64,000 bases of DNA. Source: Clostridia bacterium. Lineage in GTDB: Bacteria; Bacillota; Clostridia; Oscillospirales; CAG-272. A program made the translations under genes and the position numbers. Below the pieces are notes generated by a model, which saw nothing but the letters and a program-made list of their open reading frames with translations, searched no databases and was not told the DNA's origin. The stretch covers positions 102,676 through 166,675 of the forward strand of contig JAGAVJ010000021.1 of assembly GCA_017942005.1 (NCBI GenBank). The letters run 5' to 3'. This document shows positions 1 to 64,000 of this stretch, piece after piece; the stretch's first letter is position 1; each line of letters opens with the position of its first letter.

Positions 1-2496
1 GAAACAATAGGAAATAATGCATTTGATGGCTGTAAAGCGTTGAATACTATCACAATTCCTAAAAGTATCACAAAAATGGGAGAATATGTCTTTTCGGGTT
101 GTGAGGTTCTTTCTTTCGTAACATTTGAAGGACAAGAAGGACAACTGGAAGAAATAGCAAACGGTACCTTTCAATCCTGTGTCAATTTAACAACAATCAA
201 TATTCCTAATAGTGTAAAAAGAATCGGTGATTGGGCGTTTAATAGCTGCAATGCGCTTACAGAAGTAACGCTTCCCGTTTCGTTGGAAACAATAAGTGCT
301 GAAGCATTTTCTCATTCTGGCATCACAAAAATAATAATCCCGGATTCTGTAATAAGTATTGGCGAAAATGTATTTTTTGACTGTTGGGGTTTAGAAGAAA
401 TAATTATATCTGAACAGAGTCAACTTGAATCAGTCGGCGCTTGTGCTTTCCAAAGCACAATAATCCAAACGATTCAGTTTTCTGACAGTTTGAAATCGAT
501 AGGAAACGGAGCATTTTGTTTTTGCGGCAGTCTTGAATCTGTAACTTTAGGAAACGAACTTGAAACAATAGGAGGTGAAGCATTTTCTCATTGTGAAGCG
601 TTAAAAAGCATCATAATACCAGATAGTGTAAATTATATTGAAAACGATGCATTTATTGGCTGCGTAAGTTTGTCTTCTGTTATGCTTCCGACGACTATTG
701 AAACAATGGGGACTGGAGTATTCAGCGATTGTTCCAGTTTGACAGAAATTACAATTCCAAATGGTTTGATAAAGCTTAACGATTGGATGTTTCATAATTG
801 TGAAAAATTAACATCTGTAATATTGCCCGAAGGTTTAACTGAAATTGGAGAGGGCGCATTTTGTAATTGTACTGCACTTACAGAAGTAACGTTGCCCGAT
901 TTACTGGAAACCATTGGAAATCAGGCGTTCTATCATTGTGAAGTGTTAAAAAGCATCAAAATACCGGATAGTGTAACCTCTATTGGTGAAGATGCATTCA
1001 ATGGTTGTTTGGGTTTGTCATATGTTACACTTCCCGCCTATATCGAAACGATAGCCAAGAGCACTTTCTGCGATTGCGGCAGCTTAACAGAAATTGTCAT
1101 TCCAGATAGCGTGACATCCATTGGCGATTGGGCATTTGCTCATACTGCCATCACGGAAATAACGATTCCGGATTTTGTAACAAACATTGGCGAATATGCA
1201 TTTTATTGTACTCTATTGAAATCATTCCGGTTTCCGGAAAATATTACAGTGATCTCTGAAGGAATATTCAGGGATTGCCCCGATCTTCAAATGGTAACAG
1301 TTTATGGAAACGTGACGCAAATAGAAGAAAAAGCATTTTGGTCATGCGGAAATCTTCAATCTGTAAACTTTTTCGGGGATGCCCCGCGAATTGCTGATAC
1401 GGCTTTCCTTCAAGTAAACACTGATATGCTGCGGTTATATTATAAAAGTGACAGAAACGGTTGGGAAAACGCTGATTATCATTATGAAAATATTGTAAAT
1501 GAGATTGGAGATACATATACGTTTTCTTTAATAGTATCTCCTCACGATGTATGTAGTGACGAAACCCTCTGCGACAATGTCTGTGATGTTTGCGGCGAAT
1601 ATTTAAACAACATCAAAGCAAAGCTTGTCAGCCATTCTCTCAGCCTTGCAGGAGATATTGCAGCAAACTTCATCGTAGAATTTAAAGAACAGCCCTCACT
1701 GGATATCCGTATGATCTTTACGGTAAATGGAGAAGAGCAGGCGGTTTCGATATCGGAAGCAACATTAAAGACTGGCACGGCATCTACCTATATATTCCCC
1801 TGCCATGTTGGCGCACCGCAGATGACAGAACCGATTTATGGATATATCTCCGATGGTATAAATCAAAGCTCTACATTTACTTATACTGTAAAAACCTATG
1901 CCGACGCCATTTTAAACATGGCGCCAAGTGAAAACAATGATAAGCTTCAAAATCTTGTTCAGGCAATGCTGAATTACGGTGCATATTCACAGATGTATTT
2001 TAAGGTAAATATAGACAGCCTTGCCGCTGAGGTCGGTGAGGAGGAGCTAACGGCATTCATATCAATTGATGACGAATACGCCTTCGTAAAGCCCATAATT
2101 CCGGAAGGTTTTGGATTGTCCTACGCTGGTTCCAGCTTGATATTGAATTCCAATACCGTATTAAGACATTATTTTGACTTAGAGTCCGGAAGCACGATTA
2201 AGGATTATACCATTACGGCAACAACAGATGGCAATCAAAACATGCCATTGATACTTGGGGAGAAAAACGGTAAAAAATATGTACAGATTGAAAATATATC
2301 TGCTGCCGACCTTGACGTCAAGTATGAAATTACAGTTTCTAAGAATGATGAAAGTTTTACAATGGTATATAGTCCGCTTACCTATATAAGAAATAAACTG
2401 AATAGTTCAACGCCACATCTTAGTCATCTTGTAAATGCGCTTTATCTTTACCATACAGCGGCAGAAACGTATTTACACTATTCAAAGGAGCCTTGA
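1..2496 (+). CDS. BspA-type leucine-rich-repeat (LRR_5) surface protein, 5'-truncated by the window edge, with an uncharacterised tandem-repeat C-terminal domain
   Basis: Frame is open from base 1 (ETIGNNAFDGCKAL). About 20 repeats of ~23 aa (LxxIxIPxSVxxIGxxAFxxCxxL), then a Cys-rich linker (CDNVCDVCG) and a ~290 aa non-LRR C-terminus. No LPxTG, SLH or TM anchor is visible. Confidence 0.9.
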   Translation, partial: ETIGNNAFDGCKALNTITIPKSITKMGEYVFSGCEVLSFVTFEGQEGQLEEIANGTFQSCVNLTTINIPNSVKRIGDWAFNSCNALTEVTLPVSLETISAEAFSHSGITKIIIPDSVISIGENVFFDCWGLEEIIISEQSQLESVGACAFQSTIIQTIQFSDSLKSIGNGAFCFCGSLESVTLGNELETIGGEAFSHCEALKSIIIPDSVNYIENDAFIGCVSLSSVMLPTTIETMGTGVFSDCSSLTEITIPNGLIKLNDWMFHNCEKLTSVILPEGLTEIGEGAFCNCTALTEVTLPDLLETIGNQAFYHCEVLKSIKIPDSVTSIGEDAFNGCLGLSYVTLPAYIETIAKSTFCDCGSLTEIVIPDSVTSIGDWAFAHTAITEITIPDFVTNIGEYAFYCTLLKSFRFPENITVISEGIFRDCPDLQMVTVYGNVTQIEEKAFWSCGNLQSVNFFGDAPRIADTAFLQVNTDMLRLYYKSDRNGWENADYHYENIVNEIGDTYTFSLIVSPHDVCSDETLCDNVCDVCGEYLNNIKAKLVSHSLSLAGDIAANFIVEFKEQPSLDIRMIFTVNGEEQAVSISEATLKTGTASTYIFPCHVGAPQMTEPIYGYISDGINQSSTFTYTVKTYADAILNMAPSENNDKLQNLVQAMLNYGAYSQMYFKVNIDSLAAEVGEEELTAFISIDDEYAFVKPIIPEGFGLSYAGSSLILNSNTVLRHYFDLESGSTIKDYTITATTDGNQNMPLILGEKNGKKYVQIENISAADLDVKYEITVSKNDESFTMVYSPLTYIRNKLNSSTPHLSHLVNALYLYHTAAETYLHYSKEP

Positions 2497-3272
2497 TTCG
2501 ATTGATTAAGAAAAAATTTTATGTATTTTTATTATTTATCTGTGTTCTTATTATGAGCGTATCTTCCCGCATTTGCAATGCTACGGTAATTGAACTTCCG
2601 GAACTGCCTCTTGAGGGTACAAAGGAAACAGAAACAAAGCCTTCTGATAATTATACCTCTCCATCAGTCATAACGGATATTGTAGAACCGGAAGTGGAAC
2701 TGGATACGGATGAAACAGCGCCGCAGGAACTTACTATCAAAACAGTTCAATTCAACGATGTTTTGGTAGACAGCTATTATTATGAAGCTGTACAGTGGGC
2801 AGTTGAAAACCGTATTACAAGCGGAACGGGCGAAGAGACATTCAGTCCGGAGGTATCCTGTACACGCGGACAGATGGTAACATTTCTCTGGAGATTGGCA
2901 AAAGAACCAGAACCAACGATACAGAAATGTCCGTTTGCTGACGTTAACGAAGACGCCTATTATTATAAAGCCGTTTTATGGGCTTTGGAAAATCATTTAA
3001 CATCAGGAACATCAGACACTACATTCAGTCCTGACAGCATAGTAACCAGAGGACAAACTGTTACATTTTTATGGCGGTATGCAGGAAAACCAAGTACATC
3101 AAATTCGATAAATCCGTTTATAGATGTGGATAGCCATGCATATTACAGTGACGGTGTGGTTTGGGCATATCAGAACCATATTACATCGGGAACATCTCAG
3201 ACAGAATTTAGTCCTGATGCAAACTGTACCCGTTCGCAAATCGTGACATTTATGTGGCGTAATCAAAAATAA
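2493..3272 (+). CDS. Secreted S-layer homology (3x SLH) protein with N-terminal IELPELPLE motif and acidic Pro/Thr/Glu linker
   Basis: Signal peptide (KKK, hydrophobic stretch, ...ICNA). Three SLH repeats (FxDVxxxxYYxxAVxWAxxNxITSGT...FSPxxxxTRxQxVTFLWR). TTG start overlaps the upstream TGA. Confidence 0.9.
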   Translation: MIRLIKKKFYVFLLFICVLIMSVSSRICNATVIELPELPLEGTKETETKPSDNYTSPSVITDIVEPEVELDTDETAPQELTIKTVQFNDVLVDSYYYEAVQWAVENRITSGTGEETFSPEVSCTRGQMVTFLWRLAKEPEPTIQKCPFADVNEDAYYYKAVLWALENHLTSGTSDTTFSPDSIVTRGQTVTFLWRYAGKPSTSNSINPFIDVDSHAYYSDGVVWAYQNHITSGTSQTEFSPDANCTRSQIVTFMWRNQK

Positions 3273-3299
3273 TTTTAACAGAAGAAAGGAAGAACTGTG

Positions 3300-3407
3300 A
3301 TGAACAAAGAACAATATGAAACCCCAATTATTGAGGTTGTGGAATTTGAAACTGAGGATATTATTACGACAAGCAATAATGAATTTGAATGCGAAGTTGA
3401 TATTTAA
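3300..3407 (+). CDS. 35-aa RiPP-like precursor peptide MNKEQYETPIIEVVEFETEDIITTSNNEFECEVDI
   Basis: Translated by hand (below the ORF-track cutoff). SD GAAAGGA upstream. YxxP-x-I leader motif typical of RRE-bound leaders. Lies directly upstream of the kinase/RRE/peptidase genes. Confidence 0.8.
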   Translation: MNKEQYETPIIEVVEFETEDIITTSNNEFECEVDI

Positions 3408-3417
3408 AAGTATAAAC

Positions 3418-3477
3418 ATGAAAGAACATTATGTTACACCAGATGAAATTGAACTTCCAGAAATTCCATTAGAATAA
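3418..3477 (+). CDS. 19-aa micro-peptide MKEHYVTPDEIELPEIPLE (short or internally deleted precursor)
   Basis: Translated by hand. YxxP motif as in the preceding peptide; C-terminus matches the SLH protein motif 8/9. SD is weak, so it may be translationally coupled or a relic. Confidence 0.6.
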   Translation: MKEHYVTPDEIELPEIPLE

Positions 3478-3554
3478 AATGAAACGCACTCTGTATACCA
3501 GATAATTAAATAGTCTGTATACAGAGTGTTCTTATATACGCAATGGAGAAAACG

Positions 3555-4247
3555 ATGTTTTCCATAAAACTTGCCAACCATATCTTTACAGTTCAAAATC
3601 AATATTCCTATGTTGAACGCTTGTGTCACGGCTATTTATGTGATAAACCCGGCATACCGATCACTGTGACAGAGGAGGAAATTGAGAGGGAACAGACTGC
3701 CGATATCCAATTTTCAAAAGAATATCTGGAAAGCCTTGCCGTTTACCGCAAAATCTGTGAGTATCTTTTGCACGATGATATCCTTCTGTTTCATGCATCT
3801 GCCGTTATGCTGGACGGAAAGGCATATCTGTTTACAGCGCCGAGCGGAACAGGCAAGAGTACCCATGCAAGGTTGTGGCGTGAAAAATTTGGAAATCGGC
3901 TGGCGGTAATCAATGACGACAAGCCGCTTTTATCGATTACAAAAGACTGTATTACCGTGTACGGAACACCTTATGCAGGCAAGGAACATCTGCAAACGAA
4001 TACCTGTGCCAGAGTTAATGCAATTGTGTTTTTGCATCAGGCGCCGGAGAATACGGTATGCAGATTAAACGCGCATGAAGCGTATCCGAAACTGCTGAAT
4101 CAGGCATACCGTCCTGCCGACAGCACAGGGATGATCAAAACCATGGATTTGATAAAATGCTTGTCCCAGCTTCCCCTGTATTCGCTTCACTGCACGATTT
4201 CACAGGAAGCCGTAGACCTGCTATATTCGCAATTAAAGGAGCTATAA
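3555..4247 (+). CDS. HPr-kinase-like P-loop protein (RiPP peptide-kinase-like)
   Basis: FHASAV...APSGTGKST (His plus Walker A), INDD acidic motif, YGTPY. GGAG SD precedes ATG 3555; alternative start 3543. Confidence 0.8.
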   Translation: MFSIKLANHIFTVQNQYSYVERLCHGYLCDKPGIPITVTEEEIEREQTADIQFSKEYLESLAVYRKICEYLLHDDILLFHASAVMLDGKAYLFTAPSGTGKSTHARLWREKFGNRLAVINDDKPLLSITKDCITVYGTPYAGKEHLQTNTCARVNAIVFLHQAPENTVCRLNAHEAYPKLLNQAYRPADSTGMIKTMDLIKCLSQLPLYSLHCTISQEAVDLLYSQLKEL

Positions 4248-4249
4248 AC

Positions 4250-4519
4250 ATGAAATTGAAAAATGGATTTATTCTCCATGATGTGGGAGACGAACATTTT
4301 GTGGTTGCTACAGAAGATGCATTAAAGACGTTTCACGGAATGATTCGCAACAATGCAAGCGCCAATTTCATCTTTCAGCAGCTGCAAAGAGATACAACAG
4401 AAGAGAAAATTGTTGCAGCAATGCTGAAAAAATATGATGCACCAAAGGAAGTCATTGCTTTCGATGTACACCGTGTGATTGCACAGATACGGAAAGCCGG
4501 TCTTTTGGATGAAGGATGA
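4250..4519 (+). CDS. PqqD-family RiPP recognition element (RRE)
   Basis: 89 aa, MKLKNGFILHDVGDEHFVV...NASANFIFQQL...YDAPKEVIAFDV...LLDE, consistent with the 3-strand/3-helix PqqD pattern. SD AAGGAG. Confidence 0.85.
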   Translation: MKLKNGFILHDVGDEHFVVATEDALKTFHGMIRNNASANFIFQQLQRDTTEEKIVAAMLKKYDAPKEVIAFDVHRVIAQIRKAGLLDEG

Positions 4520-4976
4520 AACTGCGGTGATTGCTGCACAGCTGCGGGCAGGAAAAACAGTGGTGACTTCAACGCGCGGCGTCAGCATGGAACCGCTCTT
4601 GCATGAAGACAAAACCCTTGTCACCCTTCAGCCGGTACAAAGGACACTTTGCGTAGGAGAATTGCCGATTTTCCTTCGTAACGACGGAAAATATGTCATT
4701 CACCGCATCATTGAGGTGCATGACGCCTATTATCGTACAAGAGGAGATAACTGTCTGTCGTCGGAAACAGTACCGCATACATCGGTACTCGGTGTTGTTA
4801 CCGAGATATACAGAAATGGAAGCTATCTCAAGGTGACTGACAAAAAGTATCTATTATATGTATGGATATGGAGAATTACAACGCCGCTCAGACTTATGAT
4901 ATTCAGAGGAATCACATGGTTAAAACGTATCATCAGACGGATTCGTCAAAAGAAGAAAAAAGAGAACAATACCTAA
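4509..4976 (+). CDS. S24/S26-family peptidase (Ser-His type, no N-terminal TM)
   Basis: GVSMEP (catalytic Ser), YVIHRII, TRGDN motifs. Basic amphipathic C-terminus. Overlaps the RRE stop. Confidence 0.85.
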   Translation: MKDETAVIAAQLRAGKTVVTSTRGVSMEPLLHEDKTLVTLQPVQRTLCVGELPIFLRNDGKYVIHRIIEVHDAYYRTRGDNCLSSETVPHTSVLGVVTEIYRNGSYLKVTDKKYLLYVWIWRITTPLRLMIFRGITWLKRIIRRIRQKKKKENNT

Positions 4977-6136
4977 AAGCAGAATATGCCATGCTGTATC
5001 TTACCGCCTGCGGCTTGCACGGTATAAAACCCGATATTGCAGCGGTACGTGCAATGGACTTGGAAGCGGTCTATGCCATCAGTCATCAACAAAGCTTATC
5101 CGCGATTACCTTTACAGCGCTTGCGCTGACAGAAGATGAAAATTTGCATCACACACCGATTTTTCTGCGGTGGCAGGAAGCGAAAAACAAGGCGATTGCA
5201 AAAAACGCTTTGCTGGATATCGAGCGGACAAAACTGTGTGCCTTTCTTGATGAAAAGCAAATATGGTACTTGCCGTTGAAAGGGATTGTCTTAAAAACAT
5301 TTTATCCAAAACCGGAAATGCGCCAGATGGCAGACAATGACATTTTGTTTGATGCTGCATATGAGCAAACGGTACATGACTATTTTACTGCACAAGGGTA
5401 TACTTCAAAGTCTTATGGTGTGAGCCACCATGATATTTATCAAAAACCGCCGATATTGAACTTTGAAATGCATACTGACTTATTTTATAAAACCCATGAT
5501 CCAGTATGGGATACATATTATTCCGATATCAAGTCCAGACTTCTTTGCGATCATCACTATGCCTATCGGTTTCGTGATGAAGATTTTTATATCTATCTGA
5601 TAACACATATGTATAAGCATTACAGCTTTGGCGGTATAGGTGTACGTTCTCTTTTGGACTGCTATGTCTACAATCGCGTAAAAGGGACTGCCCTGGATTG
5701 GTGCTATGTGGAATGTGAGTTGGAAAAATTAGGGATTCTCACATTTGAAAAGAAAATGCGGCAGCTTGCATGGAACGTTTTTTCGTGTCCGGATAATCCT
5801 TCTTTTTCAAAGCTGTTACCGGAAGAACAGGACGCTTTGACGTACTTTTTTGCATCCGGAACATATGGCTCTGTTACGCATCGTGTACAGAATGATTTAA
5901 AAAAAATAAACGGGCAAAGCTCACAGGTTCCGATTATGGTACGGTTGAGCTATATCATAACACGTTTTTTCCCGGATCCTGCGTTTATGCGGGTATGGTG
6001 CAATTGCTATTGTCCTTTTTTGAAATTACACCCCAAACTGTTCTTTCTTGCCTACCCATATCGTATTTTAACGAAGGGATTTAAAAATATGAGGCAATAT
6101 ATCAAGGAATGTCATATCATTATGAAAATTAAATAA
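4862..6136 (+). CDS. Nucleotidyltransferase-family protein (NTP_transf_5-like); start uncertain
   Basis: LPLKGIVL...RQMADNDIL, FEMHTDL, HMYKH...GGIGVRSLLD motifs. The first ~40 codons overlap the peptidase gene, so the true start may be later (4916 or 4991). Confidence 0.8.
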   Translation: MDMENYNAAQTYDIQRNHMVKTYHQTDSSKEEKREQYLKAEYAMLYLTACGLHGIKPDIAAVRAMDLEAVYAISHQQSLSAITFTALALTEDENLHHTPIFLRWQEAKNKAIAKNALLDIERTKLCAFLDEKQIWYLPLKGIVLKTFYPKPEMRQMADNDILFDAAYEQTVHDYFTAQGYTSKSYGVSHHDIYQKPPILNFEMHTDLFYKTHDPVWDTYYSDIKSRLLCDHHYAYRFRDEDFYIYLITHMYKHYSFGGIGVRSLLDCYVYNRVKGTALDWCYVECELEKLGILTFEKKMRQLAWNVFSCPDNPSFSKLLPEEQDALTYFFASGTYGSVTHRVQNDLKKINGQSSQVPIMVRLSYIITRFFPDPAFMRVWCNCYCPFLKLHPKLFFLAYPYRILTKGFKNMRQYIKECHIIMKIK

Positions 6137-6153
6137 TACCGTCTAATACGAAG

Positions 6154-6199
6154 AAAAAACGCAATACCGCAGGAAAAAACTTGCGGTATTGCGTTTTTT
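6154..6199. terminator. Bidirectional intrinsic terminator ending the RiPP-like operon
   Basis: AAAAAACGCAATACCGCA / TGCGGTATTGCGTTTTTT perfect 18-bp inverted repeat. Confidence 0.85.
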
Positions 6200-6339
6200 A
6201 TTTTATAAAAAGTCGTTTCCTATGTACCGTACATGCTGCATGTGCAAGCGTCATGATCATTCACAAAATTTCTATGATCTGCTCATATTACAGTAGTTTT
6301 TTGATCTATGATTATGGTATACTGAATATATGAAGGAGT

Positions 6340-7058
<719 letters not shown>

Positions 7059-7203
7059 GTTTATTTCCGTACAGGAGACTTTTATGGTTTCCTTTCTCAC
7101 TTGAACATGTCTGTACAGTTCTCTTATGTGGTTAGAATAATTTACAATTTTAGTCTTGCGATTATTCGACACTTCATATATAATTATTATAATATGAGTT
7201 CGA

Positions 7204-7260
7204 TGAGGAGATGCTTTTTGAAAAAAGCACCTCCTCAAACTCCACCGCAAAAACTTTTAT
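7204..7260 (+). repeat. REP-like palindromic repeat, copy 1
   Basis: TGAGGAGRTGCTTTTTGAAAAAAGCRCCTCCTCAAACTC...CAAAAACTTTT; near-identical at 26282 and 38594. Confidence 0.85.
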
Positions 7261-7299
7261 AATTACAATGATAGACTGGTAAGAAAGGATGAGCGAGTG

Positions 7300-7422
7300 A
7301 TGGAATATATGTCTTACACTAAAGATGCGGATAAGTGGGATATTTCAAAAAGATGGAAACCAAGTCTGAAAAATAAATTTTTCAGACCGTGTTTTGTGGC
7401 TTACGCCACAACTCCACATTAG
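7300..7422 (+). pseudogene. Remnant of a small HTH DNA-binding gene (MEYMSYTKDADKWDISKRW...) fused to repeat copy B
   Basis: SD GAAAGGA. N-terminus resembles the MEYMS...A.KW.IS.R excisionase-like HTH pattern, then runs into element sequence. Confidence 0.45.
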
Positions 7423-7467
7423 AAAGGAAATAACTTTTACAAAGTAAAAGTTATGGTCATAATCATG
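7362..7467 (+). repeat. Structured start-site element, copy B
   Basis: GTCTGAAAAAT/ATTTTTCAGAC; TTGTGGC-TTAC-GCCACAA; SD GAAAGGA; TAACTTTTAC-AAA-GTAAAAGTTA; ATGGTCATAATCATG. Confidence 0.8.
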
Positions 7468-8169
7468 AATGAATACAAAATAATGATCGTTGATGATGAG
7501 CCGGACATATTGGAGCTGCTTGAAAAATCACTTGCCGTCGAGGGCTTCCGCCATATCATAAAAATAGACAACGGACTTTCTGCGGTAAGCTCCTGCAAGG
7601 AATTACAACCTGACGTGATTATTTTGGACGTTATGCTGCCGGGGCTTGACGGTTACGAGGTCTGCAAACGAATTCGAGCGTTTTCCCATTGCCCGATTTT
7701 ATTTCTTTCATCAAAGAATGATGAATTGGATAAAATACTTGGTTTGGCTGTCGGCGGAGACGATTATGTAACAAAGCCGTTCAGTCCGAAAGAGGTGGCT
7801 TTCCGCGTAAAAGCGCAGCTGCGCCGGGTAGAGTATAGGCAGCATCCACTGAAAGAACAGTCCATAAAGGTTGGGGCATTGAACATTGATCCGGAGGGCT
7901 GCCGGGTCACGAAAGATGGAAAGGAGATTGAACTGACTGCCCGCGAATTTGAAATCCTGCAATACATGGCGCAGAATATCGGACGTGTCATAAGTCGTGA
8001 AAGGCTGTATGAAACGGTATGGGGTGAGGACAGTTACGGGTGTGATAATACAATTATGGTGCATATCCGGCACTTGCGGGAAAAGATTGAAAATAACCCC
8101 GCCTACCCAAAATACCTTATCACCATGAAAGGCTTGGGCTACAAGTTGGTAAATCCCCATGAAACATAA
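7453..8169 (+). CDS. OmpR-family response regulator
   Basis: IVDDE, LDVMLP, GGDDYVTKPF, winged-HTH TIMVHIRHLREKIE. Start 7453 or 7465. Confidence 0.95.
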   Translation: MVIIMNEYKIMIVDDEPDILELLEKSLAVEGFRHIIKIDNGLSAVSSCKELQPDVIILDVMLPGLDGYEVCKRIRAFSHCPILFLSSKNDELDKILGLAVGGDDYVTKPFSPKEVAFRVKAQLRRVEYRQHPLKEQSIKVGALNIDPEGCRVTKDGKEIELTAREFEILQYMAQNIGRVISRERLYETVWGEDSYGCDNTIMVHIRHLREKIENNPAYPKYLITMKGLGYKLVNPHET

Positions 8170-9580
8170 ACTGAAACACAATCCCTTTCTTCATACAGCG
8201 GTGATATTGGTTGTCCTTTTTGTCATTCTGATTATGTTCGCAATCGGTATGTTTTACTATGTCTTTGCAATTCCAGAGCCAGAAGGATTCAGTCTTGCTT
8301 CATGGCCGAATACCTTTACCGACAATTTTTCTGAATGGATAGAAGAAAAAAACGGGAGTATCGGTGTAAAAGAAATCGGCATAGAACGGTTGGATAAATA
8401 CGGCTTGTGGGTACAGATTGTTGACGAAAACGGACAAGAACGATTTGCGCACAACAAGCCTGCTTACTATCCGGACAGTTACAGCATGGCAGAGATGATC
8501 TCCCTTGCTGAAAGCAGATATGAAAACGGATATACCGTTTTTATCAATACTGTTACGCTTTCGGATAGGACACTCAACTATGTGATTGGCTTTCCTTATG
8601 CTGTTGGAAAGTATATGCTGTATTATAACGGTGAAAATGTGGCGCGGTTGTCACCATTCACAAAAACCGTGGTGTTTTTGTCTGCCGCTGTTTTGGTTTT
8701 TTGCGCCTTTGCGTATACATTTTGGCTTTCCCGAAAGCTGTCAACTGTGATCGGTGGTATTAGAAACATCATGCAAAACAATTACAAGCCTTTAAAGGAA
8801 GCAGGGATCTTCGGGGAAACATACAACTCGCTGAATAAAATGAATATGGAAATCCGGCGCAGTGAGAAGGTACAACAGGAAACCGACCGTACCAGAAAGG
8901 AATGGATAACAAATATTACCCATGACTTGAAAACCCCTCTTTCGCCGATAAAAGGATATGCGGAGCTTCTTTCCACAGGAAGCAGTCTTGATTTACAGAC
9001 GGTGCAGGACTGGGGGAAACTGATTTTGAAGAATGCAGATTACATGGAAACGCTGATGAACGATTTAAAACTGACATATCAGCTCGAAGCTGGAGCAATC
9101 CCCTATACTCCACAGGAAATACGGATCGTTCGTTTCCTGAAAGAGTTGGTAATCGATATCATAAACGATCCTGCTTTTTCAAAGCGGACGATAGCGTTTG
9201 AAAGTGGTATGTCGGAGCTGATAGCTGTAGTTGACCCCGATCTTCTGCGCCGCGCTGTCGGGAATATCGTTATCAACGCCCTTGTGCATAATCCCCCTGA
9301 TACCAAAGTTAAAATAACGGTTAACAAAACCCCGGATAACTGCCTGTCTATTTCCATTTGCGATAATGGAAGCGGCATGGACGAAACAGAACTGTCCGAC
9401 TTGTGGAACCGTTATTACAGAGGAACGAACACCAAAGAACGGTCAGAAGGCAGCGGACTTGGGCTTGCCATTGCAAAGCAGATTGTCACGCTTCATGGCG
9501 GCGAAATTGCCGTCAAGAGCAGTCCCGGTGTGGGGACGAAATTTATAATCCTGCTTCCGCTTGGGGCTGCTGCAAATTAA
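8159..9580 (+). CDS. Sensor histidine kinase
   Basis: Two TM segments, THDLKTPL H-box, NALVHN, DNGSG, GSGLGL. Confidence 0.95.
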   Translation: MKHKLKHNPFLHTAVILVVLFVILIMFAIGMFYYVFAIPEPEGFSLASWPNTFTDNFSEWIEEKNGSIGVKEIGIERLDKYGLWVQIVDENGQERFAHNKPAYYPDSYSMAEMISLAESRYENGYTVFINTVTLSDRTLNYVIGFPYAVGKYMLYYNGENVARLSPFTKTVVFLSAAVLVFCAFAYTFWLSRKLSTVIGGIRNIMQNNYKPLKEAGIFGETYNSLNKMNMEIRRSEKVQQETDRTRKEWITNITHDLKTPLSPIKGYAELLSTGSSLDLQTVQDWGKLILKNADYMETLMNDLKLTYQLEAGAIPYTPQEIRIVRFLKELVIDIINDPAFSKRTIAFESGMSELIAVVDPDLLRRAVGNIVINALVHNPPDTKVKITVNKTPDNCLSISICDNGSGMDETELSDLWNRYYRGTNTKERSEGSGLGLAIAKQIVTLHGGEIAVKSSPGVGTKFIILLPLGAAAN

Positions 9581-9630
9581 GATGAAATTAAGATACGCAA
9601 AAGCAACACATAAGATAGGTGGTCTATACT
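9577..9630 (+). promoter_or_regulatory. Probable response-regulator direct-repeat site and -10 for the ABC operon
   Basis: TTAAGAT at 9577 and 9588, ATAAGAT at 9610 (11 and 22 bp phasing); TATACT at 9625-9630; no consensus -35. Confidence 0.65.
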
Positions 9631-9692
9631 AATAAGCATAGGCCGCCTACCTTTTTTTGTGTGCCTATGATTAAAACAAGGAGGATTTTGTT

Positions 9693-10598
9693 ATGGAATT
9701 ACAACTACAGCATTTAAGCAAACACTATGGTACCAAATACGCGGTTCATGATGTTAGTACCACGCTTTCGCCCGGCGTGTATGGTCTGCTTGGTGCAAAC
9801 GGTGCGGGAAAGACGACGTTAATGCGTATGCTCTGCGGCGTTTTAGCGCCCACTTTTGGCAGGATTTGTTTGGATGGGCAGAGCATTGAGAAATTGGGGG
9901 AAGATTATTACGCCCATTTGGGCTATATGCCGCAGGACTTTGGCTTTTACCCCGACTTTACTGCACGCGAATTTATGCGATATATGGCGGCGGTGAAGGG
10001 GCTTGACAAAAAAGAAGTAAAAGACCGTACAGAGGAATTATTAAAATTGGTGAATCTGCATCATGTAGCAGACAAAAAAATCAAATTCTTTTCCGGCGGC
10101 ATGAAGCAGCGTTTAGGAATTGCTCAGGCAGAGCTGAACTCCCCTGACATTCTCATATTAGACGAGCCGACTGCCGGGCTCGACCCCAAAGAGCGTGTGC
10201 GCTTTCGCAATCTGATATCTGATTTTGCAAAGGAAAAAATTGTCATTCTGTCTACCCATATTGTATCGGATGTTTCCTATATCGCAGATACCATTTTGAT
10301 GATGAAAGACGGAACATTTCTGCTGCAAGAGCCTATGGCTGCTGTAACCGACTGTATCAGAGGCAAGGTATGGGAGCTTTTGGTGAGTGACCGGGAAGCC
10401 GCAGAATACAGCAGCCGCTTTTCCGTTGTTAATCTGCACCATGAAAATGGAAAAGTACGTTTGCGCATGATCCATGAAACAATTCCGGCAGCGGACGCTA
10501 TCACGGTCCAACCGAGTTTAGAAGATTTATTCTTATATTACTTTGGAGAAGAAGCCGGGACAGAAAGGAGCGAATCAGGTTATGTTAGTAAAATATGA
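9693..10598 (+). CDS. ABC transporter ATP-binding protein
   Basis: GANGAGKTT, SGGMKQR, ILDEPT, STH. Confidence 0.95.
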   Translation: MELQLQHLSKHYGTKYAVHDVSTTLSPGVYGLLGANGAGKTTLMRMLCGVLAPTFGRICLDGQSIEKLGEDYYAHLGYMPQDFGFYPDFTAREFMRYMAAVKGLDKKEVKDRTEELLKLVNLHHVADKKIKFFSGGMKQRLGIAQAELNSPDILILDEPTAGLDPKERVRFRNLISDFAKEKIVILSTHIVSDVSYIADTILMMKDGTFLLQEPMAAVTDCIRGKVWELLVSDREAAEYSSRFSVVNLHHENGKVRLRMIHETIPAADAITVQPSLEDLFLYYFGEEAGTERSESGYVSKI

Positions 10599-11811
10599 AT
10601 TTTTGAAGATACTCCGAAAAAAATCCACACGGATTGTCATGGCAGTCAGTCTGCTTGTAACGGCGTTTCTCTTTGGTCTGCCGATCCTGCAATTCCAGAC
10701 CTATCATCAGGAGGGGGTAATCAAAGGATTTGAAGGGATCAACTATGAAAAGGAACAGACAGCGAAGTATGCCGTCTCTCTGACAGATACGTACATCACC
10801 GAAGCAATCCGCGAGGTACAGCAGCTTTTTGACAATCCCGATTATGTGGGGTATGACGGTCACGAGCGTTTTTTAATCGAGAACGCCTATTGGGATAATA
10901 TTGCGCCAAAGGAAGCCCTATTGGGGATGATTGCCAAAAACTTTGCAAATCCAAACGAAAGCGTGGGGTATAATTCTCTGCCGGAATTGGACATTTCAGA
11001 GGGTGTAAACTTCTATCGGGCAAGACAGGAAAAAATCGAAAAACTGTTAAATGCTTCTTCTAATGGAATGTCCGAGAAACAAAAGACGTATTGGCAAAAC
11101 ATGAACAGCAAAGTTGATGAACCGTTTCAATATGGCTACTACAAAGGATGGGAGGTTATAATAAGCAGCTTTGAGCTGCTGACATTTGCACTTTTCGCTG
11201 TCTGCATCGTGATTGCCCCTGTCTTTTCCGGCGAGTATCAAGCCGGAACAGATGCGGTAATTCTATCGGCAAAATATGGAAAAACAAAGCTTACCACGGC
11301 TAAAATCATAGCTTCCTATCTGTTCGGGGTGTTAGCCTTTACGCTCCATGTCATCATAGCGCTTGGACTGCCTCTTGCAGCATTCGGCTTTGAGGGGTGG
11401 GATTTGCCGCTGCAAATTGCAAACACGACAATACCGTATCCGCTTACATTCCTGCAGGCTGCGCTTATCCAGTTAAGCGTGGTTTACCTTGTATTGTCCG
11501 CCCTGATTGGCTTGACGCTTCTGCTGTCAGCAAAAATGAAAAGTCCATATCTTGTGCTTACCGTGCTTGCGCCAGTTCTTTTTATTCCACTGTTTCTCTC
11601 ACCTAACGGGACAACAGGCGTATATAACTTAACTTTGTTTTTATTACCGTACCGAGCCACTGTGCCGGAGCTTGGAAACTATATCTCCTATCAGTTTGGC
11701 GGGATAGTCTTTGACGCATTTACCATGAGAGCCATTTTGTATGCGGTGCTTACGATGATTATGCTGCCAATTGCAAGAATTGGATTTAAGAAACATCAGG
11801 TATCAGCATAG
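10582..11811 (+). CDS. ABC-2 type permease (peptide-antibiotic resistance/export type)
   Basis: TM1, large extracellular loop, FSGEYQAG...SAKYGK motif, further TMs. SD GAAAGGAG. Confidence 0.85.
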   Translation: MLVKYEFLKILRKKSTRIVMAVSLLVTAFLFGLPILQFQTYHQEGVIKGFEGINYEKEQTAKYAVSLTDTYITEAIREVQQLFDNPDYVGYDGHERFLIENAYWDNIAPKEALLGMIAKNFANPNESVGYNSLPELDISEGVNFYRARQEKIEKLLNASSNGMSEKQKTYWQNMNSKVDEPFQYGYYKGWEVIISSFELLTFALFAVCIVIAPVFSGEYQAGTDAVILSAKYGKTKLTTAKIIASYLFGVLAFTLHVIIALGLPLAAFGFEGWDLPLQIANTTIPYPLTFLQAALIQLSVVYLVLSALIGLTLLLSAKMKSPYLVLTVLAPVLFIPLFLSPNGTTGVYNLTLFLLPYRATVPELGNYISYQFGGIVFDAFTMRAILYAVLTMIMLPIARIGFKKHQVSA

Positions 11812-11918
11812 GGAGGACAGGTTTGATGGTGGTCGAAGTTCCTTAGATACAAAAGGGAAACGCTAATACTACGCACTCCATGGATACCGCCGTGTGCGGC
11901 TTGTATTAGGAGATGGAA

Positions 11919-11959
11919 AAGGGGGCTGCTGCAAGTTGAAAACTTGCAACAGCCCCCTT
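11919..11959. repeat. GGGCTGYTGCA...TGCAACAGCCC palindrome (terminator-like; family member)
   Basis: Near-perfect inverted repeat between convergent genes; reverse-oriented relative at 36154-36186. Confidence 0.65.
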
Positions 11960-12112
11960 GATTTTTTGTATTACAATTGAATGCGGTTTTGGGCTTACAA
12001 AATCGTTTTGGCAGAATCAATCGGAAGCTTAACGTTTTGTTCCTTCCATATGTGAACGGAGAATGATATTGATATCAACAGAACAGGGATCTCTGTTTTG
12101 TTGCAGATACGT

Positions 12113-12832
12113 TTATTCCTCGCCGCAATACACCTTAATTGCTTCCATTACAAATGCAGCCGTACCATCACCACCAGCTTTATCAATGTTTTTTTGAAAA
12201 CGTTCATCACACACATACATCTGTCCTAATCCCTTTAAAATCTCGTTTGTACAGTTGTAGTAATTTTTCGTGATGAAGCTTTGCAGCGCGCGAATTTTCT
12301 CCTGCGCTTTGGCATCACGAGGGGACAGGTCACGAAGTGTTCCTATTTCTGCAAACAACGACATCAATTGATTTGCGATTTTGCTGTCGTCACAATTTCT
12401 TTTTTGTGTATATTCGTTGTATGCTTTGGTTTTACCCCATTTTTCTCTTACTTCTTCTTTATACTGTTCCATTTCATTTTTGTCAAAAACCTGAAAATTC
12501 ATGGATGTAACTCCTTTGGCTTGAATTTCACGGGCAAAGGAAATCAGTTCGCCGATGTGTTTATATTGTATTTCCAATAGTTTGATTTGCTGCGCCAATG
12601 CCTCCTCGGCATTAAATGCAGGATTATCAAGAATTGCTTTAATGTCTTTCAGCGGAAACTGCAATTCGCGAAACAACAAAATACTTTGCAATCGGACAAC
12701 GGCTGCATCGTCATACAGCCGATAGCCTGCATCGGTTACTTTTGTAGGTTTCAAAAGTCCAATTGCGTCATAGTGATGCAGTGTGCGCACACTTACACCT
12801 GTAACTTTGCTCATTTCATTGACGGTTCGCAT
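12113..12832 (-). CDS. MerR-family regulator with TipAS-like effector domain
   Basis: SVRTLHHYDAIGLL...GYRLY; C-terminal GLGQMYVCDERF. Confidence 0.92.
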   Translation of the reverse strand: MRTVNEMSKVTGVSVRTLHHYDAIGLLKPTKVTDAGYRLYDDAAVVRLQSILLFRELQFPLKDIKAILDNPAFNAEEALAQQIKLLEIQYKHIGELISFAREIQAKGVTSMNFQVFDKNEMEQYKEEVREKWGKTKAYNEYTQKRNCDDSKIANQLMSLFAEIGTLRDLSPRDAKAQEKIRALQSFITKNYYNCTNEILKGLGQMYVCDERFQKNIDKAGGDGTAAFVMEAIKVYCGEE

Positions 12833-12855
12833 ATGTATCCCTCCCGTGTGATTCT

Positions 12856-12886
12856 ATTATACACGATGACGTAACGTGAGAGTCAA
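12856..12886 (-). promoter_or_regulatory. MerR-type promoter with 19-bp spacer and operator dyad
   Basis: Minus strand TTGACT-N19-TATAAT; spacer contains the TCACGTTACGTCA imperfect palindrome. Confidence 0.85.
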
Positions 12887-13095
12887 TAGGTTTTCAAAAA
12901 ATTCACAAAAATTTTTATTTACGGCAGGAGATATCCAAAAAATAATTGGCGTTCATATGGCAGGAAAAGATGAGTACCACGGTTCTATTAACGATAGATT
13001 ATATATAAATCGTAGGTTATGCTAACCATACTGTCATACACCTCTCTATTTTGTAAATAGGGGAGATAGAAGCATCGTTACATGACACATAAAAA

Positions 13096-13542
13096 TTATA
13101 GTTTAAACAGTGGAGCATTCGGTTTATCGGTGATAGATTTACTGTAAAATCCGAGAAAATCTTTTTTCTCCCAACCGCGATTGATCCAAAATTGTTTTCC
13201 GGCTTCGTTTGATTCCATAACATTTAAGCAAACGCGCGTAATCCCTTCCTGTTTCAGTGCAAGGACGGCATGGTCTATTAGAGCGGTTGCGATACCGCGG
13301 TTTCTATAGTCGCTTTCTACAACCGTATGATATATGTATCCTCTGCGGCCGTCATTACCGCACAAAATTGCACCGACAATTTGATGATCATATACAGCAA
13401 CAAAATTTGTTGTAGGATTCCGTTTTAAAAACATAGAAATTCCTTCTTTGGAATCGTCAAGACTTCTCAATCCCATGTTTTCCGTATGGCTCCATAATGC
13501 AAAGACATCATCATAATCATGTAACGTCATAACACGAATCAT
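13096..13542 (-). CDS. GNAT acetyltransferase (YpeA-like)
   Basis: GNDGRRGYIYHTVV, YRNRGIATAL, N..G..FW...GW. Confidence 0.9.
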   Translation of the reverse strand: MIRVMTLHDYDDVFALWSHTENMGLRSLDDSKEGISMFLKRNPTTNFVAVYDHQIVGAILCGNDGRRGYIYHTVVESDYRNRGIATALIDHAVLALKQEGITRVCLNVMESNEAGKQFWINRGWEKKDFLGFYSKSITDKPNAPLFKL

Positions 13543-13680
13543 AAATCAATTTTCCTCGTTTCTAAATCACTTGATATATATCATTATATCACAAGATTAT
13601 GAATATTTCCGCTTTTTTCAAATGATATGAATAAAGAAGAGAAGGACATGGCAGTCAAAATGAATGCCGTGTCCGTTTGT

Positions 13681-15543
13681 TTATTTAATAGATAGGTTAC
13701 TATTTTTACACACTTTTTGATAGATGACCAATACATGATCGATATATGCGTATTGGATATATCCGTTTTCTTCCAATAATTTTACAAGTGCTGTATATTC
13801 CTGCTTCTTTTTCATTGCAGCCGCATGATTCTGATCATTGCCATCGGCAGGAATACTTAATACCACGTACTCGGTCTCCAATACATGTGCCTTGGAACAG
13901 TACTGTGCATCATACAAAATTTTTCGTTTTGATAGAGATGTGGTATAAAATGTTGATGCGGTGACGGACGCATCATCTGGGATGAGATGCAAGGTATCAC
14001 GAATATTTTGATAGTAATCATAATATTGAATTGCCCGCACTGGGTAGGAAATTCCTTTTGGGATGATGATCAAACCAAAACACAGCGCACTGACAGCTGC
14101 TGCCGCAGCTACAGCGATGATACGCATTCGGTTTCTTTGCATATCTGCCAAATTGATGACTGTCAGATAGAATAACAATGCCGCAGAACCAAAGGTATAT
14201 TGGAAAAAGATATCGTGCTGATAGACATAATCCGGCATCAGATTGACTAAAACGTAGGGAATGAGTAAAATATACCGTTCATACCGCCGTGTGAGCAAAG
14301 GCATGCCCAGCAGCGGAAGCAGTGTCATGCCGATGAAGGGAAACTTTTGCGCGTCAGCACATTCATAAAGAACCTTCATAGGGTGGAGTATGACCGCCTT
14401 TATGACCGTGAGCAGAGATGTGGATTCACCATACATAAAATTACGGTATCGGTATGTCATGACGCCATCGCCATGTTTTGTCAAATATGTGGTGACGGCG
14501 AGAAACCAGCCAATGGAAAGGAGTAATAGAATCATCGCGGTAATCAGTGTTCGTCTGTTTTTCTCCTTTGGTTTTAGGAGTGTTTTTACAATAAAATACA
14601 AAGCGATGACTGCCGTGTATACAGCGGCATCTTCTTTTACCGTAAGCGTGAGAAGCGCTGAGATTACGGTCAAAACGGAATTTTGGGAGTCAAAGCCGTA
14701 CAGCGTCCATAAAATCAACGGTGCGAGAAAACAGTTTTCATGAAAATCATAGCCTGTCCCGCCGGAATATGCCGGATAAAGTAACAGCATGGCAGCAATG
14801 CATGTCTGATATCCTCCGGATAAGCCGTGAAGCCTTGCAAGCTTTATAAGCGGGATTACCGCAGATACAAGTACCAGCGCCTGCAAGACTTGTAGTGCGG
14901 CAGGTGTGGGACACAGGATGTAGAAGGGAAGCAGCAGATAGTAAATTGGTGAAACATGGACCGCAAAGTGCGATAACAGTCCGTCCCGTTCTACAGTTGT
15001 CATGGGAACGCCGGATTCTTTCATGAAATAAAACATCTGTGAAAAGATGCCCATATCAAACGTAGGGGACTGAAAGCAGTAAATTCTGCCAACGGTCCAA
15101 GCGCTGACAAACAGCACAAACAGGACAGATAATATAAGAATGATTCGCGTGCGGCAGTACGCTGGTTGGGTTTGCGCTGCTTTATCGGTATTGTTCCATC
15201 CAAATATCCCATAGACAAGCAATAGAACAAAAATAAAAATGCAGACTGCGAGATAGGAAAGCGTAAATGAAGGAACGAGAGAAATTGCTGCAATCATCAT
15301 AAACACTGCTGCAATTCCAAGGCGTTCTGCCTTTTCTGTTTGGGTGAGATGCGAAACGGCAGAATATAGCAGGAAAAAACCGACGGTTAGCAGAATCATG
15401 TAAATTGGCGACAGCTGTTCCAGACCATCCAGATCACAAAGATTGCGCAGTGCATTTGGGAGCAGCAAATACAGTACCAAAACAGAAGATAACCATGAAA
15501 GAAGAATACGCCGTATCCAGTGCGGAAATTGATATTGTGTCAT
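13681..15543 (-). CDS. DUF2079-like polytopic membrane protein (GT-C-like)
   Basis: FDMGIFSQM, SHFAVHVSP, YDFHENCF, VKEDAA motifs; many TMs. Confidence 0.75.
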   Translation of the reverse strand: MTQYQFPHWIRRILLSWLSSVLVLYLLLPNALRNLCDLDGLEQLSPIYMILLTVGFFLLYSAVSHLTQTEKAERLGIAAVFMMIAAISLVPSFTLSYLAVCIFIFVLLLVYGIFGWNNTDKAAQTQPAYCRTRIILILSVLFVLFVSAWTVGRIYCFQSPTFDMGIFSQMFYFMKESGVPMTTVERDGLLSHFAVHVSPIYYLLLPFYILCPTPAALQVLQALVLVSAVIPLIKLARLHGLSGGYQTCIAAMLLLYPAYSGGTGYDFHENCFLAPLILWTLYGFDSQNSVLTVISALLTLTVKEDAAVYTAVIALYFIVKTLLKPKEKNRRTLITAMILLLLSIGWFLAVTTYLTKHGDGVMTYRYRNFMYGESTSLLTVIKAVILHPMKVLYECADAQKFPFIGMTLLPLLGMPLLTRRYERYILLIPYVLVNLMPDYVYQHDIFFQYTFGSAALLFYLTVINLADMQRNRMRIIAVAAAAAVSALCFGLIIIPKGISYPVRAIQYYDYYQNIRDTLHLIPDDASVTASTFYTTSLSKRKILYDAQYCSKAHVLETEYVVLSIPADGNDQNHAAAMKKKQEYTALVKLLEENGYIQYAYIDHVLVIYQKVCKNSNLSIK

Positions 15544-15605
15544 AAGAACACCCCCTGTAGCTTTTATTATACAGGGGGTGTCTTTCGCAAAAGCTGATAT
15601 ATTTC

Positions 15606-17231
15606 TTAAAAATTTCTTTCAGTTTTCGGCAATGTGACAATTGCATTGAATTGATCGCCGTCTATCGAAACTGTAAAGATTCCGCCGACCGATTCGGTAT
15701 AGGTTTGTGCAATTGCCAGACCCAGTCCGCTTCCTTTGGTAGATCGCGACGAATCGCCGCGTGCAAAGCGCTGGATGATTTCATCCGGTTGAAAGTCCAT
15801 TTCATAGGAAGCCGTATTCGTCATGCGAACCAGATAGGCGCGCGCTTCTTCTTTTACTTCCAGATAAATACGGGTACCCGTCAATGCATATTTGATTGCA
15901 TTACCTAATAAATTGGCAAACACCTGATACATTCTGCTGCCGTCTGTGACGATTGGAATGGCATTTCTGGGGTAATTTCGCTTGACCGTCAAACCGGCAT
16001 TGACCAGCTGATCATCCATAAGACCAATCGTTTGCTCCAACAGCCGTATCAAATCCAGCGCTTCTTTTTTGCATGGTACGGCGCCGCTGGAAACCTTTGT
16101 CATTTCAAACAGGGATTCTACCAGATCGTTCATATAATCGGCTTTTTGATATAATTTGCAAAGCTGTTCCTGCCCTTTGGGCGACAGGGTTTCCTTTTGA
16201 AGCAGTTCGCTGTAACCCAAAATAGCGGTCAGCGGTGTACGCAAATCATGGGAAACATTGGAGATCAACTCTACCTTGAACCGTTCGCTTGTGACAGCAG
16301 TTTGGATTGCCTCTGCATACTGTGCCTGTATCGCTGCAAGCTGTGCTTCTGTCTGTGAAAAGGCGCCGTTTCCGACGGTGATTGGCAATCCTTGCTGATA
16401 CAAATCCAACTGCTGTTTGAAATGGTTTAAATCTGCACCATATCTAAAAATGCAGCAGCAGCTTAAGACAAACAGGGTCAGATATGCTGTTATCGGAAGG
16501 AAAAGAACCTGACCGCCTTTGATGCTTTCAAGCAGCCAATACAGTCCGCCTGCCGATGCCAGCAGAACCCACCCGACGGAACACAAAAGTGCTGTCTGCG
16601 GTTTTGCAAGGCGTTTGATCAGCCGATATAGAAAACACCAGGAGAGGGAAGCTTTCGCATAGATCCATCCGATGACTTCACGGATGAGAATCAGAACCGC
16701 AAAGCAGAAGACTGCGTTTGTAAGGAGTGTCAGGACGATATCGGTGGGGTTTAAAAGGACATAGTCCGTTTCTGCTGTGTTTTCATAGAGGGGGACCAAA
16801 ATACCGATGATCAGACAAATACCGTCCGGACCTGTCAGCGGTGTTTTCCGCCGGAAGACAAAAACAGCCGCAGCAGATGTAATGACTGAGATAATACACA
16901 AAAGGATACCAAGCGCCCTTGCAACACGGTAGTCTAAGTTGATGCCGTGATGTTCTGGTGTTCCTCGCAGGGTATCGTTATTGTACAGGACCTCCTCTGA
17001 ACTATCATCGAAACTTGAAAAATCCATATCAAAGTATGTCATTTCGACTGCGGTGGAATCAATGGAAGTCTCCGTATCGTCTACAGATGTAGTATCGGTT
17101 TGTGTCGGTCGGAAAAAGAGCGGAAACGTTTCCATTTGATAGAACATCGCCTGTCCCAATACCCAGCTTATGGCGGAAGCAAGGAGCAGCAGCCATGCCG
17201 TTTTTTCACGGTTCTTTGAAAACATAGCCAA
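15606..17231 (-). CDS. Membrane sensor histidine kinase
   Basis: SHDLRTPL, NAIKY, GSGLGLAI; multi-TM N-terminus. Confidence 0.92.
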   Translation of the reverse strand: MAMFSKNREKTAWLLLLASAISWVLGQAMFYQMETFPLFFRPTQTDTTSVDDTETSIDSTAVEMTYFDMDFSSFDDSSEEVLYNNDTLRGTPEHHGINLDYRVARALGILLCIISVITSAAAVFVFRRKTPLTGPDGICLIIGILVPLYENTAETDYVLLNPTDIVLTLLTNAVFCFAVLILIREVIGWIYAKASLSWCFLYRLIKRLAKPQTALLCSVGWVLLASAGGLYWLLESIKGGQVLFLPITAYLTLFVLSCCCIFRYGADLNHFKQQLDLYQQGLPITVGNGAFSQTEAQLAAIQAQYAEAIQTAVTSERFKVELISNVSHDLRTPLTAILGYSELLQKETLSPKGQEQLCKLYQKADYMNDLVESLFEMTKVSSGAVPCKKEALDLIRLLEQTIGLMDDQLVNAGLTVKRNYPRNAIPIVTDGSRMYQVFANLLGNAIKYALTGTRIYLEVKEEARAYLVRMTNTASYEMDFQPDEIIQRFARGDSSRSTKGSGLGLAIAQTYTESVGGIFTVSIDGDQFNAIVTLPKTERNF

Positions 17232-17910
17232 TCCCCCATACGACTTTCAGGTATTCCGGTTTCTTTGGATTTAATTCCAGCTTGCCCCGGATGCGATTGA
17301 TATGAATCATTACGGTATTTTCAACGGCGTATGCGTCGCTTCTCCAGACCCTTTCATATAATTCTTCGGCAGAAAAAACACGTCCCGGATTGGACATCAT
17401 CACATGCAGAATCTTAAATTCTGTTGCAGTCAGCCGGACTGCCGCTCCGCGAACAATCAATTGTTTTGTATCGATGTTCAGAATGATATCGCCGATTTGA
17501 ATCTGTTCTTCAGATTTTGCTTCCCGGATGGAACCCAGCGTATCATAGCGGCGAAGCAGTGCTTTGACTCTGGCAAGCAGCTCTTGCTGATAAAAGGGCT
17601 TTACAAGGTAATCGTCTGCGCCGGCTTCCAGTCCGATTACTCTGTCTGAGCCTTCTGCCTTTGCAGACAGGATCAGAATCGGTATGTTGTAGTCTTTGCG
17701 AATACGCATGGTAGAAAGAATTCCGTTGCATTTCGGCATCATGATATCCATGATGATCAGATGCGGATGTTTGGTATTCACAATATCACAGGCTTCCTCG
17801 CCGTCATGTGCAGTATACACGCGATATCCTTCTGCTTTCAATACGGTTTCGATGATATTGACAATGGAATCGTCATCATCTGCAACAAGAATTTGATAGG
17901 TATCAGCCAT
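17206..17910 (-). CDS. OmpR-family response regulator
   Basis: VADDD, MDIMMP, GADDYLVKPF; SD AAGGAG before MADTY. Confidence 0.95.
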   Translation of the reverse strand: MADTYQILVADDDDSIVNIIETVLKAEGYRVYTAHDGEEACDIVNTKHPHLIIMDIMMPKCNGILSTMRIRKDYNIPILILSAKAEGSDRVIGLEAGADDYLVKPFYQQELLARVKALLRRYDTLGSIREAKSEEQIQIGDIILNIDTKQLIVRGAAVRLTATEFKILHVMMSNPGRVFSAEELYERVWRSDAYAVENTVMIHINRIRGKLELNPKKPEYLKVVWGIGYVFKEP

Positions 17911-17981
17911 AAAACGAAGCTCCTTTTCAAGAAACAGGATTGCCGCTGCCATATCGATGGCACTGACGGCAATCCCATACA

Positions 17982-18431
17982 TCAATTTTTTTGGACATGC
18001 GCCTGCGCTGCCAATGCACGGCGGCAGGGCTCACAGGTGCCGTACAATACGGTCTTTGCATAATCCACAGTGAAATTGTGCTGCTTTCCAAGATGTGCGG
18101 CAAGCGCTTCCAGCTGGGCGCAGTCGACATGATACAGCGTGCCGCAGACAAGGCACTTTAAATGAAAATGAGTACGGCAGATTTCTGCATCTCCGTCAAT
18201 GTATTGATAACAGGCGCCTTCTCCCTGTGACAGCTGGAACCGACGAATAATTCCCGCCTCACAGAGCGTGTCCAATGCACGGTAAATGGTGGATCTGCCA
18301 ATGGAGGTACCTTCTGCCCGGAGCGCGTCGGTCAGCTCTTCGGCGGTCAGATGCACAGACGGATGCCGCTGGAAGTAGGAAAGCACGGCAGCGCGCTGTT
18401 TGGTGTGATAATTATTTCCGTTTGTACGCAT
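17982..18431 (-). CDS. Fur-family (Zur/PerR-like) regulator
   Basis: HLTAEEL, STIYRAL, HFHLKCLVCG, YGTCEPC. Confidence 0.92.
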   Translation of the reverse strand: MRTNGNNYHTKQRAAVLSYFQRHPSVHLTAEELTDALRAEGTSIGRSTIYRALDTLCEAGIIRRFQLSQGEGACYQYIDGDAEICRTHFHLKCLVCGTLYHVDCAQLEALAAHLGKQHNFTVDYAKTVLYGTCEPCRRALAAQAHVQKN

Positions 18432-18433
18432 TT

Positions 18434-18922
18434 TTATGGTGTTGTCTCAATGTCAAGCACAAGAAACTGTGTTTCCAGATTGCGGGAACGGACAAGAATG
18501 TTGGAACCGGCTCCAATATAGGTGCTTCCGTCAATCATAAATCCGTTTGAAGAAAGGTAGCCTTCCAGTTCCAGTTTACAGACAACATCGACACGGTCTT
18601 CGTAATGCGATACGGTAATGGTGCCGTCATGGTTGACAAACCGGATTTTTGCAGGGGACGCCTGATATGAAATCAGCTTTCCGACGGTATTTCCCGTTTT
18701 TTGATAGTAAAACATATCGCCTTCCTGCAAAAAATCCAGGTAATCGGTACGAAGACCGTCGATTTTTACCGTGATGTAAGCGGTATCGCTGCCGTGAAGC
18801 AGGGAAGTGCCCAGGTTATAACGAATGGCAATGCCGATGATGCATGCTAAAATTGTAATGATAATGACAAAGTCTATGATATTGAAGTGATGCTTTTTGG
18901 TTTGCATTTGTGTTTGATTCAT
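18434..18922 (-). CDS. DUF4330-like membrane-anchored protein
   Basis: FNIIDFVII N-terminal TM followed by a beta-rich domain; paralogue of the adjacent gene. Confidence 0.65.
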   Translation of the reverse strand: MNQTQMQTKKHHFNIIDFVIIITILACIIGIAIRYNLGTSLLHGSDTAYITVKIDGLRTDYLDFLQEGDMFYYQKTGNTVGKLISYQASPAKIRFVNHDGTITVSHYEDRVDVVCKLELEGYLSSNGFMIDGSTYIGAGSNILVRSRNLETQFLVLDIETTP

Positions 18923-18941
18923 GTCCTGTGCGCTCCTTTCT

Positions 18942-19427
18942 TTATTTTTCAGTTTCCGTGACATCGGTGACAAAGCCGTATCCGATGAAAGACGGCGTGC
19001 GGAAGAACACCTGAGCACCAACGGCTACACGCATGTTGCCGACGGTATAAGCGTTATCGGATTGTTTTGCAGTTGCCGTGAACGTGAAGTAGACAGACAC
19101 CATATCGTCATACGTACCGTGAACCAGTGCGTGGGTTTCCTGATTGAATTCATCATACGTAGCAGGGACGATCTGGTAGGAAACCACCTGACCGATGGTG
19201 CCGAGCTTGATGGTATCGACGACGCTTTCACCGGGCGTTGCTTTGATGACGATTTCCTTTGGCAGTTCTTTGACGAGTACGGTATACTCGATTTGTGTTT
19301 CGTTTGATGTACGTCCGGATTTCAATAAAATAAAGCCAGTGCCGACACCGATGATAACAACCGCGAAAATGATTAAGAGAATATCAAAAAAATTCAGACG
19401 CGGCGCTTTTTTGATTTGTTCGTTCAT
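18942..19427 (-). CDS. DUF4330-like membrane-anchored protein
   Basis: LNFFDILLI TM; VAVGAQVFFRTP..G.G C-terminus. Start could be a few codons earlier. Confidence 0.65.
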   Translation of the reverse strand: MNEQIKKAPRLNFFDILLIIFAVVIIGVGTGFILLKSGRTSNETQIEYTVLVKELPKEIVIKATPGESVVDTIKLGTIGQVVSYQIVPATYDEFNQETHALVHGTYDDMVSVYFTFTATAKQSDNAYTVGNMRVAVGAQVFFRTPSFIGYGFVTDVTETEK

Positions 19428-19471
19428 AATTCTGGTCACAACTTTTTTGCTTGAAAAAAGCGATCTCCTTT

Positions 19472-21493
19472 TCAATCAATTTTTGAGGAAGCCTGTTCTG
19501 CCGCTTTCCCTTTACGCACGGGTGCAGTCAAGGTTATGTCTGCATTGTCCGCATCCTGCCGCGATGCCTTTTGCAGGATATCACGGTGGTCTGCTTCTGT
19601 TGTTCTGCATACAGCGGCAAAAAATCCGATTAAAAGCCAGAACATCAAGAATACACGGTAATTATACCAGATGTAATCCGTCATACCCTGTGCAAGCACG
19701 GCGAGAATTCCGCAGAACAAAGCGGCTGGAACAGCACGCTCACGAAGCGGCAGCGGCTTCGCATAAAAGGTGAAGCTGCGTTTGACAAAGATGAGCAGCA
19801 GCACAAGGAATAGAATGAATCCGAAAATTCCGGTTTCTACAAGTATTTGCAGGTACAGATTATGACTGTGCGGTGCGGTTTCGATACCGGACAGCGCATA
19901 TCGCGGATAGACTTCACCAAACGCATCTGCTCCGACGCCGATGCCGCCGATAAAGTGATCCTTCAGCATTGCCGTGACGCCTTCCCAGATGTGAACGCGG
20001 TAAGAGGTTGAGGTGTCGCCGAGGTTTCCGATGGATAAGAACCGATTCATAATGGAAGCCGGCAGGACAAACGGCAGAAACGGAATCGCCAAAATACCGA
20101 AAATTCCGAGCACAAGCACTTTTTTACTGTACATAAGGAAGAACAGCATCATTGCAAGAAGAAGACCGAGCCATGCGCCGCGCGACCATGTAAAAATCAG
20201 ACATGCCCCCAATATCCCGGCGCAGAAAAGGTAGCAGAGCTTTTGTACTGCGGTTTTGGAAATCAAAAATCCGGCGATGGCAAGCGGCAGAATCATGATC
20301 AGATATTCTGCAAGCACATTCGGGTTTTCCAGTGTGGAAACAACACGTCCGGAGATATCGGAAAACATTTCCGTATCCTGCCATGTGGTGTCCGCAACGG
20401 AAAAAAAGTTCTGATAAATGCCGTATAGCGACACAAGTACGGAAGACGAAAGAATTGCCCACAGGCAGCGATGAATCCATTCTGCCGAACAAATCAAATT
20501 CACCACCAGAAAATAACCGCACATAAAGCACAAAAATACCAGAACGGGGAACAGCGATGCTCCCGGTGCGGCGGAAAACAATCCGGCAAACAGCAGTACC
20601 GCCATGAACAACAGTACAGCGAAATCCAGCCATGCGAAATGGATGACGCGCTTTCCGCGCAGATACTTTAAAAAGAAACAAACGAGCAGGTACATCATGA
20701 AGGCAACGAGTACCATAGTTGGAAGAAACGGTGTAAAAAACAGGATGGCGACGACACCGGCTTCCGGTATTTTATAGACAAGGAATGCAGCGCCGATGCC
20801 AAACACTCCGATCACGACAAAAAGCGGAGACAGCGCCGCTGTAAGAAGACCGAGAAGCGCTCCTACCAAAATGGCGGCAATGGTTTTCCCCTGGGTATGC
20901 GGTACTTTACGGAAGTATTCCTCATTGACGCCGCATAGCTTGAAGAGAATAAAGGAAGAGAGCTTGCTTTGACACAGGACATCGGACAGGTGTTGATGAG
21001 ACGCAACAAAACAGATGCCAATGAGCAGGACACTGCCGGAGATCAGGATATCTGCATACGAGGTATCCTTGTTTGTCATATAACGCAATACATAAATGAT
21101 GGAGGAAAAAAAGCTGAAAAACAGGCAGGAAAGACCGTAAGTACCGAGCGACATGCCTGCAAGACGCGCACAGTAGGTACGCAGGCTGGAAAAAATAGCG
21201 CTGTTGTCGAACTGCGCGGCGATTTTAAACCGCATCGGACGCATGACACGTTCCGAAAAGCGCAGCTTTTTGCGCAGACGCGCAAGCAGTCCGGATTCAA
21301 TGGCTTCATTCTCCTGATCATATGAACAGAAAAATGTTCCAATGGCACTCTCACGGACACTGCGGTAGAAAAACTGTGCAATGCTGTAAAAGAAAGGCAG
21401 AATCAAGCTTGCTGAAACATAATCGGAAAACGAACGCTTTGCTTTGGTTTGCCTTGGCGGATGATGATTGGTTTTCAAGGTTTTATCATACAC
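19472..21493 (-). CDS. O-antigen ligase/Wzy-like (IctB-like) membrane protein
   Basis: RVVSTLENPNVLAEYL, TWSRGAW, YRVHIW, HSHNLYLQ. Confidence 0.9.
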   Translation of the reverse strand: MYDKTLKTNHHPPRQTKAKRSFSDYVSASLILPFFYSIAQFFYRSVRESAIGTFFCSYDQENEAIESGLLARLRKKLRFSERVMRPMRFKIAAQFDNSAIFSSLRTYCARLAGMSLGTYGLSCLFFSFFSSIIYVLRYMTNKDTSYADILISGSVLLIGICFVASHQHLSDVLCQSKLSSFILFKLCGVNEEYFRKVPHTQGKTIAAILVGALLGLLTAALSPLFVVIGVFGIGAAFLVYKIPEAGVVAILFFTPFLPTMVLVAFMMYLLVCFFLKYLRGKRVIHFAWLDFAVLLFMAVLLFAGLFSAAPGASLFPVLVFLCFMCGYFLVVNLICSAEWIHRCLWAILSSSVLVSLYGIYQNFFSVADTTWQDTEMFSDISGRVVSTLENPNVLAEYLIMILPLAIAGFLISKTAVQKLCYLFCAGILGACLIFTWSRGAWLGLLLAMMLFFLMYSKKVLVLGIFGILAIPFLPFVLPASIMNRFLSIGNLGDTSTSYRVHIWEGVTAMLKDHFIGGIGVGADAFGEVYPRYALSGIETAPHSHNLYLQILVETGIFGFILFLVLLLIFVKRSFTFYAKPLPLRERAVPAALFCGILAVLAQGMTDYIWYNYRVFLMFWLLIGFFAAVCRTTEADHRDILQKASRQDADNADITLTAPVRKGKAAEQASSKID

Positions 21494-21542
21494 TCCTTTT
21501 TATTTAGTGGAATTATCTGTTTTATCCCGAATTGCAGATGCT

Positions 21543-23102
21543 TTATGAAAAACGCACTTTTAACAGCTTCAAACCGATCAGATAGACGAGAGCGGCAGGC
21601 AGAAAGACAATGACACAGACGATCAGATTGGTGAATCTCCCGCTTGTGACCGCGTCGTTTGATAAAAGCTGTGCAATGCCGTACATGATGCCGCCGGAGA
21701 GCAGCGTCAGGAGGAACAGCTTTGCGGCGCTTGTCCAGAACGATACAGAAAATACGCCGGGAACGGTCCACATCATAACAACTGTCAGAATCAATGCGCA
21801 AATCCAAAGTCCCGCGGTATTTCCAAGTGCTGCACAGCCAACGCCGAGCTTCGCATCGGAAAACGTGACAAGCAGCCATGTGACAAGCACGTTGACGGCA
21901 GCGCCGGAGAGCGAGGCGGTCATTGGAACAGAAACCGACATTTTTGCGTACATCACACGTGTCACAATTTCCGTGATGCAGAATGCCGGCATACCGAGCG
22001 CAAAATACCGCAGCGCCCGGGCGGTTTCCAGTGTATCCGCCGCTGTAAATTCACCGCGCAGATAAATCAGCGCGGTTCCTTCCTCAGAGAGACACAGCAC
22101 AGCAGTCATAATCGGCAGCACAATGGCAAGCGCCGATAAAATTCCCGTGCGTGCCGTGGAGGAAAACGCAGTTTTATCTCCGCTGACATTCATGCGGGAC
22201 AGGCGCGGAAAGGTGAAATTGCAGATGCCGTAGGTCAGAATTCCTGTGATGATATTATTGATGTTGATAGCATACTCAAAAACAGTGACAGCGCCGGAAA
22301 CTGCAATGCGGGATGCAAAATGGGTACCGATGAGCATACCGAGCGGTGCAAGCCATGAGCCGATCATAATCGGCGGCGTCATGCGGATAGCACGGCGGAA
22401 TGCGGGATTTTTGAAATCAAGCAGCAATCGGTATGGAAAGCGCATCCGGATCAGCGGCACAAGCAGTGTCAGAAACTGCAAAAACCAGGAACACAAATAG
22501 GCAATGGCAAGACCGTAAATGCCGTATGAGCCGAGCCGTTCATTCAGGAAAAGAAAATACAGGATAACGCCGAGGTTGGAAATGGCGGAAATCATCGACG
22601 GCAGGAAAAAGTGTTCCTTCGACTGCAAAATACCGACCAACGTATATGCCGCACCTGTGAACAGAATCATCGGGAACATCATACGCAGAAGGGAGATTGC
22701 CAATGCTGTGGCTTCTTTTGGCAGCTCCGGGGTGATGATATGGATAAGCTGCGGCGCGAACACCATGCCCAATACGGAGAGAATACCAGTTAAAAGCAGG
22801 ATAAAATTCAGAAAGATACATGCAAAGGCATCGGCGCTGCGTTCGGCTTCCGCTTTGTCACCGCTTTCACCAAAGCTGTTGTAAACCGGAATAAAGCATC
22901 CTAAAATGGCAGCGGAAAACAGTAAATCAAAGAAGGAGAGGGGAATACGGGATGCTGCAGAAAACGCATTGGCTTCGTATCCTGTGCCGTATGCAGACGC
23001 CATACACATGGAACGCATAAGGCCCAATCCCTTGGACAGCACCATGGCGACGACCATCGAAAGTACGGTGAGAACGGCGTTTTTTTGTTTGATTTGTTTC
23101 AT
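21543..23102 (-). CDS. murJ: Lipid II/polysaccharide flippase MurJ (MviN)
   Basis: SKGLGLMR..A..YG, FIPVY, RGEF...DT motifs; about 14 TMs. Confidence 0.85.
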   Translation of the reverse strand: MKQIKQKNAVLTVLSMVVAMVLSKGLGLMRSMCMASAYGTGYEANAFSAASRIPLSFFDLLFSAAILGCFIPVYNSFGESGDKAEAERSADAFACIFLNFILLLTGILSVLGMVFAPQLIHIITPELPKEATALAISLLRMMFPMILFTGAAYTLVGILQSKEHFFLPSMISAISNLGVILYFLFLNERLGSYGIYGLAIAYLCSWFLQFLTLLVPLIRMRFPYRLLLDFKNPAFRRAIRMTPPIMIGSWLAPLGMLIGTHFASRIAVSGAVTVFEYAININNIITGILTYGICNFTFPRLSRMNVSGDKTAFSSTARTGILSALAIVLPIMTAVLCLSEEGTALIYLRGEFTAADTLETARALRYFALGMPAFCITEIVTRVMYAKMSVSVPMTASLSGAAVNVLVTWLLVTFSDAKLGVGCAALGNTAGLWICALILTVVMMWTVPGVFSVSFWTSAAKLFLLTLLSGGIMYGIAQLLSNDAVTSGRFTNLIVCVIVFLPAALVYLIGLKLLKVRFS

Positions 23103-23890
23103 TTTGTGGATTTCTCCGTTTGGGGGTTGGCAGATGCTGTATCTTTACGAAGTGCGGTTCCATATGTTTCCGAGCGGCGGAACTCATATGCGGGGATCCC
23201 GTTTTCAAGCAGATCCGGTCGTTTTTCCCTGGTGCGTCGGAGCGCTTCTTCATACCGCCAGCGCGCGACTTTTTCATGGTCTCCGGACAATAGGACATCG
23301 GGAATGCGTTTGCCGTGAAATTCCAGCGGTCGTGTGTACTGCGGATGCTCCAGCATCCCGCAGGCAATGCTTTCTTCTTCGTAGCATTCGGGGGAAGCAA
23401 GGACACCGTCGATCATACGGGACACACAGTCCACAACGATGCAGGCAGGAATTTCGCCGCCGGTGAGAACATAGTCTCCGATGGACAGTTCCTCATCTAC
23501 GATCTCATCCAGGACGCGCTGATCGATGCCCTCATAATGTCCGCAGAGAAAAACCAGATTGTCATACTGCAAAAGTTCTTTTGCTTTTTCCTGTGTGAAG
23601 ATTTTTCCCTGCGGTGACATAAAAATAACGCGCCGGCGTATCCCTTTCGTGTCGGACTGTGCGTCTACAATTCCCTTAAAACAATTGTACACAGGCGGCG
23701 CTGCAATCAGCATACCCTTTCCGCCGCCCGCAGGTGCGCCGTCGACGCGGCGCCATTTATCGGCAGACCAGTCGCGGATGTCATGGGTATGAAGGGAGAT
23801 GTGTCCGGCTGCAATGGCTCGTCCGATGATGCTTGTGTGAAGCACACCGTTGACGAGCTCCGGGAACAGCGTCATGATATCAAATCTCAT
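23099..23890 (-). CDS. trmD: tRNA (guanine-N1)-methyltransferase
   Basis: LCGHYEGIDQR, SIGDYVLTGGE, PQYTRP. Confidence 0.97.
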   Translation of the reverse strand: MRFDIMTLFPELVNGVLHTSIIGRAIAAGHISLHTHDIRDWSADKWRRVDGAPAGGGKGMLIAAPPVYNCFKGIVDAQSDTKGIRRRVIFMSPQGKIFTQEKAKELLQYDNLVFLCGHYEGIDQRVLDEIVDEELSIGDYVLTGGEIPACIVVDCVSRMIDGVLASPECYEEESIACGMLEHPQYTRPLEFHGKRIPDVLLSGDHEKVARWRYEEALRRTREKRPDLLENGIPAYEFRRSETYGTALRKDTASANPQTEKSTK

Positions 23891-24447
23891 TCCGCTCCCT
23901 CCGAAGGTGTATTTGCTTTTTCGTCATTCCATACGGCTTCTGTGAACATGCCGGGAATCGGTCGGACATAGATGCCGGTGGGGGGATCAAGCCGGATAAT
24001 AAACGGTTTGACTGCCGGCAGATAAACCGTTCCCTGTTTGGTTTCTACTGCGTAAAGATCATTTGCAGGATTGTCAATCACGTCGGAGAGAACCCCATAG
24101 GTGATGCCGGTATCGGCATCAATGACGGGGGTACCGATTAAATCGGCGATAAAGAAGTCACCGTCTTTTAATGGGATATCATCCCGGTTTGCATACAAAA
24201 TTTGTTCCTTATATTTGGCTGCTTCCTCTGGTGTATCAATTCCTTTGGCACGGAGTAAAAGAAATTTGCCGTGCATACGGGCTTCTTTGACCTGTATAGA
24301 GTGTGTGCCGTTTTCATCAAAGTACAAGGTGTCGATGTGCTTGAAGGTTTGCGGACCGTCACACCACAGCTCCAGCTTCATATCGCCGTGAATCCCGTGG
24401 GTATTGATCACCCGGGCGATTTCCAGATATTGTTTCATCCTATCCAT
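23887..24447 (-). CDS. rimM: Ribosome maturation factor RimM
   Basis: NTHGIHG, FFIADLIG, ANDLY; directly upstream of trmD. Confidence 0.95.
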   Translation of the reverse strand: MDRMKQYLEIARVINTHGIHGDMKLELWCDGPQTFKHIDTLYFDENGTHSIQVKEARMHGKFLLLRAKGIDTPEEAAKYKEQILYANRDDIPLKDGDFFIADLIGTPVIDADTGITYGVLSDVIDNPANDLYAVETKQGTVYLPAVKPFIIRLDPPTGIYVRPIPGMFTEAVWNDEKANTPSEGAE

Positions 24448-24741
24448 TCCATTTCTGTCATTATATATCTTTTATTATATCACAGAGTCACAGATAGTGT
24501 ATGAAATTATTGTGAACTTTGAGAAAAGATAAAATAGGGTTTTGGGACAATCTTTTTTTGAAAAGAAGTTTGTCCTATGAAATTCATCGAACTTACATTA
24601 AAACGTTTAAAAATATTTAAAATATACGACAATTTTCAAAAGATGTAAGATAATTCACACATTGTTCATATATGTATGCTATACTAATCATAACGTATTT
24701 TCCGAGTGTAAGACAATTAAAAGAATTAGGAGAGTATTACA

Positions 24742-25626
24742 ATGAAAAAGTTATCCTTTATCCTTGTACTGACGATGCTTTTCAGCCTTTGCGCTGTTTC
24801 TGTCAGTGCTGCTCCTGCTGTTGATGGAAGAAAAACGATCACAGCATACGCTGCGGATGTTAAGATTGACGGTGTCATTGATTCCTGCTGGCTGGATGCA
24901 GAAACAGCACATGTTGATATCGTAAAGGAAAATGCATCCGCATGGTTTGGCGACACCTCCAAGGTTGCCGGTACCGACTACGCAACGCTCGATGTTAAGG
25001 TCCTTTGGGACGGTGATTCCTCTTTGTACCTTCTGTATATGGTCACTGACCAGTTAATCAGCACCGTAGGTGAGAATCCCTGGGACAGAGACTCCATTGA
25101 GCTGTTTGTACAGTATGACAACACCGATGATGATCCTGCCGCAACAAGATCTCAGATTCGCTGGTTCTCTGACAGCGAAGTAGAAAGCGGCCCTGCTGAA
25201 CTGATTGACTACGCATACGGCGCTTACGCAGGCGGTTTCGTTGTCGAAATCGAATTCGACGTTTCTGCTGTTTCCGACGGCAACTATCTCGGTATCGACT
25301 TCCAGTATAACGACGACGCAGAAGGCAAAGGCGTTCGCAACGTCTGCCTTGGCTGGTCTGACGCTGTTGACGCAGCTTCCTCCGACTCTACCGTTTACGG
25401 TCAGTGCGAGCTTTCTTCTACCAAAATTGAAGAAGTGACCGCTGCACGTGAAGCAGCAGAGAAGGCAGCAGCTGAAGCAGCTGCTGCAGAAGCCGCAGCT
25501 GACAATGTTCCCGCAGCAGATGATGCTCCTGCTACCACTCCTGTTACCGCAGATGCAGGTATTCTTGCACTGTGCGCTATGATGGGTGCAGCTGCCGTTG
25601 TTTGTGTGAAAAACAGAAAACACTAA
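24742..25626 (+). CDS. Secreted CBM9-like sugar-binding protein with C-terminal sorting signal
   Basis: Signal peptide; KIDGVID..W, DSIELF, GIDFQYND; Ala/Glu linker; PVTAD, TM, KNRKH. Confidence 0.7.
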   Translation: MKKLSFILVLTMLFSLCAVSVSAAPAVDGRKTITAYAADVKIDGVIDSCWLDAETAHVDIVKENASAWFGDTSKVAGTDYATLDVKVLWDGDSSLYLLYMVTDQLISTVGENPWDRDSIELFVQYDNTDDDPAATRSQIRWFSDSEVESGPAELIDYAYGAYAGGFVVEIEFDVSAVSDGNYLGIDFQYNDDAEGKGVRNVCLGWSDAVDAASSDSTVYGQCELSSTKIEEVTAAREAAEKAAAEAAAAEAAADNVPAADDAPATTPVTADAGILALCAMMGAAAVVCVKNRKH

Positions 25627-25851
25627 TCAAACAAAGTCCAATCGCATTTTAAGTTTTATACATCAATCATTTTGTATAATGAATCATTCGGAAAACGTAG
25701 GGGAGACTGCTGCACCGAGTTGCAGCAGCTCTTTATTTTTTTCGGTTGTATCAGTGCATGGAGATGCGGCAGCCGGCAGAATGCTTCCATGATGGGGCGA
25801 AACCATTTCTGCTGAAAAAAGAAAATATTTTGACAAAAAATGAAAAAACTC

Positions 25852-25880
25852 TTGACAGAATGCTTTTTTTACGGTATAAT
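25852..25880 (+). promoter_or_regulatory. sigmaA promoter of rpsU
   Basis: TTGACA-N17-TATAAT. Confidence 0.8.
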
Positions 25881-25940
25881 ATTTAATGTGATGCATTGAC
25901 TGTATCATATGCATTGCTATTGCGGGGGGAGGGATTACAG

Positions 25941-26120
25941 ATGGCAGAGGTCAGAGTCAAGGAAAATGAAACATTGGACAGCGCACTGCGCAGATTCAAG
26001 AGACAGTGTGCGAGATCCGGCGTACTCACCGAGCTTCGCAAGAGAGAGCATTATGAGAAGCCCAGCGTTAAGCGCAAAAAGAAGTCCGAAGCGGCAAGAA
26101 AGCGCAAGTACAAAGGCTAA
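25941..26120 (+). CDS. rpsU: 30S ribosomal protein S21
   Basis: [21 protein letters not shown]...[21 protein letters not shown]. Confidence 0.98.
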
Positions 26121-26281
26121 TTTGGTGTATTCTTTCTGAGAGAGTTCATTAAAAAGCGAAAAGACAAAATAGGGAGCTGATCAAGTCAAACAGCTCCTTT
26201 TTGTTTTTCCCTTATATACAAAAAACTGACATCGTTTGAAGAAAATTCCTTGATGTCAGTTTTATTATTTTTTAACGTGAA

Positions 26282-26340
26282 TTTGAGGAGGTGCTTTTTG
26301 AAAAAAGCGCCTCCTCAAACTCCACCGCAAAAACTTTTGA
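26282..26340 (+). repeat. REP-like palindromic repeat, copy 2
   Basis: Near-identical to 7204-7260. Confidence 0.85.
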
Positions 26341-26351
26341 CGAATAAAATA

Positions 26352-27719
26352 TCATGTTGTTTTCCCGCGTTCCAGTTTTCGGAAAAGCCGTATCAGGAAA
26401 ATCACCGCGATCACAGACAGAATGAATTCTGCCGTCAGCTGAGAATAGGCAAGTCCGTACAGTGGGAACAGCGCATTCAGAATGTACAATGCCGGAATTT
26501 CCAATACGATTTTCCGGAGAATTGCAAATATCAGTGCATTGGTACCAAGACCGCATGCCTGGAAAACACCGACCGTGAGAAAGTCCATACATAAGAAGGG
26601 AATACCCAGACAAAGTCCACGCAGAAGGGCAGCGCCGTATGCGACGATATCCGGATTCTTTATAAATGCAGTGGTGAGCGCTTCTGCACCAAAATAATAG
26701 CCTATGGAAACGGCGACCATCAGAGAAAGGGAAATTTTCATCGTGAAGGAAAGCGTCTTTTTCATACGGTCCGAATTGCCGCTTGCGTAATTATAGCTGA
26801 TCAAAGGCATAATGCCCTGACCAAGCCCCATGGAAATCTGCATTGGCACCATGTTGATTTTCTGAGCGATTCCCATTGCGGCGACGGCGTTTGGTCCAAA
26901 GGAGGCGGTCATGTTGTTGAGTACCGTCATACCGGTCACATTCAGAAGGTTCTGGATGGCAGCCGGTATGCCGACTGCAAAAATATTGCCTGCGATCTCT
27001 TTTTGAAAGCCAAATTTTTTTGGATGAATGCAGACATAGGTACTTTTGCGTTTGATGAACAGGAATCCAAAGAAATAAAGACAGGCGACACAGTTGGAAA
27101 TGAAGGTGGCAAGACCGGCACCAGCCGCTTTCAGATTCAAGCCCCATGGAAGAATGAAGATGGGATCAAGAATGATGTTCAGAAGACATCCGCTCATCGT
27201 ACCAATGCTGGCGTGAAGCGAGGACCCCTCTGACCGTACCATGTATGCCATAACGACATTTAATATGGAAGGTACGGCGCCGCAGGTGACGGTCCATTTT
27301 AAGTATTCTGATGTTGCATGCACAGTTGTGCTGTCCGCACCGAGAAGGGCAAGAAGCGGCGTGCGGAATACAGTGTATATAACGGAAAATAAAATACCGC
27401 AGAAAAGAGACAGGTAAAAGCCAAACGCAGAGCTGCGGTATACGGTCTCGTAATCTTTTTTTCCAAGACTGCGGCTCATCATACTGGACGAACCAACGCC
27501 GAACAGATTATTGACGGCGTTGAATGCCAAAAGTACCGGAGAGGCAAGTGTTACGGCGGAATTTTCGATTGCATCGCTGAGCATTCCGACAAAATAGGTA
27601 TCCGCAAGACTGTAAATCACCATGACAAGGGAACTGATCACAGTCGGAATTCCAAGGATCATTACAGCCCGTGGAATTGCGGTTTTTTCAAAAAGCTGTA
27701 TTTTTTGTGTTTGTTCCAT
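26352..27719 (-). CDS. MATE-family efflux transporter
   Basis: IYSLADTYFVG, LNIILDPIFI, GAGLAT, SYNYASGN. Confidence 0.93.
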   Translation of the reverse strand: MEQTQKIQLFEKTAIPRAVMILGIPTVISSLVMVIYSLADTYFVGMLSDAIENSAVTLASPVLLAFNAVNNLFGVGSSSMMSRSLGKKDYETVYRSSAFGFYLSLFCGILFSVIYTVFRTPLLALLGADSTTVHATSEYLKWTVTCGAVPSILNVVMAYMVRSEGSSLHASIGTMSGCLLNIILDPIFILPWGLNLKAAGAGLATFISNCVACLYFFGFLFIKRKSTYVCIHPKKFGFQKEIAGNIFAVGIPAAIQNLLNVTGMTVLNNMTASFGPNAVAAMGIAQKINMVPMQISMGLGQGIMPLISYNYASGNSDRMKKTLSFTMKISLSLMVAVSIGYYFGAEALTTAFIKNPDIVAYGAALLRGLCLGIPFLCMDFLTVGVFQACGLGTNALIFAILRKIVLEIPALYILNALFPLYGLAYSQLTAEFILSVIAVIFLIRLFRKLERGKTT

Positions 27720-27800
27720 GCTTTCTTTTTAATTCGTTTAACAATACGTTTTTTATTATCTGACAATTGCAGCGTTTTCTTTTATTCAACAGGCGATCCT

Positions 27801-29903
27801 TTATTTTGTGTAGAACAGAATATCGCCATATGCGGGATACGGCCAGAGACTGCGCGGCATGACGGGCTCCAATGCATCCACTTCACAGCGCAGCTCCGCC
27901 ATCAAAGGTACCAGGATTTCACCGCAATATGCAGCAAGTGCACTGCTGTCAGAAGGCTTGTCCGGCGTGTTGACCGCGCGCTCCAGTGTACGCAGGGTAT
28001 GGAACATGGCGGCGGAATATTTGTTTAACAAGTCAAGCGTTTCTTCTTCATAAGGCATCGGATACTGTGGGGAAACCGCTTTGGTCTCTGCAACGGTATT
28101 GGAAAGTTCTTTTTTATATGCGGACACTGCGGGAAGAATGTCACGCTGCACCATATTGATAAAGGTCTGCGCTTCGATGTTGATGACTTTGCAGTAATTT
28201 TCTTCGTTGATTTCTTTGCGTGCTGCCAACTCTGTTTCGGAGAAGACCTTGTTTTCGACAAACAGGCGGACATTCTTTTCATCGAGATAATGCGCGAGCG
28301 CCTGCGGGGTGGTACTGTAGTTGGAAAGACCGCGTCTCTTTGCTTCGTCTATCCAGCTGATATCGTAGCCGTTGCCGTTGAACAGAATACGTTTATGTTC
28401 CTTAATGGTATCACGGATCAAATCGTGCAGCGCCACACCGAAATCGTCAGCGGCTTCCAGCTTGTCGGCAAAGGTACGCAGCACCTGTGCAACGGCGGTA
28501 TTGATGACAATATTGCAGCTGGCAGGAGAAGCGGCGGAGCCGAGCATGCGGAATTCAAATTTATTTCCGGTAAATGCAAACGGAGAGGTCCGGTTGCGGT
28601 CGGTGGTGTCCTTGGGGAATTTCGGGAGGACATGGACGCCAATGCGCATCATTTCACGGTCACGTGCGTCATACAGGCTGCCGGATTCAATCGCTTCCAG
28701 AATGGCGGTCAGTTCATCCCCCAAAAACATGGAAACAATGAACGGCGGCGCTTCATGTGCGCCGAGACGGTGGTCATTTCCGGCAGAGGCGACGGAAATG
28801 CGCAGCATATCCTGATATTCGTCAACTGCCTTGATGACGGCGACAAGGAAGAGCAAAAACTGTGCGTTGTCATGCGGTGTTTCTCCCGGTTCCAGCAGAT
28901 TGACGCCGGAATTGGTTGTCATGGACCAGTTGTTGTGTTTGCCGGAGCCATTGACACCAAGAAACGGTTTTTCGTGAAGCAGGCATACGAGACCGTGCTT
29001 TTTTGCAATTTTCTGCATCAGATCCATCGTCAGCTGATTGTGGTCACAGGCAATGTTGGTCGTGGAAAAAATCGGCGCAAGCTCGTGCTGTGCCGGTGCG
29101 GCTTCATTGTGTTCCGTTTTGGCAAGAACACCAAGCTTCCAAAGCTCGTCATCCAGCTCCGCCATGAACGCCTTGATGTGCGGACGAATGGTACCGAAAT
29201 AGTGGTCGTCCATCTCCTGACCCTTTGGCGCCTTTGCACCAACCAGGGTTCTTCCGCAGAACCGCAGATCAGGACGCTTCTGGTATAGGTCAAACGGAAT
29301 TAAAAAGTATTCCTGTTCACACCCGACGGTGGTTTTTACATTCGTATCGGTTGTGTTGCCGAACAGCCGCAGGATACGTACCGCCTGCTTGCTGAGCGCT
29401 TCCATGGAACGCAGAAGCGGCGTTTTCTGATCCAGCGCTTCGCCGCCAAACGAACAGAATGCTGTCGGAATATACAGCGTATCATCGCGGATGAATGCAA
29501 AAGAAGTGGGGTCCCATGCGGTGTAGCCGCGTGCTTCAAACGTGGCGCGCAGTCCGCCGGACGGAAAGGAGGATGCATCCGATTCTCCTTTTGTCAGCTC
29601 CTTACCGGAAAATTCCATGATGATTTTTCCATCTGCGGTAGGACTGATAAAGCTGTCGTGCTTTTCTGCTGTGATGCCGGTCATCGGCTGAAACCAGTGT
29701 GTGTAATGGGTTGCGCCGCGTTCAATTGCCCAATCCTTCATGGCGTTGGCGACAACCGAAGCGGTTTCCGGGTCCAGCCGTTTGCCGTAATGCAGTGACG
29801 CCTGCATCATCCGGAAGGTTTCTTTGGGCAGCTTGGATTTCATGGTTGCTTCATCAAATACCATGGAGCCAAAGGCTTCGGTCAGATTTTTGGCTTCTGT
29901 CAT
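27801..29903 (-). CDS. glnA: Glutamine synthetase type III
   Basis: THYTHWFQP, DASSFPSGGLRATFEARGY, NGSGKHNNW, DRNRTSPFAFTGNKFEFR. SD GAAAGGA before MTEAK. Confidence 0.95.
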   Translation of the reverse strand: MTEAKNLTEAFGSMVFDEATMKSKLPKETFRMMQASLHYGKRLDPETASVVANAMKDWAIERGATHYTHWFQPMTGITAEKHDSFISPTADGKIIMEFSGKELTKGESDASSFPSGGLRATFEARGYTAWDPTSFAFIRDDTLYIPTAFCSFGGEALDQKTPLLRSMEALSKQAVRILRLFGNTTDTNVKTTVGCEQEYFLIPFDLYQKRPDLRFCGRTLVGAKAPKGQEMDDHYFGTIRPHIKAFMAELDDELWKLGVLAKTEHNEAAPAQHELAPIFSTTNIACDHNQLTMDLMQKIAKKHGLVCLLHEKPFLGVNGSGKHNNWSMTTNSGVNLLEPGETPHDNAQFLLFLVAVIKAVDEYQDMLRISVASAGNDHRLGAHEAPPFIVSMFLGDELTAILEAIESGSLYDARDREMMRIGVHVLPKFPKDTTDRNRTSPFAFTGNKFEFRMLGSAASPASCNIVINTAVAQVLRTFADKLEAADDFGVALHDLIRDTIKEHKRILFNGNGYDISWIDEAKRRGLSNYSTTPQALAHYLDEKNVRLFVENKVFSETELAARKEINEENYCKVINIEAQTFINMVQRDILPAVSAYKKELSNTVAETKAVSPQYPMPYEEETLDLLNKYSAAMFHTLRTLERAVNTPDKPSDSSALAAYCGEILVPLMAELRCEVDALEPVMPRSLWPYPAYGDILFYTK

Positions 29904-29954
29904 ATCGTGATCCTTTCTAATCATAAGGCTGATTTCTAAAAAGTATACACTATA

Positions 29955-29983
29955 ATTATACACCATTTTGCAAATACTGTCAA
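29955..29983 (-). promoter_or_regulatory. sigmaA promoter of GSIII
   Basis: Minus strand TTGACA-N17-TATAAT. Confidence 0.8.
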
Positions 29984-30177
29984 TAGAATTTTCCCAACGT
30001 TCCATACACTCGACACGTATCCGGACGGCATCGTTTTTTAGGCACACCAAAAAGAACATACAATCTAAATCCTATGATATTCATATCGAAACAAACACTG
30101 ATGTTCTTAAAATGCGCGAAAAAATATGGATAAATTGGATTTTCACAGAATTTATTGTAAATAAATGCGATTTTTCC

Positions 30178-30234
30178 TTGACAAACAAGAACAAATGTAG
30201 TATAATAAAACCGGATAAGAACAAATGATCTTAT
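30178..30234 (+). promoter_or_regulatory. Consensus sigmaA promoter with two LexA/Cheo-like boxes
   Basis: TTGACA (30178)-N17-TATAAT (30201). AGAACAAATGTAGT in the spacer and ATAAGAACAAATGATCTTAT just after the -10. Confidence 0.65.
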
Positions 30235-30280
30235 TTGAAAGGGGAACGCAATTATTCAATGAAGAATCAGGAGGGTATAT

Positions 30281-32203
30281 ATGAACACATTTACGGTCGT
30301 TGACGGGGCTCTTTACCAATGGGACACAGGCAGGAAGCTTAAAATCAAATGGGAAAATCAAAAAGACATCGGCGAGGTGCATTTTTCAACGGTTTATTTA
30401 ACACAAGCGCTTGTCGTAAAGCCTTATGCGGAAGGAGAAGAACTCTTTGTAAATATCCCGAATATTCTGTTGCAGAAATCATGTAAAATAACCGTATATA
30501 TGGTGGTTTTATTGGAAAATGGGGAGCAGACAATCTGCAGCAATACCTTTTGTGTAATCGCACGCAAGCGTCCCGCCGATTATGTGTATACAGAAAGTGA
30601 GGTGATGACATGGACGACACTCGAAGCCAAAATCCCTCAAAAGCTGTCCGATCTTGAAATTGATCTGGAGATCGGTACCGACAGCGCAACCTATACACCG
30701 TTTGTTTCTGATATCGGGGAGTTGTCATGGACGAACAACAAGGGTCTGCCGAATCCGGCACCGATCAATGTCAAAGGTGAAAAAGGCACACCTGGCGACA
30801 CTCCATATATCGGAGAAAATGGGAACTGGTATATCGGCGATACGGATACCGGTACACCGGCAGGCGGTTGTGGCGGTACACCAAACGCAGTACAGTATGG
30901 GCCGCAGACACTGACAGGGGAGCAGCAGACGCAGGCGCGGAAAAACATTGATGCCCAATCACAGGTATATGCAGTGAAACGTGCCAATCCGTGGAGTGCG
31001 GAGGACTGTGTGAATGCCTCGGTCAGAGGATTGAAGCTGTATGGCGCGTGTACACAGGTGTCGTCGCCAAGTCCAGATAACCCGCAGGAGATAAAGTGCA
31101 ATCGTTTGACGTATACACTCAAAAATGATGCGGAATATCATGGCGGCAGTGTCACTGCACCGTCTCTGTATGGGATAGGCGATGCGCAGGATGAATGGGA
31201 TGCGATGACTGGACACGGTGTACGAAAAATTACAAAAATAATACTGGACGGGACGATAAATTACTTAACGAAAACGGATAATACAGCCGGTTCGTATTTA
31301 TATCATTTTATATATAATAATCAAGGCGTTGCAGATATTGTTCAAAATACTTTGTGCACACATTTTAAGCATGTGAAAATAGCGTATCCAAATCAAGAAG
31401 GGCAATATACCATTACAACCAAAACGATTTTTATAAATGCAAAGGGACTTGTTTGGGGGGACAACGCTGTATTACAAAACGCGGATGAGATCAATGCTTT
31501 TTTAGCTTCACAAAGCGCAGCCGGTACACCGGTAACGGTGTACTACGAAATGGCAGAAGCTGAGCCATTTGCCACTGTACCGCTTGAAAATCCCCTCACT
31601 ACGCCGGACGGATACGCACAGTTTTTGTCATGGGGTGACGGCGCAGCGGGGGACATTGAGGCAGAATATGCCGTGGATGTTGAAAAGCGGTATACGCATA
31701 AGCTTGTAACAGAAGAAATACTGAGAATGAAAACGAATGATATTTGTTCGTTTATCAAATTTGATGTAAAACGTGATTATAAAATCATACATGTCTATTT
31801 ATCCACATCTGCAAGCAATTCTGTACTTGTGGCACTTTCCGATGGAACAACCCCGATTGCTTCAACATTAACGATATTGCTGAATAAAACTTCGTATTCT
31901 GACGCCCTTCTTCATTGTGTTGGCGGATTTAATATCATTTCAACGAAAGGAATACGGTATTATACAGCACTCCAATATACCGATGACAGAAAATATGCCG
32001 TTCCAAAAGCAAATCATATCATTGATGCGATTACACCGAACAACGACAGCGCAATATATGGTGCAGATTCTGTTGATTACGGCTTCAACGAAGCTGCAGG
32101 GGAAATTGTAAAAGCAGGCGATTATCTTGCGCTTGTCCCAAAGACAGGAAGCGTTATTTCAAGCGGTGTTAAAGTTGTGATTGTAGGAGAATATTATGAA
32201 TAA
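30281..32203 (+). CDS. Phage tail-fibre/baseplate-like protein
   Basis: N-terminal LYQWD...IPNILLQ...RPADYVYTE domain, collagen-like KGEKGTPGDTPYIGENGNW, QTLT..QQ.QAR.NI, PSPDNPQEI, PVTVYY; motifs recalled from Clostridial phage tail proteins. Confidence 0.7.
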   Translation: MNTFTVVDGALYQWDTGRKLKIKWENQKDIGEVHFSTVYLTQALVVKPYAEGEELFVNIPNILLQKSCKITVYMVVLLENGEQTICSNTFCVIARKRPADYVYTESEVMTWTTLEAKIPQKLSDLEIDLEIGTDSATYTPFVSDIGELSWTNNKGLPNPAPINVKGEKGTPGDTPYIGENGNWYIGDTDTGTPAGGCGGTPNAVQYGPQTLTGEQQTQARKNIDAQSQVYAVKRANPWSAEDCVNASVRGLKLYGACTQVSSPSPDNPQEIKCNRLTYTLKNDAEYHGGSVTAPSLYGIGDAQDEWDAMTGHGVRKITKIILDGTINYLTKTDNTAGSYLYHFIYNNQGVADIVQNTLCTHFKHVKIAYPNQEGQYTITTKTIFINAKGLVWGDNAVLQNADEINAFLASQSAAGTPVTVYYEMAEAEPFATVPLENPLTTPDGYAQFLSWGDGAAGDIEAEYAVDVEKRYTHKLVTEEILRMKTNDICSFIKFDVKRDYKIIHVYLSTSASNSVLVALSDGTTPIASTLTILLNKTSYSDALLHCVGGFNIISTKGIRYYTALQYTDDRKYAVPKANHIIDAITPNNDSAIYGADSVDYGFNEAAGEIVKAGDYLALVPKTGSVISSGVKVVIVGEYYE

Positions 32204-32747
32204 AAGCTATAAAAAATATGTAAACGGCGCTGAAATGGCGCTGACTGAAGAGGAAATCACAGAAATTGAGCGCAGGCAGGCGGAATTTGAAGCAAAGGAA
32301 AAGCGCCGTCCATTTATGCAGGAGGAAGTCATTTTAAAGATGATCCGTTCCAATATCAATGATCTGCATGTGGACGATGCAGAGGCGTATCGCATGAAGG
32401 CATTCTATCCTGCATGGGAGACACTTTCCGAAACATCGTATTGTGCAGACATAGCAGGATATAAATTTACATATCAGGGCGATCTTTATAAGACAGTCAG
32501 CGCAAACCACACCTTTGCTGCGTATTGGGTTCCCGGAGAAGGAACGGAAAGTCTGTATACTCGGATTGACGAAACCCACGACGGAACAGAATTTGATCCC
32601 ATTCCATATCACGGAAATATGGAACTGATGAAAGGAACCTATTATATACAGGACGATACGGTATATCTCTGTACACGAAACACGGAACATGCGGTATATC
32701 AGAATCTTGCGGATTTCGTCAGTGTTTACGTGGAGGTTGCTCCATAA
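32196..32747 (+). CDS. Phage tail-associated protein with small carbohydrate-binding-like modules
   Basis: YPAW...FTYQGDLYK...HT...WVP...SLYTRID; GT..DPIPY...YY.....YLC. Overlaps the upstream stop. Confidence 0.6.
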   Translation: MNKSYKKYVNGAEMALTEEEITEIERRQAEFEAKEKRRPFMQEEVILKMIRSNINDLHVDDAEAYRMKAFYPAWETLSETSYCADIAGYKFTYQGDLYKTVSANHTFAAYWVPGEGTESLYTRIDETHDGTEFDPIPYHGNMELMKGTYYIQDDTVYLCTRNTEHAVYQNLADFVSVYVEVAP

Positions 32748-32758
32748 TAGATTGGCTG

Positions 32759-32792
32759 GGCTGTCGCATGCGACAGCCTGGCTCCCTTTTTT
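32759..32792 (+). terminator. Probable terminator / palindrome
   Basis: Perfect palindrome GGCTGTCGCATGCGACAGCC, with a T-run shortly downstream. Confidence 0.5.
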
Positions 32793-32832
32793 AGATAATT
32801 TTCTCAGAATGAAAAAATATTAAAAAATCGTA

Positions 32833-32861
32833 TTGACAATCGAAAAGAAATGTGATATAAT
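32833..32861 (+). promoter_or_regulatory. tRNA promoter
   Basis: TTGACA-N17-TATAAT with extended -10 TG and an A-rich UP element. Confidence 0.85.
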
Positions 32862-32892
32862 ATAAACGTTCCAAAGATAGGAAATAGTAAAT

Positions 32893-32966
32893 TGGGATAT
32901 TGTGTAAAGGTAGCACAGCAGACTCTGACTCTGTATGTTGGGGTTCGAATCCCTATATCCCAGCCA
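32893..32966 (+). tRNA. tRNA-Gln (anticodon CTG)
   Basis: Acceptor TGGGATA/TATCCCA, anticodon arm GCAGA-CTCTGAC-TCTGT, GTTCGAATC T-loop, encoded CCA. Confidence 0.95.
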
Positions 32967-33005
32967 AAAATAAACAGCTGAGTTTTATCTCGGCTGTTTA
33001 TTTTA
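32967..33005 (+). terminator. tRNA terminator
   Basis: AAAATAAACAGCTGAG / CTCGGCTGTTTATTTT inverted repeat. Confidence 0.8.
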
Positions 33006-33187
33006 TACATGGAGAAATGATTGTTGGGATTTGATTTGGTGCGGAATGAATCCCTATATTCCAGATATATAATAAACCTAAACGAATTCTTATCAAAGCG
33101 TCAGGTTTTTCTGAAATGTAATGAAGCTGTTATTGACAATAAATAGCGAATATGCTACAATATAAGTATGGTAAAGGAGATGATCTA

Positions 33188-33448
33188 ATGCCTGCAATAT
33201 CAATGTTTTATGGAATTATCATTAGAATGTATAACACTGGAGAGCATAATCCTCCTCACTTCCACGCGACCTATTAAGGATATAACGCAGTCATTAATAT
33301 GGACGGAGAACTTACAGACGGAGAAATGCCGAAGAAACAGCTAAAACTGATTTCAGCTTGGACAGAGCTTCATAAAGATGAGCTTTTTGCAAACTGGGAG
33401 CTTGCAATGAGTGAACAGCCACTTTACAAAATTGATCCGCTGCGTTAA
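33188..33448 (+). pseudogene. DUF4160 (DhiT-like toxin) gene with in-frame TAA at codon 30
   Basis: MPAISMFYGIIIRMY..EHNPPHFHATY*GY...LISAWTELHKDELFANW...KIDPLR; SD AAAGGAG; precedes a DUF2442 gene. Confidence 0.88.
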
Positions 33449-33496
33449 GTATGAGCGGCTCTCTTGACCATCCTATAGAAAGGAGCAATTCATATT

Positions 33497-33763
33497 ATGA
33501 AAAGTCCTGTTTGGGTAGTAAAAGAAGTACAACCTAAAGATGATTATACCCTGTATCTAACTTTTGCGGATGGCACGAAAAAGGTTTATAACGCTCGTCC
33601 GCTCTTGGAAAAGACGTTTTATTCTCAACTTAAAAACCTTTCTTTTTTCCTGTGCGCGAAAGCTGAGTGTGGTACTGTTGTTTGGAATGACGATATTGAT
33701 ATAGCCCCAGAGCATTTATACGAATGTTCTAAACCTGTAGGCAGTCTTTTCGGCGGTGTCTGA
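33497..33763 (+). CDS. DUF2442 (DhiA-like antitoxin) protein
   Basis: LYLTFADG, GTVVWNDDIDIAPEHLYE. Confidence 0.85.
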   Translation: MKSPVWVVKEVQPKDDYTLYLTFADGTKKVYNARPLLEKTFYSQLKNLSFFLCAKAECGTVVWNDDIDIAPEHLYECSKPVGSLFGGV

Positions 33764-34000
33764 AAACTACTCTCTTTTTAGAGTATATTACTTTAGAGTG
33801 TTTTTCGCAATTTTATTTAAGAGAACAAAGTTTTCCGAATTTCATCAATCAACACTTTTTATATTACTAAGATTTACTTTTTAATTTTTAAATTGGTTAT
33901 AAAGGAAAGAAAACTTAGGGCTGGCGCATATTTGCACCAGCCTTTAAAATTTTACTTTTTACATTTTAAAGCGAAATTTCACTGTCTATTTTTAATGTTG

Positions 34001-34567
34001 TTACTTTTTCAGTTTTAATCCGTCTTTGAACGCTTCGCCAACCCGTTCGGTTACTTTATAATAGCCGTGTGTATACGGATCAAACGCGATTGCATTGACC
34101 AAAGACATATCGATTTTATCGCCGACCATAACGCTTTCATCTGCTGTAACATTGACTACCTTACCGATTACGCCGCATCCGTAGTCTCCGTTCTGATATT
34201 CGATGAATTTGCATTCTAAGCAGATTGGAAACTCATTGATGATCGGTGCGTCTACTGTTTCTGATCTGCTTGCGGTAAGACCGCTATTTTCAAATTTATT
34301 TGCAACTTTGTTGCCGGATTCAACGCCGAAATAATCTGCTTCCACTAAATGAGCCGCATCGGCGATGCTTACCGTAAAAGCGCCTCTTGCTTTTATATTC
34401 TTTACCGTTTTGTGTGTTTCTGTTAAATTGAGAACGACATTCTCTCGCTCCTGCATCGTTCCCCACGCGGCATTCATCACATTAACGCTTCCATCTTCAT
34501 TGTAGGTGGCAACCATTAAAACCGGCATGGGGAAAATTCCTTCTGTTAAATTGAGTTTTTTTCTCAT
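34001..34567 (-). CDS. Flavin reductase-like (flavoredoxin) protein
   Basis: PMPVLMVATY, NVMNAAWG, ADYFGVESG, APII.EFPICLEC. Confidence 0.9.
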   Translation of the reverse strand: MRKKLNLTEGIFPMPVLMVATYNEDGSVNVMNAAWGTMQERENVVLNLTETHKTVKNIKARGAFTVSIADAAHLVEADYFGVESGNKVANKFENSGLTASRSETVDAPIINEFPICLECKFIEYQNGDYGCGVIGKVVNVTADESVMVGDKIDMSLVNAIAFDPYTHGYYKVTERVGEAFKDGLKLKK

Positions 34568-34681
34568 ATTCAATACCTCGTTTCTTTGATATGGGATTGA
34601 CAATGTTTGTGTCTTCCTGTATAATATAGTATACTACATAACATAAAAAAATACAAGTACTATCTTTTAGGAAAGTGCATC

Positions 34682-35014
34682 ATGATAAAGAATTACATTG
34701 AAGACGCCAATTTTAAAGATACAGGATTCAGCTATACACTGTCGCTTATATCCGGCAGGCATAAAATGGTGATCCTTTACTGCCTTATGGAATTTAAGGT
34801 TGTAAGATTTAATGAACTGAAACGGTATTTAAAAACCGTCTCAGATAAGACCCTCAGCAGTAATTTAAAAGAGTTGGAATCAGATCGGCTGATTATCAGA
34901 ACCGAATATCCTCAGATACCGCCAAAGGTGGAATACAGTTTAAGTGACAGAGGAAAATCGCTCATGGAGGTTTTGGATCAGCTGTGTGTTTGGGGCGAAA
35001 ACCATCGGCAATAG
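34682..35014 (+). CDS. HxlR-family transcriptional regulator
   Basis: RFNELKR, LKELE, YPQIPPKVEYSL; divergent from the flavoredoxin gene. Confidence 0.93.
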   Translation: MIKNYIEDANFKDTGFSYTLSLISGRHKMVILYCLMEFKVVRFNELKRYLKTVSDKTLSSNLKELESDRLIIRTEYPQIPPKVEYSLSDRGKSLMEVLDQLCVWGENHRQ

Positions 35015-35157
35015 GATTGTTTTTTATTGATTCTGTATCAGCAAAATGGATATGGTGATACCATTGATACAGAAATCCCCACCTAAAATCGCTTTGTTTT
35101 TTAGTAAATGGCCAGCAAATTTTTAATTTGTATATTTCAATAGAAAGGGAGCATCCT

Positions 35158-36048
35158 ATGGAAATCAGAGTTCTCAAATATTTTCTGACTGTAGTACGGG
35201 AACAGAGCATTACAAAAGCCTCTGAGGTTCTGCATATTACCCAGCCGACATTAAGCCGTCAGCTTGCGCAGATGGAGGAAGAAGTGGGTGTGAAGCTGTT
35301 TGACAGAGGCACACGCAAAATCACGTTGACCAATGAAGGGCTTCTGCTTCGCCGTCGTGCCGAGGAAATTTTACAGCTGGTAGATAAAACAGAAAAAGAA
35401 TTGATTGAACAGGAAGAACAAATAGAAGGCAAAATCACCATTGGCTGCGGGGAAATTGCATCAGTGCAGCTGCTGCCGGAACTGTTTGAACGTTTCCATG
35501 ACAGGTATCCGCATGTCAATTTTGATCTTTATACGGCCACTGCCGACCATGTAAAGGATCAGATGGACAGAGGTCTGGTTGACATCGGGTTACTTTTGGA
35601 ACCGATTGATATTGAAAAGTACGATTTTATCCGCCTTGATATCAAAGAACATTGGGTGGTTTTGATGCGCCCGGATTCTCCGCTTGCCGAAAAAGCTTCT
35701 GTTACGGCAAAGGATCTCTCCCAGCTTCCGCTGATTCTCCCTCGCCGTTTGCGGGTACAGAGTGAACTTGCAAGCTGGTTTGGCGATTATTACGAGCATT
35801 TGAATGTGCTGTTTACCAGCAATTTGGGTACCAATGCTTCTGTTATGGTAAATCGCGGCTTGGCATATGCGATTTCGATTGAAGGAATGACCACATTTTG
35901 GGATCAGTCTAAAATAACTTACCGTCCTTTATCTCCGGACTTAACAGCTACCAGTGTATTGGCATGGAAGCGCGGTCAGCCGTTCAGCCCAGCGGCAACA
36001 AAGTTTATAGAGCATATAAAATGCTTTTTAGGTATGGAAAAAACATAA
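35158..36048 (+). CDS. LysR-family transcriptional regulator
   Basis: SITKASEVLHITQPTLSRQ..EEE.GVKLF.R. Confidence 0.95.
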   Translation: MEIRVLKYFLTVVREQSITKASEVLHITQPTLSRQLAQMEEEVGVKLFDRGTRKITLTNEGLLLRRRAEEILQLVDKTEKELIEQEEQIEGKITIGCGEIASVQLLPELFERFHDRYPHVNFDLYTATADHVKDQMDRGLVDIGLLLEPIDIEKYDFIRLDIKEHWVVLMRPDSPLAEKASVTAKDLSQLPLILPRRLRVQSELASWFGDYYEHLNVLFTSNLGTNASVMVNRGLAYAISIEGMTTFWDQSKITYRPLSPDLTATSVLAWKRGQPFSPAATKFIEHIKCFLGMEKT

Positions 36049-36276
36049 AAACTAAGTATTTGACATAAAACAGAATTTTTGGTATAATGTAAGTGGAATC
36101 AGGAGGAACCATGGCTTCCGGATGACACTTACTTTTTTATTGAGGTAAAGGAAGGGCTGTTGCAAGTTTTCAACTTACAACAGCCCGGGATCATGAAGTG
36201 ATCCGAATTCGTCTTTTCGCTTGAAAAAGCGAAAAGACGAATTTTATAGGATGGAGCATGTTAATGCGACAGCCCG

Positions 36277-36459
36277 ATGGTCATAAGTCTGAAAAATAAG
36301 ATTTTCAAGAGAAATCATTATGAATGATTTCTCGTACCATGATTTTGTGACTTTCGTTGCTTGAAAAGCAACGATATACGCTTGTAGGCGCGTCACAACT
36401 CCACTAATGAAATGAAAGGAAAAACTTTCGCTAACGCGAAAGTCATGGTCATAAACATG
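36277..36459 (+). repeat. Structured start-site element, copy C
   Basis: Same stems as copies A and B with compensatory changes; flanked by the ATGGTCATAA direct repeat. Confidence 0.8.
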
Positions 36460-37143
36460 AAAAAACGAACAGTAATGCTACTTGCCGTGCTGATGGTATT
36501 TATTCTTACAGCTTGTTCTCCAAATCCTGTTAACACGGAAGCAGAAACATTGAAAACAGAAAACACGGGCAAAAATGACTTTGGAGAAAATTCGGACAAT
36601 TCACAGCTGGAAGACAACAGTACCTCGTTGGCAGATGACACTTTCGATACAGCAAATGTTCTCGTGGCATATTTTTCAGCCACAAATACAACAGAAGGTG
36701 TGGCACAAACCGTTGCCGATATCCTCGGTGCTGATTTGTATGAGATCATGCCAGAACAGCCATACACGGATGCGGACTTGAACTATCATGATGATAACAG
36801 TCGTAGTACCATTGAAATGAACGATCCGAACGCCCGTCCTGCCATTTCCGGTTCTGTGGAGAACATGGAGGAATATGATATTGTGTTTATTGGCTATCCG
36901 ATTTGGTGGGGGGAAGCGCCGCGAATTCTGAATACCTTTGTAGAAAGCTATGATTTCTCCGATAAGACGGTTGTACCGTTTTGTACCTCCGGCGGAAGCG
37001 GAGTCGGTTCCAGCGCTTCAAATCTTGAGCGTCTGACAAGCGGCGCTGTGTGGCTTTCCGGCACACGCCTGAACGGCAATGCCTCCCGCAGCTCTGTTGC
37101 GGATTGGATTGACGGCTTGGAACTGGATATCACTGCCGGGTAA
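36457..37143 (+). CDS. Flavodoxin lipoprotein
   Basis: Lipobox LTAC; VAYFSATNTT, IGYPIWWG, FCTSGGSG. Alternative start 36445. Confidence 0.9.
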   Translation: MKKRTVMLLAVLMVFILTACSPNPVNTEAETLKTENTGKNDFGENSDNSQLEDNSTSLADDTFDTANVLVAYFSATNTTEGVAQTVADILGADLYEIMPEQPYTDADLNYHDDNSRSTIEMNDPNARPAISGSVENMEEYDIVFIGYPIWWGEAPRILNTFVESYDFSDKTVVPFCTSGGSGVGSSASNLERLTSGAVWLSGTRLNGNASRSSVADWIDGLELDITAG

Positions 37144-37211
37144 CATCAGTGGCGGCTTGTCCTCGGATGTGAATGGCTGGAAACAAACGGAATCAAATAA
37201 GGGGGACAATA

Positions 37212-37544
37212 TTGAGTATTGTAATGAATTTATATTATACCGGAACGGGGAACAACGCCCGCAGATTTGCAGAAGAAATGGAAAGCAGTGGAACTGCCGA
37301 CCGTATTCGTAAAGAGCCGGGGAACGCTCGGTATGAATATTTTTTAAAAATTGATCAGCCTGAAACCGTTTTACTCATAGATGAATGGGAAAATCAGGAA
37401 GCGCTCGATCGTCACCACTCATCGCCTATGATGAAAACGATTATCGCACTGAGGGAAAAATATCATTTGACAGTAAAAGCAGAGCGTTATGTTACAGACG
37501 AAAACGGAATCCCCGAAGAGGATTTACGTTTTATTAAAAAATAA
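37212..37544 (+). CDS. Antibiotic-biosynthesis-monooxygenase-family (putative quinol monooxygenase) protein
   Basis: EPGNARYEY, LIDEW..Q.ALD.HH.SPMM. TTG start after AAGGGGG. Confidence 0.8.
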   Translation: MSIVMNLYYTGTGNNARRFAEEMESSGTADRIRKEPGNARYEYFLKIDQPETVLLIDEWENQEALDRHHSSPMMKTIIALREKYHLTVKAERYVTDENGIPEEDLRFIKK

Positions 37545-37578
37545 GGATACAAAGAAGAAACATTTGAATGATTCGCTT

Positions 37579-37607
37579 CACCGCTGCACGTATCCATGCA
37601 TATACTG
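37579..37607 (+). promoter_or_regulatory. sigmaK-like promoter
   Basis: CACC-N16-CATATACTG. Confidence 0.5.
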
Positions 37608-37643
37608 AATTATCGTCTTATACAGCGAAAAGGAGCATTTGTT

Positions 37644-38555
37644 ATGGATCAATTTCAAGAGTATGTTATGGAATCTTTGGAGCAGCACCTGTTTTTTGCG
37701 CGTATCATGAAGGAGCACGCCTTCTTTTTGAAGGTTGGTTTTCTGCCGCCGAATGCGGACCTTGCCAAAAAATGCGGACGTCTCATGAGAAAATTTGAAG
37801 AGCTTCTTGCGCGTGCAATTGCCCTCAGTGATTGTGCCGTTCGCCGTTGTGTGCTGGAATCCGGAGAACTGTTTACCGAGTTCACGGACTGTGCAGAAAG
37901 CCAAACGCAGTGCCTTACCGGCACACTGATCAATCGCAGTTTGACGACCAATGCAATGAAATTAAAGGGCTGCGATGATTGCGCGGATTCCTGCGCTTCA
38001 CAAGCGCTTGTGCGTCAGGTACAAAAATTAAACCGGGACGGTTTGCAGCTGGTGGACTGCATCATAGAAGTGAAAGAACAGATTCTGCGTGATATTCATT
38101 CGTGTAACGTATTCACATCAAATTACCCGCTGCTGATAGAGCATATTTTACGTGAAGCACGCCATTACCGTGATCATCTGATGTGTTTGGAGGGGTTAAG
38201 CAATTGCAGCTGCCGCGATCTTCGTGACAGTGAGCTGTTCTGGAACCAAATTATGATGGAACACGCATGGTTCATTCGCGGACTGCTCGATCCCAGTGAG
38301 GATACGTTGATTGGTACCGCGAATGATTTTGCAAACGATTATAAACGTCTTCTTGAGGCTTCCGCCGAAGCCAATGACAAGACCATGTGCAGTGGCAGGG
38401 AAGATTCTCTTGCACTGACCCAAAAATTCCGCGATTTTAAATGCGCAGGTGTGGAAGGAATTGAGGAATGCAAAATCCGTTCGATCATTCTTCCGCTGCT
38501 TGCCGATCATGTTCTGCGGGAAGCGAATCATTATCTCCGCCTGCTGGAAGCTTAA
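37644..38555 (+). CDS. DUF2935-domain protein
   Basis: Duplicated IMxEHAxF and HxLREAxHY motifs. Confidence 0.85.
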   Translation: MDQFQEYVMESLEQHLFFARIMKEHAFFLKVGFLPPNADLAKKCGRLMRKFEELLARAIALSDCAVRRCVLESGELFTEFTDCAESQTQCLTGTLINRSLTTNAMKLKGCDDCADSCASQALVRQVQKLNRDGLQLVDCIIEVKEQILRDIHSCNVFTSNYPLLIEHILREARHYRDHLMCLEGLSNCSCRDLRDSELFWNQIMMEHAWFIRGLLDPSEDTLIGTANDFANDYKRLLEASAEANDKTMCSGREDSLALTQKFRDFKCAGVEGIEECKIRSIILPLLADHVLREANHYLRLLEA

Positions 38556-38593
38556 GCGGTGCAAATGAATTCGCTGTCATGATGTGAGTTTTA

Positions 38594-38650
38594 TGAGGAG
38601 ATGCTTTTTGAAAAAAGCACCTCCTCAAACTCTCACACAAAAACTTTTAA
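38594..38650 (+). repeat. REP-like palindromic repeat, copy 3
   Basis: Near-identical to 7204-7260. Confidence 0.85.
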
Positions 38651-38833
38651 CGGGAAATATATGAAACACCTGTTGAAATTCAGATACCTGTGTTTGAATT
38701 TTCAACAGGCATTTTATTTTTTCTTTCACTTCATTTCCGTTTTTTTGATTTCTAACTCAAATTTGACAATAATTTCCTGTGAAAACTGCTCTCTATGTCG
38801 GATGTGTGCCAGTTTTGTTTTTTCTTGAGCATA

Positions 38834-38862
38834 CACCGTAGTTGATTTTACAGCATAAAATG
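38834..38862 (+). promoter_or_regulatory. sigmaK-like promoter
   Basis: CACC-N16-CATAAAATG. Confidence 0.5.
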
Positions 38863-38919
38863 AATTACACGGCTATGCTGCCGGATACCGTGTAATTTTA
38901 TTAAGGAGAAAAAAAGAAA

Positions 38920-41900
38920 ATGAAGAATAAAGATCAAATATTGGAATTTTCTGATGATATAGATACCGGACAAGTTCGGGTTTATGATATTGAGGCGATT
39001 TCACTTCCAATCGTCTATAACAAATACGGAGATCACGATCCCAATGGGCTTTTATATGTGCTCAAACAGGATTCAGAACGGATTCAGCGAAAGGCAAAGG
39101 AATTGTTTGCCAAGCCGACGCCGCAGCCGTATGAGGAAGTGCGTCCCCTTGTGATTCGTGCCAATGTGGGCGAAACGGTAATCATCAATTTTGAAAACAA
39201 ATTAAACCGCCGGGCATCTATCCATGTACAGGGCCTTGCATATGATGTATTGACCTCGGACGGTGCAAATGTTGGCTATAATCCGGATACAACGACCGAC
39301 CGCTTGATTCGCTATGTTTGGCGGGCAGAGAAGGAAGGCGTTTATCTGTTTTCGGATATGGCGGATACCAAAAGCAACGAGGACGGAACCAATGTGCACG
39401 GTCTGTTCGGTGCGATCATCGTGGAGGCGGCAGGTTCAACCTGGGTTGACCCGGTGACAGGAAAGCCTTTGGACAGCGGATTGTTTGCAGACATCTATCA
39501 TCCTGCAAAGCCTGCGTTCCGTGAATACGCGGTGTTCTTCCACGATGAACTGGAAATCTTGACAAAGGACGATGAGCCGCCCATTGATCCCCACACAGGA
39601 CTGCCTAACGGAACCACAGCCATCAGCTATCGCTCCGAGCCGATGCGCAACCGCCTTCCGCTTGATCATCATGCGGATCCTGCCGATACGGCGGAGGATA
39701 TTTCCATGAGCTCGTGGGCATATGGAGATCCTGCTCCGCCAATTCTTAAGGCCTATGTGGGAGACCCGTCTAAAATACGGCTGATTCATGGCGGTGTGAA
39801 GGAGACACATGTATTCCATCTGCACAATCATCAATGGCGTTTGGAGCCGGATGACGCCAAATCCACCGTGATTGATTCGATTTCCATCAGTCCGCAGGAA
39901 TGTTATACACTGAATATTCTATACGGTGCAGGCAGCTTCAACGGAATGATTGGCGACGCCATTTTTAACTGTCATCTCTATCCGCATTTCCATGAAGGCA
40001 TGTGGACGCTGTGGCGGGTGTTTGACCGCCTTCAGGACGGATGCGGCATGTATCCGGACGGAACACCCATAGAAGCGCTGATGCCGCTGCAGGATCGACC
40101 GCTTCCACCGCAGAAGGATGACTTGCATCCCGGATATCCAAACTTTATCAACGGTCAGTTTGGGCACGAGCCCCTGCAGCCGCCGCTTGGTATTCTGGAT
40201 AAAAACAATGAAAACAAAATAGAACCTTCACCAAAGGAAGAAGCAAACTTTGTCGATCACGCAGCACCTGGTGCGCTGTATACGGATACCTGTCCGTGCT
40301 GTACAGACGAAACAATAAAAGTGTTTGAAATTGCAGCGGTGCAGGCAAAACTGATTTATAACCGGTTTGGCTGGCATGACCCTCAAGGACGGTTCTTTGT
40401 TCTGAAGGAAGATATTGAGAGGGAAGGAACACTGGATCATTATTTGGAAAAGGTAGAGTCTGGTGAAATTCGCCCAGAGCCACTGGTGATCCGTGTCAAC
40501 GCAGGCGACTGTATTGAAATCCGTTTGACCAATTTTTTGCCGGAGTTTATTGGGGGTAATGCGTTTCAGAGAAAGACTCTTACCGATATTGTTGGATATC
40601 ATATTCATCTGGTGAAATTTGATACCATTGTATCGGACGGCTCTGCAAACGGCTGGAATAATATCGCTGGAGCCAGAAAATGTGAAACCTTGATTGAGCG
40701 CTTTTTTGCCAATGAAGAACTGAATACCGTATTCTTCCATGATCATCTGTTTGCCAATATGCATCAGCAGCACGGGATGTTTGGTGCTGTGATTGTAGAA
40801 CCGGCGGGCGCCGTTTTTCTCGACCCGAAAACAGGTGAACCTTTAAAAAGCGGAACAAAGGCGGTTATCCGTACTGCGGACGGAAAATCTTTCCGAGAGT
40901 TTGCACTGTTCCTTCACGATTTTGCGCTGTTGTTCGATCGGGACGGTAAACCGCTCAACCCGCCGGAGCATCCGGGTTCTGATGATGATCCCGGTGTTAT
41001 GGGAATCAATTATCGCTGCGATCCGATGCCGGAACGACTGAAGATAAAAAACGATCCTGCGCATATTTTCAGTTCCTTTGTATATGGGGACCCGGATACA
41101 CCGATTTTAGAAACGTATCCGGGAGAGCCGATACGCATTCGTCTGCTGGACGGTGCGCATGAAGAACAGCACGTCTTTAATATTGCCGGATTGCCTTGGC
41201 GAAAAGAAATCACGGATTCTTCTTCTCCGGTTGTACAATCTCAAACCATTGGTATATCTGAAGCGTTTAACCTGCACATTGATGAACCGTACACGGCAGG
41301 CGATTACCTGTATTACTCCGGAGGAATCGATGATTTGTGGTTGGGCTTATGGGGAATCATCCGTGCTTATGCAGTACCGCATAAGAATCTGCTGCCGCTG
41401 TGCGGTATTCGCCCGATTGCGCCTCCCAGAACGCCGCCGAACGGTGCGGTTATTCGTAAATTTGAAATTGCCGCCATTCAAAAAAATCTGATTTACAATC
41501 GTTTTGGCGACCATGATCCTGAGGGGTTGCTGTTTGTTCCCATGAATCAGGCACACGATGTGATGTGCGGCAAAAAAGTACCGATTCCTTTGATTTTGAG
41601 AGCAAATGCGGGGGATTGGATCGAGGTCACACTGCACAATCTGTTTGACCCGGACATTCCCATCCGGTACAACGAATACCCTTCCGTTCCTCTGGACTGT
41701 CCGCATAAACCAAGCAACCGGGTATCGCTGAATCCGCAGTTTTTAAAATACGACCCGATTGCGTCTTCCGGTATCAACGTGGGATATAACGCGATTGAGC
41801 AAACCGCTGCGCCTGGAGAAAGCATCAAATATTTGTGGCATGCAGACAGGGAGTGCGGCACCAGTCTGCTCACTTCCTTCGGTGATCTGCGCAACCATCG

Positions 41901-42624
41901 GCATCATGGTCTGTTTGGAGCGATTATGATTGAGCCGTTTGGGTCAATGTATTATAACAGCATACGCACAGTGACCGAAAACTATAAAGACGAAGCAGTG
42001 ATTACGGCACCGGGCGTGGAAACGTTTCGGGAATTTGTTTTGTTTGCGCACAACGGGATACGCCTGCTCGATAAAGACGGCATGCTGATTAAAACAACAG
42101 AACAGGATCACATGGATGGAGAGGGTGGTCATGGCGCACCGGATCATGAGGATACTGGAGAAAAGGGCTATAATTATCGCTCAGAGCGGTTCTTCAATCG
42201 TCTGAAACGGGTTCCTATCATTTCCAAAATATTTGATTCCAAAACACATGGGGATCCGGCAACACCGGTTTTAAAGTCCTATATCGGTGAACGTGTCATC
42301 ATCCGTTTGATCATGCCGGCAGATAAGCCGAGAAATATCAGTTTTACGCTGCATGGGCATCAATGGAAAGCACAGCCGGATGATCCTTTTTCCAGAACCA
42401 TTCCGATTCAGGGAGCGATCAGCGTTGGCAATGTGTTCAACATTGAACCAGAACGCACAGAATGCCCGGGGGACTATCTGTATCGCTCCGGTTCCCTGCG
42501 TTGGGATATTGAGTCAGGGATGTGGGGGATTTTCCGCGTATTGAAACGTAACATTCGCTGCCGCTGTGAAACTGTATGCAGAAATGCAAAGCAGTGGTTG
42601 GAGAAAAAACGGTGTGAAAAGTAA
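38920..42624 (+). CDS. Large multicopper oxidase, MnxG-like
   Basis: 1234 aa with three YN.(Y/F)G.HDP.G / PL..R.N.G modules; HVFHLHNH, NCHLYPHFHEGM, YHIH, FFHDH, LHGH. Confidence 0.85.
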   Translation: MKNKDQILEFSDDIDTGQVRVYDIEAISLPIVYNKYGDHDPNGLLYVLKQDSERIQRKAKELFAKPTPQPYEEVRPLVIRANVGETVIINFENKLNRRASIHVQGLAYDVLTSDGANVGYNPDTTTDRLIRYVWRAEKEGVYLFSDMADTKSNEDGTNVHGLFGAIIVEAAGSTWVDPVTGKPLDSGLFADIYHPAKPAFREYAVFFHDELEILTKDDEPPIDPHTGLPNGTTAISYRSEPMRNRLPLDHHADPADTAEDISMSSWAYGDPAPPILKAYVGDPSKIRLIHGGVKETHVFHLHNHQWRLEPDDAKSTVIDSISISPQECYTLNILYGAGSFNGMIGDAIFNCHLYPHFHEGMWTLWRVFDRLQDGCGMYPDGTPIEALMPLQDRPLPPQKDDLHPGYPNFINGQFGHEPLQPPLGILDKNNENKIEPSPKEEANFVDHAAPGALYTDTCPCCTDETIKVFEIAAVQAKLIYNRFGWHDPQGRFFVLKEDIEREGTLDHYLEKVESGEIRPEPLVIRVNAGDCIEIRLTNFLPEFIGGNAFQRKTLTDIVGYHIHLVKFDTIVSDGSANGWNNIAGARKCETLIERFFANEELNTVFFHDHLFANMHQQHGMFGAVIVEPAGAVFLDPKTGEPLKSGTKAVIRTADGKSFREFALFLHDFALLFDRDGKPLNPPEHPGSDDDPGVMGINYRCDPMPERLKIKNDPAHIFSSFVYGDPDTPILETYPGEPIRIRLLDGAHEEQHVFNIAGLPWRKEITDSSSPVVQSQTIGISEAFNLHIDEPYTAGDYLYYSGGIDDLWLGLWGIIRAYAVPHKNLLPLCGIRPIAPPRTPPNGAVIRKFEIAAIQKNLIYNRFGDHDPEGLLFVPMNQAHDVMCGKKVPIPLILRANAGDWIEVTLHNLFDPDIPIRYNEYPSVPLDCPHKPSNRVSLNPQFLKYDPIASSGINVGYNAIEQTAAPGESIKYLWHADRECGTSLLTSFGDLRNHRHHGLFGAIMIEPFGSMYYNSIRTVTENYKDEAVITAPGVETFREFVLFAHNGIRLLDKDGMLIKTTEQDHMDGEGGHGAPDHEDTGEKGYNYRSERFFNRLKRVPIISKIFDSKTHGDPATPVLKSYIGERVIIRLIMPADKPRNISFTLHGHQWKAQPDDPFSRTIPIQGAISVGNVFNIEPERTECPGDYLYRSGSLRWDIESGMWGIFRVLKRNIRCRCETVCRNAKQWLEKKRCEK

Positions 42625-42951
42625 TTTCAATTTTTTAATGCTGATTGTATAGACTGATTTTCCTCCATTAACAAAAAGCGCGATTGATTTCCGAATCTCT
42701 ATGAGCAGGACTTCAATGGCGCTGTTTTTTAATTTCTTTTAATGATATTGAAGCAATGTTTTGATGTTTCAAATACGGAAAACAAGTTTTCCTTATGGAT
42801 AAGTATGGTTTCCACAAAAACGGGAAAACTCATTGGTAATGAAAAAGTACACCACATCGGTTGATAAATTTTAATGAAAACATTGACAATTTCCCCAAAA
42901 AGGCGTATAATAATGCTATCAACTGATCAAAAATAGAAAGGATAGAATGAG

Positions 42952-43428
42952 ATGCATCTAACACGGGAAGCAGATTATGCACTTCGTATCATGTATACAC
43001 TTGCAGTGAACAATAAATTAACCGATGCGCAGACCATCTCAGATTCCATTGCAGTCACACGCCGTTTTACTTTAAAAATTCTCAGCAAGCTGACGGAAGC
43101 CGGATTGGCATCCTCCAAACTTGGCGCAGGCGGGGGATATTATCTTGCAAAGCCGGCAGACGAAATTTCCATTGCCGAGGTGATTGAAGCGATTGAAGGA
43201 CCGTTTGCCATCAGCACCTGTTTGGCACAGGGATATACGTGCGAGCGTGTTGACGACTGCGGAAACTGTATATTTCATTGTATCTTTGACGTCATGAATG
43301 AGGACATGCGGAAAACGCTTGCTGCTGTCAGCATTGGCGACGCGGCAGCACTATCTCCTTTGGATATGCAAAAACGGATACGGCTGCTGTCGGAAAAAAA
43401 GAGTACCGATCTGAATGAAAATGGATAG
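42952..43428 (+). CDS. Rrf2-family regulator (Cys-containing)
   Basis: READYALR, G..GGYYLAK, C..C...C.C. Promoter TTGACA (42883)-N17-TATAAT. Confidence 0.92.
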   Translation: MHLTREADYALRIMYTLAVNNKLTDAQTISDSIAVTRRFTLKILSKLTEAGLASSKLGAGGGYYLAKPADEISIAEVIEAIEGPFAISTCLAQGYTCERVDDCGNCIFHCIFDVMNEDMRKTLAAVSIGDAAALSPLDMQKRIRLLSEKKSTDLNENG

Positions 43429-43538
43429 GGAATTGACGATGCGCGGTATCATTTTGACATGATAGCAAAAAAAGAAGGATTATTTTTTGGTGTCAAAATA
43501 ATGTTTACTAAAAAGGTGTATAAATTTTGGAAAAGCTA

Positions 43539-43750
43539 TTGACAAACGGGGAAAATGGGTGTATAATATAACTGAAAGCAAGATGTTCTTCCACCTCCCA
43601 CCTTCTATAGGCGGCAGAAGACATATACATTTTGCTGTTTGACGGGGCAATATCGCCCCTTAATTGAGTGAAAATCATACATCGGTTTTGCCATGAAATG
43701 GAAAAATGGACAAGACCTGATGATGCAATAAATAAGGAGGAGTATTTACA
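43539..43750 (+). promoter_or_regulatory. sigmaA promoter plus ~175-nt structured 5' leader (candidate cis-regulatory RNA)
   Basis: TTGACA-N17-TATAAT; stems AGCAAGATGT/ACATTTTGCT and GGGGC/GCCCC; CCTCC anti-SD-like tract. Confidence 0.55.
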
Positions 43751-44296
43751 ATGAAAAAGTTTGTATGTAAGGTTTGCGGTTATATCTATGAGGGTGAGGC
43801 AGCTCCTGAAGCATGCCCGCAGTGCAAGGCGCCTGCTTCCAAGTTTGAAGAAGTAAAGGGCGAGATGACTTGGGCTGCAGAGCATTCTGTAGGTGTTGCA
43901 CAGGGATCCTCTGATGATATTATGGAAGACCTCCGCGCCAACTTCAACGGCGAATGCACAGAAGTCGGTATGTACCTGGCAATGGCACGTGTTGCACACA
44001 GAGAAGGATATCCCGAAATCGGTCTGTACTGGGAAAAGGCAGCTTACGAAGAAGCAGAGCATGCTGCAAAATTTGCAGAGCTGCTGGGTGAGGTCATTAC
44101 CGATTCCACCGAAAAGAATCTCGCAATGCGTGTAGAAGCTGAAAACGGTGCAACTGCCGGTAAGTTTGATCTTGCAAAGCGCGCAAAGGCGGCTGGTCTG
44201 GATGCAATCCACGATACCGTACATGAAATGGCACGCGATGAAGCACGTCACGGCAAGGCATTTGCAGGTCTGCTTGCAAGATATTTCGGCAAATAA
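43751..44296 (+). CDS. rbr: Reverse rubrerythrin (NADH peroxidase)
   Basis: N-terminal CKVCG...CPQC rubredoxin domain; EEAEH and DEARH diiron motifs. Confidence 0.95.
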
Positions 44297-44331
44297 GAAC
44301 GTGTTGTTTCCCCGGGTTAATTTCTAAGAAG

Positions 44332-44383
44332 AAAAAGGCAGTTTCAGGAGATGCTTTCATTCTCTCCGGAGACTGCCTTTTTT
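44332..44383. terminator. Intrinsic terminator after rbr
   Basis: AAAAAGGCAGTTTC...GAGACTGCCTTTTTT. Confidence 0.8.
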
Positions 44384-44517
44384 GTCCCGGAAAACAAAAA
44401 ATTTACATAAAAACCTTGCCGGATCAACAAAAATATGATATAATATGATATCAGGGTAATTTCCTGATTTCCCAAATAAATGTGTACCTCGTACTTGAGG
44501 AAAAGGATGGATATATC

Positions 44518-45729
44518 ATGAAATATCTGGTAGTATTAGCAGACGGTATGGCCGACCTCCCGCTGGAAGCGCTTGGCAATCAGACACCGATGGAAGCAGC
44601 CGATAAACCAACGATGGATATGCTTGCAAAGCATGCCTATGTCGGTACTGTTTCAAACGTTCCCGCAGGGATGGTGCCGGAAAGTGATACTGCAAACCTT
44701 GCAGTGCTTTCTTATGACCCGAAGGTGTATTCCAAGGGTCGTTCCCCTCTGGAAGCGATGAGCATGGGACTGTCGATGTCGCCGGACGACACTGCCATTC
44801 GCTGCAATGTGGTTACGCTTTCTGAGGAAGAGGAACGGTATGAGGATAAAATCATTCTCGATCATTCCGCCGACGAAATTACGACGGAAGAAGCCGATCA
44901 GCTGATCAAAGCCATTGACGCGGCACTTGGCGATGAGAACCGCCATTTTTATACAGGAATCTCTTACAGACACTGTCTGATCTGGAAGAATGTGCCGTCA
45001 GACTATAATTTTGAACGTCCGCATGACCATTTAGGCGAGCACATCGGCGCGTATCTGCCCAAAGGAGAAGCCGGCGCACCGTATCTGGAGCTGATGAAGA
45101 AGAGTTACGATATCCTCAATCATCATCCGGTCAACGAAGCCCGCCGCGCACGCGGTCTGAAGCCTGCAAACTCCATTTGGCTGTGGAGCCCCGGAAAAAA
45201 GCCGCAGCTGCCTGATTTCAATGCAAAATGGGGACTGCGCGGTGCTGTGATTTCCGCGGTTGATTTAATCAAGGGCATCGGTATCTGTGCGGGTATGAAA
45301 TCCATCGATGTGGAAGGTGCAACCGGTAATGTCCACACAAACTACGAAGGAAAGGCAAATGCCGCCATAGAGGCATTCAAGTCCGGTGACAATTTTGTGT
45401 ACATCCATGTGGAAGGTCCCGATGAGTGCGGCCACAGAGCGGAAATGGAAAATAAGGTCATCTGCATTGAAAAAATCGACCATTTGATTTTAAAACCGGT
45501 ATACGATTACCTGATGCGTACCGGAGAAGACTTTACCATTATGGTATTGCCGGATCATCCGACGCCGATTGTGCGCCGCACGCATACCATTGATCCTGTT
45601 CCGTTTTTGATCTGGAAAAAAGGGAAAGAGGAGAGCGGCGTCGACGGCTTCTCGGAAAAGAACGCCGCACAAACCGGTGTTTATCTTGCGCATGGATATG
45701 ATCTGCTTTCCCATATGATCGAAAAATAA
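44518..45729 (+). CDS. apgM: ApgM-family cofactor-independent phosphoglycerate mutase (proposed homoserine kinase subfamily)
   Basis: LADGMAD, PESDTANL, HVEGPDECGH, PDHPTP, HTIDPVP. Confidence 0.85.
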   Translation: MKYLVVLADGMADLPLEALGNQTPMEAADKPTMDMLAKHAYVGTVSNVPAGMVPESDTANLAVLSYDPKVYSKGRSPLEAMSMGLSMSPDDTAIRCNVVTLSEEEERYEDKIILDHSADEITTEEADQLIKAIDAALGDENRHFYTGISYRHCLIWKNVPSDYNFERPHDHLGEHIGAYLPKGEAGAPYLELMKKSYDILNHHPVNEARRARGLKPANSIWLWSPGKKPQLPDFNAKWGLRGAVISAVDLIKGIGICAGMKSIDVEGATGNVHTNYEGKANAAIEAFKSGDNFVYIHVEGPDECGHRAEMENKVICIEKIDHLILKPVYDYLMRTGEDFTIMVLPDHPTPIVRRTHTIDPVPFLIWKKGKEESGVDGFSEKNAAQTGVYLAHGYDLLSHMIEK

Positions 45730-45755
45730 AAGAAAGAATAAGGAACAATCTCATC

Positions 45756-46391
45756 ATGCAGAATCAAAACGAAACTACCGAGTTTGAAGTGCAGCCGTCC
45801 TCCGGTGCAAATGGGAGTGGCAGTGGGAAGGGAAAAAAGAAACCCAAAGAGAAGCTTGACCCGAGACGGGAATTTTTTGAGTGGATCGAGTTGTTTGGCT
45901 ATGCCGTGGCTGTAGTCATTGTTCTGTTTACCTTTATCTGCCGGATTGCAGTCGTCGACGGGCCTTCCATGGAGCAAACCCTTTTTGACAAAGAAGTTCT
46001 GCTTGTCACGGATTTCATGTACGAGCCGAAGCCGGGGGACGTCATTGTGTTCCAGTCCAATACGATTTTAAATAATGAAGCCATTGTCAAGCGTGTCATT
46101 GCGACCGAAGGACAGACGGTGGATATTGATTTTGAAACGTGGACGGTAACTGTAGACGGGGTTCCGCTGAAAGAGGACTATGTCAATTATATAGCGGGGC
46201 AATATATGAACGGCTCCAGCTATCAGTTCCCGTTGACGGTGGAAGAAGGAAAGATTTTTGTCATGGGTGACAACCGCAACCATTCCACCGACAGCCGCGA
46301 TTATCGGATTGGTCAGGTGGATACCCGATTTGTCCTCGGTCGTGTCCTTGCGCGGGTGATGCCGCTGCAAAAATTCGGTCCGATTCAATAA
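45756..46391 (+). CDS. lepB: Signal peptidase I
   Basis: TM, GPSME, VKRVI, GDNRNHSTDSR. Confidence 0.95.
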   Translation: MQNQNETTEFEVQPSSGANGSGSGKGKKKPKEKLDPRREFFEWIELFGYAVAVVIVLFTFICRIAVVDGPSMEQTLFDKEVLLVTDFMYEPKPGDVIVFQSNTILNNEAIVKRVIATEGQTVDIDFETWTVTVDGVPLKEDYVNYIAGQYMNGSSYQFPLTVEEGKIFVMGDNRNHSTDSRDYRIGQVDTRFVLGRVLARVMPLQKFGPIQ

Positions 46392-46401
46392 GGAGAGTTT
46401 C

Positions 46402-47277
46402 ATGCCATCTGATATTATCCAATGGTTCCCCGGCCATATGGCAAAAACGCGGCGGCTGATTACAGAAAATCTGCCGATGGTTGATCTTGTCATTGAAGTG
46501 CTGGACGCCCGAATTCCGTACAGCTCCAAAAATCCGGAGCTGCGGAAGCTGGTCGGGCAAAAACCCGTTTTGACGGTTTTATCAAAATCCGCGCTTGCCG
46601 ACCCCAAAGCCGGACAGGAGTGGATGGAATACTATAAAGCGTGCGGAAGGCGTGCGGTTTTTATCGACTGCATGACCGGATTCGGCATGGATCGGTTTGC
46701 GTCGAGTGTGGAAGAACTGCTTGCACAAAAGCGTGCGCGGTATGAAGAAAAGGGGATGTCCGGACGTACCCTAAAGGCGATGATCGTCGGCATTCCCAAT
46801 GTTGGAAAATCTTCACTGATCAATAAAATATCCGGCGGAAAATCGGCGAAAGTGGAAAACCGTCCCGGTGTTACCTTGAACAAGCAATGGGTTTCCACGC
46901 AGGTCGGACTGGATCTTTTGGATATGCCCGGTGTCCTCTGGCCGAAGTTTGAGGACCAGACTGTTGGTGAAAACCTTGCAATTACAGGTGCGATCAAGGA
47001 CGATATCATGGATTTGGAACGCATTGCATACGCTTTGGTTGGACGGCTGCGCACCATGTATCCAGATTTGCTGTGTGAGCGGTTTAAGCTTGGTGACCTT
47101 TCCCAATACGACGACCTTGACGACTGGGATTTATTTGAGGTCATCGGCAGAAAACGCGGATTTTTGATGGCTGGCGGCGTTGTGGATACAGAACGCTGTG
47201 CAAAAGCTATGATTGATGAATTCCGACAAGCGAAAATCGGACGTATCACGCTGGAACGTCCAAAGTCCGGAAAATAA
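46402..47277 (+). CDS. rbgA: Ribosome biogenesis GTPase RbgA/YlqF
   Basis: IQWFPGHMAK, GIPNVGKSSLIN, LLDMPG. Confidence 0.96.
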   Translation: MPSDIIQWFPGHMAKTRRLITENLPMVDLVIEVLDARIPYSSKNPELRKLVGQKPVLTVLSKSALADPKAGQEWMEYYKACGRRAVFIDCMTGFGMDRFASSVEELLAQKRARYEEKGMSGRTLKAMIVGIPNVGKSSLINKISGGKSAKVENRPGVTLNKQWVSTQVGLDLLDMPGVLWPKFEDQTVGENLAITGAIKDDIMDLERIAYALVGRLRTMYPDLLCERFKLGDLSQYDDLDDWDLFEVIGRKRGFLMAGGVVDTERCAKAMIDEFRQAKIGRITLERPKSGK

Positions 47278-47332
47278 CGGAAAATACAAAAAAGCCGTCC
47301 GCAAAGACGGAAGAGGTCGAGGAAACTGAAAC

Positions 47333-47968
47333 ATGCCGCGCACAAAACAAGAGAGGGAACCTCTGTCGTGGGAGATTGAAAACGCCGTTTTTGCAAAAGG
47401 ATATCATGCGGTCTGCGGCTGTGATGAAGCCGGGCGCGGGCCGCTTGCCGGACCGGTTGTTGCAGCAGCAGTGATCCTGCCTGCCGGTCTGATTATTCCC
47501 GGACTGAACGATTCCAAAAAATTGTCCGAAAAAAAACGGGACGCTTTATACGACGTGATTGTAACGCAGGCAGAAGCCTATGCAATTGCACAGGCAACAG
47601 CCGAAGAAATTGACGAAATCAATATTCTGAATGCATCCATGCTTGCCATGCGCCGTGCGGTAGAAGCACTGCCAAAGCACCATGCAAACATCACCGCGGA
47701 TTTTGCGCTGATTGACGGTAATGTTTCCCGCGGATTTACGATACCGACACAAACCGTGGTCGGAGGGGATGCAAAATCGCCATCCATTGCGGCGGCATCT
47801 ATCCTTGCAAAGGTCACGCGTGACAGGCTTTGCCTTGAAATGGATGCCGCATATCCGGAGTATGGGTTTGCAAAGCATAAGGGATATCCGACCGCAGCCC
47901 ATATGGAAGCGGTACGTACCTTTGGTCCGTGTCCGCTGCATCGGCGCACGTTCTTGAAATTTTTATGA
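47333..47968 (+). CDS. rnhB: Ribonuclease HII
   Basis: DEAGRGPLAGPV, DSKKL, IAAASILAKVTRD. Confidence 0.97.
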   Translation: MPRTKQEREPLSWEIENAVFAKGYHAVCGCDEAGRGPLAGPVVAAAVILPAGLIIPGLNDSKKLSEKKRDALYDVIVTQAEAYAIAQATAEEIDEINILNASMLAMRRAVEALPKHHANITADFALIDGNVSRGFTIPTQTVVGGDAKSPSIAAASILAKVTRDRLCLEMDAAYPEYGFAKHKGYPTAAHMEAVRTFGPCPLHRRTFLKFL

Positions 47969-48010
47969 TGAGAATCAACGATGTCAGCGGGAGAGGGGCG
48001 CAGGTACGGA

Positions 48011-48430
48011 ATGGGAAAATTTGATCCGTCTAAGATGCGCAGCCGCGGCGACGTTGGCGAAGACGTCATTGCGGCATACCTTGAAGAACATAAGTGTACG
48101 ATCATCGCGCGGAATTTTACCGCGCGCGGCGGAGAAATTGATCTGATTGCGGAAAATGAAGTACGGATTCTCTTTGTGGAAGTCAAATCCCGTGTCATTG
48201 ATACAGATACGCTTCGTTATGGACGTCCGGCAGCCGCTGTGACATATGACAAGCAGCGTCGGATCATCTCCACTGCAAGGGAATATCTTCGCCGTCATCC
48301 AAGCGAAAAAGCAGTGCGTTTTGATGTCGCTGAGGTATTTTTATCAAAAGACACACCGCCTGTTGTACGGAATATCAACTATATGAAAAATGCTTTTATT
48401 TTACAAAAGGGGAGAAATGATTATGAATGA
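48011..48430 (+). CDS. YraN-family endonuclease
   Basis: GEIDLIA, FVEVK, RFDV. Start 47981 or 48011. Confidence 0.9.
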   Translation: MGKFDPSKMRSRGDVGEDVIAAYLEEHKCTIIARNFTARGGEIDLIAENEVRILFVEVKSRVIDTDTLRYGRPAAAVTYDKQRRIISTAREYLRRHPSEKAVRFDVAEVFLSKDTPPVVRNINYMKNAFILQKGRNDYE

Positions 48431-49400
48431 GCTTTCCTTTGACTGTGATGAACGGTTGCATGGCATCGGTCTTTGTGACCTGCATTGTGATACACTGCTT
48501 GAAATGGCACAGCACCAAGCGGATTTTTATGACAATTCGCTGCATTTGGGGTTTGATCGAGTCCATGCCTTCTCCTATTTTTTACAGGTGATGGCAATTT
48601 GGTCAAATACCCGGCTGTCGGACGACGACTGCTATGCGCAGTTCCTTTCTGCGACGGCGTATATGAAGGAACGGCTTTGTGCGCATCCGGAAATCACACA
48701 GTGCCGATGTGGAGAGGACGTGAAGCGTGTAAAAGCGCAGAATGGAAAAGGATTCATTCTTGCGGTAGAAGGCGGAAATCTTCTCTCAGAAGATGTGTCA
48801 CGGCTGGATGAAATTTATGCGCGCGGGGTGCGCTTCTTCACGCTGGTATGGGGTGGGGAAAGCCGCATGGGCGGTGCGCATGATGTCGGCGGAGGCTTGT
48901 CTCCTTTCGGCGTCAAGGCACTTAAGCGGATGTTTGCACTGGGAATCGTTCCGGATGTATCGCATGCATCAAAGGAAATCTTCTACCAAACAGCGGCTTA
49001 TGCGGACGATGCGGGAAAACCGTTTGTCGCAACGCATTCCAACAGTGCTGCCGTCTGGAATCATACACGGTGTCTGACCGATGAACAGTTCCGGATGATT
49101 CGGGACAGCGGCGGGATTGTCGGCGTTTCTTTTTGTACACCGCATCTCGGGGATACCGCAAAAGAAATCACGATTGGTACAGTGGTAGACCATATAGAGC
49201 ACTATCTTTCTCTTGGCGGCGAAAAAACCGTATGCTTTGGCGGAGACCTTGACGGAATTGGTTCTATGCCGACTCCGATGACAGGAGTGGAAAGTCTCCC
49301 CCTGTATTATGAGGAAATGGCAAAGCGCGGTTTTGGAGACGATTTGATTTATAATATTTTCTGTGGAAACGCACAGACATTTTTTGAAAAGAACTTATAA
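48423..49400 (+). CDS. M19 membrane-dipeptidase-family protein
   Basis: DLHCDT, DVSH, THSN, GGDLDG. Confidence 0.9.
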   Translation: MNELSFDCDERLHGIGLCDLHCDTLLEMAQHQADFYDNSLHLGFDRVHAFSYFLQVMAIWSNTRLSDDDCYAQFLSATAYMKERLCAHPEITQCRCGEDVKRVKAQNGKGFILAVEGGNLLSEDVSRLDEIYARGVRFFTLVWGGESRMGGAHDVGGGLSPFGVKALKRMFALGIVPDVSHASKEIFYQTAAYADDAGKPFVATHSNSAAVWNHTRCLTDEQFRMIRDSGGIVGVSFCTPHLGDTAKEITIGTVVDHIEHYLSLGGEKTVCFGGDLDGIGSMPTPMTGVESLPLYYEEMAKRGFGDDLIYNIFCGNAQTFFEKNL

Positions 49401-49539
49401 CGAAAAGCAAGATGTCTTTCCCCATCACGCCTTTATCGGCGGCAAAAGACACTTACTTCAGTTGAAATTCCACATTAGAAAGGAAAACCTTCGCACCGTT
49501 CAGTGTAACTGAACATGCGAAGTTATGGTTATAAAAATG
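49395..49539 (+). repeat. Structured start-site element, copy D (divergent 5' part)
   Basis: TCCACATTAGAAAGGAAA, long hairpin, TTATGGTTATAAAAATG; 3' half matches copy B. Confidence 0.7.
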
Positions 49540-51030
49540 AATTATATCAGCACACGCGGCGGAACAACTGCTGCAAACGGAATTCACAGCGCAGACGCAA
49601 TCAAGCAGGGACTTGCCGGAGACGGCGGTCTGTTTATGCCGGAATCCATTCCTGAAATCACAATGGAGGAAATTATCGCGCTGAGCAAACAATCCTATCC
49701 GGAACGTGCTGCCGCCATTCTCGGCAAATTTTTAACGGATTATCCGGCAGAGGAGCTGCTTTCCTACTGCAAATCTGCATACGCGGAAGAACGGTTTCCC
49801 GGCGGCGCAGCGCCCTTGCATAAATTAAACGATACGATCCATGTGATGGAATTGTGGCACGGTCCTACCTGCGCATTCAAGGATATGGCGCTTCAGATCA
49901 TGCCGAAGTTATTGTCCGGCGCACTGCGCATCACAGGGGAAACACGCACGGCGCTCATCCTTGTCGCAACCTCTGGCGATACCGGTAAAGCCGCGCTGGA
50001 GGGCTACCGTGATGTCGATCAGGTAAAGATCATGGTCTATTATCCGGTAGACGGCGTCTCAAAAATGCAGAAGCTGCAAATGGCGACACAGGAGGGCGGA
50101 AATGTCAATGTCTGTGCCATCCACGGCAACTTTGACGATGCACAAACCGGCGTTAAGAAAATTTTCTCCGATCCCGGCGCGGCAGCAGAACTGAACGAGA
50201 AGGGAATTTTCCTTTCCTCTGCAAACTCGATCAACTGGGGAAGACTGGTGCCGCAGGTGGCATATTATTTCTCTGCATACTGTGATCTTCTGAATGCAGG
50301 GGAAATCAAGGCAGGCGAGCAGATCAATGTTGCTGTACCGACAGGCAATTTCGGCAATATCTTTGCTGGGTATATTGCAAAGGAAATGGGACTTCCGGTC
50401 AAGCGTTTCCTCTGTGCTTCCAATAAAAATAATATTTTAACCGATTTCCTGAACACCGGCGTGTATGACCGCAACCGTGCGTTCTATACCACGATGTCGC
50501 CTTCGATGGACATTTTGATTTCCTCCAATCTCGAACGCCTTCTGTTCTTAAAAACCGGTGCAGCGGAAACCGCGTCTTATATGAAGCAGCTTTCGGAGAC
50601 CGGACGTTACGAAATTTCCGCATCCGCAAAGGCATCGATTGACCGGGACTTTACCGGCTATTTCTGTGATGAGGAGCACACTGCTGCCATCATCCGCGAT
50701 ACCTTCGACATCTATCACTACGTTGTTGATACCCATACCGCTGTCGGTTTGTCCGCTGCAGAGCAGTATATTGCCCAAACCGGCGATACCACAAAGATGG
50801 TGGTTGATTCGACCGCAAGCCCCTATAAGTTCGCCTCCAATGTCTGCCGTGCACTCACAGGTGACGATACGCCCATGGATGAATTTGATGCGCTGGAGCG
50901 TCTTTCCCAGGTTTCCGGCACGGAGATTCCCGCGCCGCTGGCTTCCTTAAAAACAAAGGAAGTACGGTTTACAAAGGTGATCAACCCTTGCGACATGCGT
51001 GCAGAGACGCTGAAAACCTCTGCAAAGTAA
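49525..51030 (+). CDS. thrC: Threonine synthase
   Basis: YISTRG, HGPTCAFKDMAL, ATSGDTG, NSINWGR, PTGNFGN. Start 49525 or 49537. Confidence 0.96.
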   Translation: MVIKMNYISTRGGTTAANGIHSADAIKQGLAGDGGLFMPESIPEITMEEIIALSKQSYPERAAAILGKFLTDYPAEELLSYCKSAYAEERFPGGAAPLHKLNDTIHVMELWHGPTCAFKDMALQIMPKLLSGALRITGETRTALILVATSGDTGKAALEGYRDVDQVKIMVYYPVDGVSKMQKLQMATQEGGNVNVCAIHGNFDDAQTGVKKIFSDPGAAAELNEKGIFLSSANSINWGRLVPQVAYYFSAYCDLLNAGEIKAGEQINVAVPTGNFGNIFAGYIAKEMGLPVKRFLCASNKNNILTDFLNTGVYDRNRAFYTTMSPSMDILISSNLERLLFLKTGAAETASYMKQLSETGRYEISASAKASIDRDFTGYFCDEEHTAAIIRDTFDIYHYVVDTHTAVGLSAAEQYIAQTGDTTKMVVDSTASPYKFASNVCRALTGDDTPMDEFDALERLSQVSGTEIPAPLASLKTKEVRFTKVINPCDMRAETLKTSAK

Positions 51031-51144
51031 GCGTATTTTCTCTATCGCTTTTTCTATGTACGAGAGGGTGTGTCTGCGATTTCGACACACCCCCCGCGTG
51101 TTTACCGTCCTGATGCACAGACGTGCAGGATACGGATGAGCATG

Positions 51145-51351
51145 TTACATGCTCTTCTGCTTAAAGGTTGCGCAAACGGTGTCGGTACAAGAAGTTGCAT
51201 AGCTGGGACCGACTGCAATACGCTCTGCGGTGCAGTAGCTGTCGCCGTCATGGTATACGCAGTTGCGGACATCGCAGGAAATTCCTTTGATGTGCTTCCC
51301 GTCAGTGTTTTTCGGCATATCGCCGGTTTCCATGGAATTAAAAAAGCCCAT
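51145..51351 (-). CDS. DUF1540 small Cys-rich protein
   Basis: CDVRNCVYH....CTA..I.V.......T.CATF. Confidence 0.85.
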   Translation of the reverse strand: MGFFNSMETGDMPKNTDGKHIKGISCDVRNCVYHDGDSYCTAERIAVGPSYATSCTDTVCATFKQKSM

Positions 51352-51418
51352 GAATGTTCACTCCTCTGCAATAAATGTTTTTATCATGATTTCGGAACGG
51401 TCTTGCGCTCCTGTGTAC

Positions 51419-51447
51419 AGTATGGACGAAAGTTTCTGAAACTATGC
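51419..51447 (-). promoter_or_regulatory. sigmaG-like forespore promoter of the DUF1540 gene
   Basis: Minus strand GCATA-N18-CATACT. Confidence 0.5.
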
Positions 51448-51475
51448 AATACTTTTGAAAGGATTTCTTTACCAT

Positions 51476-52216
51476 ATGTCAGTTTTCGTCATGGCCGATA
51501 CACATCTCTCCCTTTGTGTAAATAAACCGATGGACAAATTCGGCTCACGCTGGAAGAATCACACGGAAAAAATCCGGGAAAACTGGATGAATACCGTTTC
51601 CGCAGAAGATACCGTTGTCATCCCGGGAGATTTATCATGGGGAATTAATTTAGATGAATCCCTTGCGGATTTCCGCTTTATTGACAGTTTGCCGGGTAAG
51701 AAAATTCTTTTAAAGGGCAATCACGATTATTGGTGGGATACCGTAAAAAAAATGACATCATTTTTTGAAGCAAACGGAATTGCCACGATGTCGTTTTTGC
51801 ATAACAGCGCGGTCCGGTGTGAGAATTTTATTCTCTGCGGTTCCCGCGGCTGGTATACAGAGGACAAAAAGATTGTGACGCAGAATGATGTCGATACAAA
51901 GAAAATGATCGCACGTGAAGTCGGACGGCTGAAGCTTTCCCTGGATGCGGGAAAAGCACTGCAAAAGCAGGTCATGGAAACAGAAGGGAAAAACCTTGAA
52001 ATGCTGGTGTTTCTGCATTTTCCGCCGTACTTTAAAGGGTATATCTGTGATGAAATCATTTTGGAGTTGTACCGGTATGGTATCGAGCGGTGCTATTTCG
52101 GTCATATCCACGGTGTGTATGATGTCCCGGTCACACGGAAGTATATGGATATCAGCTTTACATTGACAGCAGGAGATTTTTTAAATTTTATTCCATTGAA
52201 AATCGAGCAAGCGTAA
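51476..52216 (+). CDS. Calcineurin-like metallophosphoesterase
   Basis: ADTH, GDLSW, GNHD, GHIH. Confidence 0.92.
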   Translation: MSVFVMADTHLSLCVNKPMDKFGSRWKNHTEKIRENWMNTVSAEDTVVIPGDLSWGINLDESLADFRFIDSLPGKKILLKGNHDYWWDTVKKMTSFFEANGIATMSFLHNSAVRCENFILCGSRGWYTEDKKIVTQNDVDTKKMIAREVGRLKLSLDAGKALQKQVMETEGKNLEMLVFLHFPPYFKGYICDEIILELYRYGIERCYFGHIHGVYDVPVTRKYMDISFTLTAGDFLNFIPLKIEQA

Positions 52217-52254
52217 ACTCTTTGTAAATTGTACGGGAAAATATAGAAAAATGC

Positions 52255-52283
52255 TTGACAATAAAGCAAATATAGAGTATAAT
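52255..52283 (+). promoter_or_regulatory. sigmaA promoter of tig
   Basis: TTGACA-N17-TATAAT. Confidence 0.8.
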
Positions 52284-52368
52284 TAAACGAAATAATATCT
52301 TTTGTTTATAAAAAACAAGATGATCAAGACTATAGATACTGACAAATGAATCTGGAGGACCAAAAGCA

Positions 52369-53700
52369 ATGAGCTTAATCAATGTAACCACCCCCGAAAA
52401 AAATGTCCGCGAGCTGGAAATCGGCGTAGAAAAAGCCGTATTTGACAAGGCATGCAACGCGGCTTATAAGAAAAATGTTGCCAAAATGACCATTCCCGGC
52501 TTCCGCAAGGGCAAGGCACCCCGTTCCATCGTTGAAAAGATGTACGGAACCGGTGTGTTTTATGAAGAAGCGCTGAACGATATCATTCCCGATGCATATG
52601 AAGAAGCAGTCAAGGCTTCCGGCATTGCGGACATCGTCAGCCGTCCTGAGTTCGACGTCAAGTCCATTGATGACAATGGCGTTGTCCTGCTTGCAAAGGT
52701 GTATGTAAAGCCGGAAGTCGTTGTCAAGGATTACCGCGGACTGGAAATTGAAGCAGCTGACACCGCTGTGACAGACGCAGAAATGGACGCAGAAATTCAG
52801 AAGCTGAGAGAGAGAAACTCCCGCGAAATCGCAGTGACAGACCGCGCAGCAAAGATGGGTGATACCGTTGTCTTTGATTTTGACGGTACGGTTGACGGTG
52901 TTGCTTTTGACGGCGGAAAGTCTGAAAATTACAGCCTCAAGCTTGGTTCCGGTCAGTTTATTCCCGGCTTTGAAGAGCAGATTGTCGGGAAATCCATCGA
53001 CGAAGCATTTGACGTCAATGTCACTTTCCCAGAGGATTATCACGCAGCAGAACTGGCAGGCAAAGCCGCTGTTTTTGCATGTAAGCTGCATGAGATCAAG
53101 GATATTGAGCTTCCTGCGCTGGATGACGAATTTGTCAAGGATATCTCTGAATTTGATACCCTGGATGCATATAAGGCCGATCTGCGGGTTAAAATGGAAG
53201 AGAGAAAGAAGACTGCTGCGGACAATGCTGCAAAGGAAACCCTCATTGCAAAGGTTGTCGAGAAGATGGAAGCCGATATCCCTGAACCCATGATCGAAAC
53301 AGAAGTTGAAAATCAGGTCAGAGATTTTGATATGCGTCTGCGCCAGCAGGGTATGAACTTAAAGACCTACTTCCAGTATACCGGTCTTGATCTGGACGGT
53401 ATGCGCGAGCAGTTTAAACCGATGGCAGAGCGTCAGGTCAAGGCACGCCTTGCACTGGAAGGTGTTGTTAAGGCAGAAGGCATTACTGCATCGGATGAAG
53501 AAATTGCAAAAGAATATGAAGATATTGCAAAGGGCTACAACATGACGGTAGAAGACGTTAAGAAATACGTGGACGATACCTCTGTTGCAAACGACATTAC
53601 CGTCCGTAAGGCAGTGGATTTCCTTGTGGAGAATGCTGTTTCCGTTGAGAAAAAGGAAGAAGCTTCCGAAGCTGCCTCTGATAATGCAGAAACCGTTTAA
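52369..53700 (+). CDS. tig: Trigger factor
   Basis: IPGFRKGKAP; FKBP domain FIPGFEEQ. Confidence 0.98.
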   Translation: MSLINVTTPEKNVRELEIGVEKAVFDKACNAAYKKNVAKMTIPGFRKGKAPRSIVEKMYGTGVFYEEALNDIIPDAYEEAVKASGIADIVSRPEFDVKSIDDNGVVLLAKVYVKPEVVVKDYRGLEIEAADTAVTDAEMDAEIQKLRERNSREIAVTDRAAKMGDTVVFDFDGTVDGVAFDGGKSENYSLKLGSGQFIPGFEEQIVGKSIDEAFDVNVTFPEDYHAAELAGKAAVFACKLHEIKDIELPALDDEFVKDISEFDTLDAYKADLRVKMEERKKTAADNAAKETLIAKVVEKMEADIPEPMIETEVENQVRDFDMRLRQQGMNLKTYFQYTGLDLDGMREQFKPMAERQVKARLALEGVVKAEGITASDEEIAKEYEDIAKGYNMTVEDVKKYVDDTSVANDITVRKAVDFLVENAVSVEKKEEASEAASDNAETV

Positions 53701-53883
53701 TATGAGCGTTCTCATGGAAAGGCATATCCCATAATCTAAGGATTGATAGATAGATTTAGCGGTCAACGTCTTTCCGATATCATCATCGCGGGTGGTACGC
53801 ATCATGCAGCCGCCCGCTTTTCCATTCGATTACAAAATTCAGCGATGCCGCTGGCACCGCTGTAATAAGAAAGGATAAAATCA

Positions 53884-54468
53884 ATGGCAGTTATTCCAAT
53901 GGTCGTAGAGCAGACCAGCCGCGGTGAGCGTTCTTATGATATCTACTCCCGCCTGCTCAATGACAGAATTATTTTTCTTGCAGATGAAGTCAATGACCAA
54001 ACCGCATCCCTGGTTGTCGCACAGCTTCTTTTCCTGGAAGCACAGGATCCCGATAAGGATATCAGCCTTTATATCAATAGCCCCGGTGGTTCCGTAACCG
54101 CAGGAATGGCGATTTACGATACCATGAACTTTATCAAGTGCGACGTTTCTACCATCTGTATCGGTATGGCGGCAAGCATGGGCGCTTTCCTGCTTTCTTC
54201 CGGAACAAAGGGAAAACGGATTGCATTGCCGAACAGTACCATTATGATTCATCAGCCGCTTGGCGGGACGCAGGGGCAGGCGTCGGACATTCAGATTCAT
54301 ACAGAATATTTATTAAAGACCAAACGGAAGCTGAATGAAATTCTTGCTGCCAATACCGGAAAACCGCTTGCGGACATTGAGCGTGATACAGACCGTGACA
54401 ACTTCCTGACAGCAGATCAAGCAAAAGAATACGGATTAATTGATGCGGTTTATACAAAGCGTGTGTAA
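53884..54468 (+). CDS. clpP: ClpP protease subunit
   Basis: YINSPGG, AASMG, MIHQP. Confidence 0.98.
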
Positions 54469-54530
54469 GACAATCAAAAGTCATATTGCTTCATAAGCAC
54501 AAAAAAAGAGACGAAAGGAACACCATTCAC

Positions 54531-55832
54531 ATGGCTGAAAAAACACAGGGTTCCGGTACAAAACAGCTTCGCCGCTGCTCCTTCTGTGGGCGGACGGAAC
54601 AACAGGTTAATTTTTTAATTCCGGGTCCCAACGGCGTTTATATCTGTGATGTCTGCATCGATGCATGCAATCAGATCATAGCAGAACAGTTTCAAGACGG
54701 GCGAGAAGATGAAGAATTATCCTTGAGTGAGCTTCCAAAACCGAAGGAGATTAAGGCGCAGCTGGATGAATACGTCATTGGACAGGATGCAGCGAAAATA
54801 GCACTGTCCGTTGCCGTTTACAACCACTATAAACGCATTTACCATAAAGAAAATACAGATGAAGAAGACCAAAATGAAGTAGAGATTCAAAAAAGCAACG
54901 TACTTCTTTTGGGGCCGACCGGTGTCGGCAAGACATACCTTGCGCAGACCCTTGCGAAAACAATGCATGTGCCGTTTGCCATTGCAGATGCAACTACACT
55001 GACGGAAGCCGGTTATGTCGGCGAAGATGTGGAAAACATCCTTCTGCGTCTGATCCAGGCAGCGGATTTCGATGTGGAACGCGCAGAACGCGGTATCATT
55101 TACATTGATGAAATTGATAAAATTTCACGGCTGGGTGAAAACCGCTCGATCACAAGAGATGTTTCCGGAGAAGGCGTCCAGCAGGCGCTCTTAAAGATTC
55201 TGGAAGGTACCGTATCCAATGTCCCGCCGCAGGGAGGAAGAAAGCACCCGAATCAGGACTTCATCCAAATCAATACGGAGAATATCCTGTTTATCTGCGG
55301 TGGCGCTTTTGACGGACTTTCTGATATCATCACGCAGCGTGAAGGCGGAAAGACCATGGGCTTCCAGGGAAACATTAAGAAGAAAGAGGAAAAAGAAAAA
55401 GCCGGCGTTTATAAGAACGTGGAAGCACACGATATTGTAAAATACGGCTTGATTCCAGAGCTGGTCGGCCGTCTTCCGGTCATTGTCAGTCTGGATGATC
55501 TGGATTACCAGGCATTGACACGGATTCTGCGTGAACCGAAGAATTCGCTTGTCCGTCAATATACGAAGCTGTTCGAGTTGGACAATGTGGAGATCGTTTT
55601 TGACGACGATGCGTTGACTGCGATTGCAGAGCGTGCCATTGCGCGTGAAACCGGCGCGCGTGGTCTGCGTGCCATTATGGAAGAGCTTTTGCAGGGGATG
55701 ATGTATGAGCTGCCATCCAAAAAGGATGAAATCGGCACGGTTCGCATCACACGGGAATACGTGGAGACGAAACAAAATCCGGTCTACCTTCCAAGAACTG
55801 AAACACCATCTATTGAGGCGCCAAAAGAATAA
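54531..55832 (+). CDS. clpX: ClpX ATPase
   Basis: CSFCG zinc finger, [23 protein letters not shown]. Confidence 0.98.
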
Positions 55833-55839
55833 AATTTTT

Positions 55840-55867
55840 ACGAGAACGATTTTAGAATCGTTCTCGT
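55840..55867. terminator. Hairpin after clpX
   Basis: ACGAGAACGATT / AATCGTTCTCGT perfect stem; no clear U-tract. Confidence 0.5.
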
Positions 55868-56000
55868 ATGATGCTTTTATGACTCACGTTATAATTCTGC
55901 ATTAGATATATGGTTGCCGCGGTATGGCAGCTGCGTTCAATTGGCGTCTTCATATGATATTTAATGTCAAACAAAGTATATGTAATCTAAGGGGAAGACT

Positions 56001-56582
56001 ATGCCATGCGTTGAAAAATTCAGAGAGACTCTTGAAAAATTTAATATAGATAAGGCGATTATTTCTAAAATTAACGATGGATATGAGAACGTTGTCAGTA
56101 AATCTCCAAAGAAAATAAAAGCAGCATATTTTAAGCGTGCGTTGGATATTATGACGGATAACGTAGATTCTCAGATGATACATGATATTTTTGAAATAAA
56201 CGCCTGTTGTAAGGGTGGTTCGAGAGCAAAAGCATCGAAGGCCTTTGCAAAAGAATTTGCGGATTGCTCATTAGACGATAAACTTGAGAAAATAAAACAA
56301 GTACCGTACATGGGAATACCTGTTAAAAATGATGATGGAACAATAACTGTTCATGCTGTCAGCTATTACAAAGACGGAAAATTTATGTGTGCCTGTCCCA
56401 ACTTTAATAACTTTGAATATGATTACGCCGTGTCAAAAGATTATTGCTTCTGCTGTGCAGGTCATTTTAAATATCATTATGAAATCATGCTTGGTGTGTC
56501 GCTTAAAACGGTTGAGATTCTGTCGTCGCCACTTGACAGCGGCGGACGTGACGCTTGCGTTATAAAATTTAAAATTGTGTAA
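56001..56582 (+). CDS. Cys-rich hypothetical protein (DUF6144-like)
   Basis: ACC, CACP, YCFCCAGH, terminal C..K motifs; AT-rich compared with its neighbours. Confidence 0.65.
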   Translation: MPCVEKFRETLEKFNIDKAIISKINDGYENVVSKSPKKIKAAYFKRALDIMTDNVDSQMIHDIFEINACCKGGSRAKASKAFAKEFADCSLDDKLEKIKQVPYMGIPVKNDDGTITVHAVSYYKDGKFMCACPNFNNFEYDYAVSKDYCFCCAGHFKYHYEIMLGVSLKTVEILSSPLDSGGRDACVIKFKIV

Positions 56583-56694
56583 TGTTTTATTTTTATAAAA
56601 CATTATATAAGCGATGGGATATTTTACCTTTTCGTATATAGTAAAAGTCTCATTTGCAATCACAGAACTATATATTTGTAACTCCCGCTGAAAA

Positions 56695-56740
56695 AACGAG
56701 ATGACTCCGACCGTCTATCAAGGCGGGAGTCATCTCGTTT
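56695..56740. terminator. Bidirectional terminator between convergent genes
   Basis: AAACGAGATGACTCC / GGAGTCATCTCGTTT. Confidence 0.75.
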
Positions 56741-56785
56741 GCATTATCGCGTAGGGGTCATACAATGTTTTACTGTATTGTATAA

Positions 56786-59407
56786 TCAAGCCTCTGTATG
56801 CATTTCTTTTGATACGACAAGTGCTCCTTGCCGTACCCGGACAAAGACGGCGTCTCCTTTTCCAAAAGACCCACACAGAATTCCATCTGTCAGAGGTGTC
56901 TCTATTTCGTCGGCGATTATACGGCGGATGGGACGCGCACCAAACGCAGCTGCCTGTAACATGGCATGTTCCGCAAGCACTCGAACGGCAGGTTCTGTGA
57001 CATGCAGGGTAATGTTGTTTTCTGCGGCGCGGAGAACGGCATTGTTGATTTCCAGGCGGCAGATTTCTGTAATGCTGTCTTTTGACAGCGGTGCGAAGGG
57101 AATGACCGCGTCAAAACGGTTGAGAAACTCCACAGGGAACACATCGCGCAAGGATTGTGGTATAATATTTTCCTGCAAGGAAGAGGCTGCCGTGTCGCTT
57201 TCTGCGGTAAAACCGACGGCGGCGGTATGCTTTTCTTTTGTCCCTGCATTGGTTGTCATCACAATTATGGTATGTCGGAAATCCACACCGCGTCCATGAC
57301 TGTCGGTCAGGTGGCCTTCATCCAGCATTTGCAAAAACAAATGCAGTACATCGGGATGCGCCTTTTCAATTTCATCAAACAGCAATAGAGAAAACGGCTT
57401 GTGGTGTACCGCTTCTGTCAGCGTACCGCCTGCATCGTAACCGACATAGCCAGGCGGTGCGCCGATCAAAGCAGAAACGGCGTGCTTTTCCATATATTCG
57501 GACATATCAAAGCGAATCAGCCGGTCGCCTGTACCAAAGACCGCATTTGCCAGAGCCTTGCAGAGCGCGGTTTTCCCAACACCCGTCGGTCCGTAAAATA
57601 AAAAGGATGCGGCAGGACGATTTGCATCGCGCATTCCCACACGCAGACGGCGGTATGCGGCAGCAGTACGGGAAATGGCATCCGGTTGTCCGATGACTGA
57701 TGCAGAAAGGACGGATTCCAGTGAGGAAAGATCGCTCGATTCCTCTGCATCCGGATGTGCGCAGGCGGGAATGCCGGTGCGCAGGGTGACGACAGCGGCG
57801 ATATCGTCCGGCGTCACAGATATCGACTGCTGCATGGATGTGGGTGGACATATCAGCGTTGATGTGGGCGCGGCGGCGCTGTGCATGATCTCTTCCGCTT
57901 TGGCAAGATCGCCGTGCGATAGGGCTTGATCCCGCTGGTAAAGCGGATGGCTTTGTCTGTTTGTGTCCGGTACGGTATTGTTTTTCATGCATCGCTCGGA
58001 GCATTCCAGACGTTTTGCTGCACAGGCATCGTCCAAAAGATCAATGGCTTTGTCCGGCAGATAGAAATCAGGGAGATAGCGGACGCTGTACTGAATCGCG
58101 GCTGACAGCGTTTCATCCGGAATGGAAATTTTATGATGTGCTTCCATTTTGGGGCGGACGGCAGACAGCATGACGAATGCGGTATCGGCGTCCGGTTCTT
58201 CAACGGCAACAGTCTGAAACCGCCTTGCCATGGCAGCGTCCGCTTCAATGGTACGGCGGTATTCTGTACGTGTTGTCGCGCCGATAAACCGGAATGCGCC
58301 GCGGGAGAGCGCAGGCTTTAATAAATTGGCAGCATCCATGGCGCCTTCTGCTGCACCCGCTCCCATCAGCATATGGATTTCGTCCAGAAAGAGAATCACA
58401 TCCGGATGCGCTGCACAATAATGGATGACGGAGCGCAGCCGTTCTTCAAAGTCTCCGCGGTATTTTGCACCGGCGACCAGCGCCCCTAAATCCAAAGACA
58501 GGATTCTTGTATCCCGCAGCATATCCGGAACTTCGTTTGTCACAATGCGATGTGCAAGTCCCTCTACAATGGCAGTTTTTCCGACCCCTGCTTCTCCGAT
58601 GAGGCAGGGGTTATTTTTCTGGCGGCGCATCAGGATTCGTATCACCTGTGCAGTTTCTCTGTCACGCCCAACGGTCGGATTTCTGCTGTACGTTTCTTCT
58701 TCCATGGCATCGGCGGTCATATCGTGCAGATACTGTTCTGGGGAGACGGCGTGTGCCGCATTGTCGGTTTGCGGCGCTGCTTTTTTCGCTGTATCAGAGG
58801 AACCTCTCTTTTTTTCGGCTTCTTTTGACAGGATGCTGGTTTCTGCTGTGACGGCAGAGAGAAAGGAAAGAATATCGCCGTACAGCTCGTGCATGGGAAC
58901 ATTCTGTGCAGAGATCATATGTGCGGCAACGGAATCTGTTTCGCACAAAAGCGCAAACAAAAGGTGTTCTGTTCCGATACAGGCATTTTTCATATCGTCA
59001 TCACCGACTGCCGGAAACCGTTTTGCTTCTTCCTCTGCGCGTAAAAGAATGCGGTGGAGCATGGGGGTCTGTTTGCGGCTTGCGTCGTGTGCAGGTGCGG
59101 TATTTTCTGCTGTTATTCTCCGAGGCGGCTGTGTGTTTTCATAAACTGCCATTTGATCGCGGATGCCTTTTTCCGTAATGCCATGGGCGAAAAGAAGACG
59201 TGCGGCGATACAACGCTCCTTTGGTGCGTCGGTTGTATTTTTATTGAAATTTTCTGACGCAGCAGTACATTCTGTGGTCAAAAGAGATAAAAGAAGGTGT
59301 TCTGTTCCAATATATGCATGGTGGTATTCTTCAGAAATCCGTGCGGCGTTATGCAAAACCGCTTCTGCCGCGGGAGTAAAAAGGGTATCCAGTTTGATCA
59401 TCCCCAA
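56786..59407 (-). CDS. ClpC-like AAA+ ATPase (divergent)
   Basis: Two Clp-N repeats (IGTEHLL), GEAGVGKT / [13 protein letters not shown] / FDEIEK, VGF loop. Confidence 0.9.
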   Translation of the reverse strand: MGMIKLDTLFTPAAEAVLHNAARISEEYHHAYIGTEHLLLSLLTTECTAASENFNKNTTDAPKERCIAARLLFAHGITEKGIRDQMAVYENTQPPRRITAENTAPAHDASRKQTPMLHRILLRAEEEAKRFPAVGDDDMKNACIGTEHLLFALLCETDSVAAHMISAQNVPMHELYGDILSFLSAVTAETSILSKEAEKKRGSSDTAKKAAPQTDNAAHAVSPEQYLHDMTADAMEEETYSRNPTVGRDRETAQVIRILMRRQKNNPCLIGEAGVGKTAIVEGLAHRIVTNEVPDMLRDTRILSLDLGALVAGAKYRGDFEERLRSVIHYCAAHPDVILFLDEIHMLMGAGAAEGAMDAANLLKPALSRGAFRFIGATTRTEYRRTIEADAAMARRFQTVAVEEPDADTAFVMLSAVRPKMEAHHKISIPDETLSAAIQYSVRYLPDFYLPDKAIDLLDDACAAKRLECSERCMKNNTVPDTNRQSHPLYQRDQALSHGDLAKAEEIMHSAAAPTSTLICPPTSMQQSISVTPDDIAAVVTLRTGIPACAHPDAEESSDLSSLESVLSASVIGQPDAISRTAAAYRRLRVGMRDANRPAASFLFYGPTGVGKTALCKALANAVFGTGDRLIRFDMSEYMEKHAVSALIGAPPGYVGYDAGGTLTEAVHHKPFSLLLFDEIEKAHPDVLHLFLQMLDEGHLTDSHGRGVDFRHTIIVMTTNAGTKEKHTAAVGFTAESDTAASSLQENIIPQSLRDVFPVEFLNRFDAVIPFAPLSKDSITEICRLEINNAVLRAAENNITLHVTEPAVRVLAEHAMLQAAAFGARPIRRIIADEIETPLTDGILCGSFGKGDAVFVRVRQGALVVSKEMHTEA

Positions 59408-59484
59408 TCATTTGCTTTCTTTTAGCATACCGCGCAGGGCACCCAAATATGCGCATGAATGGGGAGAAATCGGAAAAAAATCGG

Positions 59485-60018
59485 TTATGCTTCACTGTTT
59501 TCGGAAATGATAATGCCATTGCGCAGAAGTTCTGCACCAAGCTGTGAGAAGAACGGTTCTTGATAATCTACAATCAGGGCATGTATCTGTGTGGCGGTCG
59601 TATGATAGTAAATCACCGCAGTTTCGCGGGCCGGCCATGAAGCCGTATGGTTATGATACCGCAGAGGATGCGGAAAGGGATGTTCTTTTGGTCCTTTGCA
59701 CGGTATTTTTATGTCACAAATATATCGGATATCAAGATCAAATACCAGCTGTCGTTTTCCAAACAGAATGCGTTCTACACGGAAAAAACGGTCGGACACG
59801 CAGTATTCATAGGATACCATACCGAACCGGAATAAAAATGCAAAAGCGGCGAGGATGAGTCCCCATGCGAGAATTTTAAAGCAGAACAGGCTTGCAGAGG
59901 AAATCAGCGGTGTCACCATAAGCAAAATGACGATACCGGATGCGAGCAGGGATAAAGAGAAGAGCAGGGTTCTGCCAATGAATTTTTTCGGTTGAAAACG
60001 CAGATAACGGTTTGTCAT
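59485..60018 (-). CDS. Hypothetical membrane protein (2 TM plus soluble domain)
   Basis: Two hydrophobic helices, then YEY...F.V.RI; same strand as its neighbours. Confidence 0.6.
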   Translation of the reverse strand: MTNRYLRFQPKKFIGRTLLFSLSLLASGIVILLMVTPLISSASLFCFKILAWGLILAAFAFLFRFGMVSYEYCVSDRFFRVERILFGKRQLVFDLDIRYICDIKIPCKGPKEHPFPHPLRYHNHTASWPARETAVIYYHTTATQIHALIVDYQEPFFSQLGAELLRNGIIISENSEA

Positions 60019-60029
60019 AGGTGATTTAT

Positions 60030-60085
60030 GGGGAAAACTTTTTTATAAAAAAGATTTTCCCCAAACCCCTTTCAAAAAATTTCAT
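60030..60085 (+). repeat. Divergent REP-like palindrome
   Basis: GGGGAAAA-CTTTTTTATAAAAAAG-A-TTTTCCCC-AAACCCC...AAAAATTT; same architecture as the 7204 family. Confidence 0.55.
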
Positions 60086-60130
60086 AGGGGACAAATTCAA
60101 ACAAAATTTTTAAAATTTTGAGGGATGAAA

Positions 60131-62095
60131 TTACAGCGCTGCGATTGTGTAGAACCACACCGCGCCGCTGCGTTTTTCCAGTGAGAGCGGGATCCCTTCC
60201 TCCAGCTGTGCGCCGGTCAGCTGCATCATATCTCCGGTTTCCATATTCTCAAAGAAATATACGGCATCGGGGTCATGTGTCACCATGTGCAGAAGGAACG
60301 GTTCTTCTTCTGTTTTTGCATATCGTATGATCTGTACAAAGCCGTCGCCTGCATCCGGGTCGTCAAACTGCATGGCGTAATACTGTGTCGGGTCGGCATT
60401 GCATGCGGTCAGCGGATAATAATCTGCACGCAGCTCCAGTTCCGCAGCGCGCCGCCAGATGGGAAGCATGACGGAAGCGGTTTCGTACTCTTCTTCCGGT
60501 GCGTCGTAGGTGGTCATATTGGTCAATGCGGGGGCAAGTGCGCAGTGGAACGCGAAACGGTCGACCAGACGGGATGCATTGTTGATATACATTCCGTTTT
60601 CGTCATCCCAGCTCATATTATGTGCACGGAAATAGGGAATCCATTCAAACATCAGCCGATGCTGCTTATGCTTAATCGGGTGGTTTCCGTAGCCGACATC
60701 CGTATAGTGCAGCGGGACGGCACGGCGCATGGTATCAAGGTCATTGCGTCTTCCGCCGGATGCGCAGGAATCAATCCACAGACCGGGATTGCGGTCAAGC
60801 AGTGTGTCCCAATAGCGCAGATACCCTTGTACATGCAGATTTTCAAGCGCACCGATACGGTCTTCCGCTTCATACTGTTCCCAATATTCCGCCGGAGAAA
60901 AATTGAAATCCTGCCGGTAAATACGGACATGGAAGGATTTGATCAAATGATCCACATGGTCAATCAGCCAGTCGCATGCCGCAGGATTGCCGAGATTGAA
61001 CAGTGCATTGACGGAATCGTTAGTAAATAGCCATTCTGGATGGTGATCGTAAATCCAGGTATTCTTTTGTACCCGTTCCGGCTCAAACCAGAGGAGCAGC
61101 TGCACATCACGGTCGTCACACGCCTGTCCGATTTCGGAAAGCGTCCCCGGGAACCGATTTAAATCGGCTTCCCATGTTCCGGTATGCGGCCATTCTCCAT
61201 TGCATGGATACCAACCCGCATCAATCCACCAGATATCGGGTTTCATGCCGCGTGCGATATATTGGTGAAGTCCTTTGATCTGATGCTCTGTGGTTGTCCC
61301 GGTAAATTCCGGACCGCCGTCGCAGAAAACATGCATGCAAAGCTTTGGCGGAAGAGGACTGCCGTTTTCTTTGGGCAGAATGTGCGCAAAGTAAAACTGG
61401 CGCCAGGCGTTGCGTCCGCGTACCGTGTTTCCTGCGTATGCCTGCATGGTCACGCGCGGGGTACGGATAACCTCTCCCGGCAGAATGGACATGTGGCATC
61501 GGCGCTGTCCGACAGAAAGGGAAACGCCGTCACGTTCTCCTCTGAAATCCGCCTGCCAGCCGGCGGTAAAGCCGATGGCAAGGTTTACACCAAAGCTGTC
61601 AAAGGAGAGGCGCATATACGGACCGGCACCGCAGCATGAGGTGCCGCCGAAAGGCGAGAGGGAAACCGAGGCGCCGTTTTCCATACCGGTTTCCGTGATG
61701 GTATAGCCGTCCGGGGTGCAGGTATCACCATTGTTATGCTCTAAAATACAGTTGTTTCCGTGAATGGTACCATTGATGATTTTGATATCGGAAACAATCG
61801 GGGATGCATGATCGGTATCGTTTTCAAAATATGCAATCCAGTCTGTGACGGAAAAGTCACGGTAGATCATCGCCTCAAGGCGGATCAGAAGACCGCTTGC
61901 ATGACGTCCTGTGACGGTATATAAAATCACCGATGCATCAATCTGTGTACGCTTGACCTTGGGATGGAAGCTCTCCGGAATTCCCCGATACGGAATTCCG
62001 TCAATATAAAAAGAGATGGGGCAGCTTTCCGGTTTTTTAAACGGAAAGAGATTGGATTGCAGAGCCATATCGGCAGATGTTGTATGGTTTTTCAT
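60131..62095 (-). CDS. GH36-like alpha-galactosidase
   Basis: WWIDAGW, LWFEPE, YRQDFN, DSCASGGRR. Confidence 0.88.
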   Translation of the reverse strand: MKNHTTSADMALQSNLFPFKKPESCPISFYIDGIPYRGIPESFHPKVKRTQIDASVILYTVTGRHASGLLIRLEAMIYRDFSVTDWIAYFENDTDHASPIVSDIKIINGTIHGNNCILEHNNGDTCTPDGYTITETGMENGASVSLSPFGGTSCCGAGPYMRLSFDSFGVNLAIGFTAGWQADFRGERDGVSLSVGQRRCHMSILPGEVIRTPRVTMQAYAGNTVRGRNAWRQFYFAHILPKENGSPLPPKLCMHVFCDGGPEFTGTTTEHQIKGLHQYIARGMKPDIWWIDAGWYPCNGEWPHTGTWEADLNRFPGTLSEIGQACDDRDVQLLLWFEPERVQKNTWIYDHHPEWLFTNDSVNALFNLGNPAACDWLIDHVDHLIKSFHVRIYRQDFNFSPAEYWEQYEAEDRIGALENLHVQGYLRYWDTLLDRNPGLWIDSCASGGRRNDLDTMRRAVPLHYTDVGYGNHPIKHKQHRLMFEWIPYFRAHNMSWDDENGMYINNASRLVDRFAFHCALAPALTNMTTYDAPEEEYETASVMLPIWRRAAELELRADYYPLTACNADPTQYYAMQFDDPDAGDGFVQIIRYAKTEEEPFLLHMVTHDPDAVYFFENMETGDMMQLTGAQLEEGIPLSLEKRSGAVWFYTIAAL

Positions 62096-62311
62096 GCATA
62101 AATACCAAAAGTCCTTTCAAAATCGTACCCGGTCGGCGTTTTTAGAATCATTTCCATTCCTGGAATAAATTCCGTGCGGGGAATATATTCCGTGCCGCCA
62201 GCATATATATATTGTACTACATTTTTATGGGATTTGCAAGACATAACGGAAAATCTGCCGTCGTGTTTTTCATAGGAAAAGTCACGATCTTTGATTGAAA
62301 AAATGGTGCTT

Positions 62312-63391
62312 ATGAGAATTTTAATGTTCATTTTTTCCCTTTTGGTTTCTATATTGCTGCTGGTTCCTGCTTTGGTATGCGGGACAAGCGGTGAAAAGCA
62401 GACAGAAATCGCCGTGCAGAATGCCGTGCAGAATGCAGTGCAGACGGCGTCGCAGGATGGAAGAGAACCGATAACCACAGAGCAGCATCCAAGTACCGAT
62501 TCTTCATCCGTTACAGAAATAACTGACGCCGTGGAGCCGACGTCAGAGCCGGGGCTTTCGCCTGTGATCAGCTTTCTGTCCCAGAAGACGGTTCCGTTTG
62601 AAGATCATGGCAGCCAAACGGAAATTGCGCTGGATGCATACGTACAAAGGGTATTGTGGGCGGAGGTTCCGGCATCCTTTTCCGATGAAGCATGGCGGGC
62701 GCTTGCCGTTGCGATTCGGACCTATGCGGTGTACTGCTATCTGCACGGTTTGGTGCTTTCACCGGACAGTGCAGTGTGTTGTGCTTATCTTACCGAAGAA
62801 GACGCTTTGGTCCAATTTGGCGACCGTTACGATCAAATATATCGGAAAGCTGTGTCAGCGGTACAGGATACGGCAGGAGAAGTTTTGTTGTGGGACGGAA
62901 CTGCTGCCTGTACCATGTTTCACGCAATGTCGTATCAGAATACCGCATCGGCAGAAGCGGTGCTTGGAAACGCAGTGCCGTATCTGGTATCCGTATCGAC
63001 GCCGGAACCGCAGGACACGTCCGGCATGATAACAGCTGCGGCGTTCAAGGAAGCATCGCTTCAAACGCTTCTGCATGTGGAACAGGCACTGCCGCTGACC
63101 GTAGAAGAAGACGGAGAGGGGCGTGTACAGTCGGTGATGACAGCGGACGGACACCGGATATCCGGAACCGAATTCCGGCAGCGGCTGTCTCTGCGTTCCA
63201 CAAATTTTAAAATTGTCATGCAGGATGCATCTTTAGGAGAGCTGTCATTGCAGGTGTTTGGATATGGACATGGCGTCGGTATGAGTCAATGGGGCGCGGA
63301 GTACATGGCACAGGCGGGAAACAGCTACGGGGAAATTCTTGCACACTATTATCCCGGATGTGAACGCAGCGTAAACTATGTGATTCCATAA
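62312..63391 (+). CDS. spoIID: SpoIID/LytB-family peptidoglycan lytic transglycosylase
   Basis: AEVPASF..EA..ALAVAIRTY, LRSTNF, GYGHGVGMSQWGA..MA..G....IL.HYYPG. Confidence 0.9.
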   Translation: MRILMFIFSLLVSILLLVPALVCGTSGEKQTEIAVQNAVQNAVQTASQDGREPITTEQHPSTDSSSVTEITDAVEPTSEPGLSPVISFLSQKTVPFEDHGSQTEIALDAYVQRVLWAEVPASFSDEAWRALAVAIRTYAVYCYLHGLVLSPDSAVCCAYLTEEDALVQFGDRYDQIYRKAVSAVQDTAGEVLLWDGTAACTMFHAMSYQNTASAEAVLGNAVPYLVSVSTPEPQDTSGMITAAAFKEASLQTLLHVEQALPLTVEEDGEGRVQSVMTADGHRISGTEFRQRLSLRSTNFKIVMQDASLGELSLQVFGYGHGVGMSQWGAEYMAQAGNSYGEILAHYYPGCERSVNYVIP

Positions 63392-63446
63392 AACGGCATC
63401 ATTGCTTTTTCTTCCATTTTGTGATATACTATATATACACAACGTA

Positions 63447-63494
63447 TGAAAGTTTTTGGGGGGTTCAGGGGGATTTTTTCAAAAATCCCCCTGA
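63447..63494 (-). repeat. Divergent REP-like palindrome
   Basis: Minus strand TCAGGGGGATTTTTGAAAAAATCCCCCTGAACCCCCCAAAAACTTT. Confidence 0.6.
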
Positions 63495-63572
63495 GAATAG
63501 AGACATCCCGATTTCTGTTTTGTATACGGTTTACATGGAAACGGAGTTACCATAGAAACGGAGCCAAGGGCG

Positions 63573-64000
63573 ATGAAAATTTTAATGACCACAATGAAAA
63601 TGGATATCGGAGGTGCGGAGACGCATATCCTTGAGCTTGCCAAAGCACTTGTGCGGCGCGGACACAGAGTTACGGTGGCGTCTGCCGGCGGGATGTTTGT
63701 CCCGGAGTTTCAGGCAGCGGGGATTGTGCATGTCATGGCGCCGCTGCACACCAGGCGGCCGGATCAGGTATTGCGGGCAGCATCCATTCTGCGCCGGCTG
63801 ATTCGTGACGGCGGATTTGATATCGTGCATGCCCATGCGCGGATTCCGGCGCTTTTGTGTCATCTTTTGTGCAGGCAGTATCATGTGCGTTTTGTCACCA
63901 CGGCACATCTGAACTTTCATGTTAATTTTTTATGGAAGCTGCTGTCCAGATGGGGAGAGCGAACGATTGCTGTCAGCGATGATATCAAGCAGTATCTGAT
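63573..64000 (+). CDS. GT4 glycosyltransferase, 3'-truncated by the window edge
   Basis: Translated by hand: MKILMTTMKMDIGGAETHILELAKAL..RGH.V.VAS.GG...DIVHAHARIP...TTAH...IAVS. Missing from the ORF track because there is no stop codon in the window. Confidence 0.88.
   Translation, partial: MKILMTTMKMDIGGAETHILELAKALVRRGHRVTVASAGGMFVPEFQAAGIVHVMAPLHTRRPDQVLRAASILRRLIRDGGFDIVHAHARIPALLCHLLCRQYHVRFVTTAHLNFHVNFLWKLLSRWGERTIAVSDDIKQYL

What the first reader, a model, noticed from the sequence alone, without database searches (positions are those of the whole stretch)
1..6199. Cyclase-less, lasso-like RiPP tailoring cassette joined to a surface-protein operon (candidate new system)
Seen: one co-oriented gene run closed by a strong terminator: LRR protein, SLH protein, two YxxP peptides, P-loop kinase-like protein, PqqD/RRE, S24/S26 peptidase, nucleotidyltransferase. 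Established: Firmicute lasso clusters of the paeninodin/pseudomycoidin type carry a precursor, a kinase (PadeK/PsmK), an RRE (B1), a transglutaminase-like peptidase (B2) and sometimes a nucleotidyltransferase (PsmN), plus an asparagine-synthetase-like cyclase. Here the order precursor-kinase-RRE-peptidase-NTase is kept. However, B2 is replaced by a signal-peptidase-fold enzyme, no cyclase or exporter is visible, and the neighbours are cell-surface proteins. Inference: an RRE-dependent pathway making a linear phosphorylated and nucleotidylated (or glycosylated) acidic peptide tag linked to surface display, rather than an antibiotic. Sequence upstream of base 1 cannot be seen.
Basis: partly seen in the sequence, partly recalled or inferred. 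Interest (0 to 1): 0.9.

Follow-up and report, generated by a model that had tools for sequence, protein, structure and literature searches.

The report
Cyclase-less peptide cassette tied to surface proteins
A gut Clostridia operon couples a small acidic leader-bearing peptide, a kinase-like protein, a peptide-binding chaperone, a signal-peptidase-like enzyme and a nucleotidyltransferase to cell-surface proteins; it belongs to a widespread, undescribed relative of lasso-peptide pathways that has no ring-forming enzyme.

Summary
Window 1-6199 is one co-oriented run: BspA-type LRR protein, SLH protein, one well-supported leader peptide (pepA), a doubtful short one (pepB), a hairpin, an HPrK/PEPCK-fold P-loop protein (KIN), a PqqD RRE, a Sec11/SipW-like S26 peptidase, an NTP_transf_5 enzyme and a terminator.

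No lasso cyclase or B2 lies upstream, and no B2 was found in the 88%-complete genome. None was inside the cassette in 160 related loci. The module is common: KIN relatives occur in at least 551 species-representative contigs and in 148 of 399 sampled class genomes.

A family of 51 distinct peptides shares the leader K-x-Y-x-x-P-x-x-E-[VI]-[VI]-x-F-x-x-x-D-[VI]-I-T-T-S, followed by short acidic cores. None ends in Ser and only 5 are lasso-compatible, so paeninodin-type chemistry cannot be the conserved step. S26 sits where B2 would sit and is fused to an ABC exporter or to the NTase in relatives.

New here: a Pfam-less tandem Ig-like "domain X" of the surface protein lies just upstream of the peptides in 19 of 43 peptide loci. 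Co-encoded tethered proteins carry, at their free end, a tail matching a peptide core, kept despite synonymous divergence. The chemistry and the surface role are untested.

The parts
1..2496 (+). 3' two-thirds of a 1305-aa secreted BspA-type LRR protein. The gene starts 1422 nt upstream of the window.
   Evidence: LRR_5 E 4e-193. Full ORF and signal-peptide-like N-terminus seen in L006.
1582..2472 (+). 'Domain X', the C-terminal ~300 aa of the LRR protein: two Ig-like beta-sandwiches, each followed by a long helix. It has no Pfam family.
   Evidence: No Pfam hit at E<0.01. AF2 pLDDT 82.7; Foldseek finds only generic Ig tandems at TM ~0.2. It is the only copy in the own genome. Homologous domains end within 3 kb of the first peptide in 19 of 43 peptide-bearing loci.
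2493..3272 (+). 259-aa SLH cell-wall-anchored protein: signal peptide, a low-complexity linker and three SLH repeats.
   Evidence: SLH E 8e-28, 3 stretches; sequence.
2589..2615 (+). IELPELPLE motif at the mature N-terminus (the free end) of the SLH protein. It matches the pepB tail.
   Evidence: 8 of 9 residues identical to the pepB tail, 4 of those 8 with different codons. It is the only match of 6/9 or better among 127,942 six-frame positions of the window.
3300..3407 (+). pepA, a 35-aa precursor. The leader runs through ...DIITTS and is followed by a 10-aa acidic core.
   Evidence: Leader HMM E 1e-13 and the only hit in the own genome. Member of a family of 51 distinct peptides. SD-like AAAGGAAG upstream.
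3418..3477 (+). pepB, a 19-aa ORF made of the leader start (KEHYVTP) joined directly to an IELPEIPLE tail. It may be a degenerate copy.
   Evidence: No clear ribosome-binding site; below the leader-HMM threshold (E 10).
3486..3529 (+). Hairpin between the peptide genes and the enzyme genes. Inferred to be an attenuator or processing site.
   Evidence: -22 kcal/mol, z -5.12, 0 of 200 shuffles fold as well.
3555..4247 (+). KIN, a P-loop protein of the PEPCK/HprK fold (alternative start at 3543).
   Evidence: Invariant SGxGKSTH and NDDKP in 17 of 17 sequences. AF2 pLDDT 93.3. Foldseek finds PEPCK at E 3e-7 and HprK/P at E 2.5e-5. 6181 relatives, precomputed PF27840.
4250..4519 (+). RRE, an 89-aa PqqD-family RiPP recognition element.
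   Evidence: PqqD E 2e-13. lasso_PqqD_Strm E 2e-7, below cut-off. Alignment A4.
4479..4976 (+). S26, a Sec11/SipW-like Ser-His peptidase with no N-terminal membrane anchor (probable start at 4509). Inferred leader peptidase.
   Evidence: TIGR02228 E 8e-9, below cut-off. SEC11A E 0.016. G34, S36, M37, P39, H75, R76, G89, D90 and N91 invariant in 30 of 30. Fused to an ABC exporter in L066 and to the NTase in L050, L058, L062 and L089.
4862..6136 (+). NT5, a nucleotidyltransferase of the NTP_transf_5 family (start uncertain: 4862 or 4916).
   Evidence: PF14907 E 4e-39. Invariant G141, R154, D158, D160, E202 and H204 in 16 of 16.
6154..6199 (+). Intrinsic terminator that closes the run.
   Evidence: 20-bp stem, 8 GC pairs, T run.

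Best explanation
This is one member of a widespread, uncharacterised, RRE-dependent peptide maturation and export pathway of gut Clostridia. It shares ancestry with Firmicute lasso-peptide machinery but makes a linear product.

Proposed mechanism:
1. pepA is translated with a conserved leader. (The leader and its conservation are shown.)
2. The PqqD RRE binds the Y-x-x-P...E-[VI]-[VI]-x-F part of the leader. (Inferred from homology.)
3. The HPrK/PEPCK-fold P-loop protein and the NTP_transf_5 enzyme act on the RRE-bound peptide using ATP or NTP. (Inferred; the site is unknown. It cannot be a C-terminal Ser. Candidates are the invariant T-T-S hydroxyls or a carboxylate.)
4. The cytoplasmic Sec11/SipW-like S26 peptidase replaces lasso B2 and cuts after I-T-T-S. 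(Inferred from its position, from its fusions and from the small residues at -1 and -3.)
5. A short acidic peptide is exported. In most relatives the exporter is an ABC transporter encoded between S26 and the NTase. This locus has none in the cassette.

The cassette is functionally tied to the surface module encoded upstream: a large secreted protein ending in 'domain X', plus a tethered protein whose free end carries the same tail as a peptide core. The tethered protein is an SLH protein here and a low-complexity lipoprotein in relatives. Synteny and tail matching under selection are shown; the meaning is inferred.
For: Gene content and order.

No cyclase or B2:
- The upstream 18.7 kb holds a sigma fusion and housekeeping genes.
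- The own genome has Asn_synthase only on C15, C29 and C18 and no Transglut_core3.
- OWN plus 160 loci gave 0 B2 hits.
- 4 of 160 loci have an Asn-synthetase-family ORF, none inside a cassette.

Module recurrence:
- 70 of 80 KIN-anchored loci have the RRE, 41 have S26 and 25 have NT5.
- 36 of 80 NT5-anchored loci have KIN, RRE, S26 and NT5 despite a median contig of 8.6 kb.

Peptide family:
- 51 distinct peptides. Y6, F16, D20 and S25 are invariant; E12, I22, T23 and T24 are at least 90% conserved.
- Leaders were found in 9 of 47 KIN-anchored loci with S26 or NT5, against 1 of 33 without.

S26 as leader peptidase: catalytic motifs are invariant in 30 of 30. There is one S26-ABC fusion and four full S26-NTase fusions. 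This parallels the B2-NTase fusions reported in lasso clusters (PMC8498205, passages read).

Lasso kinship: B2-bearing loci of the same class carry distant KIN (E 1e-6), RRE (E 1e-13 to 1e-16) and NT5 homologues, and peptides starting ...TYEKPxLEK.

Surface link:
- Domain X ends within 3 kb of the first peptide in 19 of 43 loci. It is single-copy and adjacent in the own genome.
- In a 400-genome class sample, 14 of 17 genomes with domain X also have KIN, against 148 of 399 overall. The two are adjacent in 5 genomes.
- Tails match within a locus: L112 has 10 of 11 identical residues, 8 with different codons; L116 has 9 of 11, 6 with different codons. The own locus has 8 of 9, 4 with different codons.
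- Permutation over 7 dereplicated loci: same-locus score sum 258 against a mean of 175 (sd 26); 161 of 20,000 permutations reach the observed value.
Against:
- 70 of 80 KIN-anchored loci show no leader peptide within 10 kb. About 21 of them sit between housekeeping genes (ApbE, DUF1846, GroES/EL). The KIN-RRE core may therefore have a role that needs no nearby precursor.
- The cores have no conserved modifiable residue.
- S26 is below the curated cut-offs and lacks the N-terminal anchor of true signal peptidases.
- The own locus lacks an exporter.
- pepB, which carries the tail match in this window, has no clear ribosome-binding site.
- Domain X is absent from 24 of 43 peptide loci, and in several genomes it occurs away from KIN.
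- The Asn-synthetase screen had no lasso-cyclase positive control.
- The permutation set is small and three of its loci are related.
Confidence: 0.55

Rival explanations
1. It is a conventional lasso-peptide cluster whose cyclase and B2 are encoded elsewhere, in trans or in unassembled sequence.
For: The leader begins like Firmicute lasso leaders (YxxP, with Thr at -2). The kinase, RRE and NTase are the accessory set of paeninodin/pseudomycoidin-type clusters. The genome is only 88.17% complete.
Against: No Transglut_core3 was found in the genome. The Asn synthetases lie on other contigs with no RRE nearby. There were 0 B2 hits in OWN plus 160 related loci, and only 4 distant Asn-synthetase ORFs. 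Only 5 of 51 cores have G/A/S/C at position 1 plus D/E at positions 7-9 with enough length. The pepA core is 10 aa and begins with Asn.
Confidence: 0.04
2. The peptides are exported signalling pheromones matured only by leader removal. KIN and NT5 serve regulation or export rather than tailoring the core. The tether tails are a second, Sec-dependent source of the same signal.
For: The cores are short (median 13 aa) and acidic (49 of 51 net negative), with no conserved modifiable residue. The same tail occurs on Sec-exported lipoproteins that cannot have met the cytoplasmic enzymes. The active part lying at the C-terminus recalls the C-terminal pheromones of RNPP systems (recalled, not tested).
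Against: No receptor or regulator is conserved in the loci. An ECF sigma factor is adjacent in only 2 of 160 loci besides the own. KIN and NT5 keep their catalytic motifs, which argues for enzymatic action. NT5 is fused to the peptidase.
Confidence: 0.17
3. It is an antimicrobial (bacteriocin-type) RiPP, and the neighbouring surface proteins are unrelated or serve immunity.
For: The layout of precursor, leader peptidase and ABC exporter is that of bacteriocin loci. Sub-variants carry radical SAM enzymes and Cys-rich cores like ranthipeptides or sactipeptides (6 of 160 loci). The lipoprotein with a matching tail could be an immunity decoy.
Against: The cores are strongly anionic and very short, some only 6-8 aa, which is unusual for membrane- or lipid II-targeting peptides. 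No immunity ABC or membrane protein is conserved. The surface-protein synteny and the tail matching are not explained.
Confidence: 0.12
4. KIN-RRE is a general-purpose pair acting on some non-RiPP substrate. The small ORFs and surface genes are lineage-specific add-ons without a common pathway.
For: KIN relatives occur in 148 of 399 class genomes, usually single-copy. 70 of 80 KIN loci lack a detectable leader peptide, and many lie in housekeeping contexts.
Against: PqqD-family RREs are known as peptide-binding domains. In loci with S26 or NT5 the leader peptides are recurrent and lie directly next to the enzymes. Fusions tie S26 to the exporter and to the NTase.
Confidence: 0.1

Closest known systems
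Paeninodin / pseudomycoidin-type Firmicute lasso-peptide clusters (precursor, HPr-kinase homologue K, B1 RRE, B2, nucleotidyltransferase N, cyclase C, ABC D)
   Same: There is a PqqD RRE, an HPrK-fold P-loop protein, an NTP_transf_5 enzyme and often an ABC exporter. The leader starts with YxxP and has Thr at -2. The NTase lies next to, or is fused with, the leader peptidase; in lasso clusters it is fused to B2 (PMC8498205 passages), and here it is fused to S26.
   Different: There is no Asn-synthetase-like cyclase and no transglutaminase-like B2. A Sec11/SipW-like Ser-His peptidase stands in their place. Cores are mostly not lasso-compatible and none ends in the Ser that the characterised kinases phosphorylate. 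KIN is about 235 aa and only distantly related (E about 1e-6) to the ~320-aa HPrK-like proteins of B2-bearing loci.
B2-bearing, cyclase-less clusters of the same class (L192-L196: HPrK-like x1-2, RRE, B2, NTP_transf_5; in L193 also DUF362 and a B12 radical SAM)
   Same: They hold an RRE, an HPrK-like protein and an NTase but no Asn-synthetase hit. Several small peptides there have a YEKP-type leader start.
   Different: They keep B2 and lack S26. Their leader ends ...NLNExTK rather than ...DVITTS. No domain X or matching lipoprotein was seen. These clusters are themselves uncharacterised, so they say nothing about function.
Peptidase-containing ABC transporters (PCAT, C39 domain) of double-glycine bacteriocins
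   Same: The logic is the same: a cytoplasmic leader peptidase physically coupled to an ABC exporter, as in the S26-ABC fusion of L066 and the adjacent genes elsewhere.
   Different: The peptidase fold and catalytic type differ (Ser-His S26 against Cys C39). The leader is different (I-T-T-S instead of GG) and is accompanied by an RRE. This is an analogy recalled from general knowledge, not a homology test.
SipW/Sec11-type signal peptidase I (TIGR02228, NF046067)
   Same: The GxSMxP, HR and GDN motifs are present and the best sequence matches are to this type. There are small residues at -1 and -3 of the presumed site.
   Different: Scores are below the curated cut-offs. There is no N-terminal membrane anchor, so the catalytic domain is probably cytoplasmic. 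The gene context is a RiPP-like cassette rather than a secreted-protein operon.
Haft's HprK-related kinase / PqqD systems (TIGR04352, TIGR04355, ScmC TIGR04249)
   Same: An HPrK-like P-loop protein is paired with a PqqD-family protein. There are weak hits at E 1e-6 to 3e-3.
   Different: All hits are far below cut-off (28 bits against 125; 17 bits against 200). The partner enzymes and taxa differ. What those systems do is, to my recollection, also unknown.

Membership tests
Lasso peptide biosynthetic cluster | Asn-synthetase-like macrolactam cyclase (PF00733) in the cluster | tested here: not met
   Own genome hits lie only on C15, C29 and C18, with none in the 18.7 kb upstream. 4 of 160 related loci have a family member, each 3-6 kb from the cassette. 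Caveat: the home-made HMM had no lasso-cyclase positive control.
Lasso peptide biosynthetic cluster | Transglutaminase-like leader peptidase B2 (PF13471) | tested here: not met
   No match in the own genome, which is 88.17% complete. 0 hits at E<=1 in OWN plus 160 loci with an HMM built from 5 true B2 proteins of the same class.
Lasso peptide biosynthetic cluster | PqqD-type RRE (B1) and a leader with YxxP and Thr at -2 | tested here: met
   PqqD E 2e-13. YxxP in 36 of 51 leaders. Thr at the position before the last leader residue in at least 90% of sequences.
Lasso peptide biosynthetic cluster | Core with G/A/S/C at position 1, D/E at positions 7-9 and a tail long enough to thread | tested here: not met
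   5 of 51 cores qualify. The pepA core starts with Asn and is 10 aa long.
Paeninodin/pseudomycoidin-type tailoring (kinase K plus NTase N) | C-terminal Ser of the core as the phosphorylation site | tested here: not met
   0 of 51 cores end in Ser, and 12 of 51 have no Ser or Thr. The feature is taken from PMC8498205 passages.
Paeninodin/pseudomycoidin-type tailoring (kinase K plus NTase N) | HPr-kinase homologue and NTP_transf_5 enzyme encoded with the RRE | tested here: inconclusive
   NTP_transf_5 is met (E 4e-39). KIN has the HprK/PEPCK fold but no Hpr_kinase_C hit at E<=0.01. No direct comparison with PadeK, PsmK or PsmN was possible because those sequences were not on hand.
Signal peptidase I, Sec11/SipW type (S26B) | Ser-His dyad motifs (GxSMxP, HR, GDN) | tested here: met
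   Invariant in 30 of 30 homologues. Aligned with SEC11A.
Signal peptidase I, Sec11/SipW type (S26B) | Score above the curated family cut-off, and an N-terminal membrane anchor that places the active site outside the cell | tested here: not met
   35.5 bits against a cut-off of 51.85, and 22.2 against 190. No hydrophobic N-terminal segment in the sequence. Fusion to the cytoplasmic NTase and to the N-terminus of an ABC exporter.
Ranthipeptide/sactipeptide (radical SAM) RiPPs | Radical SAM/SPASM maturase next to a Cys-containing precursor | tested here: not met
   No radical SAM in the window cassette. The only genome hit to the variant's radical SAM is on C12 (E 1.5e-11). It is met in 6 of 160 related loci that use the same leader family.
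HPr kinase/phosphorylase (PF07475) | Sequence membership in Hpr_kinase_C | tested here: not met
   No Pfam hit at E<=0.01. The relation is at fold level only: HprK/P chains at E 2.5e-5 with TM 0.36-0.54 normalised to the target.

The most novel reading that the evidence does not exclude
The exported peptide is a soluble mimic of the free-end tail of a co-encoded surface tether. The tether is a lipoprotein C-terminus in relatives and the N-terminus of an SLH protein here. Both tether tail and peptide dock to the Ig-like domain X of the adjacent giant surface protein. The cassette would then be a peptide-controlled switch for attaching or releasing BspA-type adhesins, a cohesin-dockerin-like display system regulated by a RiPP.
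Probability: 0.2. Interest if true: 0.9.

Novelty: new variant of a known kind. Interest (0 to 1): 0.74.

Why it matters
RRE-containing clusters of unknown type are among the commonest predicted peptide loci in gut and rumen Clostridia. One survey of rumen isolates counts them second after ranthipeptides (PMC13289728, passages read), yet their products are unknown.

This locus defines one large family of them by concrete, testable parts:
- a recognisable leader;
- a new kind of leader peptidase (Sec11/SipW fold, cytoplasmic, fused to exporters);
- two conserved ATP/NTP enzymes whose substrate cannot be the one known from lasso peptides.

It also shows how lasso machinery can be re-used without ring formation. 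The matching tails on peptides and on tethered surface proteins are kept by selection despite saturated synonymous change. They point to a link between small secreted peptides and the display of large adhesin-like proteins in abundant gut commensals. I found no description of such a link in the searches listed.

Tried and rejected
- **Lasso cluster with hidden cyclase:** rejected.
- **First cyclase screen:** tblastn with the housekeeping AsnB was dropped as too insensitive. It also found nothing in B2-bearing loci, although Pfam later showed that the two of those loci checked (L192, L193) have no cyclase either. It was replaced by an HMM of six diverse Asn synthetases plus a PP-loop motif scan. 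No lasso-cyclase positive control was available.
- **SLH association:** not conserved. tblastn with the SLH protein hit no other locus.
- **ECF sigma fusion:** a sigma domain was found in only 2 of 160 loci, L032 and L140. It is not treated as part of the system.
- **Sequence search of PDB:** only chance-level hits for KIN (best E 0.035, xylanases) and none for NT5.
- **Domain X:** no Pfam family, and only generic Ig tandems at low TM by Foldseek. No function could be assigned.
- **PF27840:** this is the precomputed family of KIN relatives. It is not in the local Pfam copy, so I could not read its name or description. It may bear on novelty.
- **Naming in sources:** the one named relative is 'hypothetical protein'.
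- **Literature:**
  - The leader motif strings gave no relevant paper.
  - RRE-Finder plus HPr kinase gave none.
  - NTP_transf_5/PF14907 gave one unrelated paper.
  - Five-term searches gave only lasso reviews and surveys.
  - One search was swamped by the unrelated acronym SCMC.
  - Supplements were closed. The supplementary tables of PMC7533575 ('incomplete' lasso clusters) and of PMC13289728 (RRE-containing clusters) may list loci of this family.
- **Expression:** no RNA holder listed; read laying was not used.
  - The protein-atlas search could not read the sequences.
- **Technical failures:**
  - Alignment A2 was too diverse for the locus search and was replaced by the closer set A3.
  - One search returned no answer, but its files existed and were read.
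  - timed out and was split into.
  - crashed on a format error and was redone.

Full report
**1. What is in the window**

Bases 1-6199 carry a single co-oriented gene run.

- *LRR protein.* The first ORF runs off the 5' end. The window is G000:C38:102676-166675. In the fetched upstream DNA (L006) the gene starts 1422 nt before base 1 and encodes a 1305-aa BspA-type LRR protein. LRR_5 scores E 4e-193 for the window part and 7e-262 for the N-terminal part.
- *SLH protein.* Its stop overlaps the start of a 259-aa protein with a signal peptide, an acidic linker and three SLH repeats (E 8e-28).
- *pepA.* It starts 27 nt later (3300-3407, 35 aa, SD-like AAAGGAAG upstream).
- *pepB.* It starts 10 nt after pepA (3418-3477, 19 aa, no clear ribosome-binding site).
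- *Hairpin.* A stable hairpin at 3486-3529 follows (-22 kcal/mol, z -5.1, 0 of 200 shuffles fold as well).
- *Four tightly packed genes:*
  - KIN, 3555-4247.
  - A PqqD-family RRE, 4250-4519 (E 2e-13).
  - A peptidase, 4479/4509-4976.
  - An NTP_transf_5 nucleotidyltransferase, 4862/4916-6136 (E 4e-39).
- *Terminator.* A 20-bp-stem terminator at 6154-6199 closes the run.
- *Beyond the run.* Next comes a serine recombinase and an unrelated two-component/ABC block.

**2. The individual proteins**

*KIN*
- It has no Pfam hit in the local library. It has only sub-threshold NCBIfam hits to ScmC and to HprK-related kinases A and B.
- Its 6181 database relatives carry a precomputed family PF27840 that the local library lacks. 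The one named relative is 'hypothetical protein'.
- Seventeen relatives share invariant SGxGKSTH and NDDKP motifs.
- The AlphaFold model is confident (pLDDT 93.3, pTM 0.89). By Foldseek it resembles ATP-dependent PEP carboxykinases (E 3e-7) and HprK/P catalytic domains (E 2.5e-5).
- Its membership of the PEPCK/HprK P-loop fold is a fold-level result. That it is a kinase is an inference.

*The peptidase*
- It matches archaeal/ER-type signal peptidase I below cut-off (TIGR02228, 35.5 against 51.85 bits) and human SEC11A weakly (E 0.016).
- In 30 of 30 homologues GxSMxP, HR and GDN are invariant. These are the Ser-His dyad motifs of the Sec11/SipW subtype.
- It has no N-terminal hydrophobic anchor.
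- In relatives it is fused to the N-terminus of an ABC exporter (L066) or to the NTase (L050, L058, L062, L089; remnants in L042 and L068). Its active site is therefore most likely cytoplasmic.

*The NTase*
- It keeps the G...R...DxD...E.H pattern in 16 of 16 sequences.

**3. No cyclase, no B2**

- Upstream of the LRR gene lie an 828-aa ECF-sigma fusion and then, on the other strand, housekeeping genes: LUD, IF3, SpoU, DprA, TopA, GidA-family, PlsX and RNase III.
- The own genome is 88.17% complete. It has Asn_synthase matches only on contigs C15, C29 and C18 and no Transglut_core3 match.
- KIN, RRE, S26, NT5, domain X and the leader peptide are each single-copy in the genome.

**4. Relatives**

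I analysed the best 80, L012-L091. An NTase-anchored scan of metagenome contigs gave 433 confirmed of 595, and again I took the best 80, L092-L171.
- *KIN-anchored set* (with HMMs built from the first set): RRE 70 of 80, S26 41, NT5 25, all four 18.
- *NTase-anchored set*: KIN 44 of 80, RRE 50, S26 39, all four 36, despite a median contig of 8.6 kb.
- *ABC exporter.* The ABC counts (39 and 48) include any ABC hit in a locus. In many loci the ABC gene lies between S26 and the NTase.
- *B2.* A B2 HMM built from five true B2 proteins of the same class found nothing at E<=1 in OWN plus 160 loci.
- *Asn synthetase.* An HMM found four loci (L023, L024, L049, L140), each 3-6 kb from the cassette. They resemble the housekeeping paralogues.
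- *Class sample.* In an even sample of the class, 148 of 399 genomes have a KIN relative at E<=1e-10. This count includes a second subgroup of ~290-300-aa proteins that match only the C-terminal two-thirds. Seven of 400 genomes have a B2 above cut-off.
- *Context varies.* About 21 loci, mostly Christensenellaceae-like MAGs, hold only KIN and RRE, between ApbE and DUF1846/GroES-EL. Five hold KIN-RRE-S26 after PFL and DUF815 genes.

**5. The peptide family**

- Starting from YxxP ORFs next to KIN, I built an HMM and searched all loci. It found 51 distinct peptides in 44 of 160 loci, plus pepA.
- In an alignment of 30 (A5), Y6, F16, D20 and S25 are invariant. E12, I22, T23 and T24 are at least 90% conserved.
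- The leader ends I-T-T-S in 37 of 51. Pro of YxxP is present in 36 of 51.
- The sequence after the Ser is variable and 6-28 aa long (median 13). It is net negative in 49 of 51 and rich in Pro, Gly and Asp/Glu.
- The first core residue is Gly in 20 of 51 and Asn in 10.
- No core ends in Ser and 12 have no Ser or Thr. Only 5 meet minimal lasso requirements.
- In the KIN-anchored set, leaders occur in 9 of 47 loci with S26 or NT5 and in 1 of 33 without.
- Six loci add a radical SAM enzyme next to Cys-rich cores of the same leader family.
- Leaders in B2-bearing loci of the same class begin similarly (...TYEKPxLEK...) but end differently. Those loci carry distant KIN, RRE and NT5 homologues. The two checked by Pfam (L192, L193) also have no Asn synthetase.
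- The family thus shares ancestry with lasso-type leader recognition but is a separate lineage.

**6. Likely mechanism**

*Shown*
- The gene set and its conservation.
- The leader family.
- The intact catalytic motifs.
- The fusions.
- The absence of a cyclase and of B2.

*Inferred*
- The RRE binds the N-terminal leader motif.
- S26 replaces B2 as leader peptidase and cuts after I-T-T-S. The small residues at -1 and -3 fit the signal-peptidase rule, and Thr at -2 also recalls lasso leaders.
- Cleavage is coupled to export by the ABC transporter where one is present.
- KIN and NT5 modify the peptide while it is held by the RRE.

The known precedent is a kinase phosphorylating the C-terminal Ser, followed by hexose addition by the NTase (PMC8498205, passages read). 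That precedent cannot apply, because that Ser does not exist here. The only invariant hydroxyls are Y6 and the T-T-S run. The other constant feature of the cores is carboxylates. I cannot decide between these.

The hairpin after the peptide genes would fit the common arrangement of a highly expressed precursor followed by attenuated enzyme genes. This is an inference.

**7. The surface link (new)**

*Domain X*
- The C-terminal ~300 aa of the LRR protein (window 1582-2472) has no Pfam family.
- It models as two Ig-like sandwiches, each followed by a long helix (pLDDT 82.7). Foldseek returns only generic Ig tandems.
- Homologous domains sit at the C-terminus of otherwise different large proteins.
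- They end within 3 kb of the first peptide gene, mostly less than 100 nt before it, in 19 of 43 loci with a plus-strand leader peptide. In 34 of those 43 loci at least 1.2 kb of upstream sequence was available.
- In the class sample, 17 of 400 genomes have domain X. Of these, 14 also have KIN (background 148 of 399). The two are adjacent in 5 genomes: G000, G014, G087 (twice), G177 and G398. In G386, G069 and G330 domain X occurs without KIN, and in several genomes it lies on other contigs.

*Tethered proteins with a matching tail*
- Beside the cassette there is often a 145-255-aa lipoprotein with a lipobox and a low-complexity acidic or Ser/Thr-rich stalk. A strict filter found one in 17 of 160 loci. 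Others, such as L017, L018, L052 and L066, were seen by eye.
- Its extreme C-terminus resembles the end of a peptide core in the same locus, most often [IV]-[ED]-L-P-x-[IV]-P-x-x.
- In L112 the two tails share 10 of 11 residues, 8 of them through different codons. In L116 an unrelated motif (...GLDWSPL...) is shared in 9 of 11 residues, 6 with different codons.
- Over 7 dereplicated loci the same-locus similarity sum is 258, against a permutation mean of 175 (sd 26). 161 of 20,000 permutations reach the observed value. L122 is a counter-example (rank 7 of 7), and three of the loci are related.

*The window itself*
- Here the tethered protein is the SLH protein. It is anchored at its C-terminus, and the motif IELPELPLE sits at its mature N-terminus, which is again the free end.
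- The motif matches the pepB tail in 8 of 9 residues, 4 through different codons. No other match of 6/9 or better exists in the six-frame translation of the window.
- pepA's own core does not carry this tail.

*Reading*
- The amino-acid identity persists across saturated synonymous sites, so it is maintained by selection and not by recent gene conversion.
- Its meaning is open. I favour a shared binding partner, with domain X as the obvious candidate.

**8. Comparison with what is known, and novelty**

- The closest described systems are the paeninodin/pseudomycoidin-type lasso clusters. Membership fails on the cyclase, on B2, on core topology and on the kinase's target residue.
- The peptidase-exporter coupling works like PCAT exporters but with a different fold.
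- Rumen and gut surveys list many 'incomplete lasso' or 'RRE-containing' clusters without explanation (PMC7533575 and PMC13289728, passages read). This family probably contributes to them, but I could not check the supplements.
- Searches for the leader motif and for combinations of the enzyme names found no description.
- I rate it a new variant of a known kind: an RRE-dependent RiPP-like pathway. The surface-tether mimicry is the part that could prove categorically new.

**9. Limits**

- Nothing here shows binding, cleavage, modification, export or expression.
- Complex prediction, the search of earlier findings and the protein atlas were unavailable. No RNA run was listed.
- Most KIN-RRE loci show no peptide nearby, which no explanation above accounts for.
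- pepB may not be translated.
- The own locus lacks an exporter.
- Loci were the best 80 of each scan, so the frequencies describe close relatives and not the whole family.

Noticed in passing
window 6345-7387: The serine recombinase gene (6375-7058, Resolvase E 6e-26) is bracketed by two near-identical stem-loops, at 6345-6366 and 7364-7387. This may be a small invertible or mobile unit directly after the cassette terminator.
   Followed up: no
L006 14498-16984 (upstream of the window, C38:98497-100983): An 828-aa protein with ECF sigma regions 2 and 4 at its N-terminus, hydrophobic segments, a long extracytoplasmic part and LRR-like repeats at its C-terminus. It is a one-piece sigma/sensor encoded just before the LRR gene. 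Sigma domains are adjacent in only 2 of 160 related loci.
   Followed up: partly
L192-L196 (G061, G188, G215, G161, G140): These are B2-bearing clusters. L192-L195 carry one or two ~320-aa HPrK-like proteins, an RRE and NTP_transf_5; in L196 only the RRE and NTP_transf_5 were detected. L193 also has DUF362 and a B12 radical SAM. L193-L195 hold several ...TYEKPxLEK... peptides. No Asn-synthetase hit was found. They look like a second cyclase-less, lasso-like family.
   Followed up: partly
L081 5613-7195; L052 5240-6782; L115, L148, L159, L165: This variant has a radical SAM enzyme (Radical_SAM E 2e-15, Fer4_12) between a Cys-rich peptide of the same leader family and KIN. The same leader and RRE are re-used with thioether-type chemistry.
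   Followed up: partly
L029, L033, L035-L038, L043-L045, L047, L048, L051, L054, L056, L060, L064, L067, L073, L082, L085: KIN-RRE pairs stand alone between a divergent ApbE lipoprotein gene and DUF1846, often followed by GroES/GroEL. No S26, NTase or detectable leader peptide is present. No explanation offered here accounts for these loci.
   Followed up: partly
L028 703-1701; L013 5602-6606; also L063, L070: A ~330-aa protein with no Pfam hit (cluster c28) recurs inside or beside the cassette in 4 of 80 KIN-anchored loci.
   Followed up: no
L041 9303-9785: The leader motif occurs at the N-terminus of a longer product of about 116 aa with an acidic low-complexity region and a Tyr/Thr-rich end. 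The leader may also direct larger substrates.
   Followed up: no
G000:C29:111646-115707: Two tandem Asn-synthetase-like ORFs (536 and 542 aa) lie on another contig of the own genome. Their neighbourhood was not examined, and no KIN or RRE lies on that contig.
   Followed up: no
window 7453-10600: After the recombinase come a response regulator, a histidine kinase and an ABC ATPase. This looks like a peptide-sensing or detoxification module, but it lies outside the terminator-bounded run and is not conserved with the cassette.
   Followed up: no

Follow-up and report, generated by a model that had tools for sequence, protein, structure and literature searches.

Why does one nine-residue segment occur twice, 860 bases apart, in a 64,000-nucleotide stretch of DNA from a Clostridia bacterium (hereafter the window), once near the N-terminus of an SLH protein and once at the very end of a short open reading frame, here called B? 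Both copies lie beside genes for the processing of small peptides, and the question is whether the two proteins share a function or only a string of residues.

The shared nonapeptide and the surface proteins

The first copy, IELPELPLE (2589..2615, forward strand), corresponds to residues 33-41 of the SLH protein, at the end of the stalk distal to the SLH anchor, and the second, IELPEIPLE (3448..3474, forward strand), comprises the last nine residues and thus the C-terminus of ORF B. They are identical at 8 of 9 residues and 20 of 27 bases, and the 9-mer common to the two proteins, noticed in an earlier sequence-only reading of this DNA, is borne out with the coordinates and residue numbers given there. 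In the six-frame translation of the whole 3.0-Mb genome (5,996,244 residues) the pattern [IVL]ELP[ED][ILV]P has exactly two matches, both of them the tag copies. No further instance of the exact 9-mer was found; 3 of 400 family genomes match the pattern, all in unrelated ORFs and contexts, versus 4 matches of reversed-pattern controls in the same genomes. The sequence-only reading had also taken the synonymous differences between the copies (CCG/CCA, CCT/CCA, CTT/TTA, GAG/GAA) as a sign of protein-level selection. The differences are correct, but the argument built on them is no stronger than chance: the same codon is used at 4 of the 8 identical residues, where 3.4 are expected under independent codon choice. 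They rule out a recent copy and, alone, are no proof of selection.

Shuffled SLH linkers reached 8/9 identity in none of 20,000 trials, and shuffles of the last 10 residues of B did so in 17 of 20,000. However, isolated protein-only 8/9 matches between different stop-to-stop ORFs no more than 2 kb apart number 29 genome-wide (8 of them involving a same-strand ORF of at least 150 aa), against a chance expectation of about 25 per genome by our own arithmetic, made with no tool, and an 8/9 pair is thus unremarkable across so large a scan. The window pair by itself is weak evidence. At the DNA level, local alignment of the tag copies gives a score of 16 (4 of 500 shuffles at or above) and runs to about 40 bases with 3 gap positions.

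The SLH "stalk" protein (2493..3272, forward strand, TTG start) consists of a signal peptide, an acidic Thr/Pro/Glu linker of about 55 aa and three SLH repeats (PF00395, E = 8e-28, three stretches), the composition of a wall-anchored SLH protein, with the signal peptide recognized by eye. Its N-terminal part reads SRICNA-TV-IELPELPLE-GTKE, and the tag begins two residues past the cleavage site between CNA and TV, likewise assigned by eye. Neither the 120 best-scoring of 3514 SLH homologues nor a search with residues 28-90, in a collection of 5.8 billion proteins, yielded an orthologue of the linker outside the protein's own cluster.

The start of the SLH ORF overlaps by 4 bases the stop of a gene for a secreted BspA-type LRR surface protein of 1302 aa, the 3' part of which occupies 1..2496 of the forward strand (PF13306 LRR_5, E = 4e-193); contig C38 supplied the rest of its sequence, including the signal peptide. 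Pfam returns only LRR families in the 831 in-window residues, and the N-terminal residues (about 470) were read by eye. The last 294 residues or so (1612-2493) constitute a C-terminal domain (CTD) modelled as two Ig-like sandwich-plus-helix modules (pLDDT 74, pTM 0.72), for which a fold search gave generic Ig-like matches alone, with TM-scores of about 0.2. This CTD recurs directly upstream of precursor genes in 3 other loci. LRR_5 is fused to SLH repeats in 7 of the best 120 among the 3514 SLH homologues.

The precursor genes and the operon downstream

Peptide A (3300..3407, forward strand, 35 aa) is a canonical clostridial LppA-like precursor, with YETP, FET and DIITTS followed by an acidic tail. 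It is preceded by the ribosome-binding site GAAAGGAAG and matched by our family profile A1 with E = 2e-13 in its own genome and E = 8e-10 among 1.84 billion representatives. Peptide B (3418..3477, forward strand, 19 aa; MKEHYVTPDEIELPEIPLE, then stop) has the start of a leader, YVTP, fused straight to the tag tail. The sequence-only reading supposed that such a YxxP-led version goes through the RRE machinery; this is not supported for B, which is no normal substrate, as it contains neither Ser nor the FE..DVIxTS leader segment and is not recovered by profile A1 even at E <= 1. A Shine-Dalgarno sequence is absent before its ATG, neither B nor a longer B had a candidate in the protein collection, and as a free micro-peptide B is putative.

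The region is polymorphic between strains, in the tail of A as well as in B. In strain X4, the 3 letters that the window has between 3440 and 3444 are replaced by 60, a net gain of 57 bases that preserves the frame, and by the loose ends of X4, as judged by eye, the stop codon of A overlies the start codon of B; in strain X9, 3427 C>T changes B by H4Y. In the present strain B resembles a normal precursor that has lost an internal segment in frame, and it may escape processing. A strong hairpin (3486..3529, forward strand; -22 kcal/mol, z = -5.1, none of 200 shuffles equally stable) lies directly 3' of B and separates the precursor genes from those of the enzymes. Its position after B and not after A, together with the preserved frame of the X4 indel and the overlap of the stop of A with B in X4, counts for B as a gene. 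Rfam returned nothing between 2300 and 6100. A reading of B as a leader-only peptide with the canonical 13-residue spacing was dropped as the main one because of the 57 extra in-frame bases that follow YVTP in X4 and the tagged full-length precursors described below.

The genes that follow, all on the forward strand, begin with an HprK-like (LppK-like) kinase (3543..4247), which has a Walker A motif, SGTGKST, and matches to the NCBIfam models ScmC and HprK_rel_A/B, all below cut-off; kinase homologues occur in 28 of 61 relatives. Next comes a discrete, LppB-like RRE of the PqqD family (4247..4519; PF05402, E = 2e-13), the sole PqqD match in the genome. Its gene overlaps that of an archaeal-type or SipW-like, LppS-like signal peptidase I (4479..4976; matched by TIGR02228 at E = 8e-9 and by the SipW model at E = 9e-5, neither of which reaches its cut-off), in the translation of which the motifs SMEP, HR and GDN are visible. 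An uncharacterised, LppN-like nucleotidyltransferase (NTase; 4862..6136, PF14907, E = 4e-39) is last, and an intrinsic terminator (6154..6199, forward strand; a 20-pair stem, then a T run) closes the operon. A serine recombinase gene adjoins it.

This content corresponds to that of the gene clusters for linear polyphosphorylated peptides (LPP), arranged as lppA-K-B-S-D-N in the account of Popov et al. (Nat Commun 2026, PMC13381572). With a SipW-like peptidase beside a discrete RRE, and an HprK-like kinase (by sub-threshold matches and Walker A) and a PF14907 NTase in one operon, the neighbouring genes are, by their sequences, an LPP-type RiPP cluster with YxxP precursor(s). No MsbA-like exporter (LppD) is present among the ORFs with 100 aa or more within 1-16,000; the transporter found nearby is of the split ABC-2 type (ABC_tran and ABC2_membrane_2). 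A search of metagenome contigs for related loci yielded only 3 distant ones, with kinases 39-50% identical.

The motif at tips and tails in other genomes

The clostridial branch of the precursor family is large (1295 representative clusters at E <= 0.001), and its members are dispersed, as many as 16 profile matches (E <= 1) falling in a single genome, most of them just 3' of large surface proteins; of 25 family precursors, 14 follow an ORF of 330 aa or more at a distance of up to 125 bases. A relaxed form of the motif, E-[LF]-P-x-φ-P-φ, recurs in the genomes of two other gut bacteria. In one of them (G013, genus g4), an SLH stalk and a canonical YxxP precursor both end in ENELP[IM]VPIG: the stalk (L048, 3636-4340, minus strand) terminates with ERDENELPIVPIG and the precursor (L096) with ETEENELPMVPIG. 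They share 10 of 13 residues and 31 of 38 bases, a match that none of 2000 shuffles equalled, and both end at the same residue. In the other (G055, from a different family), a 189-aa lipoprotein stalk encoded between the precursor and the kinase of an LPP-like locus ends in VELPFVPFD. Furthermore, [LF]PxφP is present in the tails of 4 of 149 database precursor representatives, versus a shuffled mean of 0.17 (none of 1000 shuffles reached 4), and in three of these four it stands at the C-terminus or no more than 2 residues from it. The recurrence at the tip and tail of G013, at the stalk end of G055 and in these precursor tails supports the earlier suggestion that the motif is a functional tag.

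The position of the motif follows a simple rule: in a stalk with C-terminal SLH repeats, as in the genome of the window (G000), it is N-terminal, and in stalks with an N-terminal anchor (G013, G055) it is C-terminal. It is thus anchor-distal on non-homologous anchors (SLH repeats and lipobox), in three genera and in both stalk polarities. The proposal that the SLH protein shows the motif on its acidic linker above the wall fits well with this arrangement, common to all three stalks.

A comparison of tips with tails speaks in part for a shared motif: two of 14 same-genome pairs reach 7/8, versus none above 5 among 168 cross-genome pairs, and a third pair (G013:C8) is equalled by 4 of 2000 shuffles. 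Against it, one of the two 7/8 pairs is the window finding itself, and 4 of 7 pairs of stalk tip and precursor tail are no better than shuffles. At the 9-mer level, in two comparisons, none of 21 and none of 8 other precursors matched anything in their own locus. Bulk counts of the C-terminal pattern in 121 genomes (6 matches, versus 10 for reversed-pattern controls) reveal no enrichment, and the argument must therefore be made from the contexts in which the motif is found.

Explanations of the shared motif and known systems

We propose, with about as much confidence as doubt, that tip and tail represent one ligand in two forms, anchored and diffusible, a proline motif common to LPP-type precursor tails and to stalks of the same loci. 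The 9-mer is an instance of a short consensus, [E/D]-L-P-x-φ-P-φ-[G/D/E], presented in two ways: as the C-terminal tail in some of the LPP-type precursors, which have the YxxP leader and would be handled by the PqqD RRE, the HprK-like kinase and the SipW-like peptidase, and as the free tip of small, acidic, envelope-anchored stalks, held by SLH repeats or by a lipobox. In the window, the SLH protein is the stalk, its tip N-terminal and its anchor C-terminal, and ORF B carries the tail; either B or its longer allele would be produced and exported. As two forms of one ligand, tip and tail would compete for the same partner or hand it over. The likeliest candidate for this partner is the large secreted LRR protein encoded directly upstream, which itself lacks a wall anchor and the CTD of which, with its Ig-like modules in tandem, may be the binding site. 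Prediction of a complex between the CTD, supplied as an alignment, and SLH residues 31-80 gave 0.73 in all three runs, but one unrelated control gave 0.55, and the result is weighed neither for nor against binding.

Could the pair instead be a relic of recombination, in which precursor tails and nearby stalk genes of a hypervariable region swap short stretches of DNA by partial duplication or gene conversion, leaving the 9-mer as a by-product without common function? The proximity of the copies, their gapped DNA alignment (score 16, 4/500), the bases common to the G013 pair, the polymorphism of A's tail and of B in X4, and the adjoining serine recombinase gene all accord with such exchange. 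However, codon identity is that of independent choice, so any copying must be ancient and the residues have been kept since; moreover, the motif is anchor-distal in both polarities, on non-homologous anchors in three genera, and the same motif class stands at the ends of unrelated library precursors. We therefore regard recombination as unlikely. Somewhat less likely still is that stalk and peptide are two substrates of one enzyme, with the motif as the recognition or modification site of the SipW-like peptidase, the NTase or another ligase or peptidase. SipW-type peptidases serve dedicated neighbouring secreted proteins, and with canonical LPP spacing the ...I-P-L-E of B can be aligned, by our own placement, with the I-x-F-E just before the cleavage site, the SLH protein continuing with Gly. 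The role of LppN, moreover, is stated to be unknown in PMC13381572. On the other hand, the stalks are without the YxxP that the RRE requires, the LPP peptidase alone does not cut according to the same source, the clostridial leader differs in spacing, and the motif closes the chain in G013 and G055, leaving nothing beyond it to be cleaved off.

Simple coincidence between two Glu/Leu/Pro-rich segments, with the other examples as unrelated coincidences, would agree with the 29 nearby matches found where about 25 were estimated, with the very many windows spanned by the scan and with pattern counts equal to those of controls. It is nevertheless very improbable in view of the linker shuffles (0/20,000), the independent 10/13 pair of G013 ending at the same residue, the tagged stalk inside the G055 locus, and the enrichment of the motif in the 149 precursor tails (0/1000).

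What our analysis adds is the definition of a large clostridial branch of the LPP precursor family, the copying of a subset of precursor tails at the free tip of envelope-anchored stalks of the same locus, the usual position of precursors in these Clostridia behind large surface-protein genes, and the recognition of the tail/tip motif as a simple PxxP-type peptide. Together the stalk-tip copies, the surface-gene neighbours and the nature of the motif point to the cell surface and hint, at the level of genes, that LPP-type peptides may act there. The biological role of LPPs and of paeninodin-type peptides is stated to be unknown in PMC13381572, and the question now becomes testable at the bench with short synthetic peptides, such as TVIELPELPLEGTKE from the tip of the SLH protein and DEIELPEIPLE from the tail of B, and one recombinant domain. 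It is tempting, if quite improbable, to go further and suppose that LPP-type peptides are neither antibiotics nor signals but surface-display adaptors. Once the leader is removed, the N-terminal Ser, polyphosphorylated and perhaps extended by the NTase, would hold the peptide in the wall in the manner of a teichoic acid, and the C-terminal tail would be a docking tag for the large upstream adhesin; the SLH- or lipid-anchored stalks would then be protein-encoded equivalents with the same tag, and each locus would have a matched pair of adhesin and tag.

Among known systems, the LPP clusters, as the consulted text of PMC13381572 presents them, have in common with the window the discrete PqqD-type RRE, the SipW-like signal peptidase I, the HprK-like kinase and the PF14907 NTase, and also a small precursor with a YxxP leader and the FET motif, encoded by one to three ORFs per cluster. 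They differ in having an MsbA-like exporter, of which none lies near the cluster of the window, and the dispersal of the clostridial precursors described above is a further difference. In the clostridial precursors, that of the window included, Y and F stand 3 residues closer together than in the leader given in that text, YxxPxVLxHQxIxFET/xxS, and a conserved DVIxTS block comes after them; peptide A contains YETP and FET, with Ile at +3 where that leader has Ser, and peptide B has YVTP only. The main text of PMC13381572 makes no mention of SLH, S-layer, lipoprotein, cell wall, Clostridia, stalk proteins or a shared tip/tail motif. The paeninodin- and pseudomycoidin-type lasso clusters of Bacillota, as far as described in the consulted part of PMC7533575, likewise combine a YxxP-type leader, a PqqD RRE and tailoring by an HprK-like kinase and an NTase. 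However, a lasso cyclase does not adjoin the window's cluster: PF00733 matches are confined to contigs C15, C18 and C29 and absent from C38, and the B2 transglutaminase-type (cysteine) peptidase, PF13471, has 0 matches in this genome, which is 88% complete.

The tag also differs from the sorting signals of sortase (LPXTG) or exosortase, in which a hydrophobic segment and then a basic tail come after the motif, as it forms the extreme C-terminus in B, G013 and G055 and is N-terminal in the SLH protein of the window. Cohesin-dockerin anchoring uses SLH-bearing scaffoldins, and SH3-type domains bind PxxP ligands; a domain search of the proteins of the window revealed neither cohesin nor dockerin nor SH3. 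The resemblance is one of logic: as in cohesin-dockerin systems, a small wall-anchored adaptor would offer a docking element to a large secreted protein that is itself unanchored, and as in the PxxP ligands of SH3-type domains, the element that it offers is built around a φPxφP core.

A nonapeptide common to the SLH protein and a small ORF

The SLH protein of the operon (259 aa, 2493-3272; PF00395, three repeats, E = 8e-28) and the small ORF B (19 aa, 3418-3477), which lie on the plus strand like all the listed operon features of the first 6.2 kb, share a proline-containing nonapeptide, hereafter the tag. It reads IELPELPLE at residues 33-41 of the former (2589-2615) and IELPEIPLE in the final nine residues of the latter (3448-3474). 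The sequence-only reading had named this pair, and its coordinates, residues and codon differences are all as given there. The two copies are identical at 8 of 9 amino-acid positions and at 20 of 27 bases; in the six-frame translation of the genome (3.0 Mb), only these two sites show the pattern [IVL]ELP[ED][ILV]P. A match of 8/9 was reached in none of 20,000 shuffles of the SLH linker and in 17 of 20,000 shuffles of the last ten residues of B. The codon differences had been taken to indicate selection at the protein level; since the same codon is used at 4 of the 8 identical residues, against 3.4 expected from independent codon draws from the usage of this genome, they add little.

The clostridial precursor family and the status of ORF B

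Kinase homologues occur in 28 of 61 relatives, often with PqqD and the peptidase after them. A profile built from the peptides upstream of these homologues (A1) matches in 21 of the 61 at E <= 1, with 16 matches in one genome, and finds 1295 representative clusters at E <= 0.001 in a library of 1.84 billion proteins. In the family consensus, MKKxYxxPxxEφφxFExxDVIxTS precedes a variable tail 10-30 residues long. The small ORF A (35 aa, 3300-3407) fits it; peptide B lacks the FExxDVIxTS block, is missed by the profile and contains no Ser, the residue for which LppK, the HprK-like kinase of linear polyphosphorylated peptides (LPP), is specific (PMC13381572). A large gene frequently stands directly before the precursor: in 14 of 25 cases (L033, L046, L048, L073-L075, L081, L087, L094, L096, L097, L100, L103 and L104) a same-strand ORF of at least 330 aa ends at most 125 bases upstream, overlapping the precursor by 1-4 bases in two of them. 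This ORF is often cut by the end of the locus, and its size ranges up to more than 2180 aa. The enzyme set of locus L034 (7118-9607, minus strand, genome G050) is a different one. There, an acidic membrane-anchored stalk (our term for a small envelope-anchored acidic protein) is followed by a peptide that resembles a precursor, although its tail is Cys-rich and YxxP is absent, and then by a CxxxCxxC protein of 405 aa that by its sequence resembles a radical SAM enzyme. Next come PqqD and an HprK-like protein.

Contigs of other gut metagenomes were compared with the window over 2400-3700. The SLH motif is covered in strains X3, X4 and X8 with no difference listed, which at a divergence of 1-3% says little; B is identical in X3 and carries H4Y in X9. 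The contig of X4, a rat-gut strain, has 316 bases and matches 3418-3440 and 3444-3630, with 60 letters replacing 3 of the window, so that B gains a net 57 bases, in frame, immediately past YVTP. In the same strain (window 3378-3443) the loose ends of the match, judged by eye, point to another C-terminal tail for A and to a stop of A overlapping the ATG of B. Precursor tails thus vary between strains that are otherwise about 98% identical. Because the 19 extra residues equal the canonical gap between YxxP and a tail of about 14 residues, B of the window may be read as a normal precursor that suffered an internal deletion and whose tail ends in the tag. This strain variation, together with a strong hairpin located after B and not after A (3486-3529; -22 kcal/mol, z = -5.1), suggests that B is a gene or used to be one. 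The missing Shine-Dalgarno sequence counts against it, and a role of B in the strain of the window is doubtful.

Anchored tips, precursor tails and competing explanations

As a class, the motif recurs at the free end of stalks elsewhere. In G013, a genome of the same family and a different genus, locus L048 encodes, in this order, a large surface protein, a precursor and a 232-aa SLH protein (PF00395, E = 1e-26) with N-terminal repeats and a C-terminus ending in ERDENELPIVPIG, and on a separate contig (locus L096) a canonical precursor ends in ETEENELPMVPIG. These two ends share 10 of 13 residues, 31 of 38 bases and the last residue, and none of 2000 shuffles was as good. Across the whole of G013 the pattern ELPxφPφ has 5 sites against 3 in controls, and only this pair is related. 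The large protein before the tagged precursor (contig C15, upstream of L096 4001) ends in a stretch, containing DMNGDGKFTLIDILRILK, that seems akin to a dockerin calcium-binding repeat. In G055, from another family, a 189-aa lipoprotein between precursor and kinase has a lipobox, about 165 acidic Ser/Gly/Asp-rich residues and the end VELPFVPFD. The motif is anchor-distal in all three stalks: the SLH protein of the window has C-terminal repeats and an N-terminal motif, and in G013 and G055 an N-terminal anchor goes with a C-terminal motif. Furthermore, [LF]PxφP is found in the tail of 4 of 149 representative precursors (shuffled mean 0.17; 4 reached in 0 of 1000), in three of them at the C-terminus or at most two residues from it (DLPFVPVD, KLPFVPF, ENELPFVPSL). 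The idea of a functional tag on a stalk gains partial support from independent loci (G013, G055 and the database precursors), but not from the arguments with which it was put forward.

Likeness between the anchor-distal end of the stalk (tip) and the precursor's C-terminal portion (tail) is less general. Seven stalk-like proteins lie near precursors: those of the window, L048 and G055, a further SLH protein of G013 (L103), lipoproteins of G005 (L077) and G027 (L035), and the membrane-anchored acidic protein of G050 (L034). Among 14 same-genome tip/tail pairs, two have 7/8 identities and one has 5; none of 168 cross-genome pairs exceeds 5. In BLOSUM62 local alignments with 2000 shuffles per pair, the observed score was equalled or exceeded in 0 shuffles for the window's SLH tip and the tail of B, 0 for the G013 SLH tip on contig C37 and the precursor tail on C15, and 4 for the G013 SLH tip on contig C8 and its adjacent tail (GPNDTPFA/GDNETAFA). 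For the remaining pairs, each of a tip and its adjacent tail, the counts were 100 (G013 C37), 248 (G050), 936 (G055) and 1312 (G005). Tip and tail are thus alike in 3 of 7 pairs, one of which is the original finding, and unlike in 4. In L077 (178-858, plus strand; G005 belongs to the window's genus) the 227-aa lipoprotein directly follows the precursor. Its stalk, about 190 residues long, is acidic, rich in Pro, Thr and Glu, and terminates in DDGAIVLPIIRF; the tip is unlike the tail of that precursor.

We propose that the tip would be the anchored form, and the tail the diffusible form, of one short ligand, whose candidate partner would be the large surface protein encoded immediately upstream. 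This choice is suggested by the secretion of the LRR protein, by LRR_5/SLH fusions, by the adjacency of large genes to precursors and by the recurrence of the C-terminal domain (CTD). The 3' part of the gene of this 1302-aa secreted BspA-type protein occupies the window start (plus strand; PF13306, E = 4e-193). The protein has a signal peptide, and Pfam finds no families other than LRR in its 831 residues within the window, the N-terminal ~470 having been read by eye. Fusions of LRR_5 with SLH occur in 7 of the best 120 of 3514 SLH homologues. The CTD (last ~294 residues, 1612-2493) has no Pfam match; its model (pLDDT 74) comprises two Ig-like sandwich-plus-helix modules with generic fold matches only. 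At 20-29% identity it recurs in G055, G033 and G013, where it forms the C-terminus of otherwise different large proteins encoded immediately before precursors (L033 8528-9445, L090 1596-2504 and L048 4639-5541, all minus strand). As a mechanism, the shared ligand is a testable proposal.

Three other explanations have to be weighed. That the match is a coincidence we regard as quite improbable, even though the counts alone would allow it. Once DNA repeats and paralogues are discarded, this genome has 29 pairs of 9-mers with at least 8 identities that are isolated, protein-only and located in different stop-to-stop ORFs at most 2 kb apart (8 involving a same-strand ORF of at least 150 aa), against about 25 expected by an arithmetical estimate. 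A match this good would be improbable for a peptide picked in advance (order of 1e-4); when very many windows are scanned, however, chance will bring up pairs of this kind. Searches for relatives of the exact pair gave none: the motif occurs in none of the best 120 of 3514 SLH homologues, and linker residues 28-90 retrieve only their own cluster among 5.8 billion proteins. At the 9-mer level, none of 21 and none of 8 other precursors matches any ORF of its own retrieved locus. The back-translated pattern hits 3 of 400 other genomes of the family, all in unrelated ORFs, against 4 for reversed-pattern controls, and the C-terminal pattern gives 6 matches in 121 genomes, fewer than the 10 of the reversed control. 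What carries the argument is context rather than counts. A relic of recombination between the two genes is the likeliest of the three, yet still unlikely; the DNA alignment score of the two tag copies was equalled or beaten in 4 of 500 shuffles. Somewhat less probable again is that both copies are substrates of one enzyme.

Relationship to linear polyphosphorylated peptides

Downstream of the hairpin the operon encodes an HprK-like kinase (3543-4247), a PqqD RRE (4247-4519), a SipW-like signal peptidase I (4479-4976) and a nucleotidyltransferase (4862-6136; PF14907), and closes with a terminator (6154-6199). A serine recombinase (6375-7058; PF00239, E = 6e-26) adjoins this terminator immediately 3', so that the cassette could move or be inverted. 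Past it (7453-11811) lie an OmpR-type response regulator, a histidine kinase and a split ABC-2 transporter, a layout common beside peptide clusters. Similar sensors are described in lasso clusters of rumen bacteria (PMC7533575). The present cluster is not a lasso cluster, because PF13471 has no match in the genome (88% complete) and the Asn-synthase matches lie on other contigs.

The gene set matches that of the LPP family described in 2026 (PMC13381572), and the cluster counts as a member of that family or as a variant. According to the main text of that paper, the leader of the LppA precursor has the consensus YxxPxVLxHQxIxFET/xxS, in which YxxP is bound by the RRE LppB; the SipW-like LppS cleaves after T-1, for which LppB is required, and the HprK-like LppK puts several phosphates on Ser+3. 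LppN showed no activity in the heterologous host, and the biological role of LPPs is stated to be unknown. The same main text makes no mention of SLH, S-layer, lipoprotein, cell wall or Clostridia, and we found no further paper on the family in the literature. Compared with the canonical LPP cluster, the window has no MsbA-like exporter nearby and the clostridial leader variant is shorter. The stalk proteins, the motif at their free end and the sharing of this motif with precursor tails are new elements.
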